From contig JAGVBU010000012.1 of the NCBI GenBank assembly GCA_020059585.1, forward strand, positions 11,079 through 75,078: a stretch of 64,000 nucleotides of DNA, in the 5' to 3' direction. The stretch is from Minisyncoccota bacterium (lineage in GTDB: Bacteria; Patescibacteriota; Minisyncoccia; UBA6257; GWB1-50-10). The notes below the pieces were generated by a model. It searched no databases, was not told the origin of the DNA, and saw nothing but the letters and a program-made list of their open reading frames with translations. This document shows, in pieces, positions 1-64,000 of this stretch (positions are counted from its first letter, which is position 1; the number at the start of each line of letters is the position of its first letter). The position numbers and the translations under genes are program-made.

Positions 1-264
1 TCCGCACGCCGATATAAGCGCCCAAAAAAAACGTTCGTATCCGTATCCATACACGAACTCCGCGTCCGGCTTTTTCATTGATCGCCGTATACCAACGAGA
101 AGAAGGGATTGATTTAAGGTATCCGCAACGCTATGAACCGCTTCGGAAAACATCGCGCTTGAACCAGAAACGAACGCGGCCGAAAATTTTATCACTGCAA
201 CCGCGATATTCCCGATAAGCGCGGTAACTACGGGAAAAAGACCTGATATTGAATTGAATCTCAT
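1..264 (-). CDS. Cation diffusion facilitator (CDF) family transporter, N-terminal part; the gene runs off the window start
   Basis: Reverse-strand translation from ATG (rc of 262-264) gives MRFNSISGLFPVVTALIGNIAVAVIKFSAAFVSGSSAMFSEAVHSVADTLNQSLLLVGIRRS...PDAEFVYGYGYERF. This matches the CDF signature (SGS.A..SEA.HS.AD..N...LL.G...S....D..FPYGYG). Confidence 0.5.
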   Translation of the reverse strand, partial: MRFNSISGLFPVVTALIGNIAVAVIKFSAAFVSGSSAMFSEAVHSVADTLNQSLLLVGIRRSMKKPDAEFVYGYGYERFFWALISACG

Positions 265-272
265 AATTTCCG

Positions 273-343
273 CGGGGGCACTAGGAATTGAACCCAGATT
301 GACGGTTTTGGAGACCGTAGTCCTACCATTGAACGATGCCCCC
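273..343 (-). tRNA. tRNA-Trp (anticodon CCA)
   Basis: The reverse complement folds as a cloverleaf: acceptor GGGGGCA/TGCCCCC, D stem GTTC/GGAC, anticodon stem ACGGT/ACCGT with loop CTCCAAA, T arm CTGGG-TTCAATT-CCTAG, discriminator G. CCA is not encoded. Confidence 0.8.
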
Positions 344-388
344 TAACAACTCGAATTCTAGCGGACTACGGAAAAAAAATAAAGACAC

Positions 389-416
389 AAAAACTCCCCT
401 TGGGGGAGTTTTATTT
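389..416. terminator. Hairpin terminator-like element (aactcccc-ttg-ggggagtt followed by a T-run)
   Basis: Perfect 8-bp GC-rich stem flanked by A-run and T-run, so it could act on either strand. Confidence 0.45.
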
Positions 417-658
417 TCTGACTTCCTTATGCACCGTGTGTTTTCGACACCATTCGCAGTGTTTTTTGAGTTCTATCTTCCTTTCAACCGATTTTTTGTT
501 TTTATGCTTGTAATAGTTCAGATGCTTGCAAGTGCCACATCTCAATTTTACAAGACTGTCGCTGAATTTTCCTTGTGCCATGTATCGTTATAGGTACGGT
601 ACAAGAATACGATGAGAAGAGAAAAAAGTAAAGAGTATGGTACAATGAGTCTATAAGA

Positions 659-991
659 ATGTATATATCGCTTATCGTCATAAGTATAGGAATTGTAACG
701 GGCATTGCGCTTATTGTGATAAACGTGCGCACGTGCCATTCCCTCCTCGGATCTTTCTTTCGGCGCAGTTATACGCTTGCAACCGTGGGATGTCTTTTTT
801 TCACTTTAGGATTCGCCGTAGAGTTGTTTTATTTTTTCGGATATGATCACGTCATATTTGACATCGCGCACCACGTATTCCTTGTGCTCTCTATTATACT
901 TTTTACACTTGTGGGGACGAATTTTCCAAAAGAAGCAAGTGAAGCACTCGCGGAAAAACTTGAAAAAAAAGCACCGCCCTCTTCTTTTTAA
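659..991 (+). CDS. Hypothetical small membrane protein (3 predicted TM helices)
   Basis: 110-aa ORF with hydrophobic segments; no recognisable family. Confidence 0.3.
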   Translation: MYISLIVISIGIVTGIALIVINVRTCHSLLGSFFRRSYTLATVGCLFFTLGFAVELFYFFGYDHVIFDIAHHVFLVLSIILFTLVGTNFPKEASEALAEKLEKKAPPSSF

Positions 992-1177
992 ATTTTCCCG
1001 CAACGCATCCGCCATCAGGCGGAATTTTTTTGAGCCAATGTCTCGCTTTTGTATTACAAAACCCCCGCTGGAGGAAGGCAGGATGATTTCCTTTTTTGTA
1101 AAACAAAAACCCGCGAAAGCGGGAAAAATCATCCGTCGGAAACCGCAGGGTGTCCGAGACGGGGCGCGGGGGTTTTG

Positions 1178-1198
1178 TGGAGCCAATGGTCGGATTTG
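1178..1198 (-). repeat. Duplicate of the tRNA-Thr(GGT) 3' end (CAAATCCGACCATTGGCTCCA on the minus strand, with CCA encoded); it terminates a ~165-nt GC-rich structured element at 1199-1361
   Basis: 21-nt identity with the 3' end of the tRNA at 1362-1434. A third shorter copy (CATTGGCTCA) lies at 1031-1040, preceded by a hairpin and T-run. Confidence 0.7.
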
Positions 1199-1361
1199 CC
1201 ATTCCGCCTCTCGTCGCGCCGTCGCGCTCCTCGGGTTCCAGGCCTGCCCTCGCGGTGCGCACTGCTGTGCGCACATCGCTCCGGGCTTCAAATCCTGTCG
1301 CGAGACAAATCATTGTCTCGCTTTCCATTATTTAAAATTCCGCTTTCGCGGAATTTTTTTG

Positions 1362-1434
1362 AGCCAATGGTCGGATTTGAACCGACGACCTACTCCTTAC
1401 CATGGAGTTGCTCTACCAGCTGAGCTACATTGGC
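1362..1434 (-). tRNA. tRNA-Thr (anticodon GGT)
   Basis: Reverse complement is GCCAATG-TA-GCTC-AGCTGGTAG-AGC-A-ACTCC-ATGGTAA-GGAGT-AGGTC-GTCGG-TTCAAAT-CCGAC-CATTGGC-T. Anticodon loop ATGGTAA. Confidence 0.85.
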
Positions 1435-1654
1435 AAACGAGGAATGAATAATAGTTTCTACTGTTATTTACTCCGAGTGACGCCAATGCAAGAAGAAATA
1501 CTTACATTGGCGAGTGAGAAGAAAATAAGAACCGTGATTATTATTTACTTCGAACGATGCCAATGCAAGAAAAGCGCACATTGGCAAACGAGGAATGAAT
1601 AAGAACTTTTTTAAGAGTACAAGAAAAAATATCTCTCGGCAATTAGATTTCCGG

Positions 1655-1726
1655 AGCCACCTCTCGGATTTGAACCGAGGACCCACGCTTTACAAAAGCG
1701 TTGCTCTACCGCTGAGCTAAGGTGGC
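1655..1726 (-). tRNA. tRNA-Thr (anticodon TGT)
   Basis: Reverse complement is GCCACCT-TA-GCTC-AGCGGTAG-AGC-A-ACGCT-TTTGTAA-AGCGT-GGGTC-CTCGG-TTCAAAT-CCGAG-AGGTGGC-T. Confidence 0.85.
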
Positions 1727-1800
1727 GACAAAAAAATGATACTCGAGCAGAGACTATATTTCAACAACGAAAACCCCGACGTGATTATCGGGGGTTCGAA

Positions 1801-3009
1801 TTATTTTTTCTTTTTTCTCAGAAACGCGGGAATTTCCCATGGCTCTTCCTGATCAAGCGCTGCTTTCGGCTCCTTCTCTTTTTCTTTCGTAGCATGCTGA
1901 CGATCCTCTCCTCTTTCTTGTTGTTTTTCTTTCTTCGAAAGGATATCCGGCACATCGGAAACTTTCTCCCCGCTTGAGAAGAAAAGCGTTGGAGTAAGCC
2001 GAGATGCTGACACAACCCCGTTAAATCCCGTCGCAACCACCGTTACCTTCAAACTCTTATCTTTCAAGGTCTTGTCATAATACGCACCGAAAATAACTTT
2101 AGCGTTAGGATCAAGATTCGAAGTTACTGCTTTCGCGATATCATTAATTTCCGACATCTTGAGATCCTTCCCTCCCGCGACAGTAAAGAGAACCCCTTTC
2201 GCCCCATCAATAGAAATTTCGACGAGTGGAGAACGTATTGCGCCATTCACCGCTTTCACACTCCGTTCCTGCCCCGCAGACATTCCTATGCCTATAAGCG
2301 TTGTTCCCGCATCGCGCAAAATTGCTTTTACATCGGCAAAATCCACATTAATAATCCCCGGAACATTTACCACCTCAGTCACCGCAAGCACGGCCTGTTT
2401 TAATATTTCATCGACAAATCCGAATGCCTTCACAATCGATGTTTCCTTGTCGATGAGACTGAAAATCCTGTCGTTTGGAATAATGATAAGCGAATCAACC
2501 TTATCCTTGATGCGGTGAAGTCCGTCCTGCGCGATTGATGATCTCTGTGCCCCTTCAAACGCAAAAGGTTTCGTCACCATCGCCACAGTGAGAATTCCCT
2601 TTTCTTTTGCAACTTCCGCAACCACGGACGCGCCAAGCGTTCCCGTGCCGCCACCCATTCCCGCCGTCACAAATACCACATCCGCGCCTTCAAGCGCTTC
2701 TCCTATTTCAGAGCGGTTTTCCTCTGCCGCCTGTTTTCCTATTTCAGGATTCATTCCCGCGCCAAGTCCTTTCGTGAGCGCGCGTCCGATATATATTTTC
2801 TTATGCGCCATGACGCGATCAAGATCCTGCGCATCAGTATTGATTGCGATAAACTCAACGCCACGCATGCGATCCCCTTCCATCATCCGCGAGATTATTT
2901 TTCCTCCCGCGCCCCCGATTCCTATCACTTTCACGTGGGCAATAGGCGCACGCGGAGGAGTTTTTTGGACGGATTGTCTTCTTAAGGTTTTATGTTCTCT
3001 TTTTTTCAT
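1801..3009 (-). CDS. ftsZ: Cell division GTPase FtsZ
   Basis: Tubulin/FtsZ motifs VIGIGGAGG and AGMGGGTGTLGA, plus a C-terminal lysine-rich tail. Confidence 0.95.
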   Translation of the reverse strand: MKKREHKTLRRQSVQKTPPRAPIAHVKVIGIGGAGGKIISRMMEGDRMRGVEFIAINTDAQDLDRVMAHKKIYIGRALTKGLGAGMNPEIGKQAAEENRSEIGEALEGADVVFVTAGMGGGTGTLGASVVAEVAKEKGILTVAMVTKPFAFEGAQRSSIAQDGLHRIKDKVDSLIIIPNDRIFSLIDKETSIVKAFGFVDEILKQAVLAVTEVVNVPGIINVDFADVKAILRDAGTTLIGIGMSAGQERSVKAVNGAIRSPLVEISIDGAKGVLFTVAGGKDLKMSEINDIAKAVTSNLDPNAKVIFGAYYDKTLKDKSLKVTVVATGFNGVVSASRLTPTLFFSSGEKVSDVPDILSKKEKQQERGEDRQHATKEKEKEPKAALDQEEPWEIPAFLRKKKK

Positions 3010-3120
3010 CTCATTAGAAAATTATTTTATATTCGACGCGCCTCCCTCTTTTTATTTTTATATTCATGTTTAGTCATCATTCTCCCCGTCTTTTTTCACG
3101 GGAGATATACGATATGTATA

Positions 3121-4341
3121 TTACGGAATAAAATTTTTGAAAAAATTTCTCATCGCGCCCCCGATTCCTGACATTGACGGTCCCCCTCCCGAATCTCCCA
3201 CAACGACGAGTCCAAGCGCCGTCGCAAACTCTGGATCATCAAGCAGCTCCTTGTGGGTTGGATTCATAATTTCAAAAGGACTCAATTCGGGAAATCCCAT
3301 CTGCGTATGGAATTTTAGTTCTTGCCGCACAAGATCCGTAATTCCCGGAAGCTTCGCCCCTCCTCCGGTGATAACTACCCCCGCGGGAAGCTGTATGCTC
3401 CGTCCAAGAACTTTGAGCTCATTATTTACAAGCTCGAGAATTTCCGCAAGTCGTACCTCTATTATTTCAGCCAAGAAACGTTTTGAGACCTCTCCCTTGT
3501 TCGCGGGATCGAATTCAGAAAGCGGGATCACGTCTTTTCTCCCCACCTCCTTTGATATCGCGTATCCATATGTAAGTTTTATTTTCTCCGCGGAATCGAA
3601 CGAAATTCTGAGCCCCATCGCAATATCGTTTGTCACGTGCCGCATACCTATCGGGATGCTTTTTGCGTAAGAAACCTTGTTCTCCTCATATACCACGAAT
3701 GAAGTGGTGTCGAATCCGAAATCGATCATTAACACTCCCAGATCCTTCTGTTTTTTTGAAAGCACCGCGCGGGCCGTCGCGAGAGGATTGAAAACTATAC
3801 CCCCTATCCGCACCCCCACGTGTCCCAATATCTTTAGAAGAAGATTTGTCTGCGGAGCAAACGATTCCACAATAAGCGTACTCACTTCAAGACGATTCCC
3901 TGTCATGCCAATCGGATCATGAATATCACCCACATCATCAACGAAAAACTCCCGCGTGATATTATGAATAACCATATAATTAGGCTGGAGCTTCACCGCT
4001 TGTGATGCCTGAATAACGCGATCAACATCATCTTGCTGTATTTCTCTATCCGCCCGCGCAACCGCGGCAATCCCCCGCGAATTCCTTACCCGGATATGTT
4101 CACTATTTACGTTCACAAAAACATTCTGCGTAACTTTTTTGGAAATATTCTGGAGATCAAGAACAAGCTCTCTTAATATTCTCGTCGCCTCCTCGGGATC
4201 AACGAGCACTCCCTTATGAAAACCCGACGAAGGATGTTTCACCACCGCAAGAACAGAAAGTTGTCCGTTTTTTCTTTTTTCGGCAACAACACATTTTATA
4301 TATAGGGATCCAATATCAAGACCGGTGATAATGCTCGGCAT
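3121..4341 (-). CDS. ftsA: Cell division protein FtsA (actin-like ATPase)
   Basis: N-terminus ITGLDIGSLYIKCVV, actin-fold ATPase, position immediately upstream of ftsZ. Confidence 0.9.
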   Translation of the reverse strand: MPSIITGLDIGSLYIKCVVAEKRKNGQLSVLAVVKHPSSGFHKGVLVDPEEATRILRELVLDLQNISKKVTQNVFVNVNSEHIRVRNSRGIAAVARADREIQQDDVDRVIQASQAVKLQPNYMVIHNITREFFVDDVGDIHDPIGMTGNRLEVSTLIVESFAPQTNLLLKILGHVGVRIGGIVFNPLATARAVLSKKQKDLGVLMIDFGFDTTSFVVYEENKVSYAKSIPIGMRHVTNDIAMGLRISFDSAEKIKLTYGYAISKEVGRKDVIPLSEFDPANKGEVSKRFLAEIIEVRLAEILELVNNELKVLGRSIQLPAGVVITGGGAKLPGITDLVRQELKFHTQMGFPELSPFEIMNPTHKELLDDPEFATALGLVVVGDSGGGPSMSGIGGAMRNFFKNFIP

Positions 4342-4353
4342 AAATTTTTGAAA

Positions 4354-4809
4354 TTATTTTTCAGCGGGGCGCGAAATAAAACGCACTATCTCTCTTTCAC
4401 GCGCTTCCATTACCATTCTAGCACTCTTTTTTTCGTGGGTATATCCCAAAAGGTGTAAAAGACCGTGTATCGCGAGGAACACAACATCTTCGTTTTTCGC
4501 GGTAATGACACGCGGCGCGAGGAATATCTCACCGTGCCACGCGCTGTTTTTCGGGGATTCCGGATGAGGAAAAGAATGCGACGCCTCGAAACTAAGCACG
4601 TTTGTTGCGAAATCCTTTCCTCTTGTTTTCAAATTAATTCGCCGCATTGAAGAATTAAGAACGAGGTGTACCGCGCAGGAGAAATTCTTCTTTTTTTCAA
4701 AAAAAAGCGCCGCATCAAGTGCCCGCGCGATTTTTCTTCCATCACGGATAAAAACATCGGATTCACACGTAACCGTAACACTGTTCGTTCCACGCAACGA
4801 CCGAATCAT
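4354..4809 (-). CDS. ybeY: rRNA maturation endoribonuclease YbeY
   Basis: HGLLHLLGYTHE metal-binding motif. Confidence 0.85.
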   Translation of the reverse strand: MIRSLRGTNSVTVTCESDVFIRDGRKIARALDAALFFEKKKNFSCAVHLVLNSSMRRINLKTRGKDFATNVLSFEASHSFPHPESPKNSAWHGEIFLAPRVITAKNEDVVFLAIHGLLHLLGYTHEKKSARMVMEAREREIVRFISRPAEK

Positions 4810-5285
4810 GCGAGCGAAGAAAAAATTTCTTTTATTTTTGCGCCAACCGCGCCAGCGTCAGCTCGTCCTTTTAACGATTTCATCGCTTCTCCCATAACTT
4901 TTCCAAAATCCTTCTTACTCGAGGGAGCAACAAGCGCAACCGCCTTTTGTATCGCTTCTTTAATCTCGTCCTCTGTTGCCTGCGGAGGAAGATACGCGCC
5001 AAGAATGAGACTTTCCGCCTCCTCTTTCTCCGCGAGATCCATCCTTCCCCCTTCGCGAAATGCTTGCGCCGACTCCTTCCGTTTTTTCACCTCGCGGATT
5101 ATAGCATCGAGGGTCTCTTCGTCGCTCATTGGACCCGCGTCTCCTTTTCCGCGCTTTTCGATCTGGCGCGTCTGGAGTGCGGCAATAAGCATGCGCAATG
5201 TAAGCACCACGCGATCATCTCTCCTGCGAAGCGCTGCCTCGCAGTCACTATGAATTCTTTTTTCCAGAGGTTGCATTGTTTCCAT
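4806..5285 (-). CDS. GatB/YqeY domain protein
   Basis: Conserved pairing downstream of rpsU; helical YqeY-like sequence. The annotated start probably overlaps the rpsU end, so the true start may be a few codons downstream. Confidence 0.6.
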   Translation of the reverse strand: METMQPLEKRIHSDCEAALRRRDDRVVLTLRMLIAALQTRQIEKRGKGDAGPMSDEETLDAIIREVKKRKESAQAFREGGRMDLAEKEEAESLILGAYLPPQATEDEIKEAIQKAVALVAPSSKKDFGKVMGEAMKSLKGRADAGAVGAKIKEIFSSLA

Positions 5286-5484
5286 ATTTTCTTACCTGTT
5301 TCAACTCTTCTTTTTTCCCGATGCGATATAATGCCGCAGAACGCCGCTTATTGCGGTTCACCGCGCGACTCGTAAAACGGCGCTTTCTCATCTCCTTCAT
5401 GATACCGCTGTGTTTTACCTTTTTGTTGAAACGAAAAAGAAATGAACCTACGCTTTCCCCTTCTTTTTTCTTTGCTTCTATCAT
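5248..5484 (-). CDS. rpsU: 30S ribosomal protein S21
   Basis: ESVGSFLFRFNKKVKHSGIMKEMRKRRFTSRAVNRNKRR resembles the S21 core (ALRRFKR..EK.G...E.R.R..YEKP). Confidence 0.7.
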   Translation of the reverse strand: MIEAKKKEGESVGSFLFRFNKKVKHSGIMKEMRKRRFTSRAVNRNKRRSAALYRIGKKEELKQVRKYGNNATSGKKNS

Positions 5485-5491
5485 TGATATA

Positions 5492-5893
5492 CTATGAAAT
5501 TATTTTTTTCTTTATTTCTTCGACTGATTCTTTTTTATATTCCGCAATACTTTGAATGCATCCTCCTCCGTCGTCCCGCCATCGCGGCATAATGTGGATA
5601 TGAAGGTGAGGTACCTCCTGCCCCGCCGCTTCTCCATGATTTATCCCTATACTGAATCCGTCCGGACTTAGCTTTTCCTTGAGAAGAATAACAACGCTCT
5701 TTACCGCTCCGAACAGATCTCCCATCTTCTCCGGAGGGACATCATCAATTGATGCGGCATGAAACTTCGGTAATACAAGCGTATGTCCGGGTGTACGAGG
5801 ATGAATATCCAGAATCCCTATCGCGTCATCATCTTCATATATTACATGCGAGGGAATCTCCTTATGCGCAATTTTACAAAATATACAGTCCAT
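5492..5893 (-). CDS. HIT-family (histidine triad) nucleotide hydrolase
   Basis: HLHIHIM histidine-triad motif. Confidence 0.8.
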   Translation of the reverse strand: MDCIFCKIAHKEIPSHVIYEDDDAIGILDIHPRTPGHTLVLPKFHAASIDDVPPEKMGDLFGAVKSVVILLKEKLSPDGFSIGINHGEAAGQEVPHLHIHIMPRWRDDGGGCIQSIAEYKKESVEEIKKKIIS

Positions 5894-5898
5894 GGGCG

Positions 5899-7254
5899 TT
5901 ATTCCTCCTTCAGCTTCTTTTTTACCACTTCTACCATATGGTCTGCAACTACGGTCTCCTGCGCGCTCGTCCGCATGTCCCGCACAATAACCGTTCCGTC
6001 AAACGCCTCTTTCTGCCCGAGAAGGAGCGTGAGAGGCACTTTCATTCGTTCTGCCGTCTTCATTTGCATCTTCAACGACTTCTTCCCCAGCGCCTCAATC
6101 GAGACAATTCCCGCGTCGCGCAAAAGCCCAATAAGACGCACGCTCGCTTTTTTGGCATGATCCCCTATGGCAATAAAAAATATCTTCGGTTTTTCCTTCC
6201 GTTCGCAAGAAAGCCCTTTCATAACGTCGACAACTCTGTCGAGGAAGATAACGCTTCCCGCTGCCGGAACCTGACGCCCTCCCACCGCCTCGAAAAGATA
6301 ATCGAACCTTCCTCCTATGGCAAGTAACTGCCCCGTGGGCGCATACACAGAGAACACAAGACGATTCCACATATCTCCTTCACGAATAAGATGAGGATCT
6401 AATTCGTAGAGTATCCCCTCTTCCTCAAGGAGTTCAAGAAGCGTCTTGAAATGATTATTGCAATTCTGACATAGATAATCGAGTACGAGTGGCGCGGATT
6501 GACGCACGCCAGCACACTTTTCCTCGGCACATTTCAGAAATGAAAAATAATCTCCCGTCCCCGCGCATTGTTTGCAAAGGCCGTTTTTTTCCTTTGAATA
6601 AAAAGACTTTATTTTCTCGCGATACGCGCCTCTGCATGTCCTGCATCCATTCGTATTTATTTTTAAAACAACTTTGCGTATTTTGAGCAATTTCAAAAAG
6701 CTTATTACTACTCCGATAATCTCTATATCATATACGGGATCATTGTCCCCAAGAACGGAAAACCCCCATTCACGCGACTCTCCTTGAGTCTCATGAAAAT
6801 ACCACGGCTCCTTCACAAACGAGGATCCGAAGAAAAACGTTTTAAGAGGAGACGCAAAATAACCAAGATGATGATTCACGTAGCTTCGGATAATGCCAAA
6901 AAGTCCAGAAGGACGCAGCACAAGACGCTCGCGCGCTCCCGCCATAAATGTATACCAGTGTTTTTCGGAAAATTTTTTATCTTTTCCAAACACTTTTTCA
7001 AAAAACGCCGCGCTTTCCACCGCGGGAGTATTCGCGCAATGAAAACCATGCAATTCAGCGATGGAGTTTCCCGCCTTCCAAATGTCCTTCCATAGAGGAG
7101 AATCCTTTGGGAGAAGATCTGGAAACCCACGGAGCGTAAACACCCCCTCACTCTTCCTTACTTTCCCGATTTTGTTGTTGTTCTTTTTTTTGTTCATATC
7201 ATTTATTAGGAATCGCGGATTAATACGTAGGCGCCGAAAACGCCTGAACTTCAT
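5899..7254 (-). CDS. hisS: Histidyl-tRNA synthetase; the true start is probably at the internal Met near 7194
   Basis: Class II aaRS motifs: MYTF...LVLRPSGL and GGRFDYL (GGRYD motif 3), plus a C-terminal anticodon-binding domain. The ORF 5' end overlaps lepB. Confidence 0.85.
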   Translation of the reverse strand: MKFRRFRRLRINPRFLINDMNKKKNNNKIGKVRKSEGVFTLRGFPDLLPKDSPLWKDIWKAGNSIAELHGFHCANTPAVESAAFFEKVFGKDKKFSEKHWYTFMAGARERLVLRPSGLFGIIRSYVNHHLGYFASPLKTFFFGSSFVKEPWYFHETQGESREWGFSVLGDNDPVYDIEIIGVVISFLKLLKIRKVVLKINTNGCRTCRGAYREKIKSFYSKEKNGLCKQCAGTGDYFSFLKCAEEKCAGVRQSAPLVLDYLCQNCNNHFKTLLELLEEEGILYELDPHLIREGDMWNRLVFSVYAPTGQLLAIGGRFDYLFEAVGGRQVPAAGSVIFLDRVVDVMKGLSCERKEKPKIFFIAIGDHAKKASVRLIGLLRDAGIVSIEALGKKSLKMQMKTAERMKVPLTLLLGQKEAFDGTVIVRDMRTSAQETVVADHMVEVVKKKLKEE

Positions 7255-7759
7255 TCACGGGCCACAGTCGAATGCGCACCACGCCGATAATATCATCTTT
7301 CGGAAGGGGTCCCCAACTCCTTGAATCAAAACTGAAATTACGATTGTCTCCCATCACGAAATATTCATCGTCCTCAAGAGTGACTTCAAATGATCCCTGA
7401 GTAAATCTTCCGCTCAAATAAAGTTCGTTGAGATCTATTTTCTCTTCATCTTGATATGCGGTGATGCGCCCCCCCTCAAGAACAATGCGCTCCCCCGGCA
7501 ATCCTATAATTCTCTTTATGTAAAAAGACTTCGGATCCGCGGGATAACGGAATACGACAACCTCCCCGCGTTGAGGATCGCGGAATGAATAAGTGAGTTC
7601 GTCGACAAGAAGATAATTCCCATTATAGAATGTCGGTTCCATGCTCGCGCCGCTTACCACAAACGGCTGGATGACAAACGCGCGCACAAGAACAACAGCG
7701 ACCACCGCGAGAGCGACAGTCTCAAACATCTCAAACAGGGACCATAAAATTTTCTTCAT
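7220..7759 (-). CDS. lepB: Signal peptidase I
   Basis: SGASMEPTF (catalytic Ser box) and GDNRNFSFDSRSWG (box E). Confidence 0.9.
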   Translation of the reverse strand: MKKILWSLFEMFETVALAVVAVVLVRAFVIQPFVVSGASMEPTFYNGNYLLVDELTYSFRDPQRGEVVVFRYPADPKSFYIKRIIGLPGERIVLEGGRITAYQDEEKIDLNELYLSGRFTQGSFEVTLEDDEYFVMGDNRNFSFDSRSWGPLPKDDIIGVVRIRLWPVNEVQAFSAPTY

Positions 7760-7803
7760 AAAAATAGAAAACGGATATTGAGTATGCGATAATTGTATGG
7801 AAT

Positions 7804-8349
7804 ATGAAAGAAAAGTTCAACTTTGAAAATAGTACACTCATCGCCGGACTTGGAAATCCGGGAAATGAGTACGAAAGGACATTTCATAATGCCGGAGCGC
7901 AATTCGTTTCTTTTGCGGTAATACAACACGGAGAGAACATCGGGTGGAAAAAACATTCCTCCGGACTCTTTACATACGCGAAACGCGAAGGACGTATATT
8001 TCTCGTTCCTCTTGTGTTTATGAATGAATCAGGGAGCGCTATCCTCCGCGCGTTATCATTCTTCAAGATCCCCGCAGAAAAAATGATAATTGCGCATGAT
8101 GATTCTGATATAGGAATAGAGTCCTACAAGATCGACTATGGACGGGGTGCGGCGGGACATCGCGGCGTTGCGAATGTGATGAACGTACTCGGCACAAAAT
8201 CGTTCTGGCGGATCCGCATAGGAATACGGGATATGCGGGAAGAAAAAAGGATGAAAGCGGAAACGTTTGTCCTCTCTAAGGAGACGCGGGAAGAAAAAGC
8301 CGCTCTTGAGCGGACATTTCTTTCGATCCTCGAGGAAACACACTTATAG
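7804..8349 (+). CDS. pth: Peptidyl-tRNA hydrolase
   Basis: IAGLGNPGNEYERTFHNAGAQFV N-terminal signature. Confidence 0.9.
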   Translation: MKEKFNFENSTLIAGLGNPGNEYERTFHNAGAQFVSFAVIQHGENIGWKKHSSGLFTYAKREGRIFLVPLVFMNESGSAILRALSFFKIPAEKMIIAHDDSDIGIESYKIDYGRGAAGHRGVANVMNVLGTKSFWRIRIGIRDMREEKRMKAETFVLSKETREEKAALERTFLSILEETHL

Positions 8350-9861
8350 TGTTTTTTCCTTAATAGAAAAGCTTAAGGAGAATCCCACTGATCCATTCTC
8401 TAATTCTTTTATACTAAGAAGTGGAATTACTACATTTTCAAATTTTCCCGATTCGGAAAGCGTGTTTTTAAATGAAATCGCGGAAGTATTGTCGGGGGAA
8501 GTCGCGGACACGAGTATGAGCGCGTCAAGAGAGGAAACATCAATCCGTTCCACCACAATTTTATTCTGTGCGGCAACCGCGAGAAAATCCTCAAGAAACG
8601 CACGCCACGTGCCCGCATTATTGGAAGCGCCCTGCAACGCGCCCACAAGAGTGTTAAAATTATCCGCCTTACTTCTTAAAAGAGCGAGTTCTTCCTGATT
8701 TACTTGGGTTTTTGAAGAGATGATGCTTCCTTCTATTGAGCTTCTCTGCGTACGGAGAAATATATAGGAAGAAAAGAATAGTACAAAAAAGAATCCGAAC
8801 ACAATAATGAAAATATTTCTCCAAAGCCTGACAAAACTCACCGCATATTCTTCAAAAAACATATCAGCGGATGTTTCTTTATTCAGATTAATGTATTCTT
8901 CGGGTTTCCCTGAACGCATGACATCGCGCATCGCGGCGCCAAACGCGACATACCACACAGGAGACATCCCCTGCGCCGGCACTATAAGCGGCTCAATTGC
9001 AACCGAAAAATTCTCTCCTATAACTTTCTTTACCTCTTCTTCAAATCCCGGAGTGACAAGAAGCGTCGCCTCAATCTTCTCTTTGAATTTACTCATCGAG
9101 AAATTAATGACTTTCCGCACTTCCTCAACGATGACCTGATTGAACCGGTCGCGTGATATCTGGCTTTCTTCTCCCTGTATCGATCGCCACGAACGGAAAT
9201 AGTCGAAGTGTATCTTATTCTTTCTTACAATTGAGAGATTGATGCCATCACTTGATACTTGAAGCAAAAGTACGCTTTTATCTTTCGTGCGCGCCGATGT
9301 TGCGATGAGACGAGAAATAGAAAGCGAAGGAAACTCGAACGCAACCGGATAAAATCGCGACGCGATAAACGCATCTTTAATATCGTCGATAATCTGCGCC
9401 TCGATAAACGCCCCGAGAAGCTCATAGCGCTCGGGAGATTCACTGAGTATTTGCCAGCTCATATAGGAGGATGCGGGAGGAAGCGGAGAAATCATCTGAA
9501 GATTCAGCATCACGGACTCTTCAAGTTTTTCCTCTCCCACATTCGGAACATTGAAACTTTGGGTATATACAAGAGAACTTGGGAGTACGCCGACGACCTG
9601 AATAATTTGCGTTTCCTTTCCTGGAGCAATCGCCTCATGAAGCTGAGAGAGTATGTGTATAAACTGCCCCTTATCTTGAATGCGTCCGTCAACAACCACT
9701 CCCGGAGGAAATCGAAATGAATATGCCTTCGGCGATTTTCCCGAAACGCCTACATACTGTATTCCGATGTTACTTATCTGCAATCCACCGAGCTCGGGTC
9801 GGGAGCTTAACCGCTCGAGGAGATATGTCGCTTTTTTAAAAAGATTGAGATATTTATTCAT
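8344..9861 (-). CDS. Probable type IV pilus assembly PilM-PilN-like fusion protein (cytoplasmic actin-like domain, single TM, periplasmic tail)
   Basis: ~340-aa N-terminal actin-like region, one TM helix (NIFIIVFGFFFVLFFSSYIFL), ~135-aa C-terminal domain; adjacent TadE-like gene. Confidence 0.4.
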   Translation of the reverse strand: MNKYLNLFKKATYLLERLSSRPELGGLQISNIGIQYVGVSGKSPKAYSFRFPPGVVVDGRIQDKGQFIHILSQLHEAIAPGKETQIIQVVGVLPSSLVYTQSFNVPNVGEEKLEESVMLNLQMISPLPPASSYMSWQILSESPERYELLGAFIEAQIIDDIKDAFIASRFYPVAFEFPSLSISRLIATSARTKDKSVLLLQVSSDGINLSIVRKNKIHFDYFRSWRSIQGEESQISRDRFNQVIVEEVRKVINFSMSKFKEKIEATLLVTPGFEEEVKKVIGENFSVAIEPLIVPAQGMSPVWYVAFGAAMRDVMRSGKPEEYINLNKETSADMFFEEYAVSFVRLWRNIFIIVFGFFFVLFFSSYIFLRTQRSSIEGSIISSKTQVNQEELALLRSKADNFNTLVGALQGASNNAGTWRAFLEDFLAVAAQNKIVVERIDVSSLDALILVSATSPDNTSAISFKNTLSESGKFENVVIPLLSIKELENGSVGFSLSFSIKEKTL

Positions 9862-9874
9862 TGTGAAATAAAGA

Positions 9875-10357
9875 CTATTCTATCGCCTGCTCCTGTATCG
9901 ATTCGAGTTGTACACGTCCCGTCACCATATCGACAAGTAGTTGCGTTCCGAGCTTCTTCTGTCTACTTCCCGCGTAACCGACACTCTCAATGATATACGC
10001 GTATCTTCCGTTTTCGGTGTCCGTCGTCCTGCATATCATGACTTCCGCGGAATCGCTTCCAACAGCGAGAGAATATGTGTAAGGAGAGTCACAGGCATTT
10101 GAAACGAACTCCTTGTTTTGGGAAATTCTCATTATTCCATCTCTTGCTCCGGAATGCGCCGCGGCATTCGCGCGAACAGAAAGACGCTCTCCATATCCTG
10201 ACGTACTCAAAAAATAAGCAACAAATGATCCCGCAATAGCAATCTCAACAATGATGCCGCTTACTAGAAGAATAAAAGGAAGCGTCATCTGTCCTGATTC
10301 GTTTCGAGCACGCGTACGCATTAATGATATCATACCAAAAAAAAGAAGGGGGGGCAC
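9875..10357 (-). CDS. TadE-like / pseudopilin-like protein
   Basis: N-terminus ...RARNESGQMTLPFILLVSGIIVEIAIAG fits the TadE-like pattern (R..GQ..VEfAl + hydrophobic helix). Confidence 0.4.
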   Translation of the reverse strand: MPPLLFFGMISLMRTRARNESGQMTLPFILLVSGIIVEIAIAGSFVAYFLSTSGYGERLSVRANAAAHSGARDGIMRISQNKEFVSNACDSPYTYSLAVGSDSAEVMICRTTDTENGRYAYIIESVGYAGSRQKKLGTQLLVDMVTGRVQLESIQEQAIE

Positions 10358-10373
10358 CCTTCTTTTCCGGTCA

Positions 10374-10682
10374 TTATATCTCGGTGATAGTCACCGTTGC
10401 GTGTGTCTGACGATGTCCCTTGAGTTTTCGGTAGCGAGTTTTCGAATGAAATCTGAACACTATCTTTTTTTTATCTCTTTTTTCGCTCAGTATGGTGCCC
10501 GAAACCACGGCGCCGGAAATGTAGGGATCTCCAACTGAAATTTCTTTTCCGTCGCTTTTAAGAAGCACTTTTTCAAAGCTGACCGGTCCCTCCACCGCGC
10601 CAAGACGCTCGCAGAGAATAGTATCCCCTTTCGATACTATATATTGTTTTCCCCCCGTTTCTATAATTGCAAAGCTTTTCAT
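10374..10682 (-). CDS. rplU: 50S ribosomal protein L21
   Basis: MKSFAIIETGGKQYIVSKGDTI matches the L21 N-terminus. Confidence 0.9.
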   Translation of the reverse strand: MKSFAIIETGGKQYIVSKGDTILCERLGAVEGPVSFEKVLLKSDGKEISVGDPYISGAVVSGTILSEKRDKKKIVFRFHSKTRYRKLKGHRQTHATVTITEI

Positions 10683-10734
10683 AACGAGCTAAGAATAGCG
10701 TATCGAATTATAAAAGACAAGCCCGCAAAACAAA

Positions 10735-10770
10735 AACTCCGCCGTGATGGATTTCATTCGGCGGAGTTTC
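10735..10770. terminator. Hairpin terminator (aactccgccg...cggcggagtt) flanked by A/T runs
   Basis: 10-bp perfect stem between two minus-strand genes. Confidence 0.45.
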
Positions 10771-10782
10771 TAAAAAACACTA

Positions 10783-11475
10783 TTACTCGACGTGATCTCT
10801 GAACTTCGAGATAAGATGCCCCGCATATTCCTTTCCGCCGAGACCAAACGCGATACCTCCCGCAATGGCAAGCATCGCGACGAATCCCGTAACAAGCGCG
10901 TTGATAATCGCCACGGCGACACCAAGCTGGGAAAGCGACGCAAAAAATCCGAAGACGACCACCGCCCACCACGTAAGCGACCCTAAAAATTTCGCCGCGT
11001 GGAGTTTCGCACCCGTTACTGACGCCTGCACGATGCGCTTCAATACGTTCGCAATAACAACCGCTGCGAGCAATATAAGCACCGCGACGACGACGTTCGG
11101 AATATAGAGCAACGTCTCCTTAAGGAACGTTGAAAGCGAATAAAACCCGAGAATGTCCGATGCCGCCAATAAAAACACAACGACAAAGAACCAATACACT
11201 ATTTTCCCGAAAAATTTCGCGCTATTCAACGCAATCCCCGCCCTATTGAAATATTCCTGAAATCCGAGGTTCGCGAGCGCTTTGTCGAGCTTCACTGCCT
11301 GTATCACGCGTTCGATAAGTGCTCCGAGACCCGCTGCAATCACGAGACCGATAAGAAGCACAATAAGCGCTCCTATAATACTCCCGATGGTTCCCATGAC
11401 GCCAAACCAGAGATTCTGGAGCGACCCCACGACGACCGATGTCCAATCTTGAATCATTTTTATTTTTTCATACAA
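10783..11475 (-). CDS. Conserved multi-pass membrane protein (possible small mechanosensitive-channel-like protein)
   Basis: Highly hydrophobic 230-aa protein with ~6 TM segments; the family assignment is tentative. Confidence 0.4.
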   Translation of the reverse strand: MYEKIKMIQDWTSVVVGSLQNLWFGVMGTIGSIIGALIVLLIGLVIAAGLGALIERVIQAVKLDKALANLGFQEYFNRAGIALNSAKFFGKIVYWFFVVVFLLAASDILGFYSLSTFLKETLLYIPNVVVAVLILLAAVVIANVLKRIVQASVTGAKLHAAKFLGSLTWWAVVVFGFFASLSQLGVAVAIINALVTGFVAMLAIAGGIAFGLGGKEYAGHLISKFRDHVE

Positions 11476-11524
11476 TACAAAATCGACCTTTTGACTGACT
11501 ATGCTTTAATTATAACAGAAATAT

Positions 11525-12232
11525 ATGAAACTTAAATCAAATCTCCACATGCACGTCGCGGGAGACCCTGAAGATACAATCACGTATACACTGCGCGAAG
11601 CGATAGATATTGCCCAAAAGCTAGGATTTTCCGTACTTGCCGTGACTCCCCACAACGCTCGCATCGGCGATGCTTCAGACATTGCCTACGCCGCGGCGCG
11701 CGGGATTCTCCTTATTCTCGGCATTGAACGGACGATAGAAAAAGCACACGTCCTAATTTTGAACGTTTCACCGGAGGCAGACGCAATACGGACATTTGAA
11801 GACCTTGCTCAATATAAGGAAGGACACCCGGAAAGCTTCATTATCGCGCCTCATCCGTTCTTTCCCGCCGGTTATGCCCTCGGGAAAAAGTTTTTCCGCA
11901 ACCGCCATCTTTTCGACGCAATAGAATTCTCTTGGTTCTTTTCAAAAACAGTAAATTGCAATATCAAAGCGGAATATACCGCAAAAACGTACGCGCTTCC
12001 GTATATCGCGACATCGGACACTCATAATATAGATTTCCTCGATTCGGGATACGCGATCATAGATGCGGATGAGAAAAACACCGAAAAAGTATTCGATGCT
12101 ATAAGAAACCACGCGTTCCATAATGTATGTCTGCCGAAAAAAAATAGTACGCTCGTAAAATATATGCTGGGACGCTACGCGACACAGTTATACGGACTTC
12201 TAAAGAAAAATCTCTTACTGAAGCGAAAATGA
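11525..12232 (+). CDS. PHP-domain metal-dependent phosphoesterase
   Basis: N-terminal HMH (LHMHVAGD) and SDTHN motifs of the PHP fold. Confidence 0.7.
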   Translation: MKLKSNLHMHVAGDPEDTITYTLREAIDIAQKLGFSVLAVTPHNARIGDASDIAYAAARGILLILGIERTIEKAHVLILNVSPEADAIRTFEDLAQYKEGHPESFIIAPHPFFPAGYALGKKFFRNRHLFDAIEFSWFFSKTVNCNIKAEYTAKTYALPYIATSDTHNIDFLDSGYAIIDADEKNTEKVFDAIRNHAFHNVCLPKKNSTLVKYMLGRYATQLYGLLKKNLLLKRK

Positions 12233-12982
12233 GGCACGCACTACCGCGGTAACCTTTTTCTCTATCGAGTTTGTGTCATAAAAACCATAATCGGAAAAAT
12301 CAACCGAATTTTTTGCGGTTACCTGAAAAACCCCCATTGTCGCCGACTGGAGAAATCCGATAGAAGCACCAGTACTCTCGGCGATTTTTTCCGCGCGTAA
12401 CTTCGCGTTCTGTGTCGCCTCGGAAAGCATCTCGATTCGAAGTTCGGAAAGCTTGTTGTAATAATATTCAACATTCTGGCTTGAGAAAAATACTCCCTTC
12501 TCGATAAGCGCGTCAGACGCTTCCTGCGTGAGTTTCGTTATCCTGTCTACGTCAGATGATTGGATAATTACCTCCTGACGCAACGCATACCCAGTAGTGC
12601 GAGTACAGTTCTGATTTCCTGATTTGTCGTAAAAGATATTCTGCTGGCTTTCGCAGATTGGGCTTGTCGCGACCGGCTGCGCACTAATATCGGATTCAGG
12701 AATTCCCGCGGCAATAAAATACGCGCGGACGATCTCGAGATCGCGTTTCATATCAGCGCTTCCTGATCGAAGGTCGTCAATCGAAACGCTTCTTGAAAAT
12801 CCGCTCACCCACTTTACCGTGTCAGATTTTACAAGCTTATCGGCTGATCCCGTAACGGATATGACATTCGCAAGCGACTTAATGTTATACATTGTAAACG
12901 CCACGACGCTCGTTCCAATAACAATACTCAACCCAATAATAAGCGCGGCAAGCGCGATATGATTTTTTTGTGCGTGTTCCAT
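12215..12982 (-). CDS. SIMPL/DUF541-like periplasmic protein (YggE-like)
   Basis: N-terminal TM/signal anchor; SIMPL-like blocks (ISVTGSADKLVKSDTV...). Confidence 0.45.
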   Translation of the reverse strand: MEHAQKNHIALAALIIGLSIVIGTSVVAFTMYNIKSLANVISVTGSADKLVKSDTVKWVSGFSRSVSIDDLRSGSADMKRDLEIVRAYFIAAGIPESDISAQPVATSPICESQQNIFYDKSGNQNCTRTTGYALRQEVIIQSSDVDRITKLTQEASDALIEKGVFFSSQNVEYYYNKLSELRIEMLSEATQNAKLRAEKIAESTGASIGFLQSATMGVFQVTAKNSVDFSDYGFYDTNSIEKKVTAVVRASFSLQ

Positions 12983-13023
12983 ATCACAAGAATATCACGA
13001 AAAACAAATGTGAAACATACGCT

Positions 13024-14730
13024 CTATACACGATCAAGAGATTGCATAAGAGCGATGTCGTTTTCTTTCAACGTCTCAAGTATCTCCATCTTTGGATCAA
13101 GTCCTATGGTCTTTCCAAGGTACTGCCCCGAAGTGAAGTGAGGAAGAAGCACATAATCGGCCCCGCGGTCATAAAGCTCCTTCGCGTCCATTTCGGTATC
13201 GGCGCGAACCACAATCTTCGGCCGGACATCATCTGGAAGGGAAAGCCGAGAAAGAAGCATAATCCCATCTTCAATATCGGGACTCGTCGAGATAATAAGA
13301 CGAGCCTCCTTGAGATGCACCGTCTCGAATATTTCCTCATCGGCAATGTCGCCATAAAGGACGGGATATCCTTTTGCTTTTATTTTTCGTATTGCTTCGG
13401 GATCGAAATCGATAACAAACACATCGTTCCGCGGCAACCCCGAAAGGATACTCTCCCCCGTTCTTCCGCATCCGATGAGTATGATGGGCTTTTTCGCGCT
13501 CCCATCCGAGATCTCGGTTTCTTTCGTGTGCTTTCGTTCAAAGAGCGAGAGCGCTTTCGATAATATCTTGAATAATGCCTCCCCGTGCATAATGAGATAT
13601 GACGAGAGCGCGATCGTAATAAGTCCCACCGCGGTCACGATTGCGACAACGCTATCGGTAATGTGTCCAAGTTTTAATCCCATCGCGACAACCACAAGAC
13701 TGAACTCTGATATCTGCGCGACGGTAAGTCCCGTAAGAAAACTCGTTCGCTTCCGATATCCCATAACCCCCATAATAATGAGAACAATGATTGGATTTCC
13801 TATGAGCACGAAGAGCGAGAAGATAATGATGGGCATCGTAAGACCGGAAAAATTCGAAAAGACAACCGACGCGCCGAGAATAACAAAGAAGATGAGAATA
13901 AAAAAATCACGAAGCGGTCGGAGCTTGTAAGATATTTCGAAATGTTCTGATGAATTCGCAAGCGCGAGTCCGGCAAGAAATCCCGCAATCTCGATCGAAA
14001 ATCCGATCTTTGAAACAACCGCGGCAAGGAGAAAAAGCCACGCGAGACTCGTGAGAAAAAGAAGCTCCTGCGACCGGGCAATCTTGTCGAATATCATTGG
14101 GAATATTTTCCTCCCAAGAAAAAGCATAAGCGCGAAAAGAACCGCCGCCTTAAGAAGAGTGCTGATAACATTCCACCACACTCCATCACTCCCCGTCCCC
14201 ATGCCCGCGAGGAGGATAAGAAGGACAATCGCGACAATATCCTGAACAAGAAGAAATCCCACGCTGATCTTCCCGTAAAGACTGTGTATTTCTCGCTTAT
14301 CAGAGAGGAGTTTCACGATAATGATAGTGCTCGAAAACGTGAGCGCGACCGCAATGTAAAGCGCGGGCACGAGAGAGAATCCGAATGCGCTTGCGATAAG
14401 GTATCCGAAAAGCGCCGTAAACACGATCTGTCCAAGACCGACGAGAATAGACGCCTTCCCCACAAGACGCAGTGACGTATAGTTGATTTCGAGTCCCACA
14501 AGAAAGAGAAGGAGCATGATTCCGAGATCGGAAAATACGGTAAAAAGCTCCTTATCCCCAAGATTCAGGAATCCGAAGTAGCCGATAAGCATGCCAGTCG
14601 CGAGATACGCGAGAATAACCGGCTGGCGGAATAATTTCGCGGCAATACCGAGCGCGGCGGCGACGAGGATTACTATCGCAAGTTCAAATAAACTTCCTGT
14701 CATAATGTTTGGTGTGCATTCATCATACAA
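13024..14730 (-). CDS. Kef-type cation:proton antiporter with a C-terminal TrkA-N (RCK) domain
   Basis: Na+/H+ exchanger membrane domain followed by IILIGCGRTGESI (Rossmann GxGxxG). Confidence 0.85.
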   Translation of the reverse strand: MYDECTPNIMTGSLFELAIVILVAAALGIAAKLFRQPVILAYLATGMLIGYFGFLNLGDKELFTVFSDLGIMLLLFLVGLEINYTSLRLVGKASILVGLGQIVFTALFGYLIASAFGFSLVPALYIAVALTFSSTIIIVKLLSDKREIHSLYGKISVGFLLVQDIVAIVLLILLAGMGTGSDGVWWNVISTLLKAAVLFALMLFLGRKIFPMIFDKIARSQELLFLTSLAWLFLLAAVVSKIGFSIEIAGFLAGLALANSSEHFEISYKLRPLRDFFILIFFVILGASVVFSNFSGLTMPIIIFSLFVLIGNPIIVLIIMGVMGYRKRTSFLTGLTVAQISEFSLVVVAMGLKLGHITDSVVAIVTAVGLITIALSSYLIMHGEALFKILSKALSLFERKHTKETEISDGSAKKPIILIGCGRTGESILSGLPRNDVFVIDFDPEAIRKIKAKGYPVLYGDIADEEIFETVHLKEARLIISTSPDIEDGIMLLSRLSLPDDVRPKIVVRADTEMDAKELYDRGADYVLLPHFTSGQYLGKTIGLDPKMEILETLKENDIALMQSLDRV

Positions 14731-14739
14731 TTTTTCCCG

Positions 14740-15057
14740 ATGAACCAGAAGAGGTATACTATGAATATGAAGGATAAAAACATCTCCATACTTCTCATCG
14801 CGATTGCTGTGTTTGTTGTGCTCTTTTTCGGATTACAAATGCTATTTCCGGGAAAAGAGGCTGGCGCGCCGACAACGCAAGAAACTCCAACGCTATCTTC
14901 CGAACAATGCACCGCGCTCGGAGGAGATGTTATCAACAGCCTCAACGAGGAGAACGTCTACGCGCCAAGTGATATTTTAGGTGAAGTAGAGGGGTTGAGA
15001 TGCCCATGCCTCTGTATCCGAAGGCAAAACAATTCGGAAATGTTCCTCTCTGATTAG
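14740..15057 (+). CDS. Small secreted/membrane-anchored hypothetical protein
   Basis: N-terminal signal-anchor helix. Confidence 0.3.
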   Translation: MNQKRYTMNMKDKNISILLIAIAVFVVLFFGLQMLFPGKEAGAPTTQETPTLSSEQCTALGGDVINSLNEENVYAPSDILGEVEGLRCPCLCIRRQNNSEMFLSD

Positions 15058-15073
15058 AAATAAAAACCGGAGA

Positions 15074-15568
15074 TTACTCCGGTTTCTTGTTTTTCAATAT
15101 AAGTTCATACGCCTCCTGACGCGAGATGATCTTTGTGCGGATGCCGTTCCTTATTCCCATTCCCTTCAGAAATATTGCCGAGTCCTGCACCTCATAGACG
15201 ATATTCTTCGCAACAATGATCCACGCCCGCGTAGCAACATAATGTTTTCCAGGAACTTTTCCCTTTCCAACTTTCTTGGGATTTCTTTTGTGCGCCTCCT
15301 CGATCGTCTTTTCCCATGAATCACTTTCATAGAGAATGATAAAAAGTTCTCCGTCGAGAAGCTCATTCCTCAGTCTCTCGATGTGCGTTCCGGCAAGATC
15401 CCCGCGTCCGAGCTCTTCGCCGTTCTCATTGTACCAACCCGCGTTTTTCGCGAACCGGAAGTCTCTCGGGACTATCGCCCCAAAAGAAATACCAAAAAGG
15501 TTACTTGGTTTTTTCTTTCTGTTCCATTCGTACAATCCCTTCGTGAGACGGCTCGTTGTCTTTTTCAT
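15074..15568 (-). CDS. Hypothetical protein
   Basis: 164-aa ORF with no recognisable motif. Confidence 0.35.
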   Translation of the reverse strand: MKKTTSRLTKGLYEWNRKKKPSNLFGISFGAIVPRDFRFAKNAGWYNENGEELGRGDLAGTHIERLRNELLDGELFIILYESDSWEKTIEEAHKRNPKKVGKGKVPGKHYVATRAWIIVAKNIVYEVQDSAIFLKGMGIRNGIRTKIISRQEAYELILKNKKPE

Positions 15569-15720
15569 GAGTACTCTCCATTTTTAGTTTCTGGTTTTGT
15601 TATACAGAAATAAGAAAAATAAAGCAAAAGTCCCAAGCGGCATTAACCACAAGGGACTTTGAATCGAACCAAGCGAACTTGGTAATAAATATTTAATTTA
15701 GAAAACGAAGCGTTGATTTA

Positions 15721-16284
15721 TTATCGGCTCGCGCGAGGGCGAACGAATAATATATACATCATAATACTCTCAACCACGAAGAATGTGATTGGTTGTGCGG
15801 CGTCTTCTAGAGTCCAACGCGGGATTGCGATAACCGCGCACACGCACGAAATCCAGAAAATCATCCACGCCAATTTATTCTCGCGACTTGGATCTTTCCA
15901 CGCTGATGTAAATGTGGGAACAGAACCAATAAATACAACTCCTAGGCTCGTCATGATGCCGAAGATAGGATCACTGAATACCTGCCAAAGCACGATCCCG
16001 AGAACGGCGCCTGCGAGACAAAACTTATCCAATGTCGTCCATCCCGGAACCCCATATTTCAAAGCAAGTATTGCGACTACCCACGCACCAAGGATGGCGC
16101 CAAGGATCTGACCATTAATCGCATCTTTGAAAAACATTCCAGCAAGAGTGATCGTGTCTAAGGTCGCCCAAATGAGCCACGACGCTCTCGCGGGTTTCGT
16201 CTCTTTCCGCAAGATGGCGCGGATATAAGGGACGAAAGCAGCAACGAACAGCAGTCCAGCAAGAATAGAAAATATCTCTTTCAC
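15721..16284 (-). CDS. Hypothetical integral membrane protein
   Basis: ~6 TM segments. Confidence 0.4.
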   Translation of the reverse strand: MKEIFSILAGLLFVAAFVPYIRAILRKETKPARASWLIWATLDTITLAGMFFKDAINGQILGAILGAWVVAILALKYGVPGWTTLDKFCLAGAVLGIVLWQVFSDPIFGIMTSLGVVFIGSVPTFTSAWKDPSRENKLAWMIFWISCVCAVIAIPRWTLEDAAQPITFFVVESIMMYILFVRPRASR

Positions 16285-16430
16285 CGCATCCTCCTTTTGG
16301 TTTGAGATTCGTTTAAAAATTTACAAAGAACTCGAATAAAAATTGACCTATATGCAACTCAATTCTTATGAGAATAGTGTAGCAGATTTTCTCTATTTTG
16401 TCAATATTCTCGGTATAAGAATCTTATTGA

Positions 16431-16459
16431 AAAAATCCACCGAACTGGTGGAGTTTTTT
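16431..16459. terminator. Bidirectional rho-independent terminator (aaaaa-tccacc-gaact-ggtgga-gtttttt)
   Basis: Perfect 6-bp stem with an A-run on the 5' side and a T-run on the 3' side. Confidence 0.6.
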
Positions 16460-16465
16460 ATCATG

Positions 16466-16621
16466 TGGACCTAGGCAGAATCTCACGTCGTCCCTCAACT
16501 TCGTTCGGGACTCTTTAGACACCTCTCGGTTTCTAACGTCCCGATTAGTATCGGGACTGTCTTCCTACACGGGAAAACTTCCGTTTTCCCGACCCCTTTC
16601 CCGTTCGATTCTGCCTAAAAC
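16466..16621 (-). ncRNA. ~155-nt structured element downstream of tRNA-Ala; it ends with a 17-nt copy of the tRNA-Ala 3' end (GATTCTGCCTAGGTCCA) followed by the terminator
   Basis: A 33-nt imperfect direct repeat (g[ga]agtttt[tt/c]at[ct]atgtggacctaggcagaatc) is present at 16450-16482 and 16650-16682. The element contains the perfect hairpins GTCCCGAT-ACTA-ATCGGGAC and GGGAAAAC-GGAA-GTTTTCCC. It has no ORF. Calling it ncRNA is speculative. Confidence 0.4.
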
Positions 16622-16665
16622 CAAAACGAAAACTTCCGCTATATTTAACGGAAGTTTTCATTATG

Positions 16666-16736
16666 TGGACCTAGGCAGAATCGAACTGCCGTCTCGGCAA
16701 TGCGAATGCCGCGTTCTACCACTGAACCATAGGCCC
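16666..16736 (-). tRNA. tRNA-Ala (anticodon CGC)
   Basis: Reverse complement is GGGCCTA-TG-GTTC-AGTGGTA-GAAC-G-CGGCA-TTCGCAT-TGCCG-AGAC-GGCAG-TTCGATT-CTGCC-TAGGTCC-A. G3:U70 identity pair present. Confidence 0.85.
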
Positions 16737-16754
16737 ATTTTTTCTTTTTCTATT

Positions 16755-17477
16755 CTAAACAACCCTGAGAATTTTTGCCACCGCGTCCGATTTTCGAATG
16801 ACTGCCTCATCCCCTTCATCAAGGGTGATGCGTTCTTCGCGGTTATCAACATACACAATTGCGGGACCACGCGCAATCCGAACGCGAACCATCGAATCCT
16901 CCTTTACCACGACATGATCGGATTGCTCCGTACTGTTATTGAACGCAATCCCCATTCCAAGCTCAAAATAACTGTCTGTGATAGAGCGGTAATATCCAGT
17001 CGAACCAAAAGGTGTAGCAACCACTATGCCGTCACCAATGATCTCGTGCCCCACTTTTTTTTCATTTATAAAAAGTTCGTAGCGTATGGCGTGGCGCGGA
17101 TCCGCATTATGCACCGTAATATCGTTCATTCCATTTATGGAATTTCCCTTCGCGCGCACTTCCAGTTTCCAATATTCTTCTATTTTGTATTCTCCCTTCG
17201 CTACGCGATCCAAAACCTGCTCATTTGTACATGCATGACAGAGCTTGCAGATCATGCTTCCGCGAAGGGGTAGTTTTGGCACATTGGGGAATGCTTGTTC
17301 CGCGCGCATCAGTGTCCCATCGCCGCCGTAACTCACTATAATTTCAGGATCCCGATCCACGATTTCAAATCCGTATCCTTCAAGAAGTTTTTTTATATCT
17401 CCCTCTTTGGCTCCGTTAAATACCAACGCTTTCATATGTATCAATGATATCACTGTTCCCGTTCTTCTTACGCGCAA
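16755..17477 (-). CDS. nadK: NAD+ kinase
   Basis: YGGDGTLMRAEQ (GGDGT motif). Confidence 0.8.
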   Translation of the reverse strand: MRVRRTGTVISLIHMKALVFNGAKEGDIKKLLEGYGFEIVDRDPEIIVSYGGDGTLMRAEQAFPNVPKLPLRGSMICKLCHACTNEQVLDRVAKGEYKIEEYWKLEVRAKGNSINGMNDITVHNADPRHAIRYELFINEKKVGHEIIGDGIVVATPFGSTGYYRSITDSYFELGMGIAFNNSTEQSDHVVVKEDSMVRVRIARGPAIVYVDNREERITLDEGDEAVIRKSDAVAKILRVV

Positions 17478-25687: not shown

Positions 25688-27826
25688 ATGTTGGAACTCT
25701 CCACTCCTCTCTCTTCTATCAGCGGTGTGGGACCGCGCTTTCTTCAGAAATTCAAAAAACTTAGCATCGAAACGGTGCGTGATCTTCTCTGGCACCTCCC
25801 CGCGCGTTATGAGGATTTTTCCGCAATCACGAACATCGCCGACCTTGCGCCGCGCGAAGAATGTACCGTGCGCGGGATTGTAAAAAAACTTGAGATGCGC
25901 CGCGCGTGGCGAAAACGAATGTTTATCCTTGAAGGTGTTGTCGAAGATGAGACGGGCGCGGTACGCGTCGTCTGGTTTAATCAGACATACATACGAAATG
26001 TGCTCGGCGAGGGCACGCCCGTGAATCTCTCCGGCAAGGTAAGCGTGTCAAAAGACGGCGAATTGTATTTTTCGAATCCAACCTACGAAGTGCCATCAAA
26101 ATACGGCAAAGAAACGAAACATACGGGGCGCGTGATTCCTATCTACCCTGAAACAAAAGGACTCACCTCGAAAGGTATCCGCTACATCATCCAGCCGATT
26201 CTCGAACGGATCGGAAATATCGAGGAGACGCTTCCAAACGAAATCGCAAAGCGGTTTGGATTCCCCCCGCTCTCCGAATCGATTCACACGGTACACTTCC
26301 CTGATTCAATCGAGGCGGGAATTGCGGCGCGGAAGCGGTTTGCCTTCGAAGATCTTTTCCTTCTCCAGCTCTTCCTTCTCAAGGAGAGAATGCGCGTCAA
26401 AAAAGAGCGCGCGCATGCGGTTCCTACAGATATTGATGGGATAAAAAAATTTCTCGGAACACTCCCCTTCGAGCTCACTCAGTCACAGAAAAAATCCCTC
26501 TGGGAAATCCTGAAAGACATGGAAGCGCCCGCGCCGATGAACCGCCTTCTTCAGGGAGACGTGGGATCTGGAAAAACAATCATTGCCGCGGCAGCGGCGC
26601 GTGAAGCGGCGCGCGCGGGATTTCAAACCGCGTTCATGGCGCCCACCGAAATTCTTGCCCACCAGCACTATGAGACGATGCGGAAAATATTCGCGCGTGA
26701 AAACATAGGCATCGCGCTTTTAACAGGAAGTGATGCGCGCGCGTCATACGGCGACGGACTTGAAACAACGATGAAAAAATCCGACCTTACGCGCGAAGTC
26801 GCGAAAGGCGCGCTCTCTGTCGTCATCGGCACGCACGCCCTCATCGCGGAATCAAAAACAAAAAAGTCGGTCCCCTTCGCGCTCCTCGGTCTTGTGGTGG
26901 TGGATGAACAGCATCGCTTCGGCGTGCGCCAGCGCGCGAAGATCATCGAACCAGATGAGCACGGCTATGCGCCGCACTTTCTCTCGATGTCCGCGACGCC
27001 CATTCCCCGCACTCTTTCTCTTACGCTCTGGGGCGATCTCGATATCTCGCTCATCAGCGAACTCCCAAAAAACAGGAAACCCATTATCACAAAAGTGGTG
27101 CCACCTGAAGATCGCATGAACGCATACGCATTCATACGGAGCGAAATAAAAAAAGGAAGGCAGGCGTTTGTAGTCTGCCCGCGCATTGAACCGGCGACAA
27201 ACAGCGAACACCTTACCACGAAAGAATACGAGATGCTCCAAATAAAGTCGGTAACGGAAGAATATGAGAAGCTTTCAAAAACAATCTTTCCCGATCTCGC
27301 GGTCGCGATGATCCACGGAAAACTCAAGGCGGCGGAAAAAGAAAAAACGATGCGCGAGTTCTCAGCAAACAAAACGAATATTCTTATTTCAACCGCGGTT
27401 ATCGAGGTGGGTGTCGATGTGCCGAACGCGACAATTATGATGATCGAGGGCGCGGACCGATTCGGTCTCGCCCAGCTCTACCAGTTCAAGGGACGCGTGG
27501 GCCGCGGAGAGCACCAGTCATACTGCATGCTCTTTTCAGATTCCTCATCGGATACCACAAGGAAACGTCTTCTCTCTATTGTTGAGGCGAAAAACGGATT
27601 CGAGCTTGCCGAACGCGACCTTGCGCTCCGCGGTCCCGGTCAGTTCGTGGGAAACGAACAGACAGGAATGCCGGACCTCGCAATGAACGCGCTTCGCCAT
27701 CCGGAAGCGACAAAAGATGCCCGCGACGCGGCGGCGGACATTCTTTCAAAGGACCCTTCTCTCAAGAAATATCCCGCGCTCAAAACCCGCCTCGCCGACC
27801 TCACTCGCAAGGTGCACGGGGAATAA
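25688..27826 (+). CDS. recG: ATP-dependent DNA helicase RecG
   Basis: N-terminal wedge/OB region; helicase motifs GDVGSGKT, DEQHRFGV, SATPIPRT, and QLYQFKGRVGRG. Confidence 0.9.
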   Translation: MLELSTPLSSISGVGPRFLQKFKKLSIETVRDLLWHLPARYEDFSAITNIADLAPREECTVRGIVKKLEMRRAWRKRMFILEGVVEDETGAVRVVWFNQTYIRNVLGEGTPVNLSGKVSVSKDGELYFSNPTYEVPSKYGKETKHTGRVIPIYPETKGLTSKGIRYIIQPILERIGNIEETLPNEIAKRFGFPPLSESIHTVHFPDSIEAGIAARKRFAFEDLFLLQLFLLKERMRVKKERAHAVPTDIDGIKKFLGTLPFELTQSQKKSLWEILKDMEAPAPMNRLLQGDVGSGKTIIAAAAAREAARAGFQTAFMAPTEILAHQHYETMRKIFARENIGIALLTGSDARASYGDGLETTMKKSDLTREVAKGALSVVIGTHALIAESKTKKSVPFALLGLVVVDEQHRFGVRQRAKIIEPDEHGYAPHFLSMSATPIPRTLSLTLWGDLDISLISELPKNRKPIITKVVPPEDRMNAYAFIRSEIKKGRQAFVVCPRIEPATNSEHLTTKEYEMLQIKSVTEEYEKLSKTIFPDLAVAMIHGKLKAAEKEKTMREFSANKTNILISTAVIEVGVDVPNATIMMIEGADRFGLAQLYQFKGRVGRGEHQSYCMLFSDSSSDTTRKRLLSIVEAKNGFELAERDLALRGPGQFVGNEQTGMPDLAMNALRHPEATKDARDAAADILSKDPSLKKYPALKTRLADLTRKVHGE

Positions 27827-27839
27827 TTAAGATTTTTTG

Positions 27840-27990
27840 TCGGGCTGCCGGGAATCGCCTACAAATCTCTCCTCGTCGCCACTCGTCGAGTCCGCAGGCC
27901 GCCGCTCGCCATGCATCGTACTCGATGCATATGGCTCCGCGCTTCGATTCTCGACAAAACGCACGCAGGTGCGTTTCTGCAACCCCTTAC
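27840..27990 (-). repeat. tRNA-Pro(TGG) 3'-end fragment (18 nt) fused to the ~130-nt conserved structured element (family A, copy 2)
   Basis: 27841-27857 repeats the tRNA 3' end at 28031-28047. 27858-27985 is ~93% identical to 19922-20045. A terminator hairpin ccccgtcagtc-cata-gactggcgggg follows at 27996-28021. Confidence 0.7.
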
Positions 27991-28029
27991 GAAAACCCCG
28001 TCAGTCCATAGACTGGCGGGGTTTCTTTG

Positions 28030-28100
28030 TCGGGCTGCCGGGAATCGAACCCGGTCTACCTGCTCCCAAAGCAGGCGTACTACCGGTATACTACAGCCCG
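28030..28100 (-). tRNA. tRNA-Pro (anticodon TGG)
   Basis: Reverse complement is CGGGCTG-TA-GTA-TACCGGTAG-TAC-G-CCTGC-TTTGGGA-GCAGG-TAGA-CCGGG-TTCGATT-CCCGG-CAGCCCG-A. Confidence 0.8.
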
Positions 28101-28188
28101 ATATATATCTTCAGTCTCTAGTGTATTGTGATTTTTCAGGAAAAGAAAGTATAAAAAACGGCCGAGGGGGCCGTTTCTAGATTTTTTA

Positions 28189-28920
28189 TTATGTATGCGC
28201 TTCAGCTTTCTTCTCAAGCGCCTCGAGAATGTTCATTGCAACCGTTTCTATCATCACATCCTCTTTGAGTGCCGTCGTGTCAAAAAGTCTAAGCTGGGTA
28301 TATTCAGGCGAAAGGTCTGTATACGCCTTCTTATATCTTCCTACCAGCTTCTCTATTGATTGCGGATTTGTCGTTTCTCCGAGTTTGTCCGTCAACGCAA
28401 CGCGCAGTTCCCGCTCCATCGCAACTTTCGGATCGCAGATCATAAAATATGCCGCATCGATATTCTGCATCCAGAATTTTGAAAGAAAGAATGTCTGGAT
28501 AATCCGTTCTTCCTCTTCGGAAAGCTTCCCCTTGTCCCTCCAGTACATCATCCATGCGTATGTATCAAACATACACCGATCGAAAATCACCACATCATAT
28601 AAATTTCCGTGACTCAAATCGATAAGCATCTGGAGCGCGTAGAGCCCCGTCCGAATATTATAGAGTGGAGTGGTACGTTCAATGTGCCGTATCACCTCGG
28701 CGCCTTCTTGGGGGCGGAGCACGCGAAAATCATAGCGTCTCAGAAACTTATCGAGCTCGGTAATCGTCGTCGTCTTTCCCGCGGAAGGAGAACCCGTGAT
28801 TTCAACAAAAAACGGACGCGGAAGATATCCGTTGTACCGCTTAGGAACCTTCAGATACGAGCGTATCTTCCTGATTTTTTCTTCAAACACTTCCTGATGC
28901 GGACGTCCTTTGCCGTCCAT
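28189..28920 (-). CDS. P-loop NTPase, deoxynucleoside-kinase-like
   Basis: Walker A ITGSPSAGKTTT; dNK-like DRC..D motif region. Confidence 0.45.
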   Translation of the reverse strand: MDGKGRPHQEVFEEKIRKIRSYLKVPKRYNGYLPRPFFVEITGSPSAGKTTTITELDKFLRRYDFRVLRPQEGAEVIRHIERTTPLYNIRTGLYALQMLIDLSHGNLYDVVIFDRCMFDTYAWMMYWRDKGKLSEEEERIIQTFFLSKFWMQNIDAAYFMICDPKVAMERELRVALTDKLGETTNPQSIEKLVGRYKKAYTDLSPEYTQLRLFDTTALKEDVMIETVAMNILEALEKKAEAHT

Positions 28921-28982
28921 ATAACCTCCTCATTATTTTTTAAATTCTGGGCTCATGATACTATGGAGAAAACCAAACCTCA

Positions 28983-29558
28983 ATGGGACACGCCATCATT
29001 ATAGGATTCGATCTCGACGGAACGCTTATCGATCACAGCGGCGTAAAAATCTCGTTCGCGGAGACATATAATGTCCGTCTCTTACCGCACGAAACACCTT
29101 CCGATATTATAAAAAAACACATCTCCGAAGAGCTTCTCCGAAAGATGCAATACTATATATACGACGATGTTTTGGGAGGAACTACGCAGACAATTATGGA
29201 GGGAGCGATTGAAACTCTTTCGCACCTCCAAAAGGAGAATATCCCTTTTTTCTTCGTCTCGCGCCGAAGAACGGACGCATCACGAAACAATGCCCTCAGA
29301 ATACTCGCGGAACGCGGCATCCTTGGAACACTCATAGATAAAGACCGCATATTCTTCGCGCCTACAATAAAAGAAAAGGCCGCGATTGCGCGCGCGCAAA
29401 GAATCACCCATTTTATTGATGATGAGGAGGATGCGCTCCGCGCCATGGATCCGGAGATGCGTCGAATCTTCTTCGATCAATTTGACGTATTCGGAAATGA
29501 ATTCCCCTTCCCTCGAGTCACGAGAAGAATTGACGGGCTTTTCGGTTATCTTTCATAA
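28983..29558 (+). CDS. HAD-superfamily hydrolase (possible 5'(3')-deoxyribonucleotidase-like)
   Basis: N-terminal IIGFDLDGTLID (DxDGT motif I). Confidence 0.55.
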   Translation: MGHAIIIGFDLDGTLIDHSGVKISFAETYNVRLLPHETPSDIIKKHISEELLRKMQYYIYDDVLGGTTQTIMEGAIETLSHLQKENIPFFFVSRRRTDASRNNALRILAERGILGTLIDKDRIFFAPTIKEKAAIARAQRITHFIDDEEDALRAMDPEMRRIFFDQFDVFGNEFPFPRVTRRIDGLFGYLS

Positions 29559-30028
29559 AACTCGTAAACAGCGCGAGGAAGTCCGTGTCTCGCAAGAAAT
29601 CTATTCGTAAATCCACGCACGCCAGTGACTTCCACGCAATCCCCCGCCCATGCTGGCGGGAGAAATGCCCGCGCGTCTTTTACGCTTTTGAATTCACGTT
29701 CGAAAGTAATGAGTGGCGCAAGCGCGCCTTTATACACATCAACTTCAATAGTATGCGCTCCCTCTGATGGTATAAAATATCGGGTTTTCATCACTACGCC
29801 ACGCGTCTTTCCTTTTTTAAGAACATCAAACACCCATTGGGGAATTTTTTCCTCCCACTCGTGCCGCACAAGCCCCTTTCCCTTCTTTACTGTAATAAAA
29901 TACTCCGCTCCCATCTTCCGAATGCGGAACAAATCGAAATATATCTGCTCAACTGAGAGTTTTTTTACCGCGCGTTTTCGTACCGTCGCGGAAAAAGACT
30001 TCAGCATAAATTTTCTTTCTATTTCCAT
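29546..30028 (-). CDS. CYTH-domain protein (triphosphate tunnel metalloenzyme-like)
   Basis: N-terminal EIERKFML (the ExExK signature of CYTH). Confidence 0.55.
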   Translation of the reverse strand: MEIERKFMLKSFSATVRKRAVKKLSVEQIYFDLFRIRKMGAEYFITVKKGKGLVRHEWEEKIPQWVFDVLKKGKTRGVVMKTRYFIPSEGAHTIEVDVYKGALAPLITFEREFKSVKDARAFLPPAWAGDCVEVTGVRGFTNRFLARHGLPRAVYEFYER

Positions 30029-30034
30029 AAATCT

Positions 30035-31150
30035 TCAGAATACGGGAATTCTCCTTGTTGAGGGGTGAAGATGGACAAGAAGTTCATAAGGAATCGTTTC
30101 GCATGCGCGTGAAGCGGAGAGTATTGAATTTGGATCATCCTCATGATGAGAAAACACAACCACCTCGTCGCCGGGATGCGCATCCGGAACCGCACTCACG
30201 TCGACAACGCTTAGATTCATACTTATTTTTCCCACAAACGGACATTGCCTTCGGCGAAGCGATGCGCTTCCTTTTCCCGAAAGACGAAGATCAATTCCAT
30301 CATTGTATCCCACGGGAAGTACGCCAATTTTCATATCCCGCTCAGCAACAAACGAGAAGTCATATCCTATGCGCTCCCCCTTCTTCACGGATTTCACCTG
30401 CACGAGAGTGGTCGAAAAGCGAAGCACGGGAGATACCACCCCACGTTTCTCCGCCACTCCATAGAGGGCCAATCCCGCGCGCCCAAGATTTCCCAAGGTG
30501 TTTTTATAGCGCGGCGATACAAGAAGCGCTGATGATGCCGCGATATGAGTCCACGCCGGCTCAATTCCCCATGCGTTTAAAATCTCTTTTGCCGAGGAAA
30601 AACGTTCTATCTGCCTGCGGGTGAATGGATGATCGGGATCGCCGCCGTATGCGAGATGGGACATTAGTCCCTCAATACGGGCGCGCGGCATATCTCTCAA
30701 AAAATCCTCAAGATGTTCAACGGGAATACCCTCCCGATGCATTCCCGTGTCGACAAAAATATGAATGCCCGCGTGGGGCTGATGACGCGCAATTGCACGG
30801 AGGGTTCCAATGTCATACACCGCGTACGAAAAAGGAAGTTTCTTCACGCGAAGATTTTCCGGATTCACATAGCCCATGATAAGAATTGGAGTCCGTATCT
30901 TTTCCTTCATAAGCTCGTATCCTTCATACAAACTATCCACACAGAAGAAAGGAGGGCGATACGAATCAAGCATCGCTCCTATTTCACGGATACCGTGCCC
31001 ATATGCGTTGCTCTTCAGGACTGGAGCAATGGGAATAGACGCAATCTTCGCGATCGTCTGATAATTCCTAAGAAGCGCGGGGCGGGAAAGTTCTATCTTG
31101 TTTAATGATTCGTATTGCGTTCTGAATATTTTGCGGAAAAGGCGCAGCAT
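30035..31150 (-). CDS. alr: Alanine racemase
   Basis: PLP-lysine motif PVLKSNAYGHG. Confidence 0.85.
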   Translation of the reverse strand: MLRLFRKIFRTQYESLNKIELSRPALLRNYQTIAKIASIPIAPVLKSNAYGHGIREIGAMLDSYRPPFFCVDSLYEGYELMKEKIRTPILIMGYVNPENLRVKKLPFSYAVYDIGTLRAIARHQPHAGIHIFVDTGMHREGIPVEHLEDFLRDMPRARIEGLMSHLAYGGDPDHPFTRRQIERFSSAKEILNAWGIEPAWTHIAASSALLVSPRYKNTLGNLGRAGLALYGVAEKRGVVSPVLRFSTTLVQVKSVKKGERIGYDFSFVAERDMKIGVLPVGYNDGIDLRLSGKGSASLRRRQCPFVGKISMNLSVVDVSAVPDAHPGDEVVVFSHHEDDPNSILSASRACETIPYELLVHLHPSTRRIPVF

Positions 31151-31213
31151 TGTCTCTTTTCTTTATTCTATCAATAAAAGGGTGTGAAAAAAAACAAACC
31201 CCCGAGAGGGGGT

Positions 31214-31873
31214 TCAAAGCTCCTTTTCAAATTCCTCCATCTTCATATTAAATTGTCCGTTTAATTCGTTGATAAGGCGTGTTTTCTCGTTTACCGCAAG
31301 AAGACTTTGGTTCACCGCCGCCTTATTCGCCTCAGTATCAGAAACCACAAGCGCTGCTACTGAATCGAGAAACAACTGAAGATTCTGGGTGTATGAGATA
31401 AATTCACTCACAAGAGAAAGTTCTGTCGCGACCGCTTCATACGCGATACGACGCCCTTCAACCGATTGTATTTCCGCGAGGGACTCGGCAATTTTCTGTA
31501 ACTCTTGGGAAAGCGCAAACGCTTTTCCATATGCTTCTTTATTTGTCTCTCTCGCGCGCGCGATAAGTTCAAGCGCTTGATTCTTCTCCTTCGAAAAATC
31601 AAGAGTGTTCACCGCGTGAATTGCATCATTTGTTTCGGACGTGAGTCGCACAATCTCACCGCTTATCATCGCCGCGGCGCCGCGCGCGGTGATAAACCGC
31701 TCCGGAAGCGTCACAGAGGGAGAAATAAGAAGAGGTACCACAAAAAAGACGACCGCGAATACAAAGAGGGCCGACCCCGAGATTAAAAACGTCAATTTAT
31801 TTCCGTTTCCCGTACGCATATGAAATATCTGAATAACGCGATACATCATACCATGCGCCGATATCCATTCCAA
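31214..31873 (-). CDS. Hypothetical membrane-anchored coiled-coil protein
   Basis: One N-terminal TM helix followed by a helical region. Confidence 0.35.
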   Translation of the reverse strand: MEWISAHGMMYRVIQIFHMRTGNGNKLTFLISGSALFVFAVVFFVVPLLISPSVTLPERFITARGAAAMISGEIVRLTSETNDAIHAVNTLDFSKEKNQALELIARARETNKEAYGKAFALSQELQKIAESLAEIQSVEGRRIAYEAVATELSLVSEFISYTQNLQLFLDSVAALVVSDTEANKAAVNQSLLAVNEKTRLINELNGQFNMKMEEFEKEL

Positions 31874-31946
31874 GAGTGTCGCGGCAGTCTATCCTTGCAT
31901 ATCCTCGGTAAAATATGAGATGATAAACACTGTTCCTGCGTCATTC

Positions 31947-32017
31947 GCGGGATTCGTATAGTGGTAGTACGTCACCCTTCCAAGGTGAAGGCACGGGTTC
32001 GATTCCCGTATTCCGCT
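31947..32017 (+). tRNA. tRNA-Gly (anticodon TCC)
   Basis: GCGGGAT-TC-GTAT-AGTGGTAG-TAC-G-TCACC-CTTCCAA-GGTGA-AGGC-ACGGG-TTCGATT-CCCGT-ATTCCGC-T. Confidence 0.8.
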
Positions 32018-32076
32018 CAAAAACTGTAACGTTACAGTACGTGCGAAACAAAAATACGACTCCATCGTTATAGATT

Positions 32077-32622
32077 ATGAAAGAGGAGGATACGCTCGTT
32101 CAAAAAGCACAGCAAGGAAATAAGGAGGCATTCGGAACGCTCTATGATCGCTACGTGCTTAAGATATACCGTTTTGTGTATCTTAAAGTTTCGGACAAGT
32201 CCGAAGCTGAAGATATCACCCAACAGGTATTCATACGCGCATGGGAAAACATAGGATCGTTTACGTTTCAGGGATTCCCTTTTTCGAGTTGGCTTTATCG
32301 CATCGCATCGAATGCCGTCATAGATTCCTATCGGACAAAAAAAAGCACGGTCTCGATCGAACTCGTATCCGAATCGGAGATCTCGTACATTGCCCGCGGT
32401 GAAGAGGTGCTTGATATAAAACGCGAAATATTCCAAGTGATGAACGCGCTTAAGGAATTGAAGCCAGACGAACAATCAATACTCGTCATGCGTTTCGTCG
32501 ACGAGCTTTCGAATAAGGAGGTGGCACACGCGCTAGGAAAGACAGAGGGTTCGGTACGAGTCATACAACATAGAGCATTGAAGCAATTAAAGAAAAAATT
32601 AGATATTAATTACAATGAATGA
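32077..32622 (+). CDS. ECF-type RNA polymerase sigma-70 family factor
   Basis: Region 2 (YRFVYLKV...AEDITQQVFIRAWE) and region 4 HTH (LSNKEVAHALGKTEGSVRV). Confidence 0.8.
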   Translation: MKEEDTLVQKAQQGNKEAFGTLYDRYVLKIYRFVYLKVSDKSEAEDITQQVFIRAWENIGSFTFQGFPFSSWLYRIASNAVIDSYRTKKSTVSIELVSESEISYIARGEEVLDIKREIFQVMNALKELKPDEQSILVMRFVDELSNKEVAHALGKTEGSVRVIQHRALKQLKKKLDINYNE

Positions 32623-33085
32623 GTTGTTAATAAAAAAATTAAAATCATTGGAATCAATACGTCCAGACGCGGCGTTTGTCAGCCGCACTCGGAATATTGT
32701 TCTTGAAAGAACGCAGCCCACGCGAGTGGCATTTTTCCGCGTACAGTGGGTGCATCGCGGAATATTCTCCTTTGCGGGAGCCGCAGTCGCGATCCTCATC
32801 GGATTCCTTATATTTGAGCCATTTGGAAGCAGTGTTACCGCGACTTCCCTTGAAAATACGCAGCTCTCCAACGAATGGAGTTCTCTTTCTATAAATATAC
32901 AGCTCAAGGAAGTGTCTTATAACAATAATGCGGAACGAATTATCGCCTCAGCGATCAATGAAATACAAGACACAAACACACGACACCTTAATGCGTCGCT
33001 CATTCAGGAGGAACGGGAAATGCTCGGTACGCAGGAGGTAAAAAACAACGCTATAGACGATATGCTCAATCAAGTGCTTAATTAA
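32615..33085 (+). CDS. Putative anti-sigma factor (single-pass membrane protein), translationally coupled to the sigma factor
   Basis: Overlaps the sigma gene stop; one TM helix. Confidence 0.4.
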   Translation: MNELLIKKLKSLESIRPDAAFVSRTRNIVLERTQPTRVAFFRVQWVHRGIFSFAGAAVAILIGFLIFEPFGSSVTATSLENTQLSNEWSSLSINIQLKEVSYNNNAERIIASAINEIQDTNTRHLNASLIQEEREMLGTQEVKNNAIDDMLNQVLN

Positions 33086-33096
33086 CTTTAAATTAT

Positions 33097-34011
33097 ATGA
33101 AAAAAATATTCCCTCTACTTATCGTCATCGTTATCGCTTCGTTTGCAATAACTGAACATGTTTCCGCGCAATCCTCCGCCGCCCAAAAAGCGCTTGAAGG
33201 TGTGAAAGAAAGCGTGGGCACGCTTGTAAACGCAAAGGACGAAAACAATCCGAACGAAATCGCGTTTCGCACAGAAACATTCAAAAAAGTGATCGATTTT
33301 TCAATCGTTGAATTGAAAGATTTAAGAGTGAAATTTCTTACGGCAGTTGGAGCACAGAACGCAAGTTCAACAATCGGCATCTGGCGCGACCACATACTCT
33401 CAAGAATGACTGAGGCATCTGAATTTTATGAACAAGAAAAGAAAAATGCCGCGGGCGCGAATGAAGGCGTAAATATAGAGAAAATAAAAACAGACGCGGA
33501 GAATTTTAAAAAATGGAGGGAAGACAATTTTTCGCCTCTTGCAGAGGAAGTTAATGATTTTCTTCTTGTAGAGCAGCAAAAGAACTCTCTCGATACCGCT
33601 GAAAAGCGCTGGGAAAAGATACAAAACGATATTATGAAACTGAAGAAAGTGTATTCCGCGAAAAAGATGCAGGAACTTGAAAAACTCCTAAACGATGCGC
33701 AAAAAATGAATATCGCCGCTCGGGACGTATACGAGAGAGCTCAAGATCTCTTTTACGAAACGTATATCGCGCCCTTCGAAACGAAAGTGACTACGACCAC
33801 TGTCCAATTTCTTGCAGAAGAAGAGATGACACTCCACGCGTCGAGTACTGAATCAAATTCCAAGATGAGTGCCGATGAAAACGCATCGAGCACTGCCCAG
33901 ACCCCCCCACCGTCAATAAGAGGTTTGATAAAGGACTCTCTCACAAACGTGAAGAGGACCTATCAGATCTTTATTGAAATGAGCGGCTTAGTGAGGAAGT
34001 TGCTCATGTAA
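33097..34011 (+). CDS. Hypothetical secreted protein
   Basis: Cleavable signal peptide; helical/coiled-coil-rich. Confidence 0.4.
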   Translation: MKKIFPLLIVIVIASFAITEHVSAQSSAAQKALEGVKESVGTLVNAKDENNPNEIAFRTETFKKVIDFSIVELKDLRVKFLTAVGAQNASSTIGIWRDHILSRMTEASEFYEQEKKNAAGANEGVNIEKIKTDAENFKKWREDNFSPLAEEVNDFLLVEQQKNSLDTAEKRWEKIQNDIMKLKKVYSAKKMQELEKLLNDAQKMNIAARDVYERAQDLFYETYIAPFETKVTTTTVQFLAEEEMTLHASSTESNSKMSADENASSTAQTPPPSIRGLIKDSLTNVKRTYQIFIEMSGLVRKLLM

Positions 34012-34102
34012 GCAATAAAAAATCCCCCGCCAAGATTTGAAAGTTTTGGCGGGGGATTTTTTATTGCTCTTTATTTAATTGCACCATCGAAACTCCTATT
34101 CC

Positions 34103-34378
34103 TTATAAGACCGCTTCTTTAAGAAGCTTTCCTGCGCGAAACTTCGGCTTCGTTGACGCGGCAATCTGTATCTTCTCTCCCGTTTTCGGATTCACTCCCA
34201 TGCGCGCCGCTCTTTTCGCAACGCGGAAGGTTCCAAATCCCGTGATTCCAACCTCTTCTCCACGACCCAACGTCTTTACAATGGTGTCGAATACTGCATC
34301 AACCGCCTGCGTCGCCTGCTTTTTCGTCTCAATGCTTGCGGCCTTCATTACTTCTTCGACGATTCCGTCTTTTTTCAT
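34103..34378 (-). CDS. hup: DNA-binding protein HU
   Basis: GFGTFRVAKRAARMGVNPKTGEKIQI HU arm motif. Confidence 0.9.
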   Translation of the reverse strand: MKKDGIVEEVMKAASIETKKQATQAVDAVFDTIVKTLGRGEEVGITGFGTFRVAKRAARMGVNPKTGEKIQIAASTKPKFRAGKLLKEAVL

Positions 34379-34484
34379 AAAAAATTAAAAAATACTGCTT
34401 CCGTCCGACCTTTTAAGAATTATGCTGAAAGTATAGCAAAAAAGGCTTTATATTTCCATACTTTTCCCTACATCTCAAAAAATC

Positions 34485-36008
34485 CTACCGAGCATATTCC
34501 ACCGCCTTCACCTCTCGAACCACGGTTACCTTTATCTCTCCAGGGTATTGAACCTCGGATTGTATCTTCGCGGCAATCTGTTTCGCGAGCTGTAAAGCAC
34601 CAAAATCATCTATTTTTTCGGGAGTGACGAACACACGCACTTCCCGTCCCGCGGAAACCGCGTATGCCTGAGTAACTCCGGGAAACGTATGCACCACGCG
34701 CTCGATATCCTCAAGCCGCCGGACATATTTTTCCAACGTATCTCTGCGCGCACCCGGACGGGCCGCTGAAATCGCATCCGCAGCTGCAACCACATACGAT
34801 TCAGGGGACGAAAAAGGATACTCTTCGTGGTGAGCTTCCATCGCGCGGATAATTTCCTCACTGATTCCATATTTTTTGAGAAGCTTTCTTCCTATTTCTA
34901 CGTGAGTCCCTTCCACCTCGTGATCAATCGCTTTCCCTATATCATGGAGAAGCGCGGCTTTTTTTGTCACATCAACCTTAAGCCCAAGCTCCGAAGCAAT
35001 CATTCCCGCGATGTGCGTCATCTCCACCGAATGCTGTAATACGTTCTGTCCGTAGCTTGTGCGGTAGTTGAGTCGTCCAATAAGGTGCACAATCTCCTTC
35101 GGAAGATCGATAATGCCCGCCTCGAATGCGGCATCCTCCCCTACTTTGCGTATATAATCATCAAGCTCCATACGCGCTTCCTCAACCTTCTCTTCTATTT
35201 TCGCAGGCTGAATCCTTCCGTCTTTCAGAAGTTTCTCCAGTGTAATGCGCGCAAGCTCGCGGCGCATCGGATCAAATGACGAAAGAAGGATGCTCTCCGG
35301 CGCTTCATCCACGACAACCTCAACGCCCGTGAGACGCTCGAATGCGCGGATGTTTCTCCCTTCGCGTCCGATTATCTTTCCTTTTATATCCTCATTCGGA
35401 AGCGTCACTACGCTCGTGGTGATATCATTAATGGAATTTCTCGCGTATCTCTGAATTGCTGAAGTAATAATCTCAACACTTCTGTCCTCTATTTCCTTCA
35501 TTTTTTCCCGTTCCATCTTTGCGATTTTATCAGCGAGTTCTCCTCGCGATGCATTTTCTACCTCTTCAAAAATCTTCACACGCGCATCAGCTCGGGAAAG
35601 TTCCGCGACGCGCTCGAGTTCTAATCCTATCTTTTCTTTCTCCGACTGAAGATCCAATTCAAGCGCCTTCATACGCTCGAGTTCCTCCTTCTTTTGTGAA
35701 GAAAGACGCTCTACTTCCCCCTGCTGCTTCTCAAGAAAGGTTTCCTTCTTTAAAAGATGCTCTTCAAGACGGCGGAGATCCTGTTTCCGTTCTCGTTCTT
35801 CCTTTTGCGCGTCCGCAACTATCTGAGCGGCATTGTCCTTCGCCGCTAAAAGTATCTCCTTAGCCTCCGATTTTGCCGACTCTATTTCTTCCTGCGCTTT
35901 TGCCTCGAGCCGATCTCCATTCCGAAGAACTGCCCATCGTCTTACGAAGTAGCCCAAAACAGCTCCGGCCACAAGAAAAGCGGCCGCCAATAATATGGTT
36001 GAATTCAT
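34485..36008 (-). CDS. rny: Ribonuclease Y
   Basis: N-terminal TM, coiled-coil, KH domain and HD domain (LLHDIGKA). Confidence 0.9.
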   Translation of the reverse strand: MNSTILLAAAFLVAGAVLGYFVRRWAVLRNGDRLEAKAQEEIESAKSEAKEILLAAKDNAAQIVADAQKEERERKQDLRRLEEHLLKKETFLEKQQGEVERLSSQKKEELERMKALELDLQSEKEKIGLELERVAELSRADARVKIFEEVENASRGELADKIAKMEREKMKEIEDRSVEIITSAIQRYARNSINDITTSVVTLPNEDIKGKIIGREGRNIRAFERLTGVEVVVDEAPESILLSSFDPMRRELARITLEKLLKDGRIQPAKIEEKVEEARMELDDYIRKVGEDAAFEAGIIDLPKEIVHLIGRLNYRTSYGQNVLQHSVEMTHIAGMIASELGLKVDVTKKAALLHDIGKAIDHEVEGTHVEIGRKLLKKYGISEEIIRAMEAHHEEYPFSSPESYVVAAADAISAARPGARRDTLEKYVRRLEDIERVVHTFPGVTQAYAVSAGREVRVFVTPEKIDDFGALQLAKQIAAKIQSEVQYPGEIKVTVVREVKAVEYAR

Positions 36009-36117
36009 ATAAAAATGAAAAAATTGTATTTCGATAGTAAAACATCGACGTTTTTCTCCTACGCAATTAAGTTTATTCCGCTTTCATATTCATGTCAAAA
36101 AAACTACAATAATAACA

Positions 36118-37668
36118 ATGAAAAGAACGTACACGCTCGTAATACTCGACGGCTGGGGAATAGGAAGACACGATGAATCAAATCCTATTTTTGGAGCTCA
36201 TCCGGAAAATATACGTTTTATAGAGGAAAATTTTCCCGTGGGAGGACTTCAATCCTCTGGAATCTCTATAGGCATGCCGTGGGATGAGGAGGGGAACAGT
36301 GAAATCGGGCACCTTACCATTGGCGCGGGCAAGGTTTTTTATCAGCATTATCCACGAATATCGCTCGCGATCGAAGATGGAAGTTTTTTCGAAAATCCCG
36401 CGCTCAAAAAAGTTTTCGCGCACGCGCGCACGCGCGGAAGCGCGGTGCATCTTGTAGGACTCGTGGGTGAAGGGATCGTCCATTCGGCAATGACGCATCT
36501 CTCCGCGCTCATCGAAATGGCAAAACGCGAAAAATGCGAGAAGCTTTTTATACACGCATTCACAGACGGAAGAGATAGCGCGCCTCGCGCCGCAGTGAAG
36601 GCAGTACAAAAAGTGATTGATGAAACAAAAACAAAAGGAATGGGATCTGTCGCAAGCATATCAGGACGATATTTTGCTATGGACAGGGACAACCATTGGG
36701 ACAGAACCGCCCTCGCCTACCGAGTACTTACAGAAACATCTCCCGCCGACACCTTCCCTGAGGGAATTAAAAAAGCATATACGGCAAATACAAACGATGA
36801 ATATGTTGAGCCATTTGTGATGAAGGGAAACGAGCATCCGATACAGAATCAGGACGCGATATTTTTCTTCAATTTCAGGGAAGATCGAATACGCCAGATT
36901 GTTCAGGCATTCACCGATCCTTCATTTTCCGAATTTCCCGTCAAAAAATTCGAAGATATTTTCGTTGCTTCGATGACCGAATATAAAACAGGAATGAATC
37001 CTCACGCGATTGCGTTTAAAAAGGAAGTGGTGGCCCATCCGCTCGGAGAAGTTATTTCGCGTGCGGGAAAGACACAGCTCCGTATCGCGGAAACGGAAAA
37101 ATATGCGCACGTCACCTATTTCTTTAACGGACTTCGCGAAGAACCCTTTCCAAACGAATACAGAGTACTTATTCCTTCCAAAAATGTGGCGCGTCACGAA
37201 GAACATCCCGAAATGATGGCGTCCGCCATCACCGATCGCGCGGTACTCGCAATGAATGAGGGGGGATTTGATTTTATACTCGTAAACTACGCGAACGCGG
37301 ACATTATCGCGCATACGGGAAAATATGACGCGACCTACAAAGCCGTGCAGATTCTCGACAAGGAGATTGGGCGACTTATGCGGAGCGCTCTCGAGGGAAA
37401 TCACGTGCTCATCATCACCTCTGACCACGGAAATGCCGAATCTGTTATAAATCTCCAAACGGGGGAAGAAGAAACAAAACACAACGCGAATCCAGTCCCC
37501 TTCTATGTAATTGCAAAAGAACTAGCTTCCAAAAAAGAAGGTCACTATCCGTTCCGAATCCCGACCGTAGGTATACTCTCAGATGTTGCCCCCACGATAC
37601 TTTCGCTTATGGGAATCCAAAAACCGGATGAAATGACGGGGCAGAATCTCATGGAGCAGATTTTCTGA
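36118..37668 (+). CDS. gpmI: 2,3-bisphosphoglycerate-independent phosphoglycerate mutase
   Basis: N-terminus LVILDGWG, full-length iPGM. Confidence 0.9.
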   Translation: MKRTYTLVILDGWGIGRHDESNPIFGAHPENIRFIEENFPVGGLQSSGISIGMPWDEEGNSEIGHLTIGAGKVFYQHYPRISLAIEDGSFFENPALKKVFAHARTRGSAVHLVGLVGEGIVHSAMTHLSALIEMAKREKCEKLFIHAFTDGRDSAPRAAVKAVQKVIDETKTKGMGSVASISGRYFAMDRDNHWDRTALAYRVLTETSPADTFPEGIKKAYTANTNDEYVEPFVMKGNEHPIQNQDAIFFFNFREDRIRQIVQAFTDPSFSEFPVKKFEDIFVASMTEYKTGMNPHAIAFKKEVVAHPLGEVISRAGKTQLRIAETEKYAHVTYFFNGLREEPFPNEYRVLIPSKNVARHEEHPEMMASAITDRAVLAMNEGGFDFILVNYANADIIAHTGKYDATYKAVQILDKEIGRLMRSALEGNHVLIITSDHGNAESVINLQTGEEETKHNANPVPFYVIAKELASKKEGHYPFRIPTVGILSDVAPTILSLMGIQKPDEMTGQNLMEQIF

Positions 37669-37706
37669 AAAAGGATTGTAACTGTGATACAGTAATATTA
37701 TCCATT

Positions 37707-38072
37707 ATGAAGCTTATTGCGAAAGTCATTATCCAAATAATATCAAATCTTGTCGCTATCTATGCGGCAGTCAATCTCGTGAGCGGCGTATCGTTCTCGG
37801 GAGGATTTGAGGATCTTCTCATTGCCGCAGGAATTCTTTCCCTTATCAATATATTTATCCGCCCCATTCTAAAACTCATTTTCGGACCAATTATTGTAAT
37901 TACTCTCGGCCTTTTTATCCTTGTAATTAACGTGCTTTCTATAAAAATTCTTGACATTGTAAGTGATCCTCTTACAATACAGGGGTATATACCGCTCTTT
38001 CTTGCCTCGCTTATCGTGGGCATTGTGAATTTCATCGTTACCGCAAGCGGAAAGGCAGTGTATAAAGAATAA
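37707..38072 (+). CDS. Phage_holin_4_2 (DUF360)-like small membrane protein
   Basis: VSGVSFSGGFEDLLIAAGILSLINIFIRPIL...ITLGLFILVINVL matches the DUF360 pattern. Confidence 0.5.
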   Translation: MKLIAKVIIQIISNLVAIYAAVNLVSGVSFSGGFEDLLIAAGILSLINIFIRPILKLIFGPIIVITLGLFILVINVLSIKILDIVSDPLTIQGYIPLFLASLIVGIVNFIVTASGKAVYKE

Positions 38073-38074
38073 TC

Positions 38075-38290
38075 ATGACTATAACTATTATCGAAGTCGC
38101 CGTTTCTATTCTTCTTATCGCTTTTGTCCTTATTCAGGAACGTTCGAGCGGTATTTCCGGCGTATTCGGAGGAGGCGGAGATGCCTCATATCAAACGAGA
38201 CGCGGAATAGAAAAAGGGGTTTTCTGGGGAACGATAGTGCTTTCATTTTTGTTTGTTGCGCTCGCGCTTATAAAACTCATAGGCGCATAG
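38075..38290 (+). CDS. secG: Preprotein translocase subunit SecG
   Basis: LLIAFVLIQERSSGISGVFGGGG...TRRGIEK...FWGTIVLSFLFV SecG pattern. Confidence 0.75.
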   Translation: MTITIIEVAVSILLIAFVLIQERSSGISGVFGGGGDASYQTRRGIEKGVFWGTIVLSFLFVALALIKLIGA

Positions 38291-38296
38291 CCCGCG

Positions 38297-39946
38297 TTGC
38301 CAGAAGGCAACGTTATTTTCGCGGAACATCACACACATCAGGAACGTATGGATCTTATTCGAAATTTTTTGCACGCATTTACGAAGAAAGAACTTCGTGT
38401 GCTTGCGTACGCGGTGGGGATATTCTTTGTAGCGCTCATTGCGCGCACCGGCATCGCGGTGCAGGAACACAGTGCATTTGTGCCCATGGACGGCGGCGTG
38501 TTCCGTGAAGGGGTTGTGGGACAGCCAACACTCATTAATCCCGCTATTTCCGATAATCAGGTTGATCGCGACTTGAGCGCGCTTCTTTTCTCAAAACTCA
38601 GCGAGCTTGCGACGCATATAAAAGCCGACGAAAAAAACAAGGTGTTTACCGTAAGCCTCAAGGAAAATCTCCTCTGGGACGACGGAACCCCCGTAACGAG
38701 CGATGACGTGCTTTTCACTATAAAGACAATACAAAACCCCGATGCGCGCTCCCCATTTTTGAAAAAATGGTCAGGAGTCGCCGCGGAAAGAATAAGTCAA
38801 CTTCAAGTTCGTATTGCGATTCCGGAAGAAAACATTTTTTTCAAAGAAATTATGGATAATCTCCGAATAATCCCCGCGCACATATATGGAAGTGTTCCGA
38901 TTGCGAATATACGACTTTCCTCATATATACTCGAACCGGTCGGGAACGGTCCCTACTCTTTTAAAAAATTCTCCCAAAAGAAAAATGGATTCATAACGGA
39001 ATATGTCCTTGAATCAAATGAAAAATATTCAGGGAAAAAACCCTACATAGACGAATTTCGTTTCATTTTTTATGAAGACGAAGAAGCTCTCGAGAACGCG
39101 TTTCGAGTGAGAGAAATAGACGCGTTCGGCACCGCCTCCCCCATCACCACAAAGTTGTTTGACGCGCTCAAGGCGCGTGCCGCGCGAATTCCCGTGTCCA
39201 GATATTACGCCCTCTTTTTTAACACAAACGGGGAAACATTGAATGACCGCGCGCTTCGCAGGGCGCTTGTCGCGGGAATATCAAAAGAAAAAATAAAAAA
39301 TGAGGTTTTCCCAGAGAATGAGGTTTCGTTCGTATCTTCTCCCGTGTTCACGGATGACACATTCAAAGGATACAATTCCGAATATGCCGCGGAAGAGATC
39401 GCGGAACTTGGAGGCGTTCCAGAATTTACAATGATAGTTCCTAATACACCGTATCTCGAGGATACTGCCAAAATCCTGAAAGATGATTGGGAAAAAATCG
39501 GCGTTACAGTCCACGTAATATCACTTGATCCGCGAGATGTGTTTGAAAACGCGGTAAAAACAAATAATTATGACATGATACTCTTTGGAAACGCGCTGGA
39601 AAACGATTCCGACCTTTTCCCGTTCTGGCATTCCTCCCAGAGAGTATATCCGGGATTGAATCTCTCTCTTTATAAAAATGACAAGGTGGACTCTCTCATT
39701 GAAACCATTCAGAGAGAATCTAGTCCGGAAAAAAGAAAAGAATTAAGAGAACTCATAGGAGCATATGTCACTGAAGACGCGCCGGCACTCTTCCTTTATT
39801 CGGTTCCTTATACATACGTCGCACGCGACGAGATCGGGGGCATCCCCTTTTTCTCCTTCATCCCCGAAAATCGATTTACAGATCCCTCAAACCGATTTTC
39901 CTCAGTAACAGAATGGTTTGTTTCTCAGGCGCGCATACTTAAATAA
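38297..39946 (+). CDS. ABC transporter substrate-binding protein, family 5 (peptide/nickel type)
   Basis: N-terminal TM anchor, SBP_bac_5-like length and blocks. Confidence 0.65.
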   Translation: MPEGNVIFAEHHTHQERMDLIRNFLHAFTKKELRVLAYAVGIFFVALIARTGIAVQEHSAFVPMDGGVFREGVVGQPTLINPAISDNQVDRDLSALLFSKLSELATHIKADEKNKVFTVSLKENLLWDDGTPVTSDDVLFTIKTIQNPDARSPFLKKWSGVAAERISQLQVRIAIPEENIFFKEIMDNLRIIPAHIYGSVPIANIRLSSYILEPVGNGPYSFKKFSQKKNGFITEYVLESNEKYSGKKPYIDEFRFIFYEDEEALENAFRVREIDAFGTASPITTKLFDALKARAARIPVSRYYALFFNTNGETLNDRALRRALVAGISKEKIKNEVFPENEVSFVSSPVFTDDTFKGYNSEYAAEEIAELGGVPEFTMIVPNTPYLEDTAKILKDDWEKIGVTVHVISLDPRDVFENAVKTNNYDMILFGNALENDSDLFPFWHSSQRVYPGLNLSLYKNDKVDSLIETIQRESSPEKRKELRELIGAYVTEDAPALFLYSVPYTYVARDEIGGIPFFSFIPENRFTDPSNRFSSVTEWFVSQARILK

Positions 39947-39954
39947 CATATTCT

Positions 39955-40932
39955 ATGAAAAAAAGTGGTTACGCGGAGAATATAAGAAATTTCAAAGCGC
40001 AGTTCTCATTCCAGAATATACATGTTGCATGCGCCGATGCTCTTAAGAAAAGAGGAATACCGAAAAAAGTGGTGATCTGTGGAATGGGAGGATCAGGACT
40101 ATCCGCGAAGATCCTTTCTCTTCTTTCAAAGGATCTGGGAATTCCCGTACCAATCGAGAGTCATAAAAATTATGGAATTCCTTGGGATACGGAGAAAAAC
40201 ACGCTTTTCATATTCAGCTCGTTTTCAGGAGACACCGAAGAAACAATCTCGGGATTTATGGAAGCGCTAAAGAAGAAACGGATTATCGCCGTTGTAACGA
40301 CTGGGGGGCAACTGAAAAAACTTGCCGAGAAACATAAAATTCCCCACGCCTTGTTCCCTAAGGATCTGTTGACACCACGGGAAGCGGTGGGGTATAATTA
40401 TCTCAGCGTTCTCTCTCTCCTTCGGATATGCTTCCCGAAAATAACGGTGACGCCTTTTTCCTCGAACTCGTTCCCAACATCCCTCGAAAAACACGGAAAG
40501 GCACTCGCGGGGAAAATGAAAAAAAAGGTTACTCTCCTCTATGCGGAAGAGAGGTTTTCTGGGGTGCTTGATGCGTGGAAAATTAATCTGAATGAAACAG
40601 CGAAACAGCTCGCATTTGCGAATTACATTCCGGAAATGAATCATAACGAAATCGCGGCGGTAAAAAGCGCAAAAAACACGATTGTAATTTTATTTGAAGA
40701 TGTGCGTGCAAATCCCTCAATGAAAAAAAGAGTGAGAATATCGGAGAAAATGTTTCTTTCGGAAAATATCCCTACAATACGCGTCTCTTTCTCCGGAAAG
40801 AACCTTGAAGAACGCGTGTGGCGCTCAATAGCGCTTTCCCATTGGGTATCGTTCTTTATCGCACAACAGAATCATACGGATCCGGCAAAAACGGAACGTA
40901 TAGAACAATTCAAAAAAATAATGCGCGCATAA
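39955..40932 (+). CDS. SIS-domain bifunctional phosphoglucose/phosphomannose isomerase-like protein
   Basis: VVICGMGGSG SIS motif and archaeal-type PGI/PMI layout. Confidence 0.55.
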   Translation: MKKSGYAENIRNFKAQFSFQNIHVACADALKKRGIPKKVVICGMGGSGLSAKILSLLSKDLGIPVPIESHKNYGIPWDTEKNTLFIFSSFSGDTEETISGFMEALKKKRIIAVVTTGGQLKKLAEKHKIPHALFPKDLLTPREAVGYNYLSVLSLLRICFPKITVTPFSSNSFPTSLEKHGKALAGKMKKKVTLLYAEERFSGVLDAWKINLNETAKQLAFANYIPEMNHNEIAAVKSAKNTIVILFEDVRANPSMKKRVRISEKMFLSENIPTIRVSFSGKNLEERVWRSIALSHWVSFFIAQQNHTDPAKTERIEQFKKIMRA

Positions 40933-40948
40933 CATAGCGCAATTGCGC

Positions 40949-41032
40949 GCCGGGATGGTGAAATTGGCAGACACGTAGCGTTCAGAGCGCTATCGCCGTA
41001 AGGCGGTGAGGGTTCAAGTCCCTCTCCCGGCA
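40949..41032 (+). tRNA. tRNA-Leu (anticodon CAG)
   Basis: GCCGGGA-TG-GTGAAATTGGCAGACAC-G-TAGCG-TTCAGAG-CGCTA-long variable arm-GAGGG-TTCAAGT-CCCTC-TCCCGGC-A. Confidence 0.85.
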
Positions 41033-41107
41033 CACGCTGAGTTTGCGGAAGAGTATTCTACTGCGTTTCAGCAAAAAACGTCATATATAGTCGAAAAAAA
41101 TAAAAAT

Positions 41108-42850
41108 ATGAACACAAAAAAAACATACCTCACTACCAAAAAGGTGGTGCGGAAATCAGTGCGCGCGGCAAGCAAACCTTCGTCGCGCGACGCCCTCCGA
41201 TACGTTCCTCTTGGAGGATTTGAAGAGATAGGAAGGAACATGATGTTCTTCGAATATGAGGATGAGATTCTCATAATCGACGCGGGAATACAATTCCCCG
41301 AAGAAGAAACTCCTGGAATAGATTACATTATTCCGAACACGTCATATCTCGAGTCGAAAAAAGATAAAATAAAGGGACTCATCATCACCCACGGTCACTA
41401 TGACCACATCGGAGCAATTCCGTATATTCTCGATAAACTTGGGAACCCGACAATCTACACGACGCGACTTACAAAAGAGATTATCATGAAGCGTCAAGAA
41501 GACTTCCCTCTTTCACCAAAACCGGTATTCGAGATTGTCGCCGGAGGCGAAACGAGGCAACTTTCAAAAAACTTCGCGGTAACCTTCTTTGATGTTATTC
41601 ACAACATTCCCGACGGATTCGGAATGATTCTCCGCACCCCCGTCGGAAATATCGTGCACCCCGGCGAATTCAAATTTGATTACGACGATGAGGGTAAGCC
41701 AAAAAGACTCGATATCTGGGAACAGGTCGGTAAGGAGGGAATTCATACTCTCATGCTTGATTCAACCGGAGCTGAAGTGCCGGGATACGCGCTTTCTGAA
41801 CGGATTGTCGAAAAAGAGCTCGAAAAACTTTTCCGTGCCGCGAAAGGGCGCATCATTGTCGGATCGTTCGCGTCTCTCATCGATCGACTCGCGGAAATCA
41901 TAAAAATCGCGGAGAAGATAGGAAGAAGGGTCGCGATAAGCGGATTTTCCATGAAAGGAAATCTTGAGATCGCCCAACGCCTCGGATACGTGAAATTCGA
42001 GAAAGGTACGGTCATTCAACTCGATGAAATACATAAATATCGCGACGATAAAGTCCTTCTTCTCTGCAGCGGCGCGCAGGGAGAATCAAACGCAAGCCTT
42101 ATGCGTATTGCGAACGGAGAACACAAGCAGATAAAGATAAAACCGGGAGACTCCATCGTGCTCTCGTCGTCTGTGGTTCCGGGAAACGAACGGAGCGTGC
42201 AAAATCTGAAAGATAACTTTGCGCGACAGGGAGCGCTTGTCTATCACCACAAAATGCTCGACATCCACTCTTCGGGACACGCGCCTCAGGAGGAGTTGAA
42301 GACGGTGATAAAACTCGTCAAACCGAAATTCTTCATCCCTATCCACGGATATTATTTCATGCGATGGAGAAATGCCCAGCTTGCGCAGGAAGCGCTTAAG
42401 ATGAAACCTGAAAATTCGATACTTCTCGACAACGGCGTTGTAGCCCTTATCAAAAAAGACTCGATAGAAATTACAGACGAACAGCTTCCGGCATTTTACG
42501 TGATGGTAGACGGGCTCGGCGTCGGAGACGTCGGAGAAGTGGTGCTTCGCGACAGGAGAACACTTGCGCAGGAAGGGATGATTGTCATCATTACCACGCT
42601 CAGTAAACAATCGGGACGGGTGCTCAAAAATCCTGATATCATCTCACGCGGATTCATCTATCTCAAAGAAAATCAGGAACTTCTCGATGAAGTGAGAAGG
42701 AAGATCCGCAATATTCTCGGGCGATCCCCGAAAGGGCAGTCAATTGACGCGGATTACGCGAAAACCCTTATCCGCGATCAGATTGGTCAATTCCTCTACA
42801 ACAAGACCCAGCGGAGACCGATGGTGCTCCCTGTCATTATTGAGATATAA
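41108..42850 (+). CDS. rnj: Ribonuclease J
   Basis: HGHYDHIGAIPY metallo-beta-lactamase motif, beta-CASP and C-terminal domains; start moved downstream of tRNA-Leu. Confidence 0.85.
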   Translation: MNTKKTYLTTKKVVRKSVRAASKPSSRDALRYVPLGGFEEIGRNMMFFEYEDEILIIDAGIQFPEEETPGIDYIIPNTSYLESKKDKIKGLIITHGHYDHIGAIPYILDKLGNPTIYTTRLTKEIIMKRQEDFPLSPKPVFEIVAGGETRQLSKNFAVTFFDVIHNIPDGFGMILRTPVGNIVHPGEFKFDYDDEGKPKRLDIWEQVGKEGIHTLMLDSTGAEVPGYALSERIVEKELEKLFRAAKGRIIVGSFASLIDRLAEIIKIAEKIGRRVAISGFSMKGNLEIAQRLGYVKFEKGTVIQLDEIHKYRDDKVLLLCSGAQGESNASLMRIANGEHKQIKIKPGDSIVLSSSVVPGNERSVQNLKDNFARQGALVYHHKMLDIHSSGHAPQEELKTVIKLVKPKFFIPIHGYYFMRWRNAQLAQEALKMKPENSILLDNGVVALIKKDSIEITDEQLPAFYVMVDGLGVGDVGEVVLRDRRTLAQEGMIVIITTLSKQSGRVLKNPDIISRGFIYLKENQELLDEVRRKIRNILGRSPKGQSIDADYAKTLIRDQIGQFLYNKTQRRPMVLPVIIEI

Positions 42851-42900
42851 CAAATGCGGACATATTCCGCGAAAAAAGCCGGCAGAGTCCGGCTTTTTTC

Positions 42901-42934
42901 TATACTTTATACTTTATACTTGATACTTTATACT
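42901..42934 (+). repeat. Tandem heptamer repeat (tatactt)x5 immediately upstream of the trpS start
   Basis: tatactt-tatactt-tatactt-gatactt-tatact; each unit resembles a -10 box. Confidence 0.7.
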
Positions 42935-42940
42935 AACGTT

Positions 42941-43927
42941 ATGAAATCAAAACCTCGCCTTGTATCCGGCATACAACCCACAGGGAAGCTGCACATCGGA
43001 AACTACGTAGGCGCGCTCAAAAACTTTGTCGCGCTTCAGGATTCGGGAAAATATGAGTGTTTTTTCTTCATCGCCGACCTCCATTCGATGACCGAATATT
43101 TCACTCCTAAGGAAAAAATAAAGCAGATAGAAGACGTCGCGCTTTCTTATCTCGCCGCGGGACTTGATCCAAAAAAATCAACATTGTTTCTTCAATCCGA
43201 TATTCCGGAGCATACCGAACTCGCGTGGATATTGAACACCATCACCCCATTCGGCGAACTTCGTCGTATGACCCAGTTCAAAGATAAATCCGATACGCAT
43301 CCCGAAAACATAAACGTGGGGCTTTTCGCGTATCCCGTCCTTATGGCAGCGGATATCATTCTCTATGACGCGCATGCGGTGCCCGTAGGAGAAGATCAAC
43401 TCCAGCACACCGAGCTCACACGCACACTCGCGCGGAAATTCAACGCGCGGTTCGGAAAAACATTTCACGAGCCGAAACCCCTCCTTACCGAAGTTCCCCG
43501 TCTTATGAGCCTCGACGATCCGCTGAAGAAAATGTCAAAATCGCGTCCCGCGGGGTGTCTTTTTCTCGATGATTCTCCGGACGAAATACGAAACAAGATA
43601 AAGCGCGCCGTCACCGACTCCGGACGCGATATCGTCTGCGATCCCGTGAATAAACCCGCCGTATCAAATCTTCTTCTCTTATATTCTTCGATAGCCGGTA
43701 TACCTATCTCAGATCTCGAAAAACGCTACGCGGAAAAGGGATACGCGGAATTCAAAGCGGATCTTGCGGAGATTGTGGTGGCAGCGCTTCTCCCCTTCCA
43801 GAAAAAGAAAAAGGCGCTGAAGAAGAACGCGGTGAGAAAGATGCTTCTCGCGGGAGGAGCACGCGCGCAGAAAATCGCGAGAGAAAAAATAAAAGAAGTA
43901 AGAAAAAAAACGGGAATATACACATAA
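42941..43927 (+). CDS. trpS: Tryptophanyl-tRNA synthetase
   Basis: SGIQPTGKLHIGNY (HIGH motif) and KMSKS. Confidence 0.9.
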   Translation: MKSKPRLVSGIQPTGKLHIGNYVGALKNFVALQDSGKYECFFFIADLHSMTEYFTPKEKIKQIEDVALSYLAAGLDPKKSTLFLQSDIPEHTELAWILNTITPFGELRRMTQFKDKSDTHPENINVGLFAYPVLMAADIILYDAHAVPVGEDQLQHTELTRTLARKFNARFGKTFHEPKPLLTEVPRLMSLDDPLKKMSKSRPAGCLFLDDSPDEIRNKIKRAVTDSGRDIVCDPVNKPAVSNLLLLYSSIAGIPISDLEKRYAEKGYAEFKADLAEIVVAALLPFQKKKKALKKNAVRKMLLAGGARAQKIAREKIKEVRKKTGIYT

Positions 43928-43934
43928 CAAATAC

Positions 43935-44975
43935 ATGTTCGAAAAAGCCCATAATAAAAAACAAGATGATATCATTGATACATTCAATAAATATCAGTCA
44001 CTCTTCGCAGAATACGTTGATCCCCTTATATACGAACGTCAGAAGGTCCGTCCTTTTCTGTCTCCCGAAGATGCGCAACAAATGAAACGGTATGAGGAAA
44101 TATCGCTTGAGAATCCAGAGGAAAATTATGAGATACATCTTAAATCGAAAATATTTGAGGGTGCACTTGTAAAATTCGGAAAAAAAATCTTCGGAGAAAA
44201 TATAGAAACTATCCCATCAACGGAATACGATGATTGGGTGAATAAGTTCGATATGTTTATTGCACACGGAGATTCCCAAATAGGGATCGACGCAACACTA
44301 TGTAAAAATACCTTGAATACAGAGAGGAAAAATGGGGAAATCTTTTCGGACATAGAGCGACTCGATGAAAAAGATAGAGGAAAAGAAAAATTCCATGTAA
44401 AGTATTTTATGCCAACCGGAAAAAAAGAGGCTCCGATCGAACTCCACGGAATACCGCGCGTCATTATCGGAATCCACGCCGATTACCTCGAGAAAATGCT
44501 TCTCGAAATAAAAAACGGAAATAGTGCTCCTTTTAAATTAATGTTCCTAAATATGATAAAATCCCAACTCGAAGATCAATTTATATTTGCACTCGGAGTG
44601 AATGGGGAGAAGAAGGATAAGGAAGATAAAACATATAAGACGCGCGTTCCTGAACCTATAAAAAGAGACGTAAGAGAAGTATATCCGTTATGCGCAAAAG
44701 CGGTGAAATCAGATTGGAACGAAGAAAAGATAAAAGACTTGTTTATCTCATTTGAAAAAAATAAAAATCTGTTCGCGTTGAAACAATTTTCCTTTCCTGA
44801 ATATCATCAACTTCTCTCAAACATACAAACATCATGGAATTGGGTCTCTAGTGAACTTGCGAACATAAAGAAAGAAAGCTCTCCCACTTTGCTAAATGAA
44901 ACGGAAGTTGAAAACAGACTACGGTCTCATATCAACGAAGATCAGGTATTGAAACACAGACCTTTTCTCGCTTAA
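43935..44975 (+). CDS. Hypothetical protein
   Basis: 346 aa, charged and helical; no recognised motifs. Confidence 0.4.
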   Translation: MFEKAHNKKQDDIIDTFNKYQSLFAEYVDPLIYERQKVRPFLSPEDAQQMKRYEEISLENPEENYEIHLKSKIFEGALVKFGKKIFGENIETIPSTEYDDWVNKFDMFIAHGDSQIGIDATLCKNTLNTERKNGEIFSDIERLDEKDRGKEKFHVKYFMPTGKKEAPIELHGIPRVIIGIHADYLEKMLLEIKNGNSAPFKLMFLNMIKSQLEDQFIFALGVNGEKKDKEDKTYKTRVPEPIKRDVREVYPLCAKAVKSDWNEEKIKDLFISFEKNKNLFALKQFSFPEYHQLLSNIQTSWNWVSSELANIKKESSPTLLNETEVENRLRSHINEDQVLKHRPFLA

Positions 44976-45009
44976 AAAACGGCGATTACGCCGTTTTTAA
45001 ATAACGAAA

Positions 45010-48000
45010 TTAGTCCTTTTTTATTCCCACCCAGACGTCCCATTCATCGATCTTTGTCTGGATCTCCGCGTCTATCTTCGGAGAACGTATTATTGTTGAA
45101 GATTTCGCCCCTACGTCCTTCTTTAGTCGCGTCATATGTTTCTCCGCCACAAACTGTATTTCCTCCGAACCGTGTACATAAAGCGTGATCGTGTCCTTCA
45201 TGCGAAGTCCCGCGTCCTGTCTAAGATCTTGGATAATGCGCACAAGCTCGCGGAAAAGCCCTTCTTCGCGAAGCGCGTGGGTAACGACAGTATCAAGAAT
45301 GACCGTTTCGCCAAGATTCTCTTGGAAGATCACCTCTTTCACGTTTATTTCATCCTTTAATATCTCAAGATATTTGGAGTCGCGCGCGGAAAGATTTGTT
45401 TTTTCGGAAGAAATCGTGATGGAAGCAAGAGGCTGACGGACCTTAATCCCCGTCTCCGCCCGTTTTGCGAGCGCGGCACTTGCAATCACGCGAACCGACT
45501 CCATTTTTTCAAACATCTTTAGCGCCTTTTTTGCTCGCGCGGAATCTCCTCGGGGCCATTCCTCAAGGTGAACTGACGTCTTTTTCTGCGGCAATGAGAG
45601 ATAGAGCGCCTCCGCGAAAAAAGGAGTAAAGGGCGCAAGGAGTTTTGAAATCTCAAAAAGCACATGCCCCAAAACCCTTGAAGCGACCATGTGGTCTTTT
45701 TTATTTTCAGGACGCTGAAGCCTCTTTCTCGACCGGCGTATATACCAACGGGAAACATCTCCTACAAAGTTTTCAATGTCTCTCGCGGCGCCTCCCACGT
45801 CATACGCGTCCAACGCGCGAGTTGCACGCGCAGACGTCTCTGAAAGGCGATCTAATATCCACAAATCAAGAAGCGTGCATTCCGATTTCGTGATTCTTTT
45901 TGCGCACGCGCTCTTGTCCGCATACAAATCAAAAAAGAGAAAAGAGTTATAAAGAAGGGAAAAGAGCTGACGTGATACTTTTGAGATATCCGCTTCATCA
46001 AAACGCTTTGGCTCTCCCGGAGGATTCACGGTGTAGAAATACCATCGGGACGCGTCAACTCCGTATTTTGCAATCATATCCCATGGACTTACTACATTTC
46101 CCCTTGATTTCGACATCTTCTGTCCATTCTTGTCGAGTACGAGTCCAAGGGATATTACATTTTTATACGGAGCCTCTTTTCCGAGAATCGCGGAAACCGC
46201 GAGAAGTGTGTAAAACCATCCTCTCGTCTGATCCATCGCCTCTGAAATATAATCAGCGGGATATGGAAGATTTTTTTTGGTTCCCTTTTCGAAAGGATAA
46301 TGCACTTGCGCGAACGGCATTGCTCCCGAATCGAACCATACGTCGGCAACTTCCGGAATACGGGACATTATTCCCTTCGCGCATTTCTCACATGGGAATT
46401 GCACCGCGTCTATGTAGGGACGATGCATATCAAAGCCTCCGGTGGCGTCACGCGGACCGCTGCGTATCGTCTCCTTCTCAAATCCCGCGTTTTTGACGTA
46501 ATCAACGCCCCGTTTCTCCTTCTCTTCAAGCTGGTCCTCAGTTGACCATCCCTTCGCAATGGTATGGAGCATGTATACAAGTCCATCGTGCGTTACTATA
46601 AGTATTTTTTTGTGGGAATGTTTTTTTTCAACATCGGAAAGAAACTCATACACCCGCCTCCTTAGATCTGTGTGATTTTCCCCATTCGGCGTTCTCTTCG
46701 TAAATTTTTCGGCGCGGTTTCCGTAATACGCGGCATACGACGCGTAGGGCTTTCCATTGAAGTCGCCAAAATCAAATTCGCGCAAGCGCGGATCAAAATG
46801 CACTTCCTTTATCCCGAGCGCCTTCGCCACTATCTCGGCGGTCTGCTTTGTGCGGGCAATATCGGAGGCGAATATAATATCAATTTTTTCCTTTTTCAAA
46901 ATACGCGCGCTTTTTTCAACTTGAGTCACTCCTTTCAGCGTAAGCGGGAGTTTTTCCGGTTCCGGCCAGCAATTAATAAGATGTTTTGTATTATTCTCGG
47001 CTTCCCCATGCCTCATGAATACATAAGAATTCGTACTCTTCCCAATCGCGTCACCAAATTCCTCCGCGGATTTCACGACGCGTATCGCGCTACAGGAATT
47101 ACACTCCCACACTGGAAGCGGGGTTCCCCAAAAACGTTCACGGGATATTGCCCAGTCCTTCACCTCGCGAATCCATTCCCCAAATCGTCCATCCTTCAAG
47201 TGGTCCGGAATCCAGCGTATTTTTTTGTTTTCTGAAATAAGTTTTCCGCGAAGCGAACTCATCTTTATAAACCATGAATTCCTCGCGTAATAGAGCAGCG
47301 GAGAACTACAACGCCAACAAAAAGGATATTCGTGCTTATATTTTTTCTCGCTGAAAAGATTTCCGGACTTTTCGAGCGCGTCAATGACATATGCCTCCGT
47401 TTTAGGATTCTTTGCCGGCATTCCCCCAAAATGAGGAATTTCTTGAAGAAAATTCCCCGCCTCATCAACAGTGTGGATTGCGGGAAGCCCAATTGCCACC
47501 CCAAGATTATAATCGTCCTCCCCGTACATCACCGCGGTATGCACAACTCCCGTGCCGTCCTCCGTGGTTACAAAATCCGCAGCATATACTTTGTAAGCCT
47601 TCTCATCCGTATCATTGTCTTTTATCGCCCGTATATCGAAAAGGGGCTCATATTCGATACCAAGAAGATCTTTTCCGTTAAGAGTAATCAGCGTCTTGTA
47701 TTCGGTGTGAAGCACGGAGTCAATCAGGTTTTCCGCCAAAATGTAGCGTTCTCCGGTATTCTTAATATTTACTACCTGATATTTGATATCCTTCCCCACC
47801 GCAAGAGCGACATTTCCGGGAAGCGTCCACGGCGTTGTCGTCCACGAAAGGATATAGGTATGCTCATCCGCGACAAAATCAGTTCCAATCTTCTGCCCTT
47901 TCTTCACTTTAAATTTTATATATACGGAACGGTCTTCCACCTCCTTATACCCTTGCGCAAGCTCGTGTGAAGAGAGCGCGGTTCCGCATCGCGGACACCA

Positions 48001-48558
48001 CGGCACCACCTTGTGTCCCCTATAGAGAAGTTTTTTCTTCCATGCTTCATGAAAAATCCACCAGAGTGTTTCAATGTACGAATTTTTGTATGTGATATAA
48101 GGATTCGCGAGATCGAGCCAGAAACCCATACGGACCGTAAGTTTTTCCCACTCGTCTTTGTATGTCCACACCGATTCCCTGCATTGCTCGTTGAACGGAG
48201 CGATGCCGAATTTTTCAATGTCCTTTTTTGTGGAAAAACCAAGCTTCTTCTCCACCTCAAGCTCAACGGGAAGCCCGTGCGTATCCCACCCCCCCTTTCT
48301 CGGAACATAAAAGCCGCGCATCGTTTTATATCGGAGAACAATATCTTTGAAAGAGCGGGCAAGTACATGATGGATACCCGGACGGCCGTTTGCGGTAGGA
48401 GGACCCTCAAAAAACACAAACTCTTTTTTCGTCCGGTTTTTTAAGAGTGAGCGGGTGAAAATATCGCTCTCCCGCCAGAATTCAAGCACTTTTTCCTCAA
48501 CTTCGGGAAGCGAAAATTTTTGGGTGTTTTTGAGCATATATATTTCTTTATGTCCCAT
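45010..48558 (-). CDS. ileS: Isoleucyl-tRNA synthetase with an inserted histidine-phosphatase (PGAM-like) domain
   Basis: HIGH-like PPTANGRPGIHH, CP1 editing domain, WCPRCGT zinc motif, KMSKS. A ~190-aa insertion (aa ~508-705) carries RHGEAENN and ILIVTHDGLV, the two catalytic-histidine motifs of the histidine phosphatase superfamily. Confidence 0.9.
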   Translation of the reverse strand: MGHKEIYMLKNTQKFSLPEVEEKVLEFWRESDIFTRSLLKNRTKKEFVFFEGPPTANGRPGIHHVLARSFKDIVLRYKTMRGFYVPRKGGWDTHGLPVELEVEKKLGFSTKKDIEKFGIAPFNEQCRESVWTYKDEWEKLTVRMGFWLDLANPYITYKNSYIETLWWIFHEAWKKKLLYRGHKVVPWCPRCGTALSSHELAQGYKEVEDRSVYIKFKVKKGQKIGTDFVADEHTYILSWTTTPWTLPGNVALAVGKDIKYQVVNIKNTGERYILAENLIDSVLHTEYKTLITLNGKDLLGIEYEPLFDIRAIKDNDTDEKAYKVYAADFVTTEDGTGVVHTAVMYGEDDYNLGVAIGLPAIHTVDEAGNFLQEIPHFGGMPAKNPKTEAYVIDALEKSGNLFSEKKYKHEYPFCWRCSSPLLYYARNSWFIKMSSLRGKLISENKKIRWIPDHLKDGRFGEWIREVKDWAISRERFWGTPLPVWECNSCSAIRVVKSAEEFGDAIGKSTNSYVFMRHGEAENNTKHLINCWPEPEKLPLTLKGVTQVEKSARILKKEKIDIIFASDIARTKQTAEIVAKALGIKEVHFDPRLREFDFGDFNGKPYASYAAYYGNRAEKFTKRTPNGENHTDLRRRVYEFLSDVEKKHSHKKILIVTHDGLVYMLHTIAKGWSTEDQLEEKEKRGVDYVKNAGFEKETIRSGPRDATGGFDMHRPYIDAVQFPCEKCAKGIMSRIPEVADVWFDSGAMPFAQVHYPFEKGTKKNLPYPADYISEAMDQTRGWFYTLLAVSAILGKEAPYKNVISLGLVLDKNGQKMSKSRGNVVSPWDMIAKYGVDASRWYFYTVNPPGEPKRFDEADISKVSRQLFSLLYNSFLFFDLYADKSACAKRITKSECTLLDLWILDRLSETSARATRALDAYDVGGAARDIENFVGDVSRWYIRRSRKRLQRPENKKDHMVASRVLGHVLFEISKLLAPFTPFFAEALYLSLPQKKTSVHLEEWPRGDSARAKKALKMFEKMESVRVIASAALAKRAETGIKVRQPLASITISSEKTNLSARDSKYLEILKDEINVKEVIFQENLGETVILDTVVTHALREEGLFRELVRIIQDLRQDAGLRMKDTITLYVHGSEEIQFVAEKHMTRLKKDVGAKSSTIIRSPKIDAEIQTKIDEWDVWVGIKKD

Positions 48559-48586
48559 TATACGTCAAAAAAACGATGATTTCTAT

Positions 48587-49546
48587 ATGAAAAACCTCTA
48601 TAATAATCCAATGGAATCATTGGGAATCACATCAGCAATCATTCTCCTTTTTTACATTCTCGGGAAATCTGCCGATATCGTTGTACTCAACATACGGAAG
48701 ATAGGAGAACGATTCGGAATACGGATATTTTTTCTGGGGCTCATTATAGGATTTCTTACGTCACTTCCCGAATTCTCCATAGGAGTAAACGCGCTCATCA
48801 CGGGAACAGCGGATATCTCATTTGGAAACCTCATTGGAGGTATATTTGTTCTTTTTGGGCTCGTGCTCGGATTAAGCATAGTCCTGAATAGGAAGATCCA
48901 TACCGACGGAAAGTTATCAACAATCCTTCCTATCGTTTCATATCTTCTTATTCCGCTTTTTCTCGGGTTGGACGGAAGCATTTCCCTTCTCGACGGCACC
49001 ATACTCATCCTTCTTTATTTCTTCATCGTCTATCACGCATACGCAAAAGGACATCACATTGAACGCGAAGTGCGGGTATCAGTAACAAAGAAAGATATGA
49101 TGAAAATGTTCTTTTCTCTCGTCGCGGGAATTGCGTTCATTATCGTCATATCGCACCTTATCATTGAACTTTCTCTCGTGCTCCTCGAAAGATTCAACGT
49201 TTCGAAAATGCTCATAGGACTTCTTTTCTTTTCTATTGGCACAAACTTACCCGAAATCATCGTCACTATACGTTCGTGGAAACGGAACGTCGAGGAATTG
49301 TCGCTTAGCAATATACTTGGATCCGCGCTCGCAAACATTCTCATTGTGGGAATTTTCTCTTTCGTGAGCCCCATCGCAATTGCGGCGAATGGTTTTTATT
49401 TTGTCACTATTATTTCTATGGCGATAATTTTGGGCTTCTTCGCTTTTTTTTACGAAACAGGGAGGGAACTGACGCGGCGCGAAGGAATTTTGCTTATCGG
49501 TATCTATGCCGTGTTTGTGATTATCCAAAGCGTGTTCTTCCTCTAA
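48587..49546 (+). CDS. CaCA-family cation/Ca2+ exchanger (YrbG-like)
   Basis: Two alpha-repeat regions (GNLIGG, GTNLPE); start moved to avoid overlap with ileS. Confidence 0.75.
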   Translation: MKNLYNNPMESLGITSAIILLFYILGKSADIVVLNIRKIGERFGIRIFFLGLIIGFLTSLPEFSIGVNALITGTADISFGNLIGGIFVLFGLVLGLSIVLNRKIHTDGKLSTILPIVSYLLIPLFLGLDGSISLLDGTILILLYFFIVYHAYAKGHHIEREVRVSVTKKDMMKMFFSLVAGIAFIIVISHLIIELSLVLLERFNVSKMLIGLLFFSIGTNLPEIIVTIRSWKRNVEELSLSNILGSALANILIVGIFSFVSPIAIAANGFYFVTIISMAIILGFFAFFYETGRELTRREGILLIGIYAVFVIIQSVFFL

Positions 49547-49561
49547 CGAAAGGAACAGCCC

Positions 49562-50185
49562 GTGGCGCGCGTATTAGCTATGGTGAACGCCTCATATCAT
49601 AAGAATTCCGCCGAAGAAACCGACGAGGTGCTCGCGGAAAAATCGCGGAACGATGAGTTTGCATATGCGAACCTTGTGGAACGATATGAAAAGAAACTCA
49701 TGCGATATATTATGCGAATCGGAATATTTTCCAAAGAGGACGCGGAAGAGATACTCCAGGAGGTTTTTATAAAGGCATATGAAAATATAGAAGATTTCGA
49801 TTTTCGATTGAAATTTTCTTCGTGGATATATCGCATTGCTCATAACGAGGCTGTATCCCGCATACGGCACGACGCGTCGAGGAATATCCTTTCGCAAGAC
49901 GAATTCGACGAAGTAGCGGATAAAATCGTCGACGAAACATCTTTTGAAGAACACATCGACAAAAAAATACTCACTGAAGAGGTGCGCGCGATAATACGCG
50001 CAATGGATCAAAAATATCGCGATGTGATTATATTGCGCTTCCTTGAAAACAAGGAATATCAGGAGATTTCCGATATTTTAAAAAAACCTCCCGGAACCGT
50101 CGCAACGCTTCTCAACCGCGCGAAAGAAAAACTCAAAAAAGAAGTCGCGAGCCATCCAACACTCTCATCATTATGGAATCACTAA
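49562..50185 (+). CDS. ECF-type sigma-70 family factor (second copy)
   Basis: Region 2 (EEILQEVFIKAYENIEDF...WIYRIAHNEA) and region 4 HTH. Confidence 0.75.
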   Translation: MARVLAMVNASYHKNSAEETDEVLAEKSRNDEFAYANLVERYEKKLMRYIMRIGIFSKEDAEEILQEVFIKAYENIEDFDFRLKFSSWIYRIAHNEAVSRIRHDASRNILSQDEFDEVADKIVDETSFEEHIDKKILTEEVRAIIRAMDQKYRDVIILRFLENKEYQEISDILKKPPGTVATLLNRAKEKLKKEVASHPTLSSLWNH

Positions 50186-50916
50186 AGAACGTTATATTGC
50201 AAAAAATAAAAAATAAGGAAATATCGAAAAAGCCTCGATGGTTTTTTGCGGTAAAAAATTCCGCGTTCTGGGTGTTCTGGGGGGTTTCCGTCGTGATAGG
50301 GTCCGTATCATTCGCTGTGATCGTATTCCTCGTAAGCGATTACGATTGGGACGTATATCAAAAACTTAATATGTCCCTCCCTCAACACATCATCACAAGT
50401 CTTCCTTATATATGGATAGCGCTCCTCGGAATATGTCTCTTTCTTGCATATAGGGAATTTAAGAATACGAAATCAGGGTACCGCTTTGCGCCTTATCTTA
50501 TCGCGGGAGGAAGCGTTTTTGTCAGTATCATTATAGGATCGGCGGCATACGCATCCGGTCTCGGGGAGAAGATAGACACCGTGATGTCCGACTCAATTCC
50601 CCCTTACAGGCAAATAGTACGCACAAAAATGGATCTGTGGAGAAAACCGGAACGCGGACTCATCGCCGGACGGATTGGAACGCCGATAGAGGATAAAATT
50701 TTTGAATTTACAGATCTTGAAAACGCGCGTTGGCGCCTTGATGCTACGAGAGCAACATGGAGATTTCCTGCTCCCCTCGCGCCGGGAATGACCGTGCGTA
50801 TTATCGGAGAGGAAGAGGGTCCGGGAATGTTCCACGCCAAAGAGATACGTCCATGGAAAAAGACATTCTCCATGGAAGGAATGAAAGAATCGTTTCCTTC
50901 TCCGCGTAATAGATAG
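50173..50916 (+). CDS. Putative anti-sigma factor / membrane protein coupled to the sigma factor
   Basis: Overlaps the sigma gene stop; multiple TM helices. Confidence 0.4.
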   Translation: MESLKNVILQKIKNKEISKKPRWFFAVKNSAFWVFWGVSVVIGSVSFAVIVFLVSDYDWDVYQKLNMSLPQHIITSLPYIWIALLGICLFLAYREFKNTKSGYRFAPYLIAGGSVFVSIIIGSAAYASGLGEKIDTVMSDSIPPYRQIVRTKMDLWRKPERGLIAGRIGTPIEDKIFEFTDLENARWRLDATRATWRFPAPLAPGMTVRIIGEEEGPGMFHAKEIRPWKKTFSMEGMKESFPSPRNR

Positions 50917-50947
50917 TGAAAGGTCGAAGAAAGTACGTTAAAAAACC

Positions 50948-51370
50948 ATGATAAAAAAGATAGCAATAGGATTCGGCGTCTTCAGCGTTATCGCAGGAGC
51001 AATTGCGATACCGAGCGCGCAGGCGTATCGGGGAGATATGTCAGTTCAGGGACCAAACTACTCTTACGAGCGTCATGAGGCAATGGAAAACGCCTTCGAA
51101 ACAGGAAACTACGAAGCGTGGAAAACGCTTATGCAGGGAAAAGGACGCGTCATTCAGATCGTCAATGAAAAGAATTTTTCAGAATTCGCCCGAGCGCACG
51201 TTCTCTTTAAAGGAGGGAAAAAAGATGAGGCCGTTTCAATCCTTAAATCACTCGGACTCGCCCAAAATAACGGATCAGGGATGGGAAATGGATTCGGAAG
51301 GGCAGAACGAGGTCAAAAGTGGGCTCCAAGAGGTCCCACGGGAGAGAAAATAAATACTACAAACCTCTAA
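50948..51370 (+). CDS. Hypothetical secreted protein
   Basis: Signal peptide. Confidence 0.35.
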   Translation: MIKKIAIGFGVFSVIAGAIAIPSAQAYRGDMSVQGPNYSYERHEAMENAFETGNYEAWKTLMQGKGRVIQIVNEKNFSEFARAHVLFKGGKKDEAVSILKSLGLAQNNGSGMGNGFGRAERGQKWAPRGPTGEKINTTNL

Positions 51371-51410
51371 CAAAAAACTTCCATGTGCACGTGGAAGTTT
51401 TTTGTTACTC

Positions 51411-53033
51411 TTACATTTTTTTAGGAGCAGATATTCCTATACAGTGAAACACGGAGCGGAATACATTCCGAGCCGCGAATACAAGCGCGAGACGAGGAAC
51501 GGAAATTGCGCCATCTGGACCGATTACTCGTTCGTGTTCATAAAAATTATGGAACGCGCGCGCAAGATCGAATGCGTATCGGGTAAGTCGATGCACCTCG
51601 TAATCCCGCGCGGTATCGGCAACGACACACGGAAATTCCGCGATGCGGCGTATGAGATTCATATCATGCGGCGAGAAAACAAATTCGGAAAATACGTCGC
51701 TTTCTGACTTCGGCTCCTCCGCTCCCGATTTTTCTATAATATTTTCCGCGCGTACGTGCGCATACTGCACATAATAGACTGGGTTTTTCATGGACTGCTC
51801 TTTCGCGAGATCAAGATCAAAATCAAGATGAGTGACTGGAGCGCTCGAAAGGAGAGAAAACACAAGATTATCGGAACCCACCTCATCCAAAACTTCTTTT
51901 GCGGTCACATATGTCCCCGCGCGCTTCGACATTTTCACAACCTCCTTTCCCTTCTTTACGCGCACAAACTGATAAAGTAACACGGAGAAATATTGCGGAT
52001 CGAATCCGAATATCCTTGCGAGTGCCTGAAGTTTAGGCACGTGCCCGTGATGATTGCTTCCGAAAACATCAATGACTATGTCGTATCCCGACTCAAATTT
52101 TTCCCTGTGATACGCGATATCAGAGGCAAAATACGTCGGCTTACCATTCGAACGGACTACAACCGACTCTCGATCTTCTAAAAATTCATCTTTCGGCGCA
52201 AACCACCACGCGCCCTCCGATTCTTTGAGCATCCCTTTTTTCTTGAGAAAGGCGATGGACGATTCCGTTTTCCCTTTGGAGAGGAAATCGCTTTCCTTAA
52301 AAAAACCATCGAAATGTATCCCAAGGCGGCGAAGCACATCCTCATTCTCTTTAAGAATAAATTCAAGGGTAAAATCGGTGATTGTGCCTATATCACTCAT
52401 AGAAAGCGCTCCGCCAAGCGTCGCATGCGCCGCCCGCGCGACTTCCTCGAGATAGGTTCCTTGATATCCCCCCTCTGGAAACTCCGCGCTTCCACCGCGT
52501 ATCGTCTCATACCAATACCATACGGTCGCGGCAAGCTTCTCTATCTGAGTGCCTGCGTCGTTATGAAAATATTCGCGAAACGTCTCATATCCCGACATCT
52601 CAAAGACGCGGGCAATCGATTCGCCATATGGGCCTCCGCGGGCATTCCCAATATGTATCGGTCCAGTTGGATTCGCGGACACATACTCTATGCGCGCCTT
52701 GCGCCCCGTTCCTATAGTATTCTTTCCGTATTCGGAACCAAGCATAAGATTCTTCTCGATTTCTCGGAAAAAAAATTGAGGGTGAATATAAATATTCACG
52801 AACCCTGGGTGTACCGCCTCCACATTTGAAAAAATATCTTCTCCTGATTTCTTAATAGTTTCGGAAATTTCCCGAGCAACCTCAATCGGCGATCTGCCCT
52901 TTCTTTTTGCGAGCCCAAAGGCGCAATTCGCGGAAAAATGTCCCCGCGTGTCGTCGTCCTGAAATTCAAGAGTCCAATCCCCAAGATCGGAAACCAACTC
53001 TTCAATCCGTGCTTTTACAATATCACGAAGCAT
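51411..53033 (-). CDS. argS: Arginyl-tRNA synthetase
   Basis: SANPTGPIHIGNARGG (HIGH region) and C-terminal DALR anticodon-binding domain. Confidence 0.9.
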   Translation of the reverse strand: MLRDIVKARIEELVSDLGDWTLEFQDDDTRGHFSANCAFGLAKRKGRSPIEVAREISETIKKSGEDIFSNVEAVHPGFVNIYIHPQFFFREIEKNLMLGSEYGKNTIGTGRKARIEYVSANPTGPIHIGNARGGPYGESIARVFEMSGYETFREYFHNDAGTQIEKLAATVWYWYETIRGGSAEFPEGGYQGTYLEEVARAAHATLGGALSMSDIGTITDFTLEFILKENEDVLRRLGIHFDGFFKESDFLSKGKTESSIAFLKKKGMLKESEGAWWFAPKDEFLEDRESVVVRSNGKPTYFASDIAYHREKFESGYDIVIDVFGSNHHGHVPKLQALARIFGFDPQYFSVLLYQFVRVKKGKEVVKMSKRAGTYVTAKEVLDEVGSDNLVFSLLSSAPVTHLDFDLDLAKEQSMKNPVYYVQYAHVRAENIIEKSGAEEPKSESDVFSEFVFSPHDMNLIRRIAEFPCVVADTARDYEVHRLTRYAFDLARAFHNFYEHERVIGPDGAISVPRLALVFAARNVFRSVFHCIGISAPKKM

Positions 53034-53096
53034 AATGCATTCACTTTATACCGAAAATAAATGTTGGGCAATAAATAAAAAGAGCGCGTATTGCGC

Positions 53097-53549
53097 TCAT
53101 TGTAATGCCTTATAATTGTGTATGATTCCGTCCGGTGTTTCAGAAACTATGATGCGATATATTCCGAATGGATTCTTTGTGTTTCTCTCAAGTTCATCGC
53201 ATGTGATGTGAATGAGATCGATAAAACCGGAGCGCACCGCGAAAAGAAGTTCACTCATCCGCGACCCTACGGGAAACACATCTCTTCTTTTCCATAATTC
53301 TCTCATCCGATTCTTCCGGAGACGATCCATAAGATCTTGGTGCCCCTCCTTTACAATCACAAATATTCTTTCTCTTCCGCGAAAAAATTCACGTGCGGCA
53401 TCCGCGGTCTCCTTTGAGTTCACTAATATGTATATACTGTCGCCGTTGTCTGTTATGAAATTAATCACGGGAGGAACGTTATCACGGATATCACTGTTGG
53501 GACCGAATACTACGGATTCGAAAAATAAAAACGTTTTTTCCATTGTCAC
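53097..53549 (-). CDS. Hypothetical protein
   Basis: 150-aa ORF. Confidence 0.35.
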   Translation of the reverse strand: MTMEKTFLFFESVVFGPNSDIRDNVPPVINFITDNGDSIYILVNSKETADAAREFFRGRERIFVIVKEGHQDLMDRLRKNRMRELWKRRDVFPVGSRMSELLFAVRSGFIDLIHITCDELERNTKNPFGIYRIIVSETPDGIIHNYKALQ

Positions 53550-53589
53550 TCCCCTTTTCTATGTTACTTTGCTACCCTAAACATATACT

Positions 53590-54024
53590 ATGAAGACGAT
53601 TGCGGTCAATAAACGGGCGGAATTCGATTATGAAATTCTCGAACGATTCGAGGCGGGATTGATGCTGACCGGACACGAAACAAAATCAATACGACTCGGC
53701 CACGCAAACCTCGCGGGTGGACGCGCCATTATCCGCGGAGAAGAAGCATTCGTCGTGGGACTACAAATCCCCTCATTTCAGCCAGAAAATAAACCCGACG
53801 GATATGACACGGAAAGGACGCGCAAGCTTCTCCTTTCGAAAAAAGAGATACGCCATCTTTTCGGAAAAACGCAAACGGGATTGACTCTTATTATCACGAA
53901 ATTGTATAATAAAGACCGCCTTCTGAAGCTTGAACTCGCGCTTGCGCGCGGAAAGAAGAAACACGATAAGCGTGAGGTAATCAAAAAACGGGAAACAGAA
54001 CGGGAGATACGAAGGGGGTTATGA
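53590..54024 (+). CDS. smpB: SsrA-binding protein
   Basis: IAVNKRAEFDYEILERFEAGLMLTGHETKSIR SmpB signature. Confidence 0.9.
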   Translation: MKTIAVNKRAEFDYEILERFEAGLMLTGHETKSIRLGHANLAGGRAIIRGEEAFVVGLQIPSFQPENKPDGYDTERTRKLLLSKKEIRHLFGKTQTGLTLIITKLYNKDRLLKLELALARGKKKHDKREVIKKRETEREIRRGL

Positions 54025-54102
54025 AGTCTGTAGAATATATGGAACAGAAAGTAAATCAAAAGTTATTTAAAAATTAAAAATTCATTTGTGAAAAAAATAC
54101 AT

Positions 54103-54423
54103 GGGGATGACGGGCCTCGACAATGTGGCCTCTCCGCAGACTGCGTGCCGAGCTCGAATATCTCGTAAAACTGTCCGAACAAACAATAACTGCCAACAAA
54201 ACAGCAGTTCCGGCGTTCGCCTTCGCGGCATAACGCTCATCGGGCCCAAGGTCTCATAGGGATCACCCGGTGTTATATCTGAGACTCGTTCCGTAAAAAC
54301 CGCTTTGCATATACGGAATCAAAGACGCGAAGCACCATTGTTTCGGACGTTAGTCCAAAAACTACGCATGTAGAGTGTCTGTGAAGAACTCATTGGACGC
54401 CGGTTCAACTCCGGCCATCTCCA
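54103..54423 (+). ncRNA. ssrA: tmRNA (ssrA), ~321 nt
   Basis: 5' end GGGGATGACGGGCCTCGAC (consensus GGGGnnGAnnGGnnTCGAC). 3' tRNA-like end GGACGCCGGTTCAACTCCGGC-CATCTCC-A with a G3:U70 pair. Candidate tag ORF GCC AAC AAA ACA GCA GTT CCG GCG TTC GCC TTC GCG GCA TAA (ANKTAVPAFAFAA*) at 54192-54233. Adjacent to smpB. Confidence 0.85.
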
Positions 54424-55948
54424 CATCTTGTACATTGGGATCAATAACCTGTTTAAAAACCCTTAAAGGAAGGGATAATTCTGCGGTTCCAAAACCATTT
54501 TGAGGATCGTAGGCGAGTTTTGATTCAAATATAATCTTGAATATCAATCGTTTTTCGGATAAATCCTCTTTTTCCCATTGTGTATGTGGGTTCTTTAGTA
54601 TTTCAAAAACTTTTTCGAGGGCGGTTTCAAAGCTTATAGATAATTTTTGTTGAGTGCCATTAATTCGTTCTTCGAGTACTTTTCTTTCCTCGGAAAGCCT
54701 TTCTATCTGCTGTTCATATTCCTGAATTAGCGTTTCTTTTTTTGATTTAGAAACCCGATCCATAAAACCGTCCACCTCTCCTAGTATTTCTTTGAGGCGA
54801 TTCTTGTCCTTTTCTTCACGCTTTTTAACTTCTCCCACTTTTTCATTCCAGATATCGAGTGTTATGGCTTTTGTTAGTTCAAGCACACCCGGCTTAGGTT
54901 TTATATGCCTTAAAATCGCCCCAAAACTGCCCTCTATAACGCTTTTAGGCACCCCTTTATTCCTCATAAGACAACTTACAGAAGCACACCTATAATAGCC
55001 GAATTTTGCATTTCTACCTCTACTCCAACTTGCAGTGTATGGTTTCCTGCAGTGTTCACAAAGAACGAATCCACGAAGGGGAAAGTCGGGGTTAGCGTCT
55101 TTCCTTGTTTGAGTCCGGACTTTGCCCAAGAGTTTTTTCTGAATTTTTTCAAAAGTTTCTAAACTTATAAGCGGTTTATGGTGTCCCTTTCTCCGTGATA
55201 CCTCCCAAGGAAGATATTCAACGTAGCCAGCGTAGATTGAACGCATCAGAAGACGTTTCACATCTTCTACATACGGTTTTTTCCCTTTGCGCTTTCCATA
55301 ATAGTTTTTTGAAACAAGGAATCGCAACACGTCCATCTGCTCGTATAGCTCTCCTGAGGCGTATTTTTCCAATGCTTCGCGTATAGTGGTCGCTTCTGGT
55401 TCCGTAGAAACCAATAGTTTGCCGTGTATCGGGTCCTTTTTTTGTACATACCCGGGAGGAGGATAAAACGGCCAATATCCTTTTTCTAAGCGAGCTTTTT
55501 GCTTTTGAATAACCTGACGCTTATTCTGCTCTCGTTCTAATTGCCCCTGGGCAGCAAAAATCGTTTCTACAAATGCGCCCTCGGGACTATCATCAAAATT
55601 ATAATTGAGACACTCGGGCTTTAATTCACGCGCACGAAACTCACGTCGTAGATTCCAATGGAAAATGGTGTCTCGAGCAAATCGTTTTAGATCGTCAAAA
55701 ATTACAACGTATTTTTTGTGTCTATTTTTATCTGCATAATCGAGTAAGGACCGCATTGCTGGCCGATTCATAAAATCTCCGCCCCCACTAAAGCTGTCTC
55801 GAAATACCCGTTCTATCTCGTATCCTTTCGTCCGTGCATATTCACGACAACGATGTTCCTGACTATCTAGCCCGTGTCCATCGTTCTTCTGTCTTTCGGA
55901 AGAAACACGGCAGTATATAAGTGCGAATGTTTTCTGCATATACATCAT
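54362..55948 (-). mobile_element. Large serine recombinase (integrase) whose C-terminal coding region overlaps the last 62 nt of tmRNA
   Basis: N-terminal catalytic domain YCRVSSERQ (catalytic Ser), recombinase domain, Cys-rich zinc ribbon (CEHCRKPYT...YYRCASVSC) and coiled-coil; 528 aa. Confidence 0.85.
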
Positions 55949-56082
55949 TCTAAATCTTTAAAGTAATTATCCAATACTTTCCTCGCTATTGCATAAATAG
56001 CGCCTCGAAGCTCTTCGAGTTCTTTGTCGGATAAATTATTTAGATCGGGGGCGATCTTTTTACACTCATCGAAGGTTAACAT
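55945..56082 (-). CDS. 45-aa ORF translationally coupled (ATGA overlap) to the serine recombinase; possible recombination directionality/regulatory factor
   Basis: MLTFDECKKIAPDLNNLSDKELEELRGAIYAIARKVLDNYFKDLE; its stop overlaps the recombinase start. Below the ORF-track threshold and found by hand. Confidence 0.3.
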   Translation of the reverse strand: MLTFDECKKIAPDLNNLSDKELEELRGAIYAIARKVLDNYFKDLE

Positions 56083-56471
56083 AGTGGCAAGAACAACAAA
56101 TAAAAAACGCCATTTTGGCGCTATTCCGATCTCTTAAGCGCCGAAGTAAACGGGCGATTAAGAGGAATAATTAGATTTGTTGTTTGTGCCGAAACGCTGG
56201 TTTCCGCACTAAGTTAACTCCCCCTGATTGATATTAAATTTTTAACTTTTTTAGTATAACACTTTCGTGCTAATATACAAACACAACTGAATAGCCATTA
56301 GGCAAACCTAACCCGTCGAGAAATCGGCGGTATGGTCCAAAAAACGGTTCAACGTACTAAGCTCCTAGTCAGAGCACGTTGAACCGTCATACGGGGAAAC
56401 CTGTATGGGTCCGCAAGGATCGCTGGCTGGGAGCTTTGTGTTTTCCCGCCAGCAACGAAAAACAAAATAAA

Positions 56472-56621
56472 ATGCCAAACTGGTTGCAAATAGTCGTTTT
56501 CATAATAGTCGGCTTCTCGCTGTTTTGGGGCGGAATTTATATTTTCTCCTGTATCAAAAGTGGTGAAAAATTAACTTGGAAAGGTCTCTTCGGTGCGATA
56601 ATCGGATCTATGTTCAAATGA
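56472..56621 (+). CDS. Small (49-aa) single/double-TM protein
   Basis: MPNWLQIVVFIIVGFSLFWGGIYIFSCIKSGEK... Confidence 0.3.
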   Translation: MPNWLQIVVFIIVGFSLFWGGIYIFSCIKSGEKLTWKGLFGAIIGSMFK

Positions 56622-56791
56622 AACAAAATGAGTATAAACTAATCGCTTTCTGGCTGTTCATTCTTCACTGGAGTTTTGTTATTGCTATAGCGATAAAATC
56701 AGAATACTTTTCCGGTTGGATTAAGTGGATTGTGTCTATATCACTTCTCGCCGCGGTTGTCTTTTATGTGTCGAGTGGTGAGAAAAAGTGA
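56576..56791 (+). CDS. Small (71-aa) 2-TM protein, overlapping the previous ORF
   Basis: Two hydrophobic helices; follows the preceding small ORF. Confidence 0.3.
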   Translation: MERSLRCDNRIYVQMKQNEYKLIAFWLFILHWSFVIAIAIKSEYFSGWIKWIVSISLLAAVVFYVSSGEKK

Positions 56792-57000
56792 ATATACCCC
56801 TTTGAAAAACTGATTTATTTTTCAAAAAATCAAACTGAAAAAACACGGCATTTGCTGTGTTTTTTCTTAAAATCTAGGTTTTTTAACCTAAAAACCTGTC
56901 GAAGTGTTTTACAACAGTAAAATTACTTATTTTTGGTCAAAAATGGCGCGGCGCATAATAAAAGGAGTTTACACGGCGCCGTCAAAAGGTGTAGAAAAAA

Positions 57001-58581
57001 CTACACTTTCGTTTTTTGTAGCTCGCTCAAGCAACCTACCGGTATAACTCCGTTTCTTGTGCTATCTTCCTTATCTCCGGTTCTAATAATACCGACAACG
57101 GATCCGGTTTTATTCAAGAGTGGTCCACCACTCATTCCGCCTGATATATTTTTTCCTATCATAATAAGATTCACGCCATTTCTTACGCGCCGCCCAACAC
57201 ATTTATCGAAAAATGTATATGGATCCATACCGGCGCCGTATTCAGGAAACCCCACCGCGATTAGGTCGGCTCCAACACTTGGTTCAATGATGTCTTTCTT
57301 AAGCGGGTATTCTTTCTGCCCACTTCCTGTGATTTTTAAAACTACTAAATCAATTGCTTTGGGTGCTTCTGCAATTTTTTCTAAAGAGAAGCGCGTGGTG
57401 ATCGAATCAGACCTAAAAGCCTTAAGTGCTGTACAAAAAACGTGCCCACAGGTGACGATTCCATACCCCTCTAAATCAAAACCTGTTCCTTGGTGATATC
57501 CACCCCCACAAGATTCGTCACACTCCAAGATCCATAAAGCTTTATAAGCCTTTTCTACATCTCCTAAAACATATCTAGGAGGCATACCAATAGCGCTACA
57601 GAATGAATTTTCCAATTTTTGATATATTCTATTTTCTTCTCCTCTTATAAATCTGATAAAGCTAATTTTCCCTTTTATGGTTTTGATTATGTTTTTCTCC
57701 GTCTTTTCATTTTCTTGAAATATTTTTTGAGCCCCGTCGGACCCATATTTTCTAACAAGAAAAATTAATGTTCTTATGTTTCTAATAAAATCGCGACCAA
57801 CATTCGTAAATTCATTCACAGTCAATCCGGTAACACGCTGTCTTTGTTTTTTTGTTTTTAATCTTGTCTTTTTTTCGTTAACAACAAACGAATTCTCTTT
57901 TATGAGATTTTCAAGAGTGCTACCAATGCAACCGTCTCCGTCAACAATACTTTGTCCAAACCTTTTTTCTGTTGTCGAAAATGTAATATCATCGGCGTAC
58001 CTTGTATAAAAACATCGGTTCTTAATAGCTAATCCTTGAATCTCGCTATCCAATCTCGAACAAACTATATTAGATAATATTGGAGACGTTGGCGCTCCTT
58101 GTGGCAGACTGCCATCAACACAACAAATATTTGCGACGCATTCGGCGACATTAGGGGGTAAATTATAAGGATTCGCCATCAGCACGCCTCTTACTCTTTT
58201 ATCAGATATAGATTGAAAAAAATCGCTCAGATCCAGGTTAAAAACAAGTTCTTTTCTTTTGTGTTTATCGGAATTCGTAAGTATAGTTTTATCCCTACAA
58301 AAACCGTGAGCTGGAGCCTTCTGTTTATATATTAAATATAAGCACTTAGAAAGTCTTCGTTGTATATTTTTTAAATACGGAATCGGTGCTCTTATGTCTC
58401 TGAGTCCACCCGACTTTTTTCTTATCTGGAATGTTTTATAAAACATTCCCTGTTTTCGATTCATTAAGGCTTTGAGCAGCTCTCTCCTAATACCTAAATA
58501 ATCAGCAACGTCGTCCGTTGTTTTTAGGCTCAAAAAGTCATTTTTTCTTTTTTTTTCTAATTCGTTTCTTGGCGTTCCCAT
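57001..58581 (-). CDS. Retron-type reverse transcriptase fused to a C-terminal trypsin-like (S1) serine-protease domain
   Basis: RT motifs: KKSGGLRDIRAP (motifs 1/2), FNLDLSDFFQSI (A), LPQGAPTSPILSNI (B'), YTRYADDITF (C, YADD), QRVTGLTVN (retron-specific VTG). C-terminal ~190 aa has the His/Asp/Ser triad context GIVTCGHV...DLVVLKI...GMSGGPLL (compare GDSGGP). Confidence 0.8.
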   Translation of the reverse strand: MGTPRNELEKKRKNDFLSLKTTDDVADYLGIRRELLKALMNRKQGMFYKTFQIRKKSGGLRDIRAPIPYLKNIQRRLSKCLYLIYKQKAPAHGFCRDKTILTNSDKHKRKELVFNLDLSDFFQSISDKRVRGVLMANPYNLPPNVAECVANICCVDGSLPQGAPTSPILSNIVCSRLDSEIQGLAIKNRCFYTRYADDITFSTTEKRFGQSIVDGDGCIGSTLENLIKENSFVVNEKKTRLKTKKQRQRVTGLTVNEFTNVGRDFIRNIRTLIFLVRKYGSDGAQKIFQENEKTEKNIIKTIKGKISFIRFIRGEENRIYQKLENSFCSAIGMPPRYVLGDVEKAYKALWILECDESCGGGYHQGTGFDLEGYGIVTCGHVFCTALKAFRSDSITTRFSLEKIAEAPKAIDLVVLKITGSGQKEYPLKKDIIEPSVGADLIAVGFPEYGAGMDPYTFFDKCVGRRVRNGVNLIMIGKNISGGMSGGPLLNKTGSVVGIIRTGDKEDSTRNGVIPVGCLSELQKTKV

Positions 58582-58591
58582 ACTCTATCTT

Positions 58592-58719
58592 TGGGGAATA
58601 TAAGATTCTTGAAACATAAAACATCTATAAAACACAAAACGCGTAAACCGCGAAGCCAATATTGTGCCATTTAGGCAGGACCGCGAATACACAGCCCGAA
58701 GGCAATCTTATATTCCCCA
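58592..58719 (-). ncRNA. Candidate retron msr/msd non-coding RNA flanked by a1/a2 inverted repeats
   Basis: Perfect 16-nt inverted repeat tggggaatataagatt (58592-58607) / aatcttatattcccca (58704-58719) encloses 96 nt with hairpins (GCC-UUCG-GGC, CGCG-GUUUA-CGCG). There is a G immediately 3' of a1 (branching-G position) and the a2 repeat lies 12 nt upstream of the RT start codon. Confidence 0.6.
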
Positions 58720-58775
58720 CCATAGTATGCGCCAAAGAAAATGTGAATTCAAACCACTTATTTAAGAAGAGACGC

Positions 58776-59675
58776 CTATTCTGTAAAAGGAAGTTTTATT
58801 TGTACTGCCGCACTGCGATGATCTAATACTTTGTTAATTGAGTATTCGGTCTTGATCTGTCCATTTGTAAGAAATTGTTTTCTTCTTAAGAAAACTTTTA
58901 AAACATCGTCCTTTGCAAAATATTTCTCGTTTTTTTGAACCCTTCTCACAAAATCCGGATCGGATATTTCGGCAAAAAACGTAGAGCTTCCATCAGAAAA
59001 ACGCCACTTCCCCTCCTCCTGAAATGAAATGTTTACTATCTGTAGATTTGTTTCAATTTCTCTTTCGTCAATTAATTCCTCTTCGGCTTCTGGGGCTGTA
59101 AAATATTCTGCTTCCTCTTTTGTTATTTCTATTTTTTTCCCGTCGTGCTCAAACTTTACCTTATCAACACCCTCTCTAGAAAGTGGTGCGGATATTACAG
59201 CTTCAATACTCTTTCTTATATTTAAAAATCTAAAGAGCTGGATTTCTTTCTTCGTTGCAATTTTTACTTCTCCGTTTTCTACCTCCACCTTATAATCGCC
59301 CGTATCTAATTCTACTATGCTTTTTATAGGGCGCTTTTTTAGAAACTTGATGAGACCAACAACGCCGCCAACACCGCCAAGTCCGAGAACTCCGATAAGC
59401 TCTTTGGCGTTTATTATTGCGGTTACTTCGTCGCTTCCAAAAAGTGTCTTCGCTTGATCAAGAAGACCTTGTGTAACAGAAAGTAAAACTTCTACAGACC
59501 CCGGTTCTGTTGCTTTTATTTTTACAGCGATTCTAACTCTCTCGCCGTTTAAGATTTGATTTGAGTTTTCGAATAATTCTCCCACAGCCAGTAACGCGGG
59601 CGCGAGATCTTTTACATCCATTTCATTCCGCTCAAGCGCAATTCCTCCATATCCTAGTTTAAAAAATTCATCCAT
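58776..59675 (-). CDS. Hypothetical 299-aa protein, co-oriented and immediately upstream of the retron ncRNA/RT (possible accessory or effector partner)
   Basis: No recognisable motif (a Gly-rich GLGGVGGVVGLIKFL segment). Ends 57 nt before the a1 repeat. Confidence 0.4.
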   Translation of the reverse strand: MDEFFKLGYGGIALERNEMDVKDLAPALLAVGELFENSNQILNGERVRIAVKIKATEPGSVEVLLSVTQGLLDQAKTLFGSDEVTAIINAKELIGVLGLGGVGGVVGLIKFLKKRPIKSIVELDTGDYKVEVENGEVKIATKKEIQLFRFLNIRKSIEAVISAPLSREGVDKVKFEHDGKKIEITKEEAEYFTAPEAEEELIDEREIETNLQIVNISFQEEGKWRFSDGSSTFFAEISDPDFVRRVQKNEKYFAKDDVLKVFLRRKQFLTNGQIKTEYSINKVLDHRSAAVQIKLPFTE

Positions 59676-59711
59676 ATTTCTTAAAAAGAAAAATTACCGA
59701 TAAAAATTCAT

Positions 59712-59734
59712 ATATGTGTATATTATACACATAT
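59712..59734. promoter_or_regulatory. Perfect 11-bp palindrome atatgtgtata-t-tatacacatat (candidate operator) 37 nt upstream of the 299-aa gene start
   Basis: Perfect inverted repeat with a 1-nt spacer in the divergent intergenic region. Confidence 0.4.
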
Positions 59735-59964
59735 TTTTCCCAGGATGTGTACCTATTTCTCTATTATTCCACGCAAACAAATGGTTTTTTTGTGCCTTTT
59801 AATATCGAACTTATCTCAAAAATGTATGATTCAAGCTGGTTCCAATATTTTCGAACGGTGTCCACCACTTCGCCCCTCCCACAAGGAGGGGCTTCGCGGT
59901 GCGCAGCACTGCGGAAGGAAGTGGTGAACCCCGCGTAAGTTCACTGAAGTGGGGTGTATATAAA

Positions 59965-59993
59965 TTGACATAATAAGATTTATATTATATAAT
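59965..59993 (+). promoter_or_regulatory. Consensus sigma70-type promoter TTGACA-17-TATAAT
   Basis: TTGACA at 59965-59970, 17-nt spacer, TATAAT at 59988-59993, ~95 nt upstream of the 60089 CDS. Confidence 0.55.
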
Positions 59994-60088
59994 AATAGGG
60001 CACTTTTAATAAATAAATACTGGCCGAATGGCGGTATCGATTAACAAAAAACCGGAGCAATTCGCTCTATAACCTAAGGAGGTTAGAA

Positions 60089-61252
60089 ATGTCACAGCAG
60101 ATCAGAAGAATAGTAACCCACGAAGACCCCCATCTCGACGAGATTGCGGCACTATGGCTCATTCTACGATTCGGAAAGGAAAAATTTCCAGGTGCGGAGA
60201 ATGTGTTTGTAGAACTCGTCGATAACAACGCACAAGTAACTCCCGAAAAGGGATTACTCGCGCTTGGCGTCGGCGGCGGTATGTTCGATGAACACCCCAA
60301 ACCGAACAAAGCAAGAAAAAGCGACGAATGCACCGCGACACTAATCGCAAAGTATATCGGCGTTGATATGGATGATGAAAATATCGTTCGTATCCTGAAT
60401 TTCGTAAAAAATGCCGATCTTAAGGCAAGCGGCGGAACATTCGACCTCGCGCAGATGGTAAAAATCCTTCACGCGCAAAAAATGGAGACCGAAGAAGTAA
60501 TAGCGTGGGCGTTTATGGCGCTCGACGTGAAGATGGACGATCCGCGTGAAAGCGGAGACTTCTCTCTTCAATATATCGCGTTTCTTTTGCGGGAAATGAA
60601 TCCGAACGAACCGGAAATCGCGTACGAATGGTTCAAAATCGGAATGGAGGCGAAACTCGTTGATCAAACAAAATTCTTCGCGGATACCTACGGCGAATTC
60701 CACAATAATGCTAATGTTGAGGAGATTAAGAGTCTTAAAAGGACCCTTACTCTCGTATCAATACGATCAGACAATGATCAGATGGCAAAAATCGCTCGCT
60801 CAAAAAAACATGGTGCAGATGCCGATATAGTCCTCCAGATAAATTCTTCGGGAAACGTGGGAATTTACACGAATCAGAAACATGGGAAAATCAACCTTGA
60901 ATCCCTCGTGCGCATGCTGAATGCGGAAGAGCAGCGCATGCGGAAGGATATTCATACTACCGACTGGGACGCGCTCTCTGCGGAAGGAATGATCCCGAAT
61001 GGATTCTGGTACTACCATATTCAGGGACAATTTGTTCTTAACGGATCGAAGACGGCGCACGTTGAGCCGACAAAGATACCGTTTGAGAGAATTGTTGAAA
61101 TGGTAAAAATCTCCATGTATCCGAAAGATGAAATGGAGAAACACTGTGATCTCAAAACCTGCGTTTCTTCAAGAAAAAAACCGTGCCCATTATACGCTTT
61201 CGGACTTGGGGCGTGCAGAAAAATCCGATACGACTCGAAATACAAGAAATAA
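60089..61252 (+). CDS. MYG1/UPF0160-like metal-dependent hydrolase (tentative)
   Basis: N-terminus IVTHEDPHLDEIAALWLIL matches the MYG1 pattern (IGTHNGTFHCDEALACALL); GVGGGMFDEH resembles the MYG1 VDVGG..YD..HH block. Confidence 0.35.
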   Translation: MSQQIRRIVTHEDPHLDEIAALWLILRFGKEKFPGAENVFVELVDNNAQVTPEKGLLALGVGGGMFDEHPKPNKARKSDECTATLIAKYIGVDMDDENIVRILNFVKNADLKASGGTFDLAQMVKILHAQKMETEEVIAWAFMALDVKMDDPRESGDFSLQYIAFLLREMNPNEPEIAYEWFKIGMEAKLVDQTKFFADTYGEFHNNANVEEIKSLKRTLTLVSIRSDNDQMAKIARSKKHGADADIVLQINSSGNVGIYTNQKHGKINLESLVRMLNAEEQRMRKDIHTTDWDALSAEGMIPNGFWYYHIQGQFVLNGSKTAHVEPTKIPFERIVEMVKISMYPKDEMEKHCDLKTCVSSRKKPCPLYAFGLGACRKIRYDSKYKK

Positions 61253-61355
61253 TTAATATTCCAAAAGAGAGGCATTATCACGCCTCTCTTTTTTTTGACA
61301 ATCCAAAGACTTCGTCATATACCTAGAATCAGAACCATAAAAAAGGAAGGAATAT

Positions 61356-61904
61356 ATGGAATCTATCGAAAGAACGATCACATTCTCGATACTAGATCCG
61401 GAGGAACTCTCCGAAGATGAGAAAGAACTCCTCTTCGCGGCATATGAGGCTCGGCAAAAAGCACAGGCCCCCTATTCGAAATATATGGTAGGCGCCGCAA
61501 TACGAGTGTGGAATGGAAACGAAATATTCACCGGATGTAATGTCGAAAGAGCATCATATACTCAGACGACACACGCTGAACAGGCGGCAATAGACGCGGC
61601 GGTAGGAAAATACGGACCAAAAACAAAACTGAAAAAGATCGCGATTGTCTCTGCTCCCGAGGGCGTAGAAATACCAATATCGTTCGTAGAAGACCTAGAG
61701 TGGACTATTCAATTTGCCCACCCATTCGATCCGATCAACCAGCCAATTGTCCCCTGCGGGCATTGTATGCAAATTATCTGGGAAAATTGCCAAGGAGACG
61801 ATTTGATCGAGCTGCTTGCGATCCACCAAAGCGGAAGCGTCACAAAAACAACGATTGGACATGCATTCCCTTGGAAGTTCGGACCTGAAGACATTAAAAA
61901 ATAA
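61356..61904 (+). CDS. cdd: Cytidine deaminase
   Basis: Zinc-binding motifs HAEQAAI and PCGHCMQ. Confidence 0.75.
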   Translation: MESIERTITFSILDPEELSEDEKELLFAAYEARQKAQAPYSKYMVGAAIRVWNGNEIFTGCNVERASYTQTTHAEQAAIDAAVGKYGPKTKLKKIAIVSAPEGVEIPISFVEDLEWTIQFAHPFDPINQPIVPCGHCMQIIWENCQGDDLIELLAIHQSGSVTKTTIGHAFPWKFGPEDIKK

Positions 61905-61985
61905 ATAAGATGAAAAAATAATACCGGCACCTCTGCCGGTTTTTTATACTTCCTTTTTTGGAAGTACCTATGGTATGATGACAGC

Positions 61986-62486
61986 ATCGAAAACAGGATA
62001 AACAATCAAATAACCGCACCGGAAGTCCGCGTCATCGGAGAGGACTCGGAGAGTATCGGTATTATGACACGCGCTGAAGCGCTTGCGCTCGCGAAGGAAA
62101 AGGGGCTGGATCTCATAGAGATCGCGCCGATGGGAAAACCCCCAGTCGTACGCATCATGAGCTTCGATAAATTCCGATATCACAGAGAGAAAGAGGAGAA
62201 AAAACAGCGTCAAGCGCAGAAGAATAAGGAAATGAAGCAGGTGCGCATCACGCCCCGCGCGGCCCTGAACGATTTTCAGATAAAAGCGAGAAAGGTAGAT
62301 GAATTCTTAAAGGAGGGTCACCGTGTAGAAATAAATATATTTCTTCGTGGACGCGAAAAATACAATAAAGAATGGGCGCTGAAGAAGCTCGCGGAATTTC
62401 TCACACTTATTCAGGAACCACATCAAAAAATGGGAGAACCGAAACAGGGAGGAAGGGGGTATGTGATACAGGTAATGAAAAAATAG
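61986..62486 (+). CDS. infC: Translation initiation factor IF-3, probably starting at a non-AUG codon (candidate ATC at 61986)
   Basis: The in-frame region upstream of the first ATG (62064) encodes ...NRINNQITAPEVRVIGEDSESIG, homologous to the IF-3 N-domain (NRINGEIRAQEVRLTG...EQLGIV). No in-frame ATG exists upstream. IF-3 genes classically use AUU/AUC/AUA starts. The C-domain ...HRVEINIFLRGRE is typical. Confidence 0.8.
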   Translation: MENRINNQITAPEVRVIGEDSESIGIMTRAEALALAKEKGLDLIEIAPMGKPPVVRIMSFDKFRYHREKEEKKQRQAQKNKEMKQVRITPRAALNDFQIKARKVDEFLKEGHRVEINIFLRGREKYNKEWALKKLAEFLTLIQEPHQKMGEPKQGGRGYVIQVMKK

Positions 62487-62574
62487 TTATTTGATTGGAT
62501 TTTCAGCGCGGGGTTGCAAAAGAACCGCAAAACCCGTAGAATACGGAACGTTGCTTTCATAGCACACCACATTT

Positions 62575-62745
62575 ATGCAAAAGAGCATCACAAAAAGAAT
62601 ACAGGTCACGCGACAGGGAAAAGTGCGGCGTCGCGCCACCGCGCTCGGACATTCGCGGAGCAACAAGAGCCAGAAACAGTTTCTTCGCAAAAAAAATAAG
62701 CGGGGAATGTATATAAAAACCAAAACACTGAAAAAGTACATATGA
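62575..62745 (+). CDS. rpmI: 50S ribosomal protein L35
   Basis: 56-aa ORF MQKSITKRIQVTRQGKVRRRATALGHSRSNKSQKQFLRKKNKRGMYIKTKTLKKYI, below the ORF-track cutoff; its stop overlaps the rplT start (ATGA). Classic infC-rpmI-rplT order. Confidence 0.7.
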   Translation: MQKSITKRIQVTRQGKVRRRATALGHSRSNKSQKQFLRKKNKRGMYIKTKTLKKYI

Positions 62746-63086
62746 CACGCGTAAAACGGGGCACTATCGCCCACAAAAAGAGAGAGAAACTTCTCAAAAA
62801 GACAAAGGGATTTAAATGGGGAAGAAAATCCAAGGAACGGGCGGCAAAGGAAGCGCTTCTTCATTCTCAGAGCCGCGCATTCAAAGGAAGAAAGGAGAAA
62901 AAAAGGGTCTATCGTCAACTCTGGCAGGTGCAGATTAATGCGGCAGTCCGTGAGGAGGGAATAAGCTACAGCGCATTCATAAAAAAGCTTAAAGACAAGA
63001 AGGTGGGCATAGACAGAAAGATGCTCGCGGAAATTGCGAAAAAAGAGCCTCAAATATTCAAAAAAATAGTTGAGTTTGTAAAATAA
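62742..63086 (+). CDS. rplT: 50S ribosomal protein L20
   Basis: MTRVKRGTIAHKKREKLLKKTKGF...RQLWQVQINAAVRE matches the L20 signature. Confidence 0.9.
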   Translation: MTRVKRGTIAHKKREKLLKKTKGFKWGRKSKERAAKEALLHSQSRAFKGRKEKKRVYRQLWQVQINAAVREEGISYSAFIKKLKDKKVGIDRKMLAEIAKKEPQIFKKIVEFVK

Positions 63087-63089
63087 AAA

Positions 63090-63125
63090 CAACAAAAACC
63101 CCCGTCAGTCCATGGACTGACGGGG
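63090..63125 (+). terminator. Rho-independent terminator (cccccgtcagtcc-atg-gactgacggggg-ttttg)
   Basis: 13-bp GC-rich stem plus T-run after rplT. Confidence 0.6.
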
Positions 63126-63128
63126 GTT

Positions 63129-63623
63129 TTGACTTACGATGTCTTTCGTGGTTTTATACAAGCAGAATCCTTACATACACAAAAGAGGTGTGTCATGCGT
63201 GAACGCAAAAAAACCGGATGGATCCCCCTTGTGGTGGTGATCGTCCTTGGACTTCTCCTCCTTCTCCTGAACTATAATCCCGGCCCAAGCGCCGAGGACA
63301 TACAAAAATTCGAATCCTTGAAAGTCGAATGCGCGCAGCTTGAATCAATGAGCAAATCGATAGAAAAGAAGGAATCGGAAATTGCTATGCTCCAAGATAA
63401 GCTTAAAACGAAACTAACGAGAAAAGAGAAAAAAGCGCTTCCCGTGCAGCTCGGACTCCTTAATCAGGAAAATGATAGCCTGAAAGAGAACTATAAGGCC
63501 CGATTATCAGCATACGAAAAAAGAGTGAAAGAGCTTCCGAAAGAACTCGCGGATTCTCTGAAAAATTTCCAATCTGGAAACGGCGTAACGCCTCCTCCTC
63601 CCCGTCTAATTCCTCCGGACTAG
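63129..63623 (+). CDS. Hypothetical membrane-anchored coiled-coil protein with a Pro-rich C-terminus
   Basis: N-terminal TM (WIPLVVVIVLGLLLLLL), helical middle region, PPPPRLIPPD tail. Confidence 0.4.
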   Translation: MTYDVFRGFIQAESLHTQKRCVMRERKKTGWIPLVVVIVLGLLLLLLNYNPGPSAEDIQKFESLKVECAQLESMSKSIEKKESEIAMLQDKLKTKLTRKEKKALPVQLGLLNQENDSLKENYKARLSAYEKRVKELPKELADSLKNFQSGNGVTPPPPRLIPPD

Positions 63624-63662
63624 GCGAAAAATTTACACCCCGAATACAATCGGGGTGTTTTT

Positions 63663-63998
63663 TTACAAAAAATGGAAAAATCTTCTATCAGTTACTCTTC
63701 CATGAATTATTGAGATCCCCTCTTTTTTCAGTATGGATATTTTTCGCGCTTCTCCGCGCGCGTATCCCCCAACTCTTCCATCGGAACGTATCACCCTATG
63801 ACACGGAACTGACGCGCTCCTGTTTTTGTTCAGCGCGTTTCCCACCGCCCGCGCGGCGCGGGGAGATCCTACAACTCTGGCAATATTTTTATACGTCGCC
63901 ACCTTTCCTCGGGGGATTTTTCTGGCTGCGCGGAAAACGCATTCGTGGAAATCCTCCGGAACTCGCCCTCCCGCCGCTTCTTTTTTGTATTGCGTCAT
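63663..63998 (-). CDS. ogt: Methylated-DNA-protein-cysteine methyltransferase (Ogt/MGMT) DNA-binding domain protein
   Basis: PCHRVI active-site motif with conserved Cys; GGYARG downstream. Confidence 0.75.
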   Translation of the reverse strand: MTQYKKEAAGGRVPEDFHECVFRAARKIPRGKVATYKNIARVVGSPRAARAVGNALNKNRSASVPCHRVIRSDGRVGGYARGEARKISILKKEGISIIHGRVTDRRFFHFL

Positions 63999-64000
63999 AT

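Follow-up and report, generated by a model that had tools for sequence, protein, structure and literature searches.

On the minus strand of the 64,000-nucleotide stretch of DNA analyzed here (the window), the gene for tRNA-Pro(TGG) is followed by a short spacer and a noncoding element, the far end of which lies 13 nucleotides past the stop codon of a 712-amino-acid open reading frame (ORF; 25688 to 27826). The homologue of this ORF in strain L189 carries the domains RecG_wedge, DEAD, Helicase_C, and RecG_dom3_C, in agreement with the preliminary description of the region, which had placed the element directly after recG. Read on the plus strand, the terminal 18 nucleotides of the element, tcgggctgccgggaatcg, are the exact reverse complement of the last 18 nucleotides of tRNA-Pro(TGG), i.e., of the stretch from T-loop position 56 to the discriminator, position 73, and this distal copy of the tRNA end forms the 3' strands of two helices, P1 and P0, of the structure described below. 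The insert, 190 bp long and devoid of ORFs, is flanked by exact 18-nucleotide direct repeats of the tRNA 3' end (27840 to 27857 and 28030 to 28047), and the region from 27837 to 27987 is matched by our covariance model, R1, with 114 bits (E = 6e-34). Internally, an anti-T segment complements positions 54/56 to 64 of the T-loop and T-stem of the same tRNA. The two hairpins singled out in the preliminary description are both present, as the tip of helix P3 and as hairpin P4, and are conserved helices across the element family (Table 1).

Table 1. Features of the element behind tRNA-Pro(TGG) and of its relatives in the window
Feature	Position	Strand	Basis or remarks
tRNA-Pro(TGG), host gene	28029/28030-28100	minus	ARAGORN and Rfam
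Spacer between tRNA and element	27987-28028	minus	Terminator-like hairpin at ~27994-28022
P0 5' strand, GGGUUGC	27979-27986	minus	Partner is the acceptor 3' strand of the distal copy, GCAGCCC
Hairpin P4, AAACGCAC-CUGC-GUGCGUUU	27957-27976	minus	Interrupts the antisense arm
Anti-T segment (P1 5' strand), sense CGAGAAUCG-AA	27943-27953	minus	
Conserved core	27858-27942	minus	R1 covariance model and covariation on alignment A3
Helix P3	~27900-27942	minus	Invariant GGA/GA internal loop; tip hairpin ATGCATCG-TACT-CGATGCAT
Helix P2	~27858-27899	minus	Loop of GCGAC-GGC type; tandem G.A or Watson-Crick pairs
Distal copy of tRNA-Pro(TGG) positions 56-73 (element 3' arm)	27840-27857	minus	Exact 18-nt match
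Sister element	19901-20051	minus	94% identical; R1, 118 bits
Distal fragment of sister element, tRNA-Pro(CGG)/(GGG)-type 3' end	19904-19921	minus	
Pseudo-tRNA-Pro(GGG), anticodon arm to 3' end	20086-20150	minus	5' part deleted
tRNA-Pro(CGG)	20167-20238	minus	ARAGORN and Rfam
Member behind tRNA-Thr(GGT) (tRNA at 1361-1434)	1178-1331	minus	R1, 121 bits
Member behind tRNA-Lys(CTT) (tRNA at 24071-24144)	23907-24061	minus	R1, 114 bits
Divergent member behind tRNA-Ala(CGC) (tRNA at 16665-16736)	~16463-16625	minus	R1, 16.7 bits, E = 0.003

A sister copy at tRNA-Pro(CGG)

A closely similar element lies behind tRNA-Pro(CGG). A repeat search yielded a 144-nucleotide direct repeat (19899 to 20042 and 27835 to 27978) of 94% identity, with which MAFFT agreed, bearing out the two copies of some 93% identity reported earlier; the same value, 94%, was obtained for 27840 to 27985 against 19904 to 20045. 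On the plus strand, the distal fragment of the sister element reads tcggggtgcagggaattg, the exact reverse complement of the last 18 nucleotides of tRNA-Pro(CGG), and each copy thus does bear the 3' end of its own neighboring tRNA, as the preliminary description had proposed. The two copies differ in the internal TTCRATTC segment and in the 7 to 8 nucleotides after hairpin P4, and these changes, which had already looked compensatory at first inspection, re-match each copy to its own tRNA fragment: in P1, AATTG/CAATT becomes AATCG/CGATT, and in P0, UUGGGGUG:CACCCCGA becomes GGGUUGC:GCAGCCC. The elements at tRNA-Pro(TGG) and tRNA-Pro(CGG) are probably a recent copy pair, in which the arms were adjusted to fit the new tRNA.

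A pseudo-tRNA-Pro(GGG) separates tRNA-Pro(CGG) from the sister element; in locus L076, the order is intact tRNA-Pro(CGG), tRNA-Pro(GGG), and then the element. Pseudo-tRNA pieces or partial element remnants were seen in three element-bearing intergenic regions of the window (20086 to 20150, 24180 to 24240, and 1016 to 1057).

A family behind tRNA genes of Patescibacteria

While the proline pair of the preliminary description is real, its scope proved too small, since the window holds at least five elements, behind tRNA-Thr, tRNA-Ala, tRNA-Pro(CGG), tRNA-Lys, and tRNA-Pro(TGG), i.e., at 5 of its 10 tRNAs. The Thr, Lys, and Ala members share the architecture of the Pro copies and are divergent in sequence; with R1, the four strong copies score 114 to 121 bits and the Ala copy only 16.7 bits, its family architecture being recognizable by eye.

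A two-motif pattern, with five matches in the window against zero expected, was found at more than 119 loci in GTDB species-representative genomes. About 50 of these loci are in assemblies of Patescibacteria (CPR), where the motifs lie 25 to 90 nucleotides from an antisense tRNA of almost any identity, in Paceibacterota, Saccharibacteria, and Kaiser-, Jorgensen-, Taylor-, Portnoy-, Yanofsky-, Gribaldo-, and Nomurabacteria. Matches in GC-rich non-CPR genomes, with no tRNA nearby, were dismissed as chance, as were four matches on viral contigs, which fell in coding sequence without tRNAs and which had raised the idea of a viral origin. Of 54 cases, 35 had an exact copy of 14 to 21 nucleotides of the tRNA 3' end, the distance to the motif being constant at ~94 nucleotides; the copy contained CCA when the gene encodes CCA.

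R1 gave 80 + 23 matches in the fetched loci (about 100 in Patescibacteria assemblies), most of them 0 to 60 nucleotides downstream of a tRNA on the same strand and a few without a recognizable upstream tRNA; of these few, at least one (L031), a paralogue of the L012 element, follows a tRNA that has decayed. The proline specificity suggested earlier did not survive this census: the family occurs behind tRNAs of at least 17 amino acid identities and behind tmRNA, the latter at two loci (L058 and L091). Elements in tandem were found at L029, L038, L040, L041, L044, L047, L091, and L103. We conclude that the element family is specific to Patescibacteria.

Any two elements, whatever their tRNA or genome, share ~53% identity in the core; elements of one genome resemble each other no more closely than elements of different genomes do, and the Pro pair is the only sign of recent copying within a genome. 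With ~53% identity throughout, neither vertical descent nor transfer is readable from the sequences. A GGAGCGGG variant in three Lys(CTT) elements led us to consider lineages specific to one tRNA identity, an idea that found no statistical support.

In Rfam 15, no match to the element was obtained at E ≤ 1 in the window from 19500 to 28500 or over eight other members, the only scoring features at those loci being tRNAs and tmRNA. Likewise, ARAGORN and the Rfam tRNA model (RF00005) called the flanking tRNAs only and no cloverleaf in the element, and the literature searched (on CPR, tRNA, structured RNA, and mobile elements) held no description of it. This family of ~150-nucleotide structured noncoding elements behind Patescibacteria tRNAs is thus apparently undescribed.

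Structure, covariation, and strand

The structure was drawn on alignment A3, comprising 34 members on the tRNA-sense strand. Along that strand, the order is P0 5' strand, hairpin P4, P1 5' strand, P3, P2, and the copy of tRNA positions 56 to 73/74. The P1 5' strand (...GGAWUYG-AA) is antisense to the T-stem 3' strand and the T-loop, with an internal GGRAWYCG segment pairing with the copied tRNA positions 56 to 63, and the P0 5' strand is antisense to the acceptor 3' strand, N73, and C74; helix P0 is formed by the 8 to 10 nucleotides before P4 and the corresponding part of the copy. In the drawn structure, base pairing between the two tRNA-specific arms closes a conserved three-way junction with two further helices: P3, with its invariant GGA/GA internal loop, and P2, with the loop GCGAC-GGC, the tandem G.A pairs of which alternate with Watson-Crick pairs in other members.

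In A3, 85.6% of the cells were paired, compared with 62.3% after shuffling, and changes on both sides were found in 38 of the 46 pairs (7 of 7 in P4). The covariation score was 0.592 versus 0.186, a value of 0.592 being reached in none of 500 shuffles, and it fell to ~0.1 in a control with slid partner columns. The stems, whose covariation the preliminary description had named as the point to be checked, are thus kept by compensatory change. The pairing of P0 is specific to the tRNA as well, the family-wide duplex energy being -8.4 kcal/mol for cognate and -5.3 kcal/mol for noncognate combinations (p = 3e-7).

These observations bear on the notion that the elements are nonfunctional debris, decayed from duplicated tRNA genes or ancient integrated elements, which we regard as scarcely credible. 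Five helices have been kept by compensatory substitutions across distant CPR classes, loop nucleotides are invariant, the geometry from fragment to motif is constant at ~94 nucleotides, and the elements persist in streamlined genomes; set against this are the pseudo-tRNA and partial element remnants nearby, in the three regions listed above, and the dispensability of the elements in conspecific strains (see below). Because the helices covary and ~53% core identity excludes a very recent common ancestry, we consider debris refuted in practice.

The structure sits on the tRNA-sense (minus) strand, and in this respect the preliminary description had to be revised. On the tRNA strand, G.U pairs outnumber A.C combinations by 55 to 20, and G.A/A.G outnumber C.U/U.C by 135 to 16; moreover, the minimum free energy is 6 to 16 kcal/mol lower on that strand for all five window copies. 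Together, the pair counts and folding energies indicate that the structured molecule has the polarity of the tRNA, and on the same grounds we rejected a plus-strand small RNA, antisense to the tRNA and with a 5' guide. The G.U and G.A bias would also fit a folded single strand of DNA.

Several other candidates were discarded. Small ribozymes and a group I intron in the T-loop gave no Rfam match, and the lack of a conserved terminal G before the distal copy counts against them; for a hammerhead in particular, the junction strands (AA, GUG, and none) do not fit. A suggestive case at tRNA-Pro(CGG) prompted the idea that P4 is a relic of the D or anticodon arm of the cognate tRNA, for which 51 elements gave no signal (p = 0.52).

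The antisense arm and the distal copy

For many tRNA identities, the antisense arm forms 8.5 to 8.8 of 10 possible pairs with tRNA positions 56 to 65, and its invariant GAAC also complements G53-T54-T55-C56. In the 39 elements in which copy and tRNA differ, the arm matches the tRNA (8.8 of 10) better than its own copy (7.3 of 10), and it still complements the tRNA at loci with a decayed distal copy. Selection thus seems to maintain the fit of the arm to the tRNA sequence as such. Since the arm is intact beside decayed copies, its real partner may be the tRNA or its gene and not the copy; the distal copy, the tRNA of the same transcript, the mature tRNA, and the gene may each serve in this role. 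The preliminary description had reported the 3' fragment correctly and had overlooked the internal arm that is complementary to the tRNA 3' end.

The direct repeat formed by copy and tRNA measures 14 to 75 nucleotides, with a left boundary that is fixed in the T-loop and a variable right boundary; at six loci, genomic trailer (at least 14 nucleotides) is duplicated as well. Most distal copies end in N73-C-A-A and not in CCA. Some do end in CCA although the adjacent tRNA gene lacks it (the Thr element of the window, L116, L041, L014, and the second element of L044), and the complementarity, too, sometimes includes CCA beside a CCA-less gene (L116, UGGUGCG:CGCACCA; L038).

A tRNA-specific arm on a conserved scaffold calls to mind the guide RNAs of mobile elements, i.e., IS110 bridge RNAs, TnpB/IscB omega RNAs, and the homing crRNAs by which type V-K CASTs are directed to tRNA genes, which likewise combine a scaffold with a complement of the target (here, the tRNA 3' end), guide and target covarying. 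By analogy, the arm would direct a nuclease, a recombinase, or a modification or repair enzyme to the 3' end of one tRNA or tRNA gene, and the distal copy would be the target as left after insertion or an intramolecular anti-guide. The 18 to 22 nucleotides of tRNA-specific complementarity on a conserved scaffold of ~110 nucleotides, the better conservation of the arm against the tRNA than of the distal copy, and the complementarity to CCA at L116 and L038 are what such a guide would lead one to expect. We nevertheless hold this to be quite unlikely: no IS110, TnpB, IscB, or Cas gene is adjacent, according to the Pfam scan of the window and to the neighborhoods of ~90 elements, and neither HEARO, IS605-orfB, nor any other Rfam family matches in sequence or structure. 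Furthermore, the putative guide is split by hairpin P4 and, in the predicted fold, base paired with the sense copy, and elements are present at about half of the tRNAs in one genome.

Gene neighborhoods

When the ORFs within 3 kb of ~90 elements were clustered, no recurrent family emerged, only scattered housekeeping genes. A Pfam scan of ~60 window ORFs similarly returned housekeeping genes, including those for a CCA-adding enzyme, RNase Y, and RNase J, and neither a tyrosine integrase, an integron integrase, nor a proline-tRNA-specific enzyme. A single recombinase was seen in the window, a large serine recombinase that overlaps the tmRNA gene at its 3' end, 26 kb from the element and unrelated to it in position; the proline-tRNA-specific integrase envisaged in the preliminary description was not among the ORFs scanned.

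Beyond the serine recombinase, in the tmRNA island, lies a reverse transcriptase (57001 to 58578), which might be taken as a hint of an origin resembling that of retroelements. The antisense arm would then be a primer-binding site for mature tRNA, or the tRNA-like 3' end would anneal to a nicked tRNA gene, and copying would proceed through an RNA intermediate with a reverse transcriptase acting in trans. The length (18 nucleotides) and position of the complementarity do resemble a retroviral primer-binding site, and some distal copies end in CCA beside CCA-less genes. We judge such an origin very improbable: the reverse transcriptase belongs to the tmRNA-linked island, is fused to a protease (defense type), and does not recur beside elements; most distal copies end in N73-C-A-A; the duplicated trailer at six loci points to duplication at the DNA level; and a primer annealed to the arm, which lies at the 5' end, would leave the core uncopied.

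Filled, empty, and mosaic alleles

Contigs of other strains, ~97% identical to the window, were chosen by an identical neighboring protein. In L189 (GCA_020724625.1), the recG stop codon is followed by TTAAGATTTTTTG and then, uninterrupted, by tRNA-Pro(TGG). This is an exact empty site, in which the missing 190 bp correspond to the element, the spacer, and one 18-nucleotide repeat, and in which the trailer is the sequence found after the distal copy in the window. At the Lys locus, L144 (96 to 100% identical) has no element: tRNA-Lys is joined directly to the trailer and terminator that in the window come after the distal copy, and the tRNA-Lys module is inverted.

A third allele, L193, is filled, and its distal fragment is of the Pro(CGG) type (TCGGGGTGCAGGGAATTG) while the adjacent tRNA is tRNA-Pro(TGG). 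It is a mosaic: the left ~115 nucleotides match the copy at tRNA-Pro(CGG), and the antisense arm, P4, P0, and spacer match that at tRNA-Pro(TGG), which suggests either that the Pro copies recombine or that an intermediate of a transfer out of the Pro(CGG)/(GGG) locus survives in L193. In L190, unrelated DNA starting with CCA directly follows tRNA-Pro(TGG), and the contigs of L191, L192, and L194 break at the tRNA. In a sister species (L083), the orthologous tRNA-Pro(TGG) and its element lie between the same genes, with the block inverted, and in L188, an inversion junction falls within the acceptor stem of tRNA-Pro(CGG). Distant relatives with synteny of recG and tRNA-Pro are empty in three cases (L124, L125, and L129) and otherwise carry a different subtype; L127 has 56 nucleotides of trailer and terminator repeated after the fragment. 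Exact-protein look-ups with the genes flanking the Ala and Pro(CGG) elements returned no further contigs.

Of the integration reading in the preliminary description, one half thus stands, namely, a unit of insertion or deletion bounded by the tRNA 3'-end repeat, as seen from the empty sites in L189 and L144, and the other half, an integrase, found no support in the window or beside ~90 elements. Duplication templated by the tRNA 3' end, the other option named there, may also have taken place. The observed empty sites could all be deletions, no gain event having been caught among the alleles.

These alleles also bear on the main rival reading, in which the element would be a miniature, nonautonomous integrative element and the folded tRNA-sense DNA strand the substrate of a recombinase encoded elsewhere. 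Strand exchange would take place at T-loop position 55|56, and circles consisting of 56-73, spacer, and core would integrate and excise. The fixed left boundary in the T-loop and the variable right boundary of the repeat, the exact presence or absence at loci, the tandem arrays, the T-loop-broken tRNA pieces in element regions (24180 to 24240 and 20086 to 20150), the tRNA-plus-element modules inverted whole between relatives, and the mosaic L193, which is consistent with a crossover at the very 3' end of the stretch in common, would all follow, and G.T and tandem G.A mismatches are stable in DNA, too. However, no integrase or transposase recurs near ~90 elements or lies beside the window copies; the internal loops of the core are strongly conserved in sequence, as is typical of RNA tertiary motifs and not of attC-like sites; the T-loop, GTTCGAA, departs from GTTRRRY, the integron core; and bursts of near-identical copies within a genome are absent, save for one Pro pair. 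We therefore consider this DNA-level cassette unlikely as a whole, and the guide-like, retroelement-like, and debris readings less likely still.

A proposed structured RNA cassette

The reading that we favor, with evenly balanced confidence, is that the element is a structured RNA cassette linked to its tRNA, and that recombination within the repeated tRNA 3' end accounts for its loss, duplication, and reshuffling. It would be transcribed together with the tRNA or by read-through from it. Given the terminator that follows the distal fragment in 4 of the 5 window copies, and the Lys spacer, which is free of one, we infer that the transcription unit of the tRNA also yields the element as an RNA; the terminator-like hairpins between tRNA and element in 20 of 48 spacers imply that cotranscription may be inefficient. 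The transcript would fold into a compact RNA with its 5' and 3' ends locked in a duplex. The P0/P1 duplex may mimic the stack of acceptor and T-stem of a tRNA, giving protected, tRNA-like ends, and the invariant, G.A-rich core loops may be the functional or protein-binding part.

With respect to mobility, the copied and the real tRNA end would act as a direct repeat of 18 to 75 nucleotides in which recombination deletes the cassette precisely, as suggested by the empty sites in 97%-identical strains. The same process would duplicate the cassette in tandem, in keeping with the arrays observed, and would probably permit its re-acquisition or its copying to a related tRNA, for which L193 may represent an intermediate or a recombinant in the transfer between the Pro copies.

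Beyond this cassette, we speculate, more tentatively, that the element is a self-addressed mobile RNA gene without a protein of its own or else a dedicated partner RNA of its tRNA. As a mobile gene, its core RNA or folded DNA strand would recognize the 3' end of one tRNA or tRNA gene through the antisense arm and install itself there, rebuilding the tRNA end. As a partner RNA, it would capture, repair, sequester, or regulate the 3' end of its own tRNA.

Relation to known systems

Every known kind of element that we considered departs from ours in at least one testable defining feature. With moderate confidence, we regard as new, relative to Rfam 15 and the literature searched, the combination of a noncoding nature, a three-way-junction core, a tRNA 3'-end copy with its antisense, presence at about half of the tRNAs of a genome, distribution across a superphylum, and variation between strains. 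If true, this would be a new class of tRNA-specific noncoding elements, present throughout a bacterial superphylum at about half of the tRNA genes, and a lineage noted for its minimal genomes would gain a large new family of RNAs or mobile elements. The tRNA genes of Patescibacteria would bear a hidden layer that is tailored to each tRNA, deeply conserved, and variable between strains, and that would offer a concrete, testable object for the study of tRNA 3'-end processing and protection or of the role of these ends as recombination addresses. It would also account for the recurrent assembly breaks, inversions, and truncated tRNAs at tRNA genes in these metagenome-assembled genomes. The built-in copy and antisense of the tRNA 3' end would be an architecture unseen in known integrative elements, miniature inverted-repeat elements, guide RNAs, and tRNA-like RNAs.

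Islands, prophages, and integrative elements reportedly occupy the 3' ends of tRNA and tmRNA genes, with attL/attR repeats that begin in the T-loop or the anticodon loop and reach the 3' end, as Williams reportedly set out in 2002. Like these, our elements show a 3'-end direct repeat starting in the T-loop, leave the tRNA intact, make use of tmRNA as well, and, when lost precisely, restore the plain tRNA with its native trailer. Unlike them, they carry a cargo of only ~130 to 190 nucleotides, without integrase or ORF, which is a covarying structure containing an antisense copy of the att sequence, and they occupy about half of the tRNAs of a genome. With MITEs and REPINs, they have in common that they are short, noncoding, structured, intergenic, and polymorphic between strains. 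However, they have neither terminal inverted repeats nor a short target duplication of fixed size: one end is a tRNA copy and the other an unrelated spacer, and the repeat ranges from 14 to 75 nucleotides. Within one genome, moreover, they are as diverged as between phyla (~53%), each being tailored to one tRNA.

Integron attC sites and the CTX-phage attP hairpin, which is used by XerCD, resemble the element as imperfect inverted repeats of ~100 to 150 nucleotides, in the conservation of one-strand structure above that of stem sequence, and in their tandem cassette arrays at a fixed site. The element differs in having no intI, attI, or dif context, in its three-way junction with invariant G.A loops, and in arms that copy a tRNA; its sites read ..TTCGAAC and GTTCGAA, whereas the core sites of attC read RYYYAAC ... 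GTTRRRY. Finally, a location in the 3' trailer of a tRNA on the same strand is reminiscent of stable RNAs that derive from tRNA transcripts or have tRNA-like ends, such as the trailer sRNA 3'ETS-leuZ, mascRNA/MALAT1, YrlA, and the tRNA-like domain of tmRNA, and a stack resembling acceptor and T-stem at the ends could, as in such RNAs, recruit tRNA-processing enzymes. In the element, by contrast, the discriminator and C74 (or CCA) are base paired, there is no T-loop, the 3' strand exactly copies the neighboring tRNA instead of mimicking tRNAs in general, and the family is phylum wide with a dedicated core. What the element does share with structured noncoding RNAs in general is a set of helices on one strand that are maintained by compensatory substitution.

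Other insertions and repeats around the tRNA genes

Immediately after tRNA-Pro(TGG), the gene preceding the main copy of the structured element, a different conserved sequence with CCA at its start was found in one conspecific contig (L190, positions 3890 to 4046) and in one more distant relative (L125, positions 5232 to 5383). Its presence there suggests that the same tRNA end serves as an insertion site for another element as well.

A family of palindromic terminators (CCCCGYCAGTCC..GGACTGRCGGGG) is represented in the window by four copies (19856-19888, 23872-23904, 27992-28024, and 63096-63128) and is also present in two relatives, L068 and the sister-species contig L083; these terminators may constitute an independent repeat element.

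Features near the tRNA-Pro, tRNA-Lys, and tmRNA genes of the window
Feature	Position	Strand	Location
Pseudo-tRNA-Pro(GGG) without its 5' third	20086-20150		flanked by tRNA-Pro(CGG) on one side and the sister element on the other
tRNA 5' part, cut off in the T-loop	24180-24240	minus	immediately upstream of tRNA-Lys
tmRNA gene	54103-54424		
Large serine recombinase gene	54362-55945	minus	overlaps the tmRNA gene 3' end
Reverse transcriptase fused to trypsin-like protease	57001-58578		beyond the serine recombinase gene

Near tRNA-Pro(CGG), which, like the sister element, flanks a pseudo-tRNA (see table), a 16-nt trailer (CAAAATAACATTACCG) occurs at 20151-20166 and again at 19888-19903. In a 98.8%-identical strain (L188, positions 3485 to 3580), we observed a 93-nt insertion upstream of this tRNA gene, opening with the first 11 nt of tRNA-Pro(CGG) and ending in an inverted duplicate of the tRNA trailer, joined at the acceptor stem; the insertion is an inversion junction within the acceptor-stem palindrome.

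The truncated tRNA upstream of tRNA-Lys has a D-arm reading GCTCAGTTGGTAGA... and breaks off in the T-loop at ...GAGCGGGTTCC|TTAAAAATC. Sequence comparison with a conspecific contig (L144) revealed wholly different sequence at this position, with the tRNA inverted.

Between the two tRNA-Thr genes (1426-1602) lie 77-nt tandem units, each of which opens by repeating the initial 9 nt of tRNA-Thr(GGT), GCCAATGTA; since the units also hold the complement of GCCAATGTA, hairpins result within the tRNA leader. Downstream of the Thr element, a remnant (1016-1057) consists of a terminator half followed by the last 9 nt of tRNA-Thr, joined to the end of a hairpin resembling P4, which splits the antisense arm of the element. 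This remnant is probably a second (tandem) unit that has collapsed.

An island at the tmRNA gene and additional observations

The region from 54103 to 58578 looks like an island integrated at the tmRNA gene and carrying a defence-type reverse transcriptase. Elsewhere in the window (45010-48555), we noted a 1,181-aa isoleucyl-tRNA-synthetase-like protein with a histidine-phosphatase domain (His_Phos_1) inserted at residues 512 to 673. Finally, an element-carrying Patescibacteria contig (L016) contains two matches to the type III hammerhead ribozyme (3596-3650 and 7917-7971), both of them subthreshold, at 37 and 42 bits versus a gathering score of 48.5.

Follow-up and report, generated by a model that had tools for sequence, protein, structure and literature searches.

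An isoleucyl-tRNA synthetase with an inserted histidine phosphatase domain in a Minisyncoccota bacterium

Closest described systems

Bacterial aminoacyl-tRNA synthetases are usually viewed as architecturally frozen, and the extra domains attached to such enzymes are mostly eukaryotic and mostly non-catalytic. The protein described here, encoded in a stretch of 64,000 nucleotides (the window), is an essential synthetase whose catalytic body houses an apparently active second enzyme. This arrangement occurs in at least 143 clusters at 50% identity, and the Patescibacteria represent a large share of bacterial diversity.

The closest described systems are the type-2 isoleucyl-tRNA synthetases (IleRS2) of Priestia megaterium (8C8V) and Thermus thermophilus (1ILE), which have the same fold and domain order as the window protein. 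In a full-length Foldseek search, 8C8V is the best match (E 3.5e-89, 33% identity), while 1ILE shows 37% identity. The CP3 subdomain has a zinc motif, as does that of T. thermophilus IleRS (PMC7191050). In the window protein, however, CP3 is broken by an enzyme domain of 195 residues, whereas the solved IleRS among the structural matches have no such insert. These solved proteins are 821-1061 residues long, and the query-normalised TM score is only 0.62-0.70.

A curated precedent for an IleRS2 with an extra enzyme domain is NF040702 (ileS_w_GNAT). The window protein is not a member of this group, since its 326 bits fall short of the cutoff of 1999 and Pfam finds no GNAT domain in it. No description of a phosphatase insertion in IleRS was found in the literature or among curated models, and the recent papers on IleRS evolution that were consulted mention neither a phosphatase domain nor the Patescibacteria.

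The inserted domain, here called hp, resembles a group of small branch-1 histidine phosphatases of about 190-200 residues. These include PhoE (1H2E), CobC (6NRU, 6E4B), PspA (4IJ5), GpgP Rv2419c (4QIH), and a riboflavin-pathway phosphatase (HFP, 9MMH). They share the RHG...R...E...H set of hp, but their identity to it is only 21-25%. Unlike them, hp always lies in or beside a class Ia synthetase gene in the cases examined. A branch-1 phosphatase is also joined to a nucleic-acid enzyme in the Rv2228c-type RNase H/CobC-like acid phosphatases (NF005567). That type is an end-to-end fusion with a different partner, whereas hp is a loop insertion; the NF005567 model gives 77.8 bits on the insert against a cutoff of 326.

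The fused gene

The reading frame begins with ATG and runs unbroken through 1182 amino acids to the stop codon. The parts of the gene that belong to the synthetase are the following.

45010..48558, minus strand: ileS::hp, a single ORF of 1182 aa, type-2 IleRS with an inserted histidine phosphatase
47146..48558, minus strand: aa 1-471, first half of the Rossmann fold, CP core, CP1 editing domain, CP2, and start of the CP2-3 linker
48367..48378, minus strand: GIHH (aa 61-64), a non-canonical GXHH form of the class I HIGH motif
47041..47145, minus strand: aa 472-506, N-terminal part of CP3 with the first cysteine pair (C486, C489) and the helix SAEEF
Upstream of the insert: RERFWG (aa 473-478) and ECNSCS (aa 485-490)
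46354..46458, minus strand: aa 701-735, C-terminal part of CP3 with the linker P702-R703..G707..D710, HRPYID, and the second cysteine pair (C723, C726)
45889..46353, minus strand: aa 736-890, second half of the Rossmann fold with DVWFDSG (aa 739-745), KMSKS (aa 814-818, nt 46105-46119), and the stem-contact fold
45010..45888, minus strand: aa 891-1182 and stop, anticodon-binding domain and type-2 C-terminal domain (DUF5915)

The whole protein passes the ileS equivalog model TIGR00392 with 885.1 bits (cutoff 621.4). Pfam places tRNA-synt_1 in two stretches (E 2.1e-119), Anticodon_1 at aa 898-1045, and DUF5915 at aa 1085-1181. The last two, together with the absence of the type-1 C-terminal zinc-binding domain, correspond to the C-terminal organisation of a type-2 enzyme. 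Homologue alignments show little or no variation in GIHH, KMSKS, the editing motifs, or the four zinc cysteines. For the CP1 editing motifs WTTTPWTLPGN (239-249), GTGVVH (335-340), and D349, this holds across 70 sequences. The GXHH variant of HIGH has been documented in active IleRS2 (bioRxiv 10.1101/2023.01.31.526100). With both its synthetic and its editing motifs kept, the IleRS part looks like a working type-2 enzyme.

The initial annotation had described one fusion protein, with a domain inserted between the RERFWG/ECNSCS region and DVWFDSG at nt 46444-47037. The motifs are located as described, and the limits found here (46459-47040) differ from the earlier ones by no more than about 15 nt. 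The identical protein is found in NCBI and JGI, on a contig of 91 kb, and its 90% identity cluster has members in three other assemblies. Domain content is the same in the best 120 full-length homologues (53-99% identity). The GC content of the insert (0.45-0.48) equals that of the remainder of the gene, the insert is flanked by the zinc-knuckle cysteines, and both IleRS halves are in frame. A frameshift, misassembly, or chimera is ruled out by the continuous frame, the independent assemblies, and the architecture shared among homologues, so the fusion stands as first described.

An intein was rejected as well, since Pfam finds only His_Phos_1 between the IleRS halves and no Hint, intein, or homing-endonuclease domain. 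There is hardly any chance that the domain is an artefact or an intein-like element removed after translation. Nothing speaks in favour of this, and the architecture is shared by more than 120 full-length homologues and 143 representatives.

The inserted domain

The spacing from the RYWG glycine to DSG is 268 residues, compared with 67-75 in relatives without an insert, so the net insertion amounts to about 195-200 residues. The figure of some 60 residues first given for canonical IleRS at this site is about right. The domain sits in CP3, between the two CxxC halves of the zinc knuckle. The zinc-knuckle excursion of CP3 (subdomain as defined in PMC7955072 and PMC7191050) begins directly after the CP2-3 linker, which lines the binding site of the tRNA CCA end (PMC7955072). 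An insertion “in the catalytic core”, as initially annotated, is thus accurate for the catalytic body in general, but CP3 is a peripheral subdomain and not the Rossmann core itself.

46459..47040, minus strand: hp (aa 507-700), a complete His_Phos_1 domain, collinear with free-standing proteins of 184-221 aa
47005..47013, minus strand: RHG (aa 516-518) with the nucleophile His517, within RHGEAENN (aa 516-523, nt 47013-46990)
46588..46590, minus strand: His657, the second catalytic histidine, in ILIVTHDG (aa 652-659, nt 46605-46582)

Pfam His_Phos_1 (PF00300) matches aa 513-674 with E 2.7e-35 and 122.2 bits, against a gathering threshold of 21.7. Both of the signature motifs recognised earlier, RHGE and ILIVTHDG, are present along with the full catalytic set. 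Across 121 fused proteins, R516, H517, R569, and H657 are conserved in 100%, E594 in 98%, and G518 in 97%. Judged by its sequence, hp is a complete histidine phosphatase of branch 1, in which the two catalytic histidines, the two arginines, and the glutamate are all present; it is apparently an active enzyme.

A non-catalytic module has also to be considered. It would be a phosphate- or tRNA-binding appendage that raises the affinity for tRNA(Ile), like the domains appended to eukaryotic synthetases. About 7 of the 127 scorable hp copies among representatives have indeed lost the nucleophile histidine, and a degenerate paralogue in L029 has RPG where RHG is expected. Pseudoenzymes usually lose their catalytic residues, however, and here RH[GA] is kept in the other 120 copies and the five catalytic residues are 98-100% conserved in the clade of the window protein. 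This explanation is therefore very unlikely.

The description “PGAM-like” holds at the level of the superfamily and fails below it. On hp every NCBIfam family model stays below its cutoff, those for dPGM, CobC, SixA, and PspA included. The dPGM models give 42.3 against 81.7 (pgm_1), 81.6 against 225 (archaeal short dPGM), and 64.8 against 261 (GpmB). CobC (TIGR03162) is the best-scoring specific model, yet its 95.7 bits are below the cutoff of 162.9. SixA (TIGR00249) reaches 38.9 bits against 74.5 and covers only the first 70 residues. The hp subfamily has motifs of its own, N-x-Y ahead of RHG and W-P-E behind it.

The AF2 model of the domain has a pLDDT of 95.5. It shows the alpha/beta fold of the superfamily, with Foldseek TM scores of 0.74-0.83 to GpgP, PspA, CobC, and PhoE. 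The closest folds are small-molecule phosphatases of about 200 residues with a capped pocket (GpgP, PspA, the riboflavin-pathway phosphatase, CobC, and PhoE) and include no mutases. None of these is an RNA-end or a protein phosphatase, and the 50 best structural matches contain no protein phosphatase of the superfamily. In the AF2 model of the full-length protein (pTM 0.82) the junctions have a pLDDT of 88-93, and such confident modelling of both suggests that hp is rigidly mounted.

We propose, with a probability of roughly one in three, that hp is a phosphomonoesterase coupled to the synthetase and acts on a nucleotide-type substrate, possibly the phosphorylated 3' end of tRNA. It would be an accessory enzyme that partners the synthetase in cis or in trans, and not a passenger. 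It would strip the terminal phosphate from a nucleotide-type phosphomonoester at the place where the synthetase acts. The preferred candidate substrate is a CCA end of tRNA that bears a 3'(2')-phosphate or pyrophosphate and cannot be charged until healed; AMP or another nucleotide product is the alternative. As in other members of the superfamily, His517 would attack the phosphate gripped by R516, R569, and H657. E594 would protonate the leaving group, and the phospho-histidine intermediate would then be hydrolysed.

Coupling is suggested by the catalytic conservation, the partnership with IleRS, the recurrence at three sites, the position of CP3 next to the linker that lines the CCA-end site, and the apparent rigidity of the mounting. 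The modelled fold speaks against this proposal, as its closest relatives are all small-molecule phosphatases. The initial annotation had suggested that the insert may be a proofreading, regulatory, or moonlighting module, with an aminoacyl-adenylate-related compound among the possible substrates. Histidine phosphatases transfer a terminal phosphoryl group. Since an aminoacyl-adenylate has none, the adenylate itself is an improbable substrate. If hp is coupled to aminoacylation, tRNA charging would gain an accessory step not known before, or the translation machinery a new kind of defence.

Fused and split forms

Across the Patescibacteria, the hp subfamily occurs in two interchangeable states, either within IleRS or as a separate gene directly upstream of an insert-less ileS. 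The same insertion was found in the IleRS of other Patescibacteria, and the fused form occurs in 32 GTDB species. The nearest free-standing relatives of hp, of 184-221 aa, are encoded directly upstream of an insert-less ileS in every case. This gene lies upstream of ileS on the same strand in 9/9 look-ups, and in 7/7 free-standing GTDB cases. The order is argS-hp-ileS-recO in split genomes and argS-ileS::hp-recO in fused ones, so that the flanks argS and recO are common to both states. At the 50% identity level, 143 of 146 distant hp representatives have an IleRS context. In the window, argS is separated from ileS by four plus-strand genes.

51411..53033, minus strand: argS, remnant of the conserved order argS-(hp)-ileS-recO

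Neighbour-joining trees of both IleRS and hp mix the fused with the split forms, and a clean division between them appears in 0/100 bootstraps of the IleRS tree. The linker P702-R703..G707..D710 is conserved among aligned fused forms, whereas split forms have a different, shorter sequence there.

The same gene arrangement can be explained without any mechanistic link to aminoacylation. In this model, hp is a housekeeping small-molecule phosphatase, an ancestral neighbour of ileS that repeatedly entered permissive loops of IleRS. Its substrates would be a sugar-phosphate, phosphoserine, a nucleotide, or even those of a short dPGM, and hp would profit from being constitutively co-expressed in a very small genome that encodes few regulators. 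We consider this about as likely as the coupled enzyme. Structure and sequence comparisons both place hp nearest to small-molecule enzymes, and hp is absent altogether from some relatives, which have it neither within nor beside ileS. Since the order argS-ileS-recO is no less conserved than the position of hp beside ileS, adjacency alone may be inherited gene order and thus historical. Yet the subfamily was never found away from an aminoacyl-tRNA synthetase gene in the cases that could be determined. The short, confidently modelled junctions and the conserved linker likewise speak against a mere passenger.

A passenger domain would still be a clear natural case of insertion into the permissive loops of an essential enzyme, and a ready guide to positions of IleRS that tolerate insertions. 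Under either reading, the split and fused forms offer a direct experimental handle.

Further insertion sites and other inserts

The IleRS of Gracilibacteria and Peregrinibacteria carry the domain at two additional positions and can contain as many as 3-4 copies. This brings the number of distinct insertion sites in IleRS to three, and tandem arrays occur. One lineage (P0461) has two tandem HAD phosphatases, of a fold unrelated to hp, at site 2 in its place. One ValRS gene call lists a His_Phos_1 insert, while the IleRS of the same genome has none. Such recurrence, with HAD at one site and a ValRS call, is hard for the passenger model to explain without selection for a synthetase-borne phosphatase. 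On the other hand, the same loops also take GNAT, P-loop kinase, DUF559 endonuclease-like, and IS200 transposase sequences, which suggests sites that are permissive rather than selected. The divergence of tandem copies also agrees with a passenger, since it suggests diversified specificities.

Returning to the coupled phosphomonoesterase, a broader form of this proposal is that phosphatases (His_Phos, or HAD in one lineage) on class Ia synthetases give Patescibacteria a hitherto unrecognised means of quality control or repair acting on the acceptor end of tRNA. This is unlikely. The synthetase would clear the end of a charge-blocking 3'(2')-phosphate or pyrophosphate and would thus both heal and charge its own tRNA. 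The blocking groups might come from ribonuclease toxins or from toxins that pyrophosphorylate tRNA. On this view, the GNAT and P-loop kinase domains inserted in sister lineages would supply other built-in activities for handling tRNA or inhibitors. Against tRNA-end repair, there is no obvious reason for a restriction to IleRS and one ValRS, and multiple copies per protein would be superfluous.

A comparison can be made with the Pnkp enzymes (T4 Pnkp, bacterial Pnkp/Hen1), as a candidate for similar working only. They strip a 3' phosphate and make the tRNA usable again. Their phosphatase folds are HAD or metallophosphoesterase. A kinase together with a phosphatase is a pairing known from RNA end-healing enzymes, and P-loop AAA_33 kinases accompany hp in some related IleRS. 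AAA_33 with hp or HAD resembles the Pnkp pairing. The window protein is not itself Pnkp-like, as Pfam finds no kinase domain in it and AAA_33 is present only in some relatives.

Removal of reaction products is another candidate function, and an unlikely one. In this case hp would hydrolyse AMP or pyrophosphate from aminoacylation or editing, either drawing the reaction towards its products or supplying nucleotide salvage. This would be most relevant to IleRS and ValRS, the highest spenders of ATP on editing, and the one ValRS call with hp fits. The best sequence models are of nucleotide type (CobC, an alpha-ribazole-5'-phosphate phosphatase), and adenylate-kinase-like AAA_18 domains are found in some related IleRS. 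The HAD_2 family, which replaces hp in P0461, includes pyrophosphatases. However, AMP and pyrophosphate are made by every aminoacyl-tRNA synthetase, so a restriction to IleRS and ValRS is only weakly explained. Degrading AMP would be wasteful where purines cannot be made, and histidine phosphatases are not known as pyrophosphatases.

Finally, hp may be a built-in regulator. As a protein phosphatase, like SixA, PGAM5, or Sts-1, it would remove an inhibitory phosphate from IleRS, for instance from the KMSKS serine. HipA-family kinases target a serine of the KMSKS-loop type in GltX and TrpS. The histidine phosphatase superfamily does include protein phosphatases, and hp is anchored in the catalytic body that also contains KMSKS, about 75-115 residues ahead of that motif. 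This model is nevertheless improbable, given the low SixA score, the lack of a superfamily protein phosphatase among the best structural matches noted above, and a capped pocket that is typical of small-molecule enzymes. The GNAT and kinase inserts of relatives would serve as the matching writers, and kinase and acetyltransferase domains do co-occur in related IleRS, but the co-inserted kinases are of the P-loop AAA_33/Zeta-like type and not protein kinases. In Gracilibacteria and Peregrinibacteria, an IleRS with a GNAT domain usually contains hp too.

The fusion protein

The window protein is rated as an IleRS2, a type-2 isoleucyl-tRNA synthetase, with an accessory enzyme inserted. Its gene (45010..48558, minus strand) is an unbroken reading frame with an ATG start and codes for 1182 amino acids. 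The initial annotation described a single fusion protein rather than an intervening gene, and both the continuous frame and the same architecture in homologues agree with this.

Domains and motifs of the window protein (amino acid positions)
two separated stretches: tRNA-synt_1 (Pfam), E 2.1e-119
473-478: RERFWG motif
485-490: ECNSCS motif
513-674: His_Phos_1 (Pfam), E 2.7e-35, 122 bits (gathering threshold 21.7)
516-523: RHGEAENN motif
652-659: ILIVTHDG motif
739-745: DVWFDSG motif
814-818: KMSKS motif
898-1045: Anticodon_1 (Pfam)
1085-1181: DUF5915 (Pfam)

The NCBI ileS equivalog model gives 885 bits, compared with a cutoff of 621. The first two motifs, the two phosphatase motifs and DVWFDSG had all been quoted in the initial annotation and are found in the protein. 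Likewise, its proposed histidine phosphatase is a significant match to PF00300. From the glycine of RYWG to the DSG motif there are 268 residues, as against 67-75 in ten insert-less relatives. The net insertion is thus approximately 195-200 residues (aa ~507-700, nt 46459-47040), close to the ~190 originally placed between the ECNSCS region and DVWFDSG.

NCBI and JGI both have an identical sequence (91-kb contig), which speaks against the frameshift or assembly error that had been considered. The 90% identity cluster of the protein has members in three other assemblies, and its Pfam set is common to all 120 best full-length homologues, so that His_Phos_1 recurs in every relative of that survey. 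The insert and the remainder of the ileS gene have the same GC content. The unbroken frame, the Pfam content, the identical deposits and the cluster members elsewhere together rule out both an artefact and an intein.

The insertion site

In the IleRS of yeast and Candida, the sequence DWxxSRxRYWG forms the CP2-CP3 linker, which is part of the pocket for the tRNA CCA end, a pocket that is also the reveromycin site (PMC7955072; PMC7191050). CP3 follows the linker and returns to the Rossmann fold at its second half (PMC7955072; PMC7191050). In Thermus IleRS, CP3 contains a zinc motif (PMC7191050).

The linker of the window protein is VKDWAISRERFWG (aa 466-478). Two cysteine pairs, C486/C489 and C723/C726, are 98-100% conserved in an alignment with 120 fused homologues. 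The phosphatase is located between them, with the short helix SAEEF before it and DMHRPYID after it. The insertion is therefore in distal CP3, itself a peripheral excursion of the catalytic body. The earlier description of a domain inserted in the catalytic core holds for the catalytic body, but not for the Rossmann core. To our knowledge, it is very unusual for a bacterial synthetase to have a catalytic domain inserted in its catalytic body.

A full-length AF2 model has a mean pLDDT of 90.1 and a pTM of 0.82. Both junctions are predicted with confidence (88-93), which suggests a rigid mounting of the phosphatase on IleRS. A Foldseek search with this model returned only IleRS structures, the best being PmIleRS2 (8C8V, 33% identity); a comparable insert was found in none of the solved IleRS.

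Two apparently competent enzymes

The phosphatase residues are highly conserved. The values below are for the query and 120 fused homologues.

Conservation of phosphatase residues
R516, H517, R569, H657: 100%
E594: 98%
G518: 97%
N523: 92%
G626 and E627: 98% and 100%
R635: 99%

The predicted fold of the domain alone has a pLDDT of 95.5. It resembles small-molecule phosphatases of ~200 residues (TM 0.74-0.83, 21-25% identity), with matches to GpgP Rv2419c, the phosphoserine phosphatase PspA, a riboflavin-pathway phosphatase, CobC and PhoE. A PDB sequence search agrees with these matches. The domain looks like a phosphatase rather than a mutase.

None of the specific NCBIfam family cutoffs is reached, and membership is rejected for glycolytic dPGM, CobC (95.7, cutoff 162.9) and SixA (38.9, cutoff 74.5). 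The archaeal dPGM model gives 81.6 (cutoff 225). The term “PGAM-like” in the initial annotation is thus appropriate as a superfamily label only.

On the synthetase side, K814-M815-S816-K817 and G61-I62-H63-H64 are invariant in 70 sequences, as are the editing motifs T240-T242, H340 and D349 and most active-site residues. Judged by these residues, both enzymes look functional, and the window protein is a conserved chimera whose two enzymes are apparently competent.

In place of HIGH, the class I motif has the sequence GIHH (aa 61-64, window 48367-48378, minus strand), with G61, H63 and H64 invariant in 70 relatives. It is an instance of the swapped GXHH form, which has been reported to make IleRS2 hyper-resistant to mupirocin (bioRxiv 10.1101/2023.01.31.526100).

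Fused and split forms

When the insert with its IleRS flanks was searched exhaustively against 1.84 billion cluster representatives, 198 proteins were returned at E <= 1e-30. The phosphatase (hp) was in an IleRS context in 143 of 146 retrieved representatives. By source name, the fused form occurs in Wolfe-, Jorgensen-, Lipton-, Taga- and Giovannonibacteria, Paceibacterales, Minisyncoccia and Microgenomates. Such proteins are already in public databases. Some have pipeline names, for instance [quoted passage not shown] at JGI, and one Wolfebacteria member is labelled simply “Isoleucine--tRNA ligase” in UniRef. Literature searches found no description of a phosphatase-bearing IleRS, and the recent papers on IleRS evolution and structure consulted here refer to no phosphatase domain and do not mention Patescibacteria.

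The nearest free-standing relatives are 184-221 residues long, share 35-50% identity with the insert and are collinear with all of it; their N-terminus, MKLxNxY..RHGE, corresponds to KSTNSY..RHGE. In nine of nine look-ups, the free gene lies on the same strand as a type-2 ileS without insert and upstream of it, mostly overlapping it or at most 100 nt away, in the order argS-hp-ileS-recO. Fused loci read argS-ileS::hp-recO. Since the flanking genes are the same, the neighbourhood is unchanged and only the phosphatase has shifted, by ~1.5 kb. A GTDB species sample, matched through a low-complexity lysine-rich pattern in a small alignment and therefore not a census, includes at least 32 fused and at least seven split loci. 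This hp subfamily is tightly associated with IleRS, both genomically and physically. One further relative has hp neither in nor beside ileS. In the split locus L055 (5659-8739), four genes, one of them a reverse transcriptase (RVT_1), are wedged between hp and ileS, and the argS-hp...ileS order is otherwise kept.

When the insert is masked, a neighbour-joining tree of IleRS has the two states interleaved, and they were separated in 0 of 100 bootstraps. These trees are based on corrected p-distances and are used only for the lack of a clean separation. For example, the IleRS of split locus L024 is 65% identical to that of fused locus L014 and 64% identical to that of its closest split relative, L046. 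The hp tree is likewise interleaved: the free hp of L024 shares 63% identity with the inserted hp of L034, and the free hp of L028 shares 62% with the inserted hp of L023. Such a pattern argues for more than one transition, whichever the direction; because the trees are crude, the claim is limited to this.

In locus L029, the fused ileS (3522-7067) is directly followed by a degenerate IleRS::hp paralogue in tandem, 1015 residues long (7071-10115, plus strand). This second copy is without the CP1 editing domain, KMSKS and DVWFDSG, and has RPG in place of RHG. Possible readings are a pseudoenzyme or a duplication-and-degeneration intermediate.

Other sites and other domains

The phosphatase recurs at several sites of IleRS. 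In the IleRS2 of Gracilibacteria, Peregrinibacteria and Peribacteria, His_Phos_1 is present at positions other than CP3. Site 2 is directly after the WF[DE]SG motif. Site 3 is between the stem-contact fold that follows KMSKS and the anticodon-binding helices, and is the only one used in many Gracilibacteria. Protein P0354, present in six assemblies, has hp at sites 2 and 3, and P0405 has one copy in each of the three. Tandem copies, two to four in number, are found in P0326, P0369 and P0329. P0378 and P0346 are also among the relatives with this three-loop or tandem-array pattern. Of the scorable copies, 120 retain RHG or RHA, and about seven have another residue in place of the histidine.

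In P0461, hp is absent and two tandem HAD_2 phosphatases occupy site 2 (aa 566-960), with intact DxDG motifs (DFDGV at 570, DNDGV at 772). An unrelated phosphatase fold is thus seen where relatives have His_Phos_1.

The same loops also house GNAT acetyltransferases, P-loop AAA_33/Zeta-like kinases, DUF559 and one IS200 transposase. Among Gracilibacteria and Peregrinibacteria IleRS, extra in-frame domains (GNAT, AAA_33/AAA_18/Zeta-toxin-like P-loop kinase, DUF559 endonuclease-like, IS200 Y1 transposase) occur in P0401, P0412, P0462, P0477, P0413, P0314 and P0483, some of them within the editing domain. A curated NCBIfam model, “ileS_w_GNAT”, exists.

Locus L059 (GCA_964532505.1) has an IleRS without insert (5001-8204) and, at 12319-13204 and running off the locus, the gene call of a 1337-residue ValRS with His_Phos_1 between its two tRNA-synt_1 halves, a case that rests on a precomputed Pfam listing. 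Six ValRS relatives from JGI metagenomes (38-44% identity, query the first 295 residues) were without His_Phos_1.

Possible functions

The favoured model for these observations is a functional partnership, to which we give a probability of roughly 35%. The phosphatase would be a tethered phosphomonoesterase, and its substrate a nucleotide-type phosphomonoester present at the synthetase. The model draws on several points: hp is associated exclusively with class Ia synthetases, it occupies three insertion sites, HAD domains are found in its place, kinases of the Pnkp (RNA end-healing polynucleotide kinase-phosphatase) type are co-inserted, and the insertion is close to the CCA pocket. The preferred candidate substrate would be a phosphorylated or pyrophosphorylated tRNA 3' end; AMP or PPi are alternative candidates. 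An aminoacyl-adenylate is rejected because it is without a terminal phosphate.

The main rival model, given about the same probability, is that of a housekeeping small-molecule phosphatase, ancestrally beside ileS, that repeatedly entered permissive loops. In its favour are the fold, which resembles that of small-molecule enzymes, the mixture of other inserts found in those loops, and the argS-ileS-recO order, which is equally conserved. A self-regulatory protein phosphatase is less likely, as is a non-catalytic binding module. The existence of a fused/split pair opens the question to direct testing.

Neighbourhood of the window gene

The window itself keeps smpB-argS...ileS, a remnant of the conserved order.

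Features upstream of ileS
51411-53033, minus strand: argS
53097-53549, minus strand: reading frame matching the SmpB genes of related loci (BLAST)
54103-54426, plus strand: tmRNA

These three features echo the smpB-argS-hp-ileS-recO order of split loci. Between argS and ileS are four plus-strand genes, of which one codes for a Na/Ca exchanger and one for a sigma-70 factor; the other two are without Pfam matches. A LOOT RNA (Rfam RF03000) is found at 56305-56421 on the plus strand, with a score of 84.8 bits (gathering threshold 46.4). Finally, a 346-residue reading frame without a Pfam match (43935-44975, plus strand) is convergent with ileS and has a GC content of 0.34-0.41, below that of its neighbours.

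What the first reader, a model, noticed from the sequence alone, without database searches (positions are those of the whole stretch)
54103..60088. ~6-kb genomic island integrated at the 3' end of tmRNA (ssrA), carrying a large serine recombinase, the retron, and small accessory genes
smpB is followed by a tmRNA gene whose last 62 nt are overlapped by the C-terminal coding region of a 528-aa large serine recombinase on the opposite strand. That is the usual signature of an integrated element that supplies a replacement 3' end for its target gene. The region from the recombinase to ~60.0 kb is visibly more AT-rich than the flanking core genes. It contains the retron, a co-oriented 299-aa unknown protein, two overlapping small TM proteins and a 45-aa ORF coupled to the recombinase. 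The divergent intergenic region 59676-60088 holds a perfect palindromic operator candidate and a GC-rich structured segment, and could contain the distal att site. This pins the retron to a mobile, tmRNA-targeting defence island.
Basis: partly seen in the sequence, partly recalled or inferred. Interest (0 to 1): 0.6.

Follow-up and report, generated by a model that had tools for sequence, protein, structure and literature searches.

The report
Serine-recombinase defence mini-island at tmRNA end
A 5.4-kb mobile element has inserted exactly at the last bases of the tmRNA gene of a candidate-phyla-radiation bacterium, bringing a retron and a second candidate phage-defence gene. Its serine recombinase belongs to a large, little-described clade that targets the 3' ends of tRNA and tmRNA genes.

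Summary
The island is real. Three contigs of the same species (L001, L087, L088) have smpB-ssrA joined directly to the 387-aa gene. Their breakpoints are window 54424 and 59861, sharing a 5-bp core, TCCAC. The element is therefore 54425-59865 (5,441 bp, 38.5% GC against 46.0%), not 54103-60088.

All 63 overlapped bases are host tmRNA. The element starts after the discriminator plus one C, so the encoded CCA becomes CAT. The recombinase gene has no stop codon of its own: its last 20 codons are read antisense from ssrA.

This holds across the family. In at least 64 of 76 related loci the ORF runs into an antisense tRNA or tmRNA 3' end. The closest precedent is DsiB of the Dehalococcoides ssrA islands.

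The conserved backbone is the recombinase, a coupled 45-aa ORF, a LOOT RNA (RF03000), two small membrane ORFs and a 51-bp P arm. The cargo slot (about 56893-59814) holds a type XI retron and PDC-S42. A sister element at the same site carries PDC-M68B instead.

Verdict: a new variant of a known kind, of moderate to high interest.

The parts
53590..54024 (+). smpB (host; context only)
   Evidence: Pfam SmpB, 4.6e-44. The identical protein is found in the empty-site contig L001.
54103..54424 (+). tmRNA gene ssrA (host). It is intact up to the discriminator A plus one C. The encoded CCA of the empty allele (..TCCACCACTT) is changed to ..TCCACATCTT.
   Evidence: ARAGORN; Rfam 126.8 bits; attB/attL comparison.
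54420..54424 (.). attL core TCCAC, the only sequence shared by attB and attP. The crossover must lie within it.
   Evidence: The alignments of L001, L087 and L088 end or start here with a 5-nt overlap.
54362..55948 (-). Large serine recombinase, 528 aa in the integrated state. Residues 1-508 are element-encoded (54425-55948). Residues 509-528 and the stop codon are read from the antisense strand of host ssrA (54362-54424).
   Evidence: Pfam Resolvase, Recombinase and Zn_ribbon. The conserved catalytic motif YCRVSS is present. More than 2,600 homologues. The AF2 model is confident to about residue 501 and below pLDDT 50 for 502-528.
55945..56082 (-). 45-aa ORF, translationally coupled to the recombinase (4-nt overlap). 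Conserved backbone gene and candidate recombination directionality factor or regulator (inferred).
   Evidence: tblastn finds it directly upstream of the recombinase, on the same strand, in 25 related loci. No hit in Pfam, PHROGs, NCBIfam or PADLOC.
56106..56122 (-). Terminator-like hairpin plus T-run immediately upstream of the 45-aa ORF. Possible attenuator of recombinase expression (inferred).
   Evidence: Consensus scan only.
56305..56421 (+). LOOT RNA (Rfam RF03000), a four-hairpin RNA that is part of the element backbone.
   Evidence: 84.8 bits against a gathering score of 46.4. Found above gathering in 14 of 16 related CPR loci scanned. In-session model R1 gives 19 hits (window plus 17 CPR-type loci, two in L025) and none in proteobacterial loci.
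56472..56621 (+). Small membrane ORF 1 (49 aa), starting 51 nt after the LOOT RNA.
   Evidence: ORF and hydrophobicity analysis. 90-95% nt identical in the sister element L086.
56618..56791 (+). Small membrane ORF 2 (57 aa), overlapping ORF 1 by 4 nt.
56893..59814 (.). Cargo slot. Similarity to the sister element L086 stops at 56892 and resumes at 59815.
   Evidence: blastn and sliding identity against L086.
57001..58581 (-). Retron reverse transcriptase fused to a trypsin-like protease (type XI).
   Evidence: Pfam RVT_1 plus Trypsin_2. PADLOC RT-Protease_XI, 8.8e-159 over the full length. YADD and VTG motifs are visible in the translation. Homologues all share the same architecture.
58593..58720 (-). 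Retron non-coding RNA (msr-msd), closed by a 15-16-nt inverted repeat (a1/a2: GGGGAAUAUAAGAUU... / ...GAAUCUUAUAUUCCCC), immediately upstream of the RT.
   Evidence: RNA fold of -50.4 kcal/mol, z-score -4.38, with none of 200 shuffles as stable.
58776..59675 (-). 299-aa protein matching PADLOC PDC-S42, NCBIfam NF053583 (LAPAL motif family) and PHROG 3243. A stand-alone candidate defence gene, independent of the retron.
   Evidence: PADLOC 2.6e-94. NCBIfam 257.9 bits and PHROG 3.3e-71. No RT neighbour in four homologue contexts.
59712..59734 (.). Perfect 11+11 palindrome overlapping a promoter-like site (59751-59722, minus strand). Candidate operator and promoter of the cargo operon (inferred).
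59815..59860 (.). P arm of attP. With the adjacent core (59815-59865, 51 bp) it is 90% identical to the sister element L086; the 34 nt ending at the core differ from L086 by one mismatch. In the excised circle it would encode the recombinase C-terminal tail.
59861..59865 (.). attR core TCCAC.
59866..60088 (+). Host DNA: the native ssrA downstream hairpin (59863-59901) and a perfect sigma-70-like promoter (59965-59993) of the 387-aa gene.
   Evidence: Contiguous with the tmRNA in L001, L087 and L088. Features.

Best explanation
Window 54425-59865 is a 5.44-kb integrative element of a CPR (Parcubacteria/Paceibacterota-type) bacterium. Its own large serine recombinase inserted it into the extreme 3' end of ssrA.

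Recombination took place between attP and attB within a 5-bp common core, TCCAC. That core comprises the last three acceptor-stem bases, the discriminator A and the first C of CCA.

The tmRNA body stays host-encoded. Only the encoded CCA tail and the native downstream hairpin are displaced.

attP lies inside the 3' end of the recombinase gene, so the gene carries no stop codon of its own.
- In the integrated state it reads 20 codons antisense through the tmRNA T-arm, giving 528 aa.
- In the excised circle it would read into the P arm, giving 541 aa with a different tail.

The element has a conserved backbone and an exchangeable cargo slot.
- Backbone: recombinase, a coupled 45-aa ORF, the LOOT RNA, two small membrane ORFs and the P arm.
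- Cargo here: two independent defence modules, a type XI retron (RT-protease plus its ncRNA) and PDC-S42.

Shown: the insertion, its boundaries, the family-wide targeting of tRNA and tmRNA genes, the modular structure and the identity of the cargo.

Inferred: that the recombinase is still active; that the 45-aa protein is a directionality factor or regulator; that the tail swap or convergent ssrA transcription regulates the recombinase; and how the element moves between cells, since it has no transfer genes.
For: **Empty sites.** L001 is 99.94% identical to the window on the left flank. L087 and L088 are two further conspecific contigs. All three join window 54424 to 59861 with a 5-nt overlap.

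**att sites.** attL, attR, attB and attP were reconstructed.

**Composition.** The island is 38.5% GC against 46.0% for the rest, about 6 sd below any other 5.4-kb window.

**The recombinase looks intact.** It has all three Pfam domains and retains all residues that are invariant in the alignment.

**Family behaviour (80 related loci, 76 evaluable).**
- In 58 loci an antisense tRNA or tmRNA gene overlaps the ORF end by ARAGORN. The targets are tRNA-Ala 24, tmRNA 19, Met 4, Tyr 4, Leu 3, Arg 2, Lys 1 and Val 1.
- Six more qualify when longer read-through or Rfam calls are counted.
- All junctions fall at ..TCCAC| in CPR loci or ..CCACCA| in Proteobacteria.
- Distal repeats of 11-22 nt define elements of 3.5-8.4 kb.

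**Same site, different element.** L086 carries a recombinase 69% identical in amino acids. Its 45-aa ORF 5' part, LOOT and membrane-ORF module is 83-95% identical in nucleotides, and its P arm has one mismatch. Its cargo is different: DUF2326, matching PADLOC PDC-M68B at 2.8e-50, plus MC6.

**A relic at the same site.** A 178-nt relic bounded by TCCAC occurs in L086 and L089.

**Cargo identity.**

**The swapped tail lies outside the fold.** pLDDT is below 50 from residue 502.

**Precedent.** Dehalococcoides dsiB "always overlaps attL at its 3' end", with its stop codon in ssrA (PMC3146451).
Against: - No excised circle was found. Exact-match scans for the attP junction and the P arm in metagenome and viral contig collections returned nothing. 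Current activity is therefore unproven.
- The element has no recognisable transfer, replication or packaging gene.
- The flank haplotypes switch at the site. L001 has 1 mismatch in 1,702 nt on the left but 56 in 1,517 nt on the right. This particular lineage could have acquired the island by homologous recombination of the flanks rather than by a fresh integration.
- A CCAAT/ATTGG symmetry in attP centres on the left edge of TCCAC, not inside it. The exact crossover dinucleotide is unresolved.
- Excised-state tails are not conserved across the family, which argues against a general function for the tail.
Confidence: 0.9

Rival explanations
1. The element is what it appears to be, but this lineage acquired it by homologous recombination of the flanking DNA, for example after DNA uptake from a related strain. 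On this view the recombinase did not act in this genome.
For: The haplotype breaks at the site. L001 is nearly identical on the left (1 mismatch in 1,702 nt) but has 56 mismatches in 1,517 nt on the right, and L087 and L088 share that other right-hand haplotype. The element has no transfer genes. The tycheposon work describes flanking DNA moving together with elements.
Against: The junctions are exact at the 5-bp core and match those in all family members. The right-flank differences cluster about 0.9-1.35 kb from the junction, inside the 387-aa gene, which may simply be a variable gene.
Confidence: 0.2
2. The region is ancestral, and the contigs without it are deletions.
For: Absence alone cannot distinguish an insertion from a deletion.
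Against: The empty allele restores a canonical ..ACCA tmRNA end and its downstream hairpin. The region is about 7.5 GC points below the genome. A different element occupies the same site in L086. Even a precise deletion at TCCAC would be recombinase-mediated excision, which leads to the same conclusion about what the element is.
Confidence: 0.04
3. It is a decayed prophage or a phage satellite rather than a defence-carrying integrative element.
For: The 299-aa protein matches NCBIfam "LAPAL motif-containing putative phage structural protein" and PHROG 3243. The recombinase matches PHROG 95, integrase.
Against: The element has no capsid, terminase, portal, replication or lysis genes in 5.4 kb. 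Related elements of 3.5-8.4 kb also lack them. The recombinase has no relative above 30% identity among 50,697 phage records. LAPAL homologues sit alone among housekeeping genes.
Confidence: 0.06
4. It is an assembly or binning chimera that joins foreign DNA to ssrA.
For: The source is a metagenome-assembled contig, and one related contig (L089) breaks right at this site.
Against: Both junctions lie inside a single 91-kb contig. The same architecture recurs in dozens of independent assemblies, including complete or near-complete chromosomes.
Confidence: 0.02

Closest known systems
Dehalococcoides ssrA-specific genomic islands with the serine recombinase DsiB (McMurdie et al. 2011, PMC3146451; read)
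   Same: The target is ssrA. A serine recombinase of about 540 aa lies next to attL on the opposite strand. Its ORF always runs across attL and finds its stop only in ssrA or in the neighbouring island (about 70 bp of overlap). Tandem arrays and relics occur at the site. The elements are cargo-carrying and have no transfer genes. The nearest curated NCBIfam model here is CcrB (88.8 bits, far below its cut-off), which agrees with that paper's observation that DsiB is most like CcrB.
   Different: Here the identity between attB and attP is 5 bp at the discriminator/CCA position. It is not a 20-bp direct repeat with an insertion point inferred in the T-loop. There is no six-gene integration module (no DsiA, RecF, ParB or Mom homologue, and no embedded tRNA-like locus). 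Instead there is a 45-aa ORF and a LOOT RNA. The host is a CPR bacterium, and the cargo is defence genes rather than reductive dehalogenases. Sequence relatedness to DsiB could not be tested because its sequence was not retrievable with these tools.
Classical tRNA/tmRNA genomic islands with tyrosine integrases (Williams 2002; Islander database, PMC4383910; read)
   Same: Site-specific insertion at the 3' side of a tRNA or tmRNA gene, with the integrase gene next to that gene and preservation of the target's function.
   Different: The recombinase is a serine recombinase. [quoted passage not shown] No fragment of the target gene is duplicated in this element. The target is preserved because the crossover lies at its very last bases, not because the element rebuilds it.
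SCCmec with CcrAB/CcrC, and large serine integrases of phages (phiC31, Bxb1, A118, TP901-1); comparison from general knowledge apart from the cited hits
   Same: The domain architecture is the same (catalytic domain, recombinase domain, zinc ribbon with a coiled coil). The common core is short. SCCmec also inserts at the 3' end of a conserved housekeeping gene (rlmH/orfX).
   Different: Identity to any phage or plasmid recombinase is 30% or less. NCBIfam CcrB/CcrC scores are far below their cut-offs. The target is an RNA gene, and attP lies inside the recombinase ORF.
Tycheposons of Prochlorococcus (Hackl et al., bioRxiv 10.1101/2020.12.28.424599; read)
   Same: Small cargo-carrying integrative elements at tRNA and tmRNA genes in streamlined genomes. 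They show modular cargo exchange, tandem insertions and relics, and lack conjugation genes.
   Different: Of 937 tycheposons, 910 use tyrosine recombinases, and many carry replication genes. No LOOT RNA or stop-less serine recombinase is described for them.
Integrase or repressor genes interrupted by attP (SSV1-type integrases; integration-dependent immunity of mycobacteriophages); from general knowledge, not tested here
   Same: Integration changes the coding sequence of an element gene because attP lies inside it.
   Different: Those cases involve tyrosine recombinases, and integration splits the integrase gene or truncates the repressor gene with a known functional consequence. Here only a tail predicted to be disordered, after residue 508, is swapped. 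A functional consequence is not shown.

Membership tests
Large serine recombinase (serine integrase) | N-terminal resolvase catalytic domain with the nucleophilic serine | tested here: met
   PF00239, 1.1e-23. The YCRVSS motif aligns with TP901-1 YTRVST. R14, S16 and S17 are invariant in 29 homologues.
Large serine recombinase (serine integrase) | C-terminal recombinase domain plus a zinc ribbon with an inserted coiled coil | tested here: met
   PF07508, 3.5e-08. PF13408 scores 23.7 bits, just below its cut-off of 25.3. Four invariant Cys residues. The AF2 model shows long helices at 353-436.
Large serine recombinase (serine integrase) | Catalyses attP x attB recombination at a 2-bp crossover | not testable with these tools
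   Only the 5-bp shared core TCCAC could be delimited.
Dehalococcoides ssrA-GI / DsiB-type element | Integration at ssrA, with the serine recombinase ORF overlapping attL and stopping in ssrA | tested here: met
   63-nt overlap, with the stop codon at 54362-54364 inside ssrA. Described for dsiB in PMC3146451.
Dehalococcoides ssrA-GI / DsiB-type element | [quoted passage not shown] | tested here: not met
   Only 5 bp are shared, and the window has no other copy of the tmRNA 3' end. Some family members do carry repeats of 11-22 nt.
Dehalococcoides ssrA-GI / DsiB-type element | Six-gene integration module (DsiB, DsiA, RecF-like, ParB-like, Mom-like, RNA polymerase-domain protein) with an embedded tRNA-like locus | tested here: not met
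   The backbone holds only the recombinase, a 45-aa ORF, the LOOT RNA and two small membrane ORFs.
Dehalococcoides ssrA-GI / DsiB-type element | The recombinase is orthologous to DsiB | not testable with these tools
   The DsiB sequence (ACZ62382) could not be retrieved. The only indirect hint is that CcrB is the best curated match.
tDNA genomic island in the Islander sense | Intact tRNA or tmRNA gene plus a displaced fragment of it flanking an island that encodes a tyrosine integrase | tested here: not met
   The recombinase is a serine recombinase and no displaced fragment exists. Definition taken from PMC4383910.
Retron type XI (RT-protease) | Retron-clade RT fused to a C-terminal trypsin-like protease | tested here: met
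   PADLOC RT-Protease_XI, 8.8e-159, residues 16-522 of 526. Pfam RVT_1 plus Trypsin_2.
Retron type XI (RT-protease) | Adjacent structured ncRNA closed by the a1/a2 inverted repeat | tested here: met
   58593-58720(-), closing stem of about 15 bp, z-score -4.38.
Retron type XI (RT-protease) | Produces msDNA and protects against phage | not testable with these tools
   An experiment is required.
PADLOC candidate PDC-S42 / NCBIfam LAPAL family | Full-length match to the family profile | tested here: met
   PDC-S42, 2.6e-94, residues 4-297. NF053583, 257.9 bits against a cut-off of 60. The two libraries disagree on function (defence candidate versus phage structural protein).
LOOT RNA (Rfam RF03000) | Covariance-model score above the gathering threshold over the whole model | tested here: met
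   84.8 bits against 46.4, model positions 1-121.

The most novel reading that the evidence does not exclude
The backbone seen here comprises a stop-less serine recombinase whose attP lies in its own last codons, a coupled 45-aa protein and the orphan LOOT RNA. On this reading it defines a widespread and so far undescribed family of miniature integrative elements.

These elements target the discriminator/CCA end of tRNA and tmRNA genes and shuttle exchangeable defence cargo between CPR bacteria. Integration would swap the recombinase C-terminus and place the gene under convergent ssrA transcription, acting as a built-in switch between integration-competent and quiescent states. The LOOT RNA would be an element-encoded regulator of that switch or of the downstream membrane ORFs.

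The related clade in Rhodobacterales and other Proteobacteria would extend serine-recombinase targeting of tRNA genes well beyond Dehalococcoides.
Probability: 0.3. Interest if true: 0.75.

Novelty: new variant of a known kind. Interest (0 to 1): 0.6.

Why it matters
1. It shows a clade of large serine recombinases, with thousands of homologues in CPR bacteria and in Alpha- and Gammaproteobacteria, that consistently targets the last bases of tRNA and tmRNA genes. tRNA- and tmRNA-gene targeting has been treated as a property of tyrosine integrases. The only described exception found here is DsiB at Dehalococcoides ssrA. Such enzymes have short, highly conserved natural targets and could be useful for genome engineering.

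2. This element narrows the crossover to 5 bp at the discriminator/CCA position. That explains how a serine recombinase can use an RNA gene without rebuilding it.

3. It gives the orphan LOOT RNA a genomic home, the backbone of these elements, which makes its function testable.

4. It documents defence-cargo exchange at one hotspot in CPR bacteria, whose small genomes are poorly understood in terms of immunity and gene flow. One element carries a retron XI plus PDC-S42, and its sister carries PDC-M68B.

Tried and rejected
- **Second copy of the tmRNA 3' end.** Searched the window by blastn-short and k-mers. Nothing beyond chance matches of 13 nt or less was found. The "replacement 3' end" model was rejected.
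- **Excised circle or other copies.** Exact scans for the attP junction (28-mer) in metagenome and viral contigs, and for the P arm plus core (24-mer) in metagenome contigs, gave 0 hits.
- **Is the 299-aa gene a retron accessory?** Four homologue contexts show no RT neighbour. Rejected.
- **Do related elements carry known defence systems?** Pfam and PADLOC on 20 cargo ORFs from six delimited relatives gave mostly nothing. The few hits were proteases, an HTH domain and a TIG domain. "Defence island" therefore applies to this element and to L086, not demonstrably to the whole family.
- **Crossover centre from attP symmetry.** A GnTnCCAAT / ATTGG inverted motif centres on the left edge of TCCAC, which is incompatible with attB. 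Inconclusive.
- **Conserved excised-state tail.** It is conserved between the window and L086: 17 codons, with all 5 nucleotide differences synonymous. It is not conserved in six other elements, so no general claim is made.
- **Literature on LOOT.** The main text of Weinberg 2017 does not describe it, and its supplements are not held.
- **TIGER paper.** PMC7192596 is not held.
- **DsiB sequence.** Not obtainable, so homology to DsiB is untested.
- **Solved structures.** Only the catalytic domain matches by sequence.

Full report
**1. Observation**

ARAGORN and Rfam place a tmRNA gene at 54103-54424(+), downstream of smpB at 53590-54024. A 528-aa ORF at 54362-55948(-) has the Resolvase, Recombinase and zinc-ribbon domains of a large serine recombinase. 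Its last 63 nt overlap the tmRNA 3' end.

- Retron RT at 57001-58581(-).
- A 299-aa ORF at 58776-59675(-).
- A 45-aa ORF at 55945-56082(-), overlapping the recombinase start by 4 nt.
- Two small hydrophobic ORFs overlapping each other by 4 nt (56472-56621 and 56618-56791).
- A perfect 11+11 palindrome at 59712-59734.
- A GC-rich hairpin at 59863-59901.

The stretch is 38.5% GC and the rest of the window 46.0%. No other 5.4-kb window falls below 44.0%.

**2. Empty sites and exact boundaries**

An exact-protein look-up of SmpB returned a 3.2-kb contig, L001. It aligns to window 52723-54424 at 99.94% identity and then jumps to 59861-61377. Two more conspecific contigs, L087 (GCA_020724625.1) and L088, show the same jump.

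The two alignments overlap by 5 nt, TCCAC. This core is present at 54420-54424 and again at 59861-59865. The element is therefore 54425-59865, or 5,441 bp.

The att sites are as follows.
- attB: ..GGCCATC-TCCAC-CACTTCGCCCC..
- attL: ..GGCCATC-TCCAC-ATCTTGTACATT..
- attR: ..TTCGAACGGTG-TCCAC-CACTTCG..

The core covers the last three acceptor-stem bases, the discriminator A and the first C of CCA. The window has no second copy of the tmRNA 3' end. The element therefore does not rebuild the gene.

It leaves the tmRNA body untouched and changes the encoded tail from CCA to CAT. None of the ten tRNA genes in the window encodes CCA. This genome must therefore add CCA after transcription, and the change is probably harmless (inference).

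**3. A recombinase gene without its own stop codon**

The junction falls after codon 508. In the integrated state the last 20 residues (EMAGVEPASNEFFTDTLHA) and the stop codon are read from the antisense strand of the tmRNA T-arm. In the reconstructed circle the ORF would continue into the P arm, giving 541 aa with an unrelated tail.

An AlphaFold model built on 29 homologues is confident up to about residue 501. It falls below pLDDT 50 for residues 502-528. The swapped part therefore lies outside the folded enzyme.

**4. This is a property of the whole clade**

The recombinase has more than 2,600 homologues at E <= 1e-20. The named ones come from Parcubacteria/Paceibacterota MAGs. In the alignment the conserved body ends at ..LSLPLRVFE. 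After about ten variable residues comes V-E/D, followed by tails such as VEMGGIEPPC, VEVGGFEPPS and VDRTGLEPATPSLQMRCSTR. These tails are the antisense translation of tRNA T-arms.

I fetched 80 related loci from species-representative genomes. They include CPR MAGs at 50-58% identity and Rhodobacterales, other Alphaproteobacteria and Gammaproteobacteria at 44-47%.

Of these, 76 can be evaluated.
- In 58 loci ARAGORN places an antisense tRNA or tmRNA gene across the end of the ORF. The targets are tRNA-Ala 24, tmRNA 19, Met 4, Tyr 4, Leu 3, Arg 2, Lys 1 and Val 1.
- Six more qualify when ORFs that read further, or Rfam tmRNA calls, are counted.
- Six others have tRNA-like tails without a called gene.

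All junctions fall at ..TCCAC| in CPR genomes or ..CCACCA| in Proteobacteria.

In seven loci a repeat of 11-22 nt of the target gene's 3' end lies 3.5-10 kb away and ends at or within the junction core. In six of them it starts exactly at the target gene's last base, which defines small elements of 3.5-8.4 kb. Their cargo is mostly unknown proteins and proteases, with no transfer or phage genes.

The window's element has only 5 bp of shared identity. It therefore sets the tightest limit on where the crossover lies.

**5. Backbone and cargo**

The contig L086 comes from the same species and has the same flanking genes. It carries a different family member at the same site.

The two elements compare as follows (unless noted).
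- The recombinases are 69% identical in amino acids (65-77% in nucleotides over most of the gene).
- Window 56015-56813 is 83-95% identical in nucleotides. This stretch holds the 5' part of the 45-aa ORF, the intergenic region, the LOOT RNA and the two membrane ORFs.
- The last 51 bp (P arm plus core) are 90% identical.
- Between 56892 and 59815 there is no similarity.

In that gap L086 has a DUF2326 protein, an MC6 protein and small ORFs. The DUF2326 protein matches PADLOC PDC-M68B at 2.8e-50. The window instead has the retron and the 299-aa gene.

The 45-aa ORF lies directly upstream of the recombinase in 25 related loci.

The LOOT RNA (RF03000) scores 84.8 bits in the window. It was found above the gathering threshold in 14 of the 16 CPR loci scanned. 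A model built here gives 19 hits in all (the window plus 17 CPR-type loci) and none in proteobacterial loci. The hits lie 0.4-2.6 kb upstream of the recombinase, in either orientation. An ORF with an N-terminal membrane helix often follows 40-60 nt downstream.

L086 and L089 also hold a 178-nt relic bounded by TCCAC cores, the trace of a third insertion.

The site therefore exists in at least four states: empty, relic only, the window element, and the sister element plus relic.

**6. Cargo**

The RT-protease matches PADLOC RT-Protease_XI over its full length at 8.8e-159. A 128-nt RNA closed by a stem of about 15 bp lies just upstream, with a z-score of -4.38.

The RT has few close relatives. 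One is 62% identical, one 47%, and the rest are 41% or less. The named relatives come from non-CPR phyla. This fits horizontally acquired cargo.

The 299-aa protein matches three profiles.
- PADLOC PDC-S42, 2.6e-94.
- NCBIfam NF053583, "LAPAL motif-containing putative phage structural protein", 257.9 bits.
- PHROG 3243.

Its homologues are single genes in unrelated neighbourhoods without an RT. It is therefore a second, independent module, and its function is disputed between the libraries.

**7. Mechanism**

Shown:
- a site-specific insertion within TCCAC at the ssrA terminus;
- a recombinase ORF completed by host DNA;
- a modular backbone and cargo slot;
- repeated use of the site.

Inferred:
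- The recombinase is active. All invariant residues are present.
- The 45-aa protein is a directionality factor or regulator.
- ssrA transcripts, now separated from their native hairpin, read antisense into the recombinase gene. The terminator-like hairpin at 56106-56122 would also limit its expression.
- The tail swap may distinguish the circle-encoded enzyme from the chromosome-encoded one.

Evidence for the last point is weak. The first 17 codons of the excised-state tail are identical between the window and L086, and all five nucleotide differences are synonymous, including TCA to AGC. The tails of six other elements are unrelated.

No circle junction was found in the public contig collections.

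**8. Comparison with known systems**

The closest precedent is the ssrA-specific islands of Dehalococcoides. [quoted passage not shown] Those islands differ in two ways. They have a 20-bp direct repeat with an insertion point inferred in the T-loop, and they have a six-gene integration module. Neither is present here.

[quoted passage not shown] I could not read the later TIGER paper. I therefore cannot exclude that part of this clade is already catalogued.

Tycheposons are functionally similar mini-islands, but almost all of them use tyrosine recombinases.

No sequenced phage or plasmid encodes a relative above 30% identity.

**9. Verdict**

The finding is confirmed, with corrected boundaries and a corrected reading of the overlap. 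The island itself is a new variant of a known kind.

The results that reach beyond the original finding are these:
- the clade-wide targeting of tRNA and tmRNA 3' ends by a stop-less serine recombinase;
- the 5-bp crossover window at the discriminator/CCA position;
- the placement of the LOOT RNA in the backbone of these elements;
- the exchange of defence cargo at one hotspot in CPR bacteria.

Noticed in passing
window 56305-56421 (+); also L006, L010, L011, L013, L014, L018, L020, L023-L026, L028, L031, L033, L034, L051, L063: The orphan Rfam motif LOOT (RF03000) is a backbone component of these serine-recombinase elements in CPR genomes. It was not found in the proteobacterial relatives. 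It lies in either orientation relative to the recombinase and is often followed 40-60 nt later by an ORF with an N-terminal membrane helix. Its function is unknown.
   Followed up: partly
L090 (ENA ERZ21828333 contig, 4,084 bp): RT 2380-3954, tmRNA 3' end at 4012: The closest relative of the retron RT (62% identity) also sits directly against the 3' end of a tmRNA gene, at a junction ..TCCAC|AT. It has a PIN_12 protein and smpB on the other side, and no recombinase in between. This may be a decayed element of the same kind.
   Followed up: partly
L086 (about 3266-3443 in locus coordinates) and L089 1-17: A 178-nt GC-rich relic is bounded by TCCAC cores, and its distal end copies 12 nt of the tmRNA end (GGCCATCTCCAC). 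It follows ssrA directly in L089 and follows the P arm of the intact element in L086. It is either a remnant of an older insertion or a miniature non-autonomous element.
   Followed up: partly
window 59861-61377 compared with L001, L087 and L088: The flank haplotypes switch at the insertion site. L001 differs from the window by 1 nt in 1,702 on the left and by 56 in 1,517 on the right. The differences cluster at about 60760-61210, inside the 387-aa gene, and all three empty-site contigs share the same right-hand haplotype.
   Followed up: partly
window 60089-61252 (+): The conserved 387-aa host protein next to the site has no family assignment. Its only hit is weak, ChrB_C at 23.5 bits, below the cut-off. 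A perfect TTGACA-17-TATAAT promoter precedes it at 59965-59993.
   Followed up: no
window tRNA genes at 272-343, 1361-1434, 1653-1726, 16665-16736, 20167-20238, 22815-22887, 24071-24144, 28029-28100, 31947-32018, 40949-41033: None of the ten tRNA genes encodes CCA. Each has a C followed by mostly A-rich sequence after the discriminator. The native tmRNA allele does encode CCA.
   Followed up: no
L025 (LSR 9001-10536; LOOT at 7838-7948 and 15359-15479; tmRNA 17556-17964): This locus has two LOOT RNAs and a recombinase whose tail is not tRNA-like, lying 7 kb from the tmRNA. This suggests two family elements in tandem at ssrA.
   Followed up: no
loci L003, L007, L014, L018, L034 and others (record titles): Several CPR-type recombinase loci sit in MAGs labelled Saccharibacteria, Woesearchaeota or Thioalkalispiraceae. 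The labels may reflect binning or classification errors, or real spread of the elements.
   Followed up: no
window 58776-59675 (-): Two curated libraries give the same family conflicting functions: PADLOC candidate defence gene PDC-S42, and NCBIfam "LAPAL motif-containing putative phage structural protein". Its homologues occur as single genes among housekeeping genes in CPR and other phyla.
   Followed up: partly
L010 1056-1315 and 18012-18353: A group I intron and an RNase P RNA lie close to one of the recombinase loci. They are unrelated to the finding.
   Followed up: no

What the first reader, a model, noticed from the sequence alone, without database searches (positions are those of the whole stretch)
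57001..58719. Candidate retron: RT with retron-specific VTG motif fused to a trypsin-like protease, preceded by a perfect 16-nt a1/a2 inverted repeat
The 526-aa protein has all the RT motifs, including YADD and the retron-diagnostic R-VTGL block. Its C-terminal ~190 aa carry a chymotrypsin-fold catalytic triad context (GIVTCGHV, DLVVLKI, GMSGGPL). Immediately 5' of the gene on the same strand there is a perfect 16-nt inverted repeat (58592-58607 / 58704-58719). It encloses a 96-nt hairpin-rich spacer with a G right after the distal repeat. This is the canonical a1-msr-msd-a2 layout, with the 2'-5' branching G. Retron RT-effector fusions are known, but I cannot verify from memory that an RT-S1 protease fusion of this kind has been characterised, and I know of none in a reduced CPR-like genome. 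This is a plausible abortive-infection module in which the msDNA-RT complex holds a protease in check.
Basis: partly seen in the sequence, partly recalled or inferred. Interest (0 to 1): 0.85.

Follow-up and report, generated by a model that had tools for sequence, protein, structure and literature searches.

The report
Type XI retron in a CPR bacterium
This is an intact retron of the already catalogued "type XI" kind (a reverse transcriptase fused to an HtrA-like serine protease, with its template RNA just upstream); it sits on a small mobile island next to the tmRNA gene of a Patescibacteria (CPR) genome, so it is a new member of a known family and not a new kind of system.

Summary
ORF 57001-58581 (-) encodes a 526-aa protein with a retron RT domain and a C-terminal trypsin-like protease. 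A perfect 16-nt inverted repeat (58704-58719 / 58592-58607) followed by a G lies 10 nt upstream on the same strand.

The retron interpretation is also correct, but the architecture is not new. It is retron type XI of Mestre et al. 2020. The PADLOC model RT-Protease_XI matches full length (E = 9e-159), and more than 2,300 homologues exist.

The ncRNA is real. Two relatives (62% and 47% identical RTs) keep it with compensatory changes. In 34 of 45 type XI loci from many phyla, a 9-24 bp repeat encloses 85-141 nt and ends within about 30 nt of the RT start. A hairpin just after the first arm covaries (77.6% paired versus 34-54% in slid controls).

Catalytic residues are intact: YADD, VTG, N..H, and H380/D411/S484.

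The host is a Patescibacterium. The retron lies on a low-GC island of about 5.5 kb at the tmRNA 3' end, with a large serine recombinase.

I found no published mechanism for type XI. By analogy with Eco2, I infer that an msDNA complex holds the protease inactive until phage infection. Novelty: new member of a known kind. Interest is about 0.3.

The parts
57001..58581 (-). RT-protease fusion gene (526 aa plus stop), retron type XI
   Evidence: ORF. PADLOC RT-Protease_XI PDLC02960, E = 8.8e-159, covering residues 16-522 of the protein and 3-504 of the 506-position model. Pfam RVT_1 plus Trypsin_2. AF2 model with mean pLDDT 90.1.
57592..58545 (-). Retron reverse-transcriptase domain (about residues 13-330), including the helical region after the palm
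   Evidence: Best solved relative is retron Eco2/Ec67, E = 4.5e-50 over residues 13-323; Foldseek E = 5e-28. Invariant in 25 homologues: N103..H107 (region X), D117, Y195, D197, D198, T251, G252.
57988..57999 (-). YADD catalytic motif (residues 195-198)
   Evidence: Read from the sequence. Y195, D197 and D198 are invariant and A196 is present in at least 90%.
57826..57834 (-). VTG (retron region Y, residues 250-252)
   Evidence: Read from the sequence. T251 and G252 are invariant and V250 is present in at least 90%.
57004..57564 (-). HtrA/DegP-like (S1C) serine protease domain without a PDZ domain (residues 340-526). Catalytic codons: H380 at 57442-57444, D411 at 57349-57351, S484 at 57130-57132.
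   Evidence: Trypsin_2 6.4e-13. Domain model pLDDT 92.8, pTM 0.90. Foldseek hits to DegP, DegQ, DegS and MarP with TM 0.75-0.80, E about 1e-10. H, D and S are invariant in 48 sequences.
58592..58719 (-). Retron ncRNA (msr-msd), 128 nt from a1 to a2
   Evidence: IR. Fold z = -4.4. Conserved with compensatory changes in L001 and L002. Same layout in 34 of 45 type XI loci. Top hit in the window of a covariance model built without it.
58704..58719 (-). a1 arm (5' arm of the RNA)
   Evidence: Both-side changes that keep pairing occur at 5 stem positions among three relatives.
58592..58607 (-). a2 arm (3' arm), ending 10 nt before the RT start codon
58703..58703 (-). Candidate branching (priming) G, immediately 3' of a1. 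It is left unpaired when CUU (58699-58701) pairs with AAG (58608-58610).
   Evidence: Read from the sequence. A G at or near this position, in an (A)UUG context, recurs in the family alignment. The branch itself is inferred and not shown.
58678..58697 (-). Conserved msr hairpin 1 (8 bp, loop UAUU)
   Evidence: On a structure-blind MAFFT alignment of 35 type XI loci: 77.6% of cells paired versus 34-54% with the partner slid; covariation score 0.549 versus at most 0.216; 0 of 500 shuffles reach it; 7 of 8 pairs show both-side changes.
58665..58677 (-). msr hairpin 2 (UGCC-UAAAU-GGCA)
   Evidence: MFE and centroid fold. Kept in L001 (ACCUAAAUGGU). An 'AAnGG/AAUGU' motif is near-conserved in the family.
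58608..58664 (-). Probable msd (template) region; its boundaries are not determined
   Evidence: Inference from canonical retron geometry, in which reverse transcription starts next to a2 and runs 5'-ward. Only weak hairpins are predicted here. The length and end point need RT-DNA sequencing.
54362..55948 (-). Large serine recombinase of the island that carries the retron. Its 3' end overlaps the tmRNA 3' end.
   Evidence: Pfam Resolvase, Recombinase and Zn_ribbon_recom. phrog_95 integrase 4e-67. tmRNA at 54103-54426. GC is 0.35-0.39 over about 54400-59800 versus 0.43-0.47 in the flanks.

Best explanation
This is a complete, apparently functional type XI retron carried on a serine-recombinase island of about 5.5 kb, integrated at the 3' end of the tmRNA gene of a Patescibacteria (CPR) bacterium.

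Shown in silico:
- One gene encodes a clade-8 retron RT fused to an HtrA-like serine protease, with all catalytic residues intact.
- Directly upstream on the same strand lies a 128-nt ncRNA. It is closed by a 16-bp a1/a2 stem and has an unpaired G after a1 and a family-conserved 5' hairpin.

Inferred from established retron biochemistry, and from the census statement that validated ncRNAs include type XI:
- The RT binds the msr hairpins.
- It primes from the 2'-OH of G58703 and copies the 3' part of the RNA into a short msDNA, probably no more than about 55 nt.

Inferred by analogy with the closest solved relative, Eco2 (an RT-TOPRIM fusion whose msDNA scaffold cages the nuclease until the phage nuclease DenB degrades the msDNA):
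- The RT-msDNA/RNA complex keeps the protease domain inactive.
- A phage-induced change to the msDNA releases it.
- The protease then cleaves essential host proteins, phage proteins or both, aborting the infection.

The protease substrate and the trigger are unknown.
For: Identity:
- PADLOC RT-Protease_XI matches full length at E = 8.8e-159, versus 1e-113 or weaker, RT-only matches to types XII and I-C.
- Pfam gives RVT_1 plus Trypsin_2.
- The nearest PDB chains are retron RTs, led by Eco2 at 4.5e-50.
- More than 2,300 homologues carry the same two domains.

Integrity:
- N103..H107, D117, YADD, VTG and H380/D411/S484 are invariant or nearly so in 25-48 homologues and are all present here.
- The models are confident, with pLDDT 90-93 and a DegP-like fold at TM about 0.8.

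ncRNA:
- There is a perfect 16-bp IR and the fold has z = -4.4.
- The same element sits upstream of the 62%- and 47%-identical RTs, with compensatory substitutions in a1/a2 and hairpin 1.
- In 34 of 45 type XI loci the IR is 9-24 bp, encloses 85-141 nt and ends within about 30 nt of the predicted RT start. In 27 of 45 loci the IR score reaches the 95th percentile of shuffles.
- Hairpin 1 covaries.
- A covariance model built from 31 other loci places its best hit in the 128 kb searched exactly here, in register.

Literature:
- Type XI is defined in PMC7736814.
- Validated type XI ncRNAs are stated in 10.1101/2024.01.25.577267.
- The Eco2 caging mechanism is described in PMC12916289 and PMC12405507.

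Island:
- The evidence is the GC dip, the recombinase overlapping the tmRNA, and the same placement next to a tmRNA 3' end in L001.
- In L028 the system sits on a serine-recombinase island at tRNA-Glu.
Against: - No experiment: msDNA production, the 2'-5' branch, protease activity and phage defence are all unobserved for this locus.
- I found no paper in the held library reporting a defence phenotype or a substrate for any type XI retron.
- The independent covariance-model hit is weak on its own (15.2 bits, E = 0.84).
- No Rfam family matches the ncRNA.
- No convincing promoter was found. The only sigma-70-like match before the ncRNA (58747-58719) is 9/12, would start transcription inside a1, and such matches are no more frequent than in shuffles.
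- The msd half is AT-rich and lacks the long stable hairpin typical of many retrons.
- The Eco2 analogy transfers an autoinhibition mechanism from a nuclease to a protease domain without direct evidence.
Confidence: 0.85

Rival explanations
1. It is a type XI retron, but with a non-canonical trigger logic. The RT makes little or no msDNA in uninfected cells, and reverse transcription or its product is induced by infection, as reported for type VI retrons. The cDNA would then activate the protease or its translation instead of restraining it.
For: A preprint reports that type VI retrons do not accumulate msDNA and that reverse-transcribed ssDNA derepresses translation of the effector (10.1101/2025.10.22.683967, listed). 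In the window, a2 ends only 10 nt before the start codon, so the ribosome-binding region abuts or overlaps the a1/a2 stem. Gaps of 10 nt or less occur in about a third of type XI loci. The predicted msd is short and weakly structured.
Against: The census paper states that validated ncRNAs include ones from clade 8 / type XI. The same paper reports almost no RT-DNA production only for clades 3 and 4, with the remaining clades intermediate. The closest characterised relative, Eco2, makes msDNA constitutively (PMC12916289). My test for systematic pairing between a2 and the start-codon region across 34 loci gave no signal.
Confidence: 0.12
2. It is a decaying or silent passenger: a retron relic on an old integrated element that no longer functions.
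For: It lies in a low-GC island with few genes. No attL/attR direct repeat of 14 nt or more was found. No good promoter was found. The relative in Parcubacteria MAG L028 has RT and protease as two overlapping ORFs, which could be a frameshift.
Against: The 526-codon ORF is uninterrupted and keeps every invariant residue of the family. The a1/a2 repeat is perfect over 16 bp. Compensatory changes between relatives indicate purifying selection on the RNA. The recombinase ORF is also intact. Serine recombinases use very short core sites, so the absence of a long repeat is expected (established knowledge).
Confidence: 0.06
3. The upstream gene 58776-59675 (PADLOC PDC-S42 / NCBIfam LAPAL family) is a third component of the system, making it a three-part retron and not a single-gene type XI.
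For: It is on the same strand, ends 56 nt before a1, and lies in the same low-GC island. The best promoter-like site on this strand (59751-59722, 10/12) lies upstream of it, so co-transcription is possible. PADLOC lists the family as a defence candidate.
Against: tblastn found no homologue in any of the 162 related loci fetched by then (L001-L162), including all 44 other type XI loci used in the inverted-repeat survey. The two closest relatives have different neighbours: PIN_12 on the opposite strand in L001, and a short ORF plus Peptidase_S24 in L002. Homologues occur alone in temperate phages, for example Lactobacillus phage A2 ORF19 between endolysin and integrase. Type XI is defined as a single-gene system (PMC7736814; the PADLOC note 'single gene').
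Confidence: 0.04
4. It is not a retron. The RT belongs to another class (group II intron, DGR, Abi/DRT), and the inverted repeat is a terminator or attenuator of the upstream gene.
For: Weak, sub-threshold matches to group II intron RT, Drt2 and Drt3a models exist, as expected for any RT.
Against: All 25 listed PADLOC hits are retron RT models. The matches to group II intron and DRT models are 1e-12 or weaker and far below their cut-offs. There is no maturase or endonuclease domain and no DGR repeats. The repeat is conserved upstream of the RT irrespective of the upstream gene. It has no T-tract after it.
Confidence: 0.01

Closest known systems
Retron type XI (Mestre et al. 2020, NAR 48:12632, PMC7736814; PADLOC RT-Protease_XI)
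   Same: [quoted passage not shown] The model matches full length (E = 9e-159). The ncRNA lies immediately upstream on the same strand, as in the type XI loci I surveyed.
   Different: Nothing in the architecture differs. The host phylum (Patescibacteria) is not among those discussed in the type XI survey I could read ('Patescibacter' and 'CPR' have 0 occurrences in 10.64898/2026.05.14.725207). The protein is only 35-47% identical to most other members. Mestre et al. reported no recognisable ncRNA for the type, whereas here the ncRNA is clear.
Retron-Eco2 / Ec67 (type I-C, RT-TOPRIM fusion; PDB 9lm3, 9i2f, 9s1f)
   Same: It is the closest solved structure of the RT domain (4.5e-50; 31-32% identity). 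It belongs to the same RT clade 8. It is likewise a minimal single-protein retron with the effector fused to the RT C-terminus. It is the source of the mechanistic analogy: msDNA cages the effector, and a phage nuclease degrades the msDNA and releases it.
   Different: The effector is a TOPRIM RNase that cuts tRNA, not a protease. The ncRNA is different. Trimer formation and caging have not been shown for type XI.
Retron type XII (RT-TIR fusion)
   Same: It is the next-best PADLOC and NCBIfam match over the RT part (1e-113; NF042941 at 1e-97, below its cut-off), with the same clade and the same single-gene logic.
   Different: The C-terminal domain is TIR, not a protease. The match stops at about residue 330.
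HtrA/DegP/DegQ/DegS/MarP (MEROPS S1C) proteases
   Same: The C-terminal domain has the same fold (TM 0.75-0.80) and the same order of catalytic His-Asp-Ser. These enzymes are typically regulated allosterically and by oligomerisation, which fits an on/off effector.
   Different: There is no PDZ domain and no signal peptide, so the protein is cytoplasmic and fused to an RT. Sequence identity is only about 20-25%. Substrate specificity cannot be inferred.
[quoted passage not shown]
   Same: They have a related RT clade and compact upstream ncRNA candidates flanked by a1/a2.
   Different: Those lineages lack the protease and use separate accessory genes (WYL, DnaB_C). The window has the canonical fused protease.

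Membership tests
Retron (general) | RT of the retron clade with region X (NAxxH-like), YxDD and region Y (VTG) | tested here: met
   N103-S-D-K-H107, Y195-A-D-D198 and V250-T-G252 are present and invariant or nearly so in homologues. All 25 listed PADLOC hits are retron RT models. The PDB neighbours are retron RTs.
Retron (general) | Adjacent ncRNA (msr-msd) closed by the a1/a2 inverted repeat, with an unpaired priming G after a1 and msr hairpins | tested here: met
   There is a 16-bp perfect IR with a G at 58703. The fold has z = -4.4. The element is conserved with compensatory changes. The layout is family-wide and hairpin 1 covaries.
Retron (general) | Production of msDNA: 2'-5' branched RNA-DNA made by the RT | not testable with these tools
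   This needs expression and gel or sequencing analysis. The only indirect support is the census paper's statement that validated ncRNAs include ones from type XI.
Retron type XI | Type-specific RT-protease profile matched over the full length | tested here: met
   PDLC02960 scores 527.7 bits, E = 8.8e-159, covering residues 16-522 of the protein and 3-504 of the 506-position model. PDLC02959 gives 3.6e-156.
Retron type XI | [quoted passage not shown] | tested here: met
   Trypsin_2 at residues 365-498. H380, D411 and S484 are invariant in 48 sequences. The domain has a DegP-like fold. It is a single uninterrupted ORF.
Retron type XI | No separate conserved accessory gene (single-gene system) | tested here: met
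   The upstream LAPAL/PDC-S42 gene has no homologue in the 162 related loci fetched by then. Neighbours differ in L001, L002 and L028.
Anti-phage defence system (abortive infection) | Protects a population against phage; effector activity is required | not testable with these tools
   No cultured host exists. I found no published type XI defence assay in the held library. Placement on a mobile island next to another defence-candidate gene is only circumstantial.
Group II intron / DGR / Abi-DRT reverse transcriptases (considered and rejected) | Family-specific RT profile above its cut-off, plus a maturase/En domain, template/variable repeats or DRT-specific partners | tested here: not met
   group_II_RT_mat scores 45.5 bits (cut-off 300), Drt3a 43.4 (cut-off 200) and Drt2 37.5 (cut-off 390). 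No such extra domains are present.

The most novel reading that the evidence does not exclude
The evidence does not exclude that two points are unreported. First, canonical type XI retrons across many phyla may share one compact ncRNA family: a1/a2 of 9-24 bp, an interior of 85-141 nt, an (A)UUG priming context, and a covarying 5' hairpin with a UUAYCUGCG-like loop and 3' side. This family has not been formalised as a model. Second, a Patescibacteria sub-lineage of these retrons may travel on small serine-recombinase islands that target the 3' ends of tmRNA and tRNA genes. That would be a first look at retron-based abortive infection in ultra-small episymbiotic bacteria, where killing the infected cell has unusual population consequences.
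Probability: 0.35. Interest if true: 0.45.

Novelty: new member of a known kind. Interest (0 to 1): 0.3.

Why it matters
As a discovery of a new system it does not matter much, because RT-protease retrons were catalogued in 2020 and are detected automatically by PADLOC-type tools. It has modest value in three ways.

1. Type XI is among the retron types for which I found no published trigger, substrate or structure. This locus is a compact (1.73 kb), fully intact example with an unusually clean ncRNA, which makes it a convenient construct.
2. The family-wide ncRNA regularities found here could seed a covariance model for a type that two surveys could not annotate.
3. It documents a retron on a mobile island in a CPR genome. 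That adds to the sparse picture of anti-phage defence in these reduced bacteria.

Tried and rejected
- **Rfam.** No family matches the ncRNA, even at E <= 1.
- **Sequence motif search.** The window's GGCTTCGC/TTCGC motif is shared only with the two closest relatives. I therefore switched to a structure-based survey.
- **a2 pairing with the start-codon region.** In the window and L001, a2 can also pair with the start-codon region, because a1 'UGGGGAA' resembles 'AUGGG(G)AA', which could act as a translational switch. Tested on 34 loci by duplex energy against shuffles, the z-scores scatter around zero, and only 3 loci fall below -2. Rejected as a family feature.
- **LAPAL/PDC-S42 as a retron partner.** There is no co-occurrence in the 162 related loci fetched by then. 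Rejected.
- **att direct repeats.** I searched for repeats of the tmRNA 3' end at the far island border and found nothing of 14 nt or more. The right border is placed only by GC content, at about 59,700-60,000.
- **Promoter scan.** It found nothing beyond chance.
- **Source record and organism name.** The host was inferred from ArgRS relatives instead.
- **Census supplements.** A search for type XI entries found none under the terms allowed.
- **LOOT RNA literature.** A search found nothing useful.
- **Independent covariance model.** R1 finds the right site as its top hit, but at E = 0.84. It supports the ncRNA assignment but does not establish it by itself.
Full report
**1. The observation**

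The minus-strand ORF 57001-58581 encodes 526 aa. Pfam finds RVT_1 (residues 53-255, 3.3e-20) and Trypsin_2 (365-498, 6.4e-13).
- YADD at residues 195-198 (57988-57999).
- RVTGL, with VTG at residues 250-252 (57826-57834).
- GIVTCGHV, containing H380.
- DLVVLKI, containing D411.
- GMSGGPL, containing S484.

The inverted repeat is exactly as reported. TGGGGAATATAAGATT (58719->58704 on the minus strand) pairs with AATCTTATATTCCCCA (58607->58592), 16/16 complementary with 96 nt between the arms. The next base after the 5' arm is G (58703). The 3' arm ends 10 nt before the ATG.

This is not a chance repeat. In 230 shuffles of comparable 510-nt upstream regions the longest perfect stem was 13 nt and the mean was 8.2. 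The 146-nt RNA folds at -50.4 kcal/mol against -33.0 +/- 4.0 for dinucleotide shuffles, z = -4.4.

**2. What the protein is**

Against the PADLOC defence models the protein matches RT-Protease_XI end to end. PDLC02960 gives E = 8.8e-159 and 527.7 bits, covering residues 16-522 of the protein and positions 3-504 of the 506-position model. The next hits (RT-TIR_XII, RT-Toprim_I-C) cover only the RT part. NCBIfam agrees: the TIR- and Ec67-type retron fusions match over residues 16-335 only, below their cut-offs, while group II intron, Drt2 and Drt3a models score far below theirs.

The nearest solved chains are retron RTs, led by Eco2/Ec67 (4.5e-50 over residues 13-323). A confident AlphaFold model (pLDDT 90.1) gives the same ranking by Foldseek: Eco2 at 5e-28, then Ec86, Eco7 and Ec83.

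The C-terminal 187 residues, modelled alone at pLDDT 92.8, superpose on DegP, DegQ, DegS, MucD and MarP at TM 0.75-0.80. The domain is therefore an HtrA-like S1C chymotrypsin fold without a PDZ domain.

A search of 5.8 billion proteins returned more than 2,300 relatives. All 120 best hits carry the same two Pfam domains and are 491-619 aa long. In alignments of 25 and 48 of them, the invariant columns include N103, H107, D117, Y195, D197, D198, T251 and G252, and the triad H380, D411 and S484. The window protein has every one of these.

**3. What is known about this architecture**

Mestre et al. [quoted passage not shown] They note that the type lacked a recognisable ncRNA module and hypothesise a role in cleaving target peptides.

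Khan et al. (10.1101/2024.01.25.577267) predicted ncRNAs by three criteria: an inverted repeat longer than 8 bp, a priming G near the start, and hairpins close to the RT. They state that some validated ncRNAs come from subtypes with no previously predicted ncRNA, '(e.g. clade 8, type XI)'.

A 2026 survey (10.64898/2026.05.14.725207) still lists type XI among the types without an experimentally validated msr/msd model. It describes the canonical form as the single RT-protease ORF.

I found no paper in the held library that reports a defence phenotype, trigger, substrate or structure for type XI. The architecture is therefore known and automatically recognisable. Its mechanism is not known.

**4. 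The ncRNA is real and belongs to a family-wide pattern**

The two closest relatives of the RT (P0002 at 62% and P0003 at 47% identity) were located on contigs L001 and L002. Both have an upstream inverted repeat in the same place: TGGGGAATATA/TATATTCCCCA with 106 nt between the arms, and CGGGGCGTATTTA/TAAATACGCCCCG with 116 nt between them. A three-way RNAalifold consensus has 34 pairs, 11 of which keep pairing through changes on both sides. It recovers the a1/a2 stem, hairpin 1 and hairpin 2.

I then fetched 160 further loci encoding relatives and analysed the 45 type XI loci: 42 of the fetched loci whose match covers the protease domain, plus L001, L002 and the window.
- In 34 of 45, the best repeat in the 330 nt upstream is 9-24 bp long, encloses 85-141 nt and ends between -15 and +32 nt of the predicted start codon.
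- Four more have the same element further upstream.
- In 27 of 45, the repeat score reaches the 95th percentile of shuffled controls.

Directly after the 5' arm most loci have a G in an (A)UUG context, then a U/C-rich stretch, then a hairpin of about 8 bp whose loop and 3' side read roughly UUAYCUGCG. I scored this helix on a MAFFT alignment of 35 loci made without any structural information:
- 77.6% of cells form standard pairs, against 34-54% when the 3' partner is slid by 1-3 columns.
- The covariation score is 0.549, against at most 0.216 in the slid controls.
- 7 of 8 pairs show changes on both sides.
- None of 500 column shuffles reaches the observed values.

As an independent membership test I built a covariance model from 31 loci, excluding the window and its two close relatives. 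I searched the whole window on both strands with filters off. The best hit is 58659-58713 on the minus strand, in the correct register over the priming G, hairpin 1 and hairpin 2. It scores only 15.2 bits, E = 0.84, so it supports the assignment without proving it.

The 3' half of the window's ncRNA (about 58608-58664) is AT-rich and weakly structured. By canonical retron geometry it should be the msd template, giving an msDNA of at most about 55 nt. This is inference.

**5. Context**

The named relatives of the window's ArgRS are all Patescibacteria: 'Patescibacteria group bacterium' at 56%, Harrisonbacteria at 54%, and Woykebacteria and Curtissbacteria at 43-45%. Housekeeping genes (ftsZ, recG, rnj, rny, ileS, argS) fill the rest of the window. 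The 'CPR-like' guess is therefore right.

The retron lies in a stretch of GC 0.35-0.39 (about 54,400-59,800) flanked by DNA of GC 0.43-0.47. The stretch begins at the 3' end of the tmRNA gene (54103-54426, 126.8 bits), which follows smpB. It contains, in order:
- A large serine recombinase whose ORF runs into the tmRNA 3' end (54362-55948, minus strand).
- A LOOT RNA (56305-56421).
- Two small ORFs.
- The RT-protease.
- The ncRNA.
- A 299-aa gene (58776-59675).

In L001 (SmpB 57% identical) the RT-protease stop codon lies 58 nt from the 3' end of a tmRNA gene, in the same relative orientation. In the Parcubacteria MAG L028, a type XI retron sits about 3.8 kb from a large serine recombinase that overlaps tRNA-Glu. 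The CPR members therefore appear to travel on small islands that target tRNA-like genes.

The 299-aa neighbour has three labels: PADLOC PDC-S42 (2.6e-94), NCBIfam 'LAPAL motif-containing putative phage structural protein' (1.2e-76) and phrog_3243. It has no homologue in any of the 162 related loci fetched by then. It occurs alone in temperate phages; in Lactobacillus phage A2 it is ORF19, between the endolysin and the integrase. I treat it as a separate island passenger, not a retron component.

**6. How it most likely works**

Shown: the parts list above, its integrity and its conservation.

Inferred from general retron biochemistry: the RT recognises the msr hairpins, primes on the 2'-OH of the unpaired G58703, and copies the region next to a2 into a short branched msDNA.

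Inferred by analogy with Eco2, the nearest characterised relative and also a single-protein retron with a C-terminal effector: there, a branched msDNA scaffold assembles a trimer that cages the TOPRIM domains, and the phage nuclease DenB degrades the msDNA and frees them (PMC12916289, PMC12405507). By the same logic, the msDNA/RNA-RT assembly would keep the HtrA-like protease off until infection disturbs the msDNA. Proteolysis of essential proteins would then abort the infection. HtrA-family proteases are classically switched by oligomer state and loop ordering (established knowledge), which makes such control plausible.

The main rival is a type VI-like logic, in which cDNA is made or acts only after infection (10.1101/2025.10.22.683967). 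The very short a2-to-ATG distance keeps a translational role for the stem open. However, my test for a2/start-codon pairing across the family was negative.

**7. Verdict**

The finding is real and correctly read as a retron. It is a canonical member of type XI, so the architecture is not new. New elements are limited to three things: the host phylum, the ssrA-island context, and a clean example of an ncRNA pattern that I could show is shared and covarying across type XI but that has not, as far as I could find, been formalised. Novelty is 'new member of a known kind' and interest is about 0.3.

Noticed in passing
window 56305-56421 (+): A full-length LOOT RNA (Rfam RF03000) scores 84.8 bits against a gathering score of 46.4. 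It lies inside the low-GC island between the recombinase and the retron, and it overlaps the start of an 80-aa ORF (56379-56621). Its function is unknown, and a literature search gave nothing useful.
   Followed up: partly
window ~59862-59955 (either strand): A GC-rich, strongly structured stretch sits in otherwise AT-rich intergenic DNA at the right edge of the island. The plus strand folds at -63.2 kcal/mol (z = -5.3) as a three-way junction plus a hairpin; the minus strand gives z = -5.25. There is no Rfam match at E <= 1. It could be an unclassified small RNA or a recombination-site remnant.
   Followed up: partly
window 58776-59675 (-): This 299-aa protein carries conflicting labels: PADLOC defence candidate PDC-S42 (2.6e-94), NCBIfam 'LAPAL motif-containing putative phage structural protein' (1.2e-76) and phrog_3243 of unknown function. 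In Lactobacillus phage A2 the homologue (ORF19) sits between the endolysin and the integrase, which is the usual moron slot (established phage-genome knowledge). That placement argues for an accessory or defence role and not a structural one.
   Followed up: partly
window 54103-54426 (+) and 54362-55948 (-): The large serine recombinase ORF overlaps the last ~65 nt of the tmRNA gene, so the island is integrated into ssrA with the tmRNA 3' end rebuilt by island sequence. No direct repeat of 14 nt or more marks the other end.
   Followed up: partly
L001 4012-4084 (-), with the retron at 2241-3954 (+): In the closest relative, the type XI retron ends 58 nt from the 3' end of a tmRNA gene. A PIN_12 gene and smpB lie on the other side, and no recombinase lies between the retron and the tmRNA on this 4-kb contig. 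This is the same ssrA-adjacent placement as in the window.
   Followed up: partly
L028 5965-6933 and 6926-7570 (+); 559-2115 (-); tRNA-Glu 583-658: In a Parcubacteria MAG, the type XI RT and protease are two ORFs overlapping by 8 nt. This is either a natural split or an assembly frameshift. The locus lies on an island with a large serine recombinase that overlaps tRNA-Glu.
   Followed up: partly
window 45010-48558 (-): The isoleucyl-tRNA synthetase is 1,182 aa long. It carries an inserted histidine-phosphatase-like domain at residues 513-677 (TIGR03162, alpha-ribazole phosphatase, 6e-26) in the middle of the enzyme.
   Followed up: no
window 56379-56621 and 56576-56791 (+): Two small overlapping ORFs (80 and 71 aa), hydrophobic and membrane-like by eye, lie between the LOOT RNA and the retron. 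They match no family in NCBIfam or PHROGs. They may not be real genes.
   Followed up: no
45 type XI loci: window, L001, L002 and 42 of L003-L162: In about a third of type XI loci the a2 arm ends 10 nt or less before the RT start codon. The ribosome-binding region must therefore lie in or against the a1/a2 stem. This may couple ncRNA folding or processing to RT-protease translation.
   Followed up: partly
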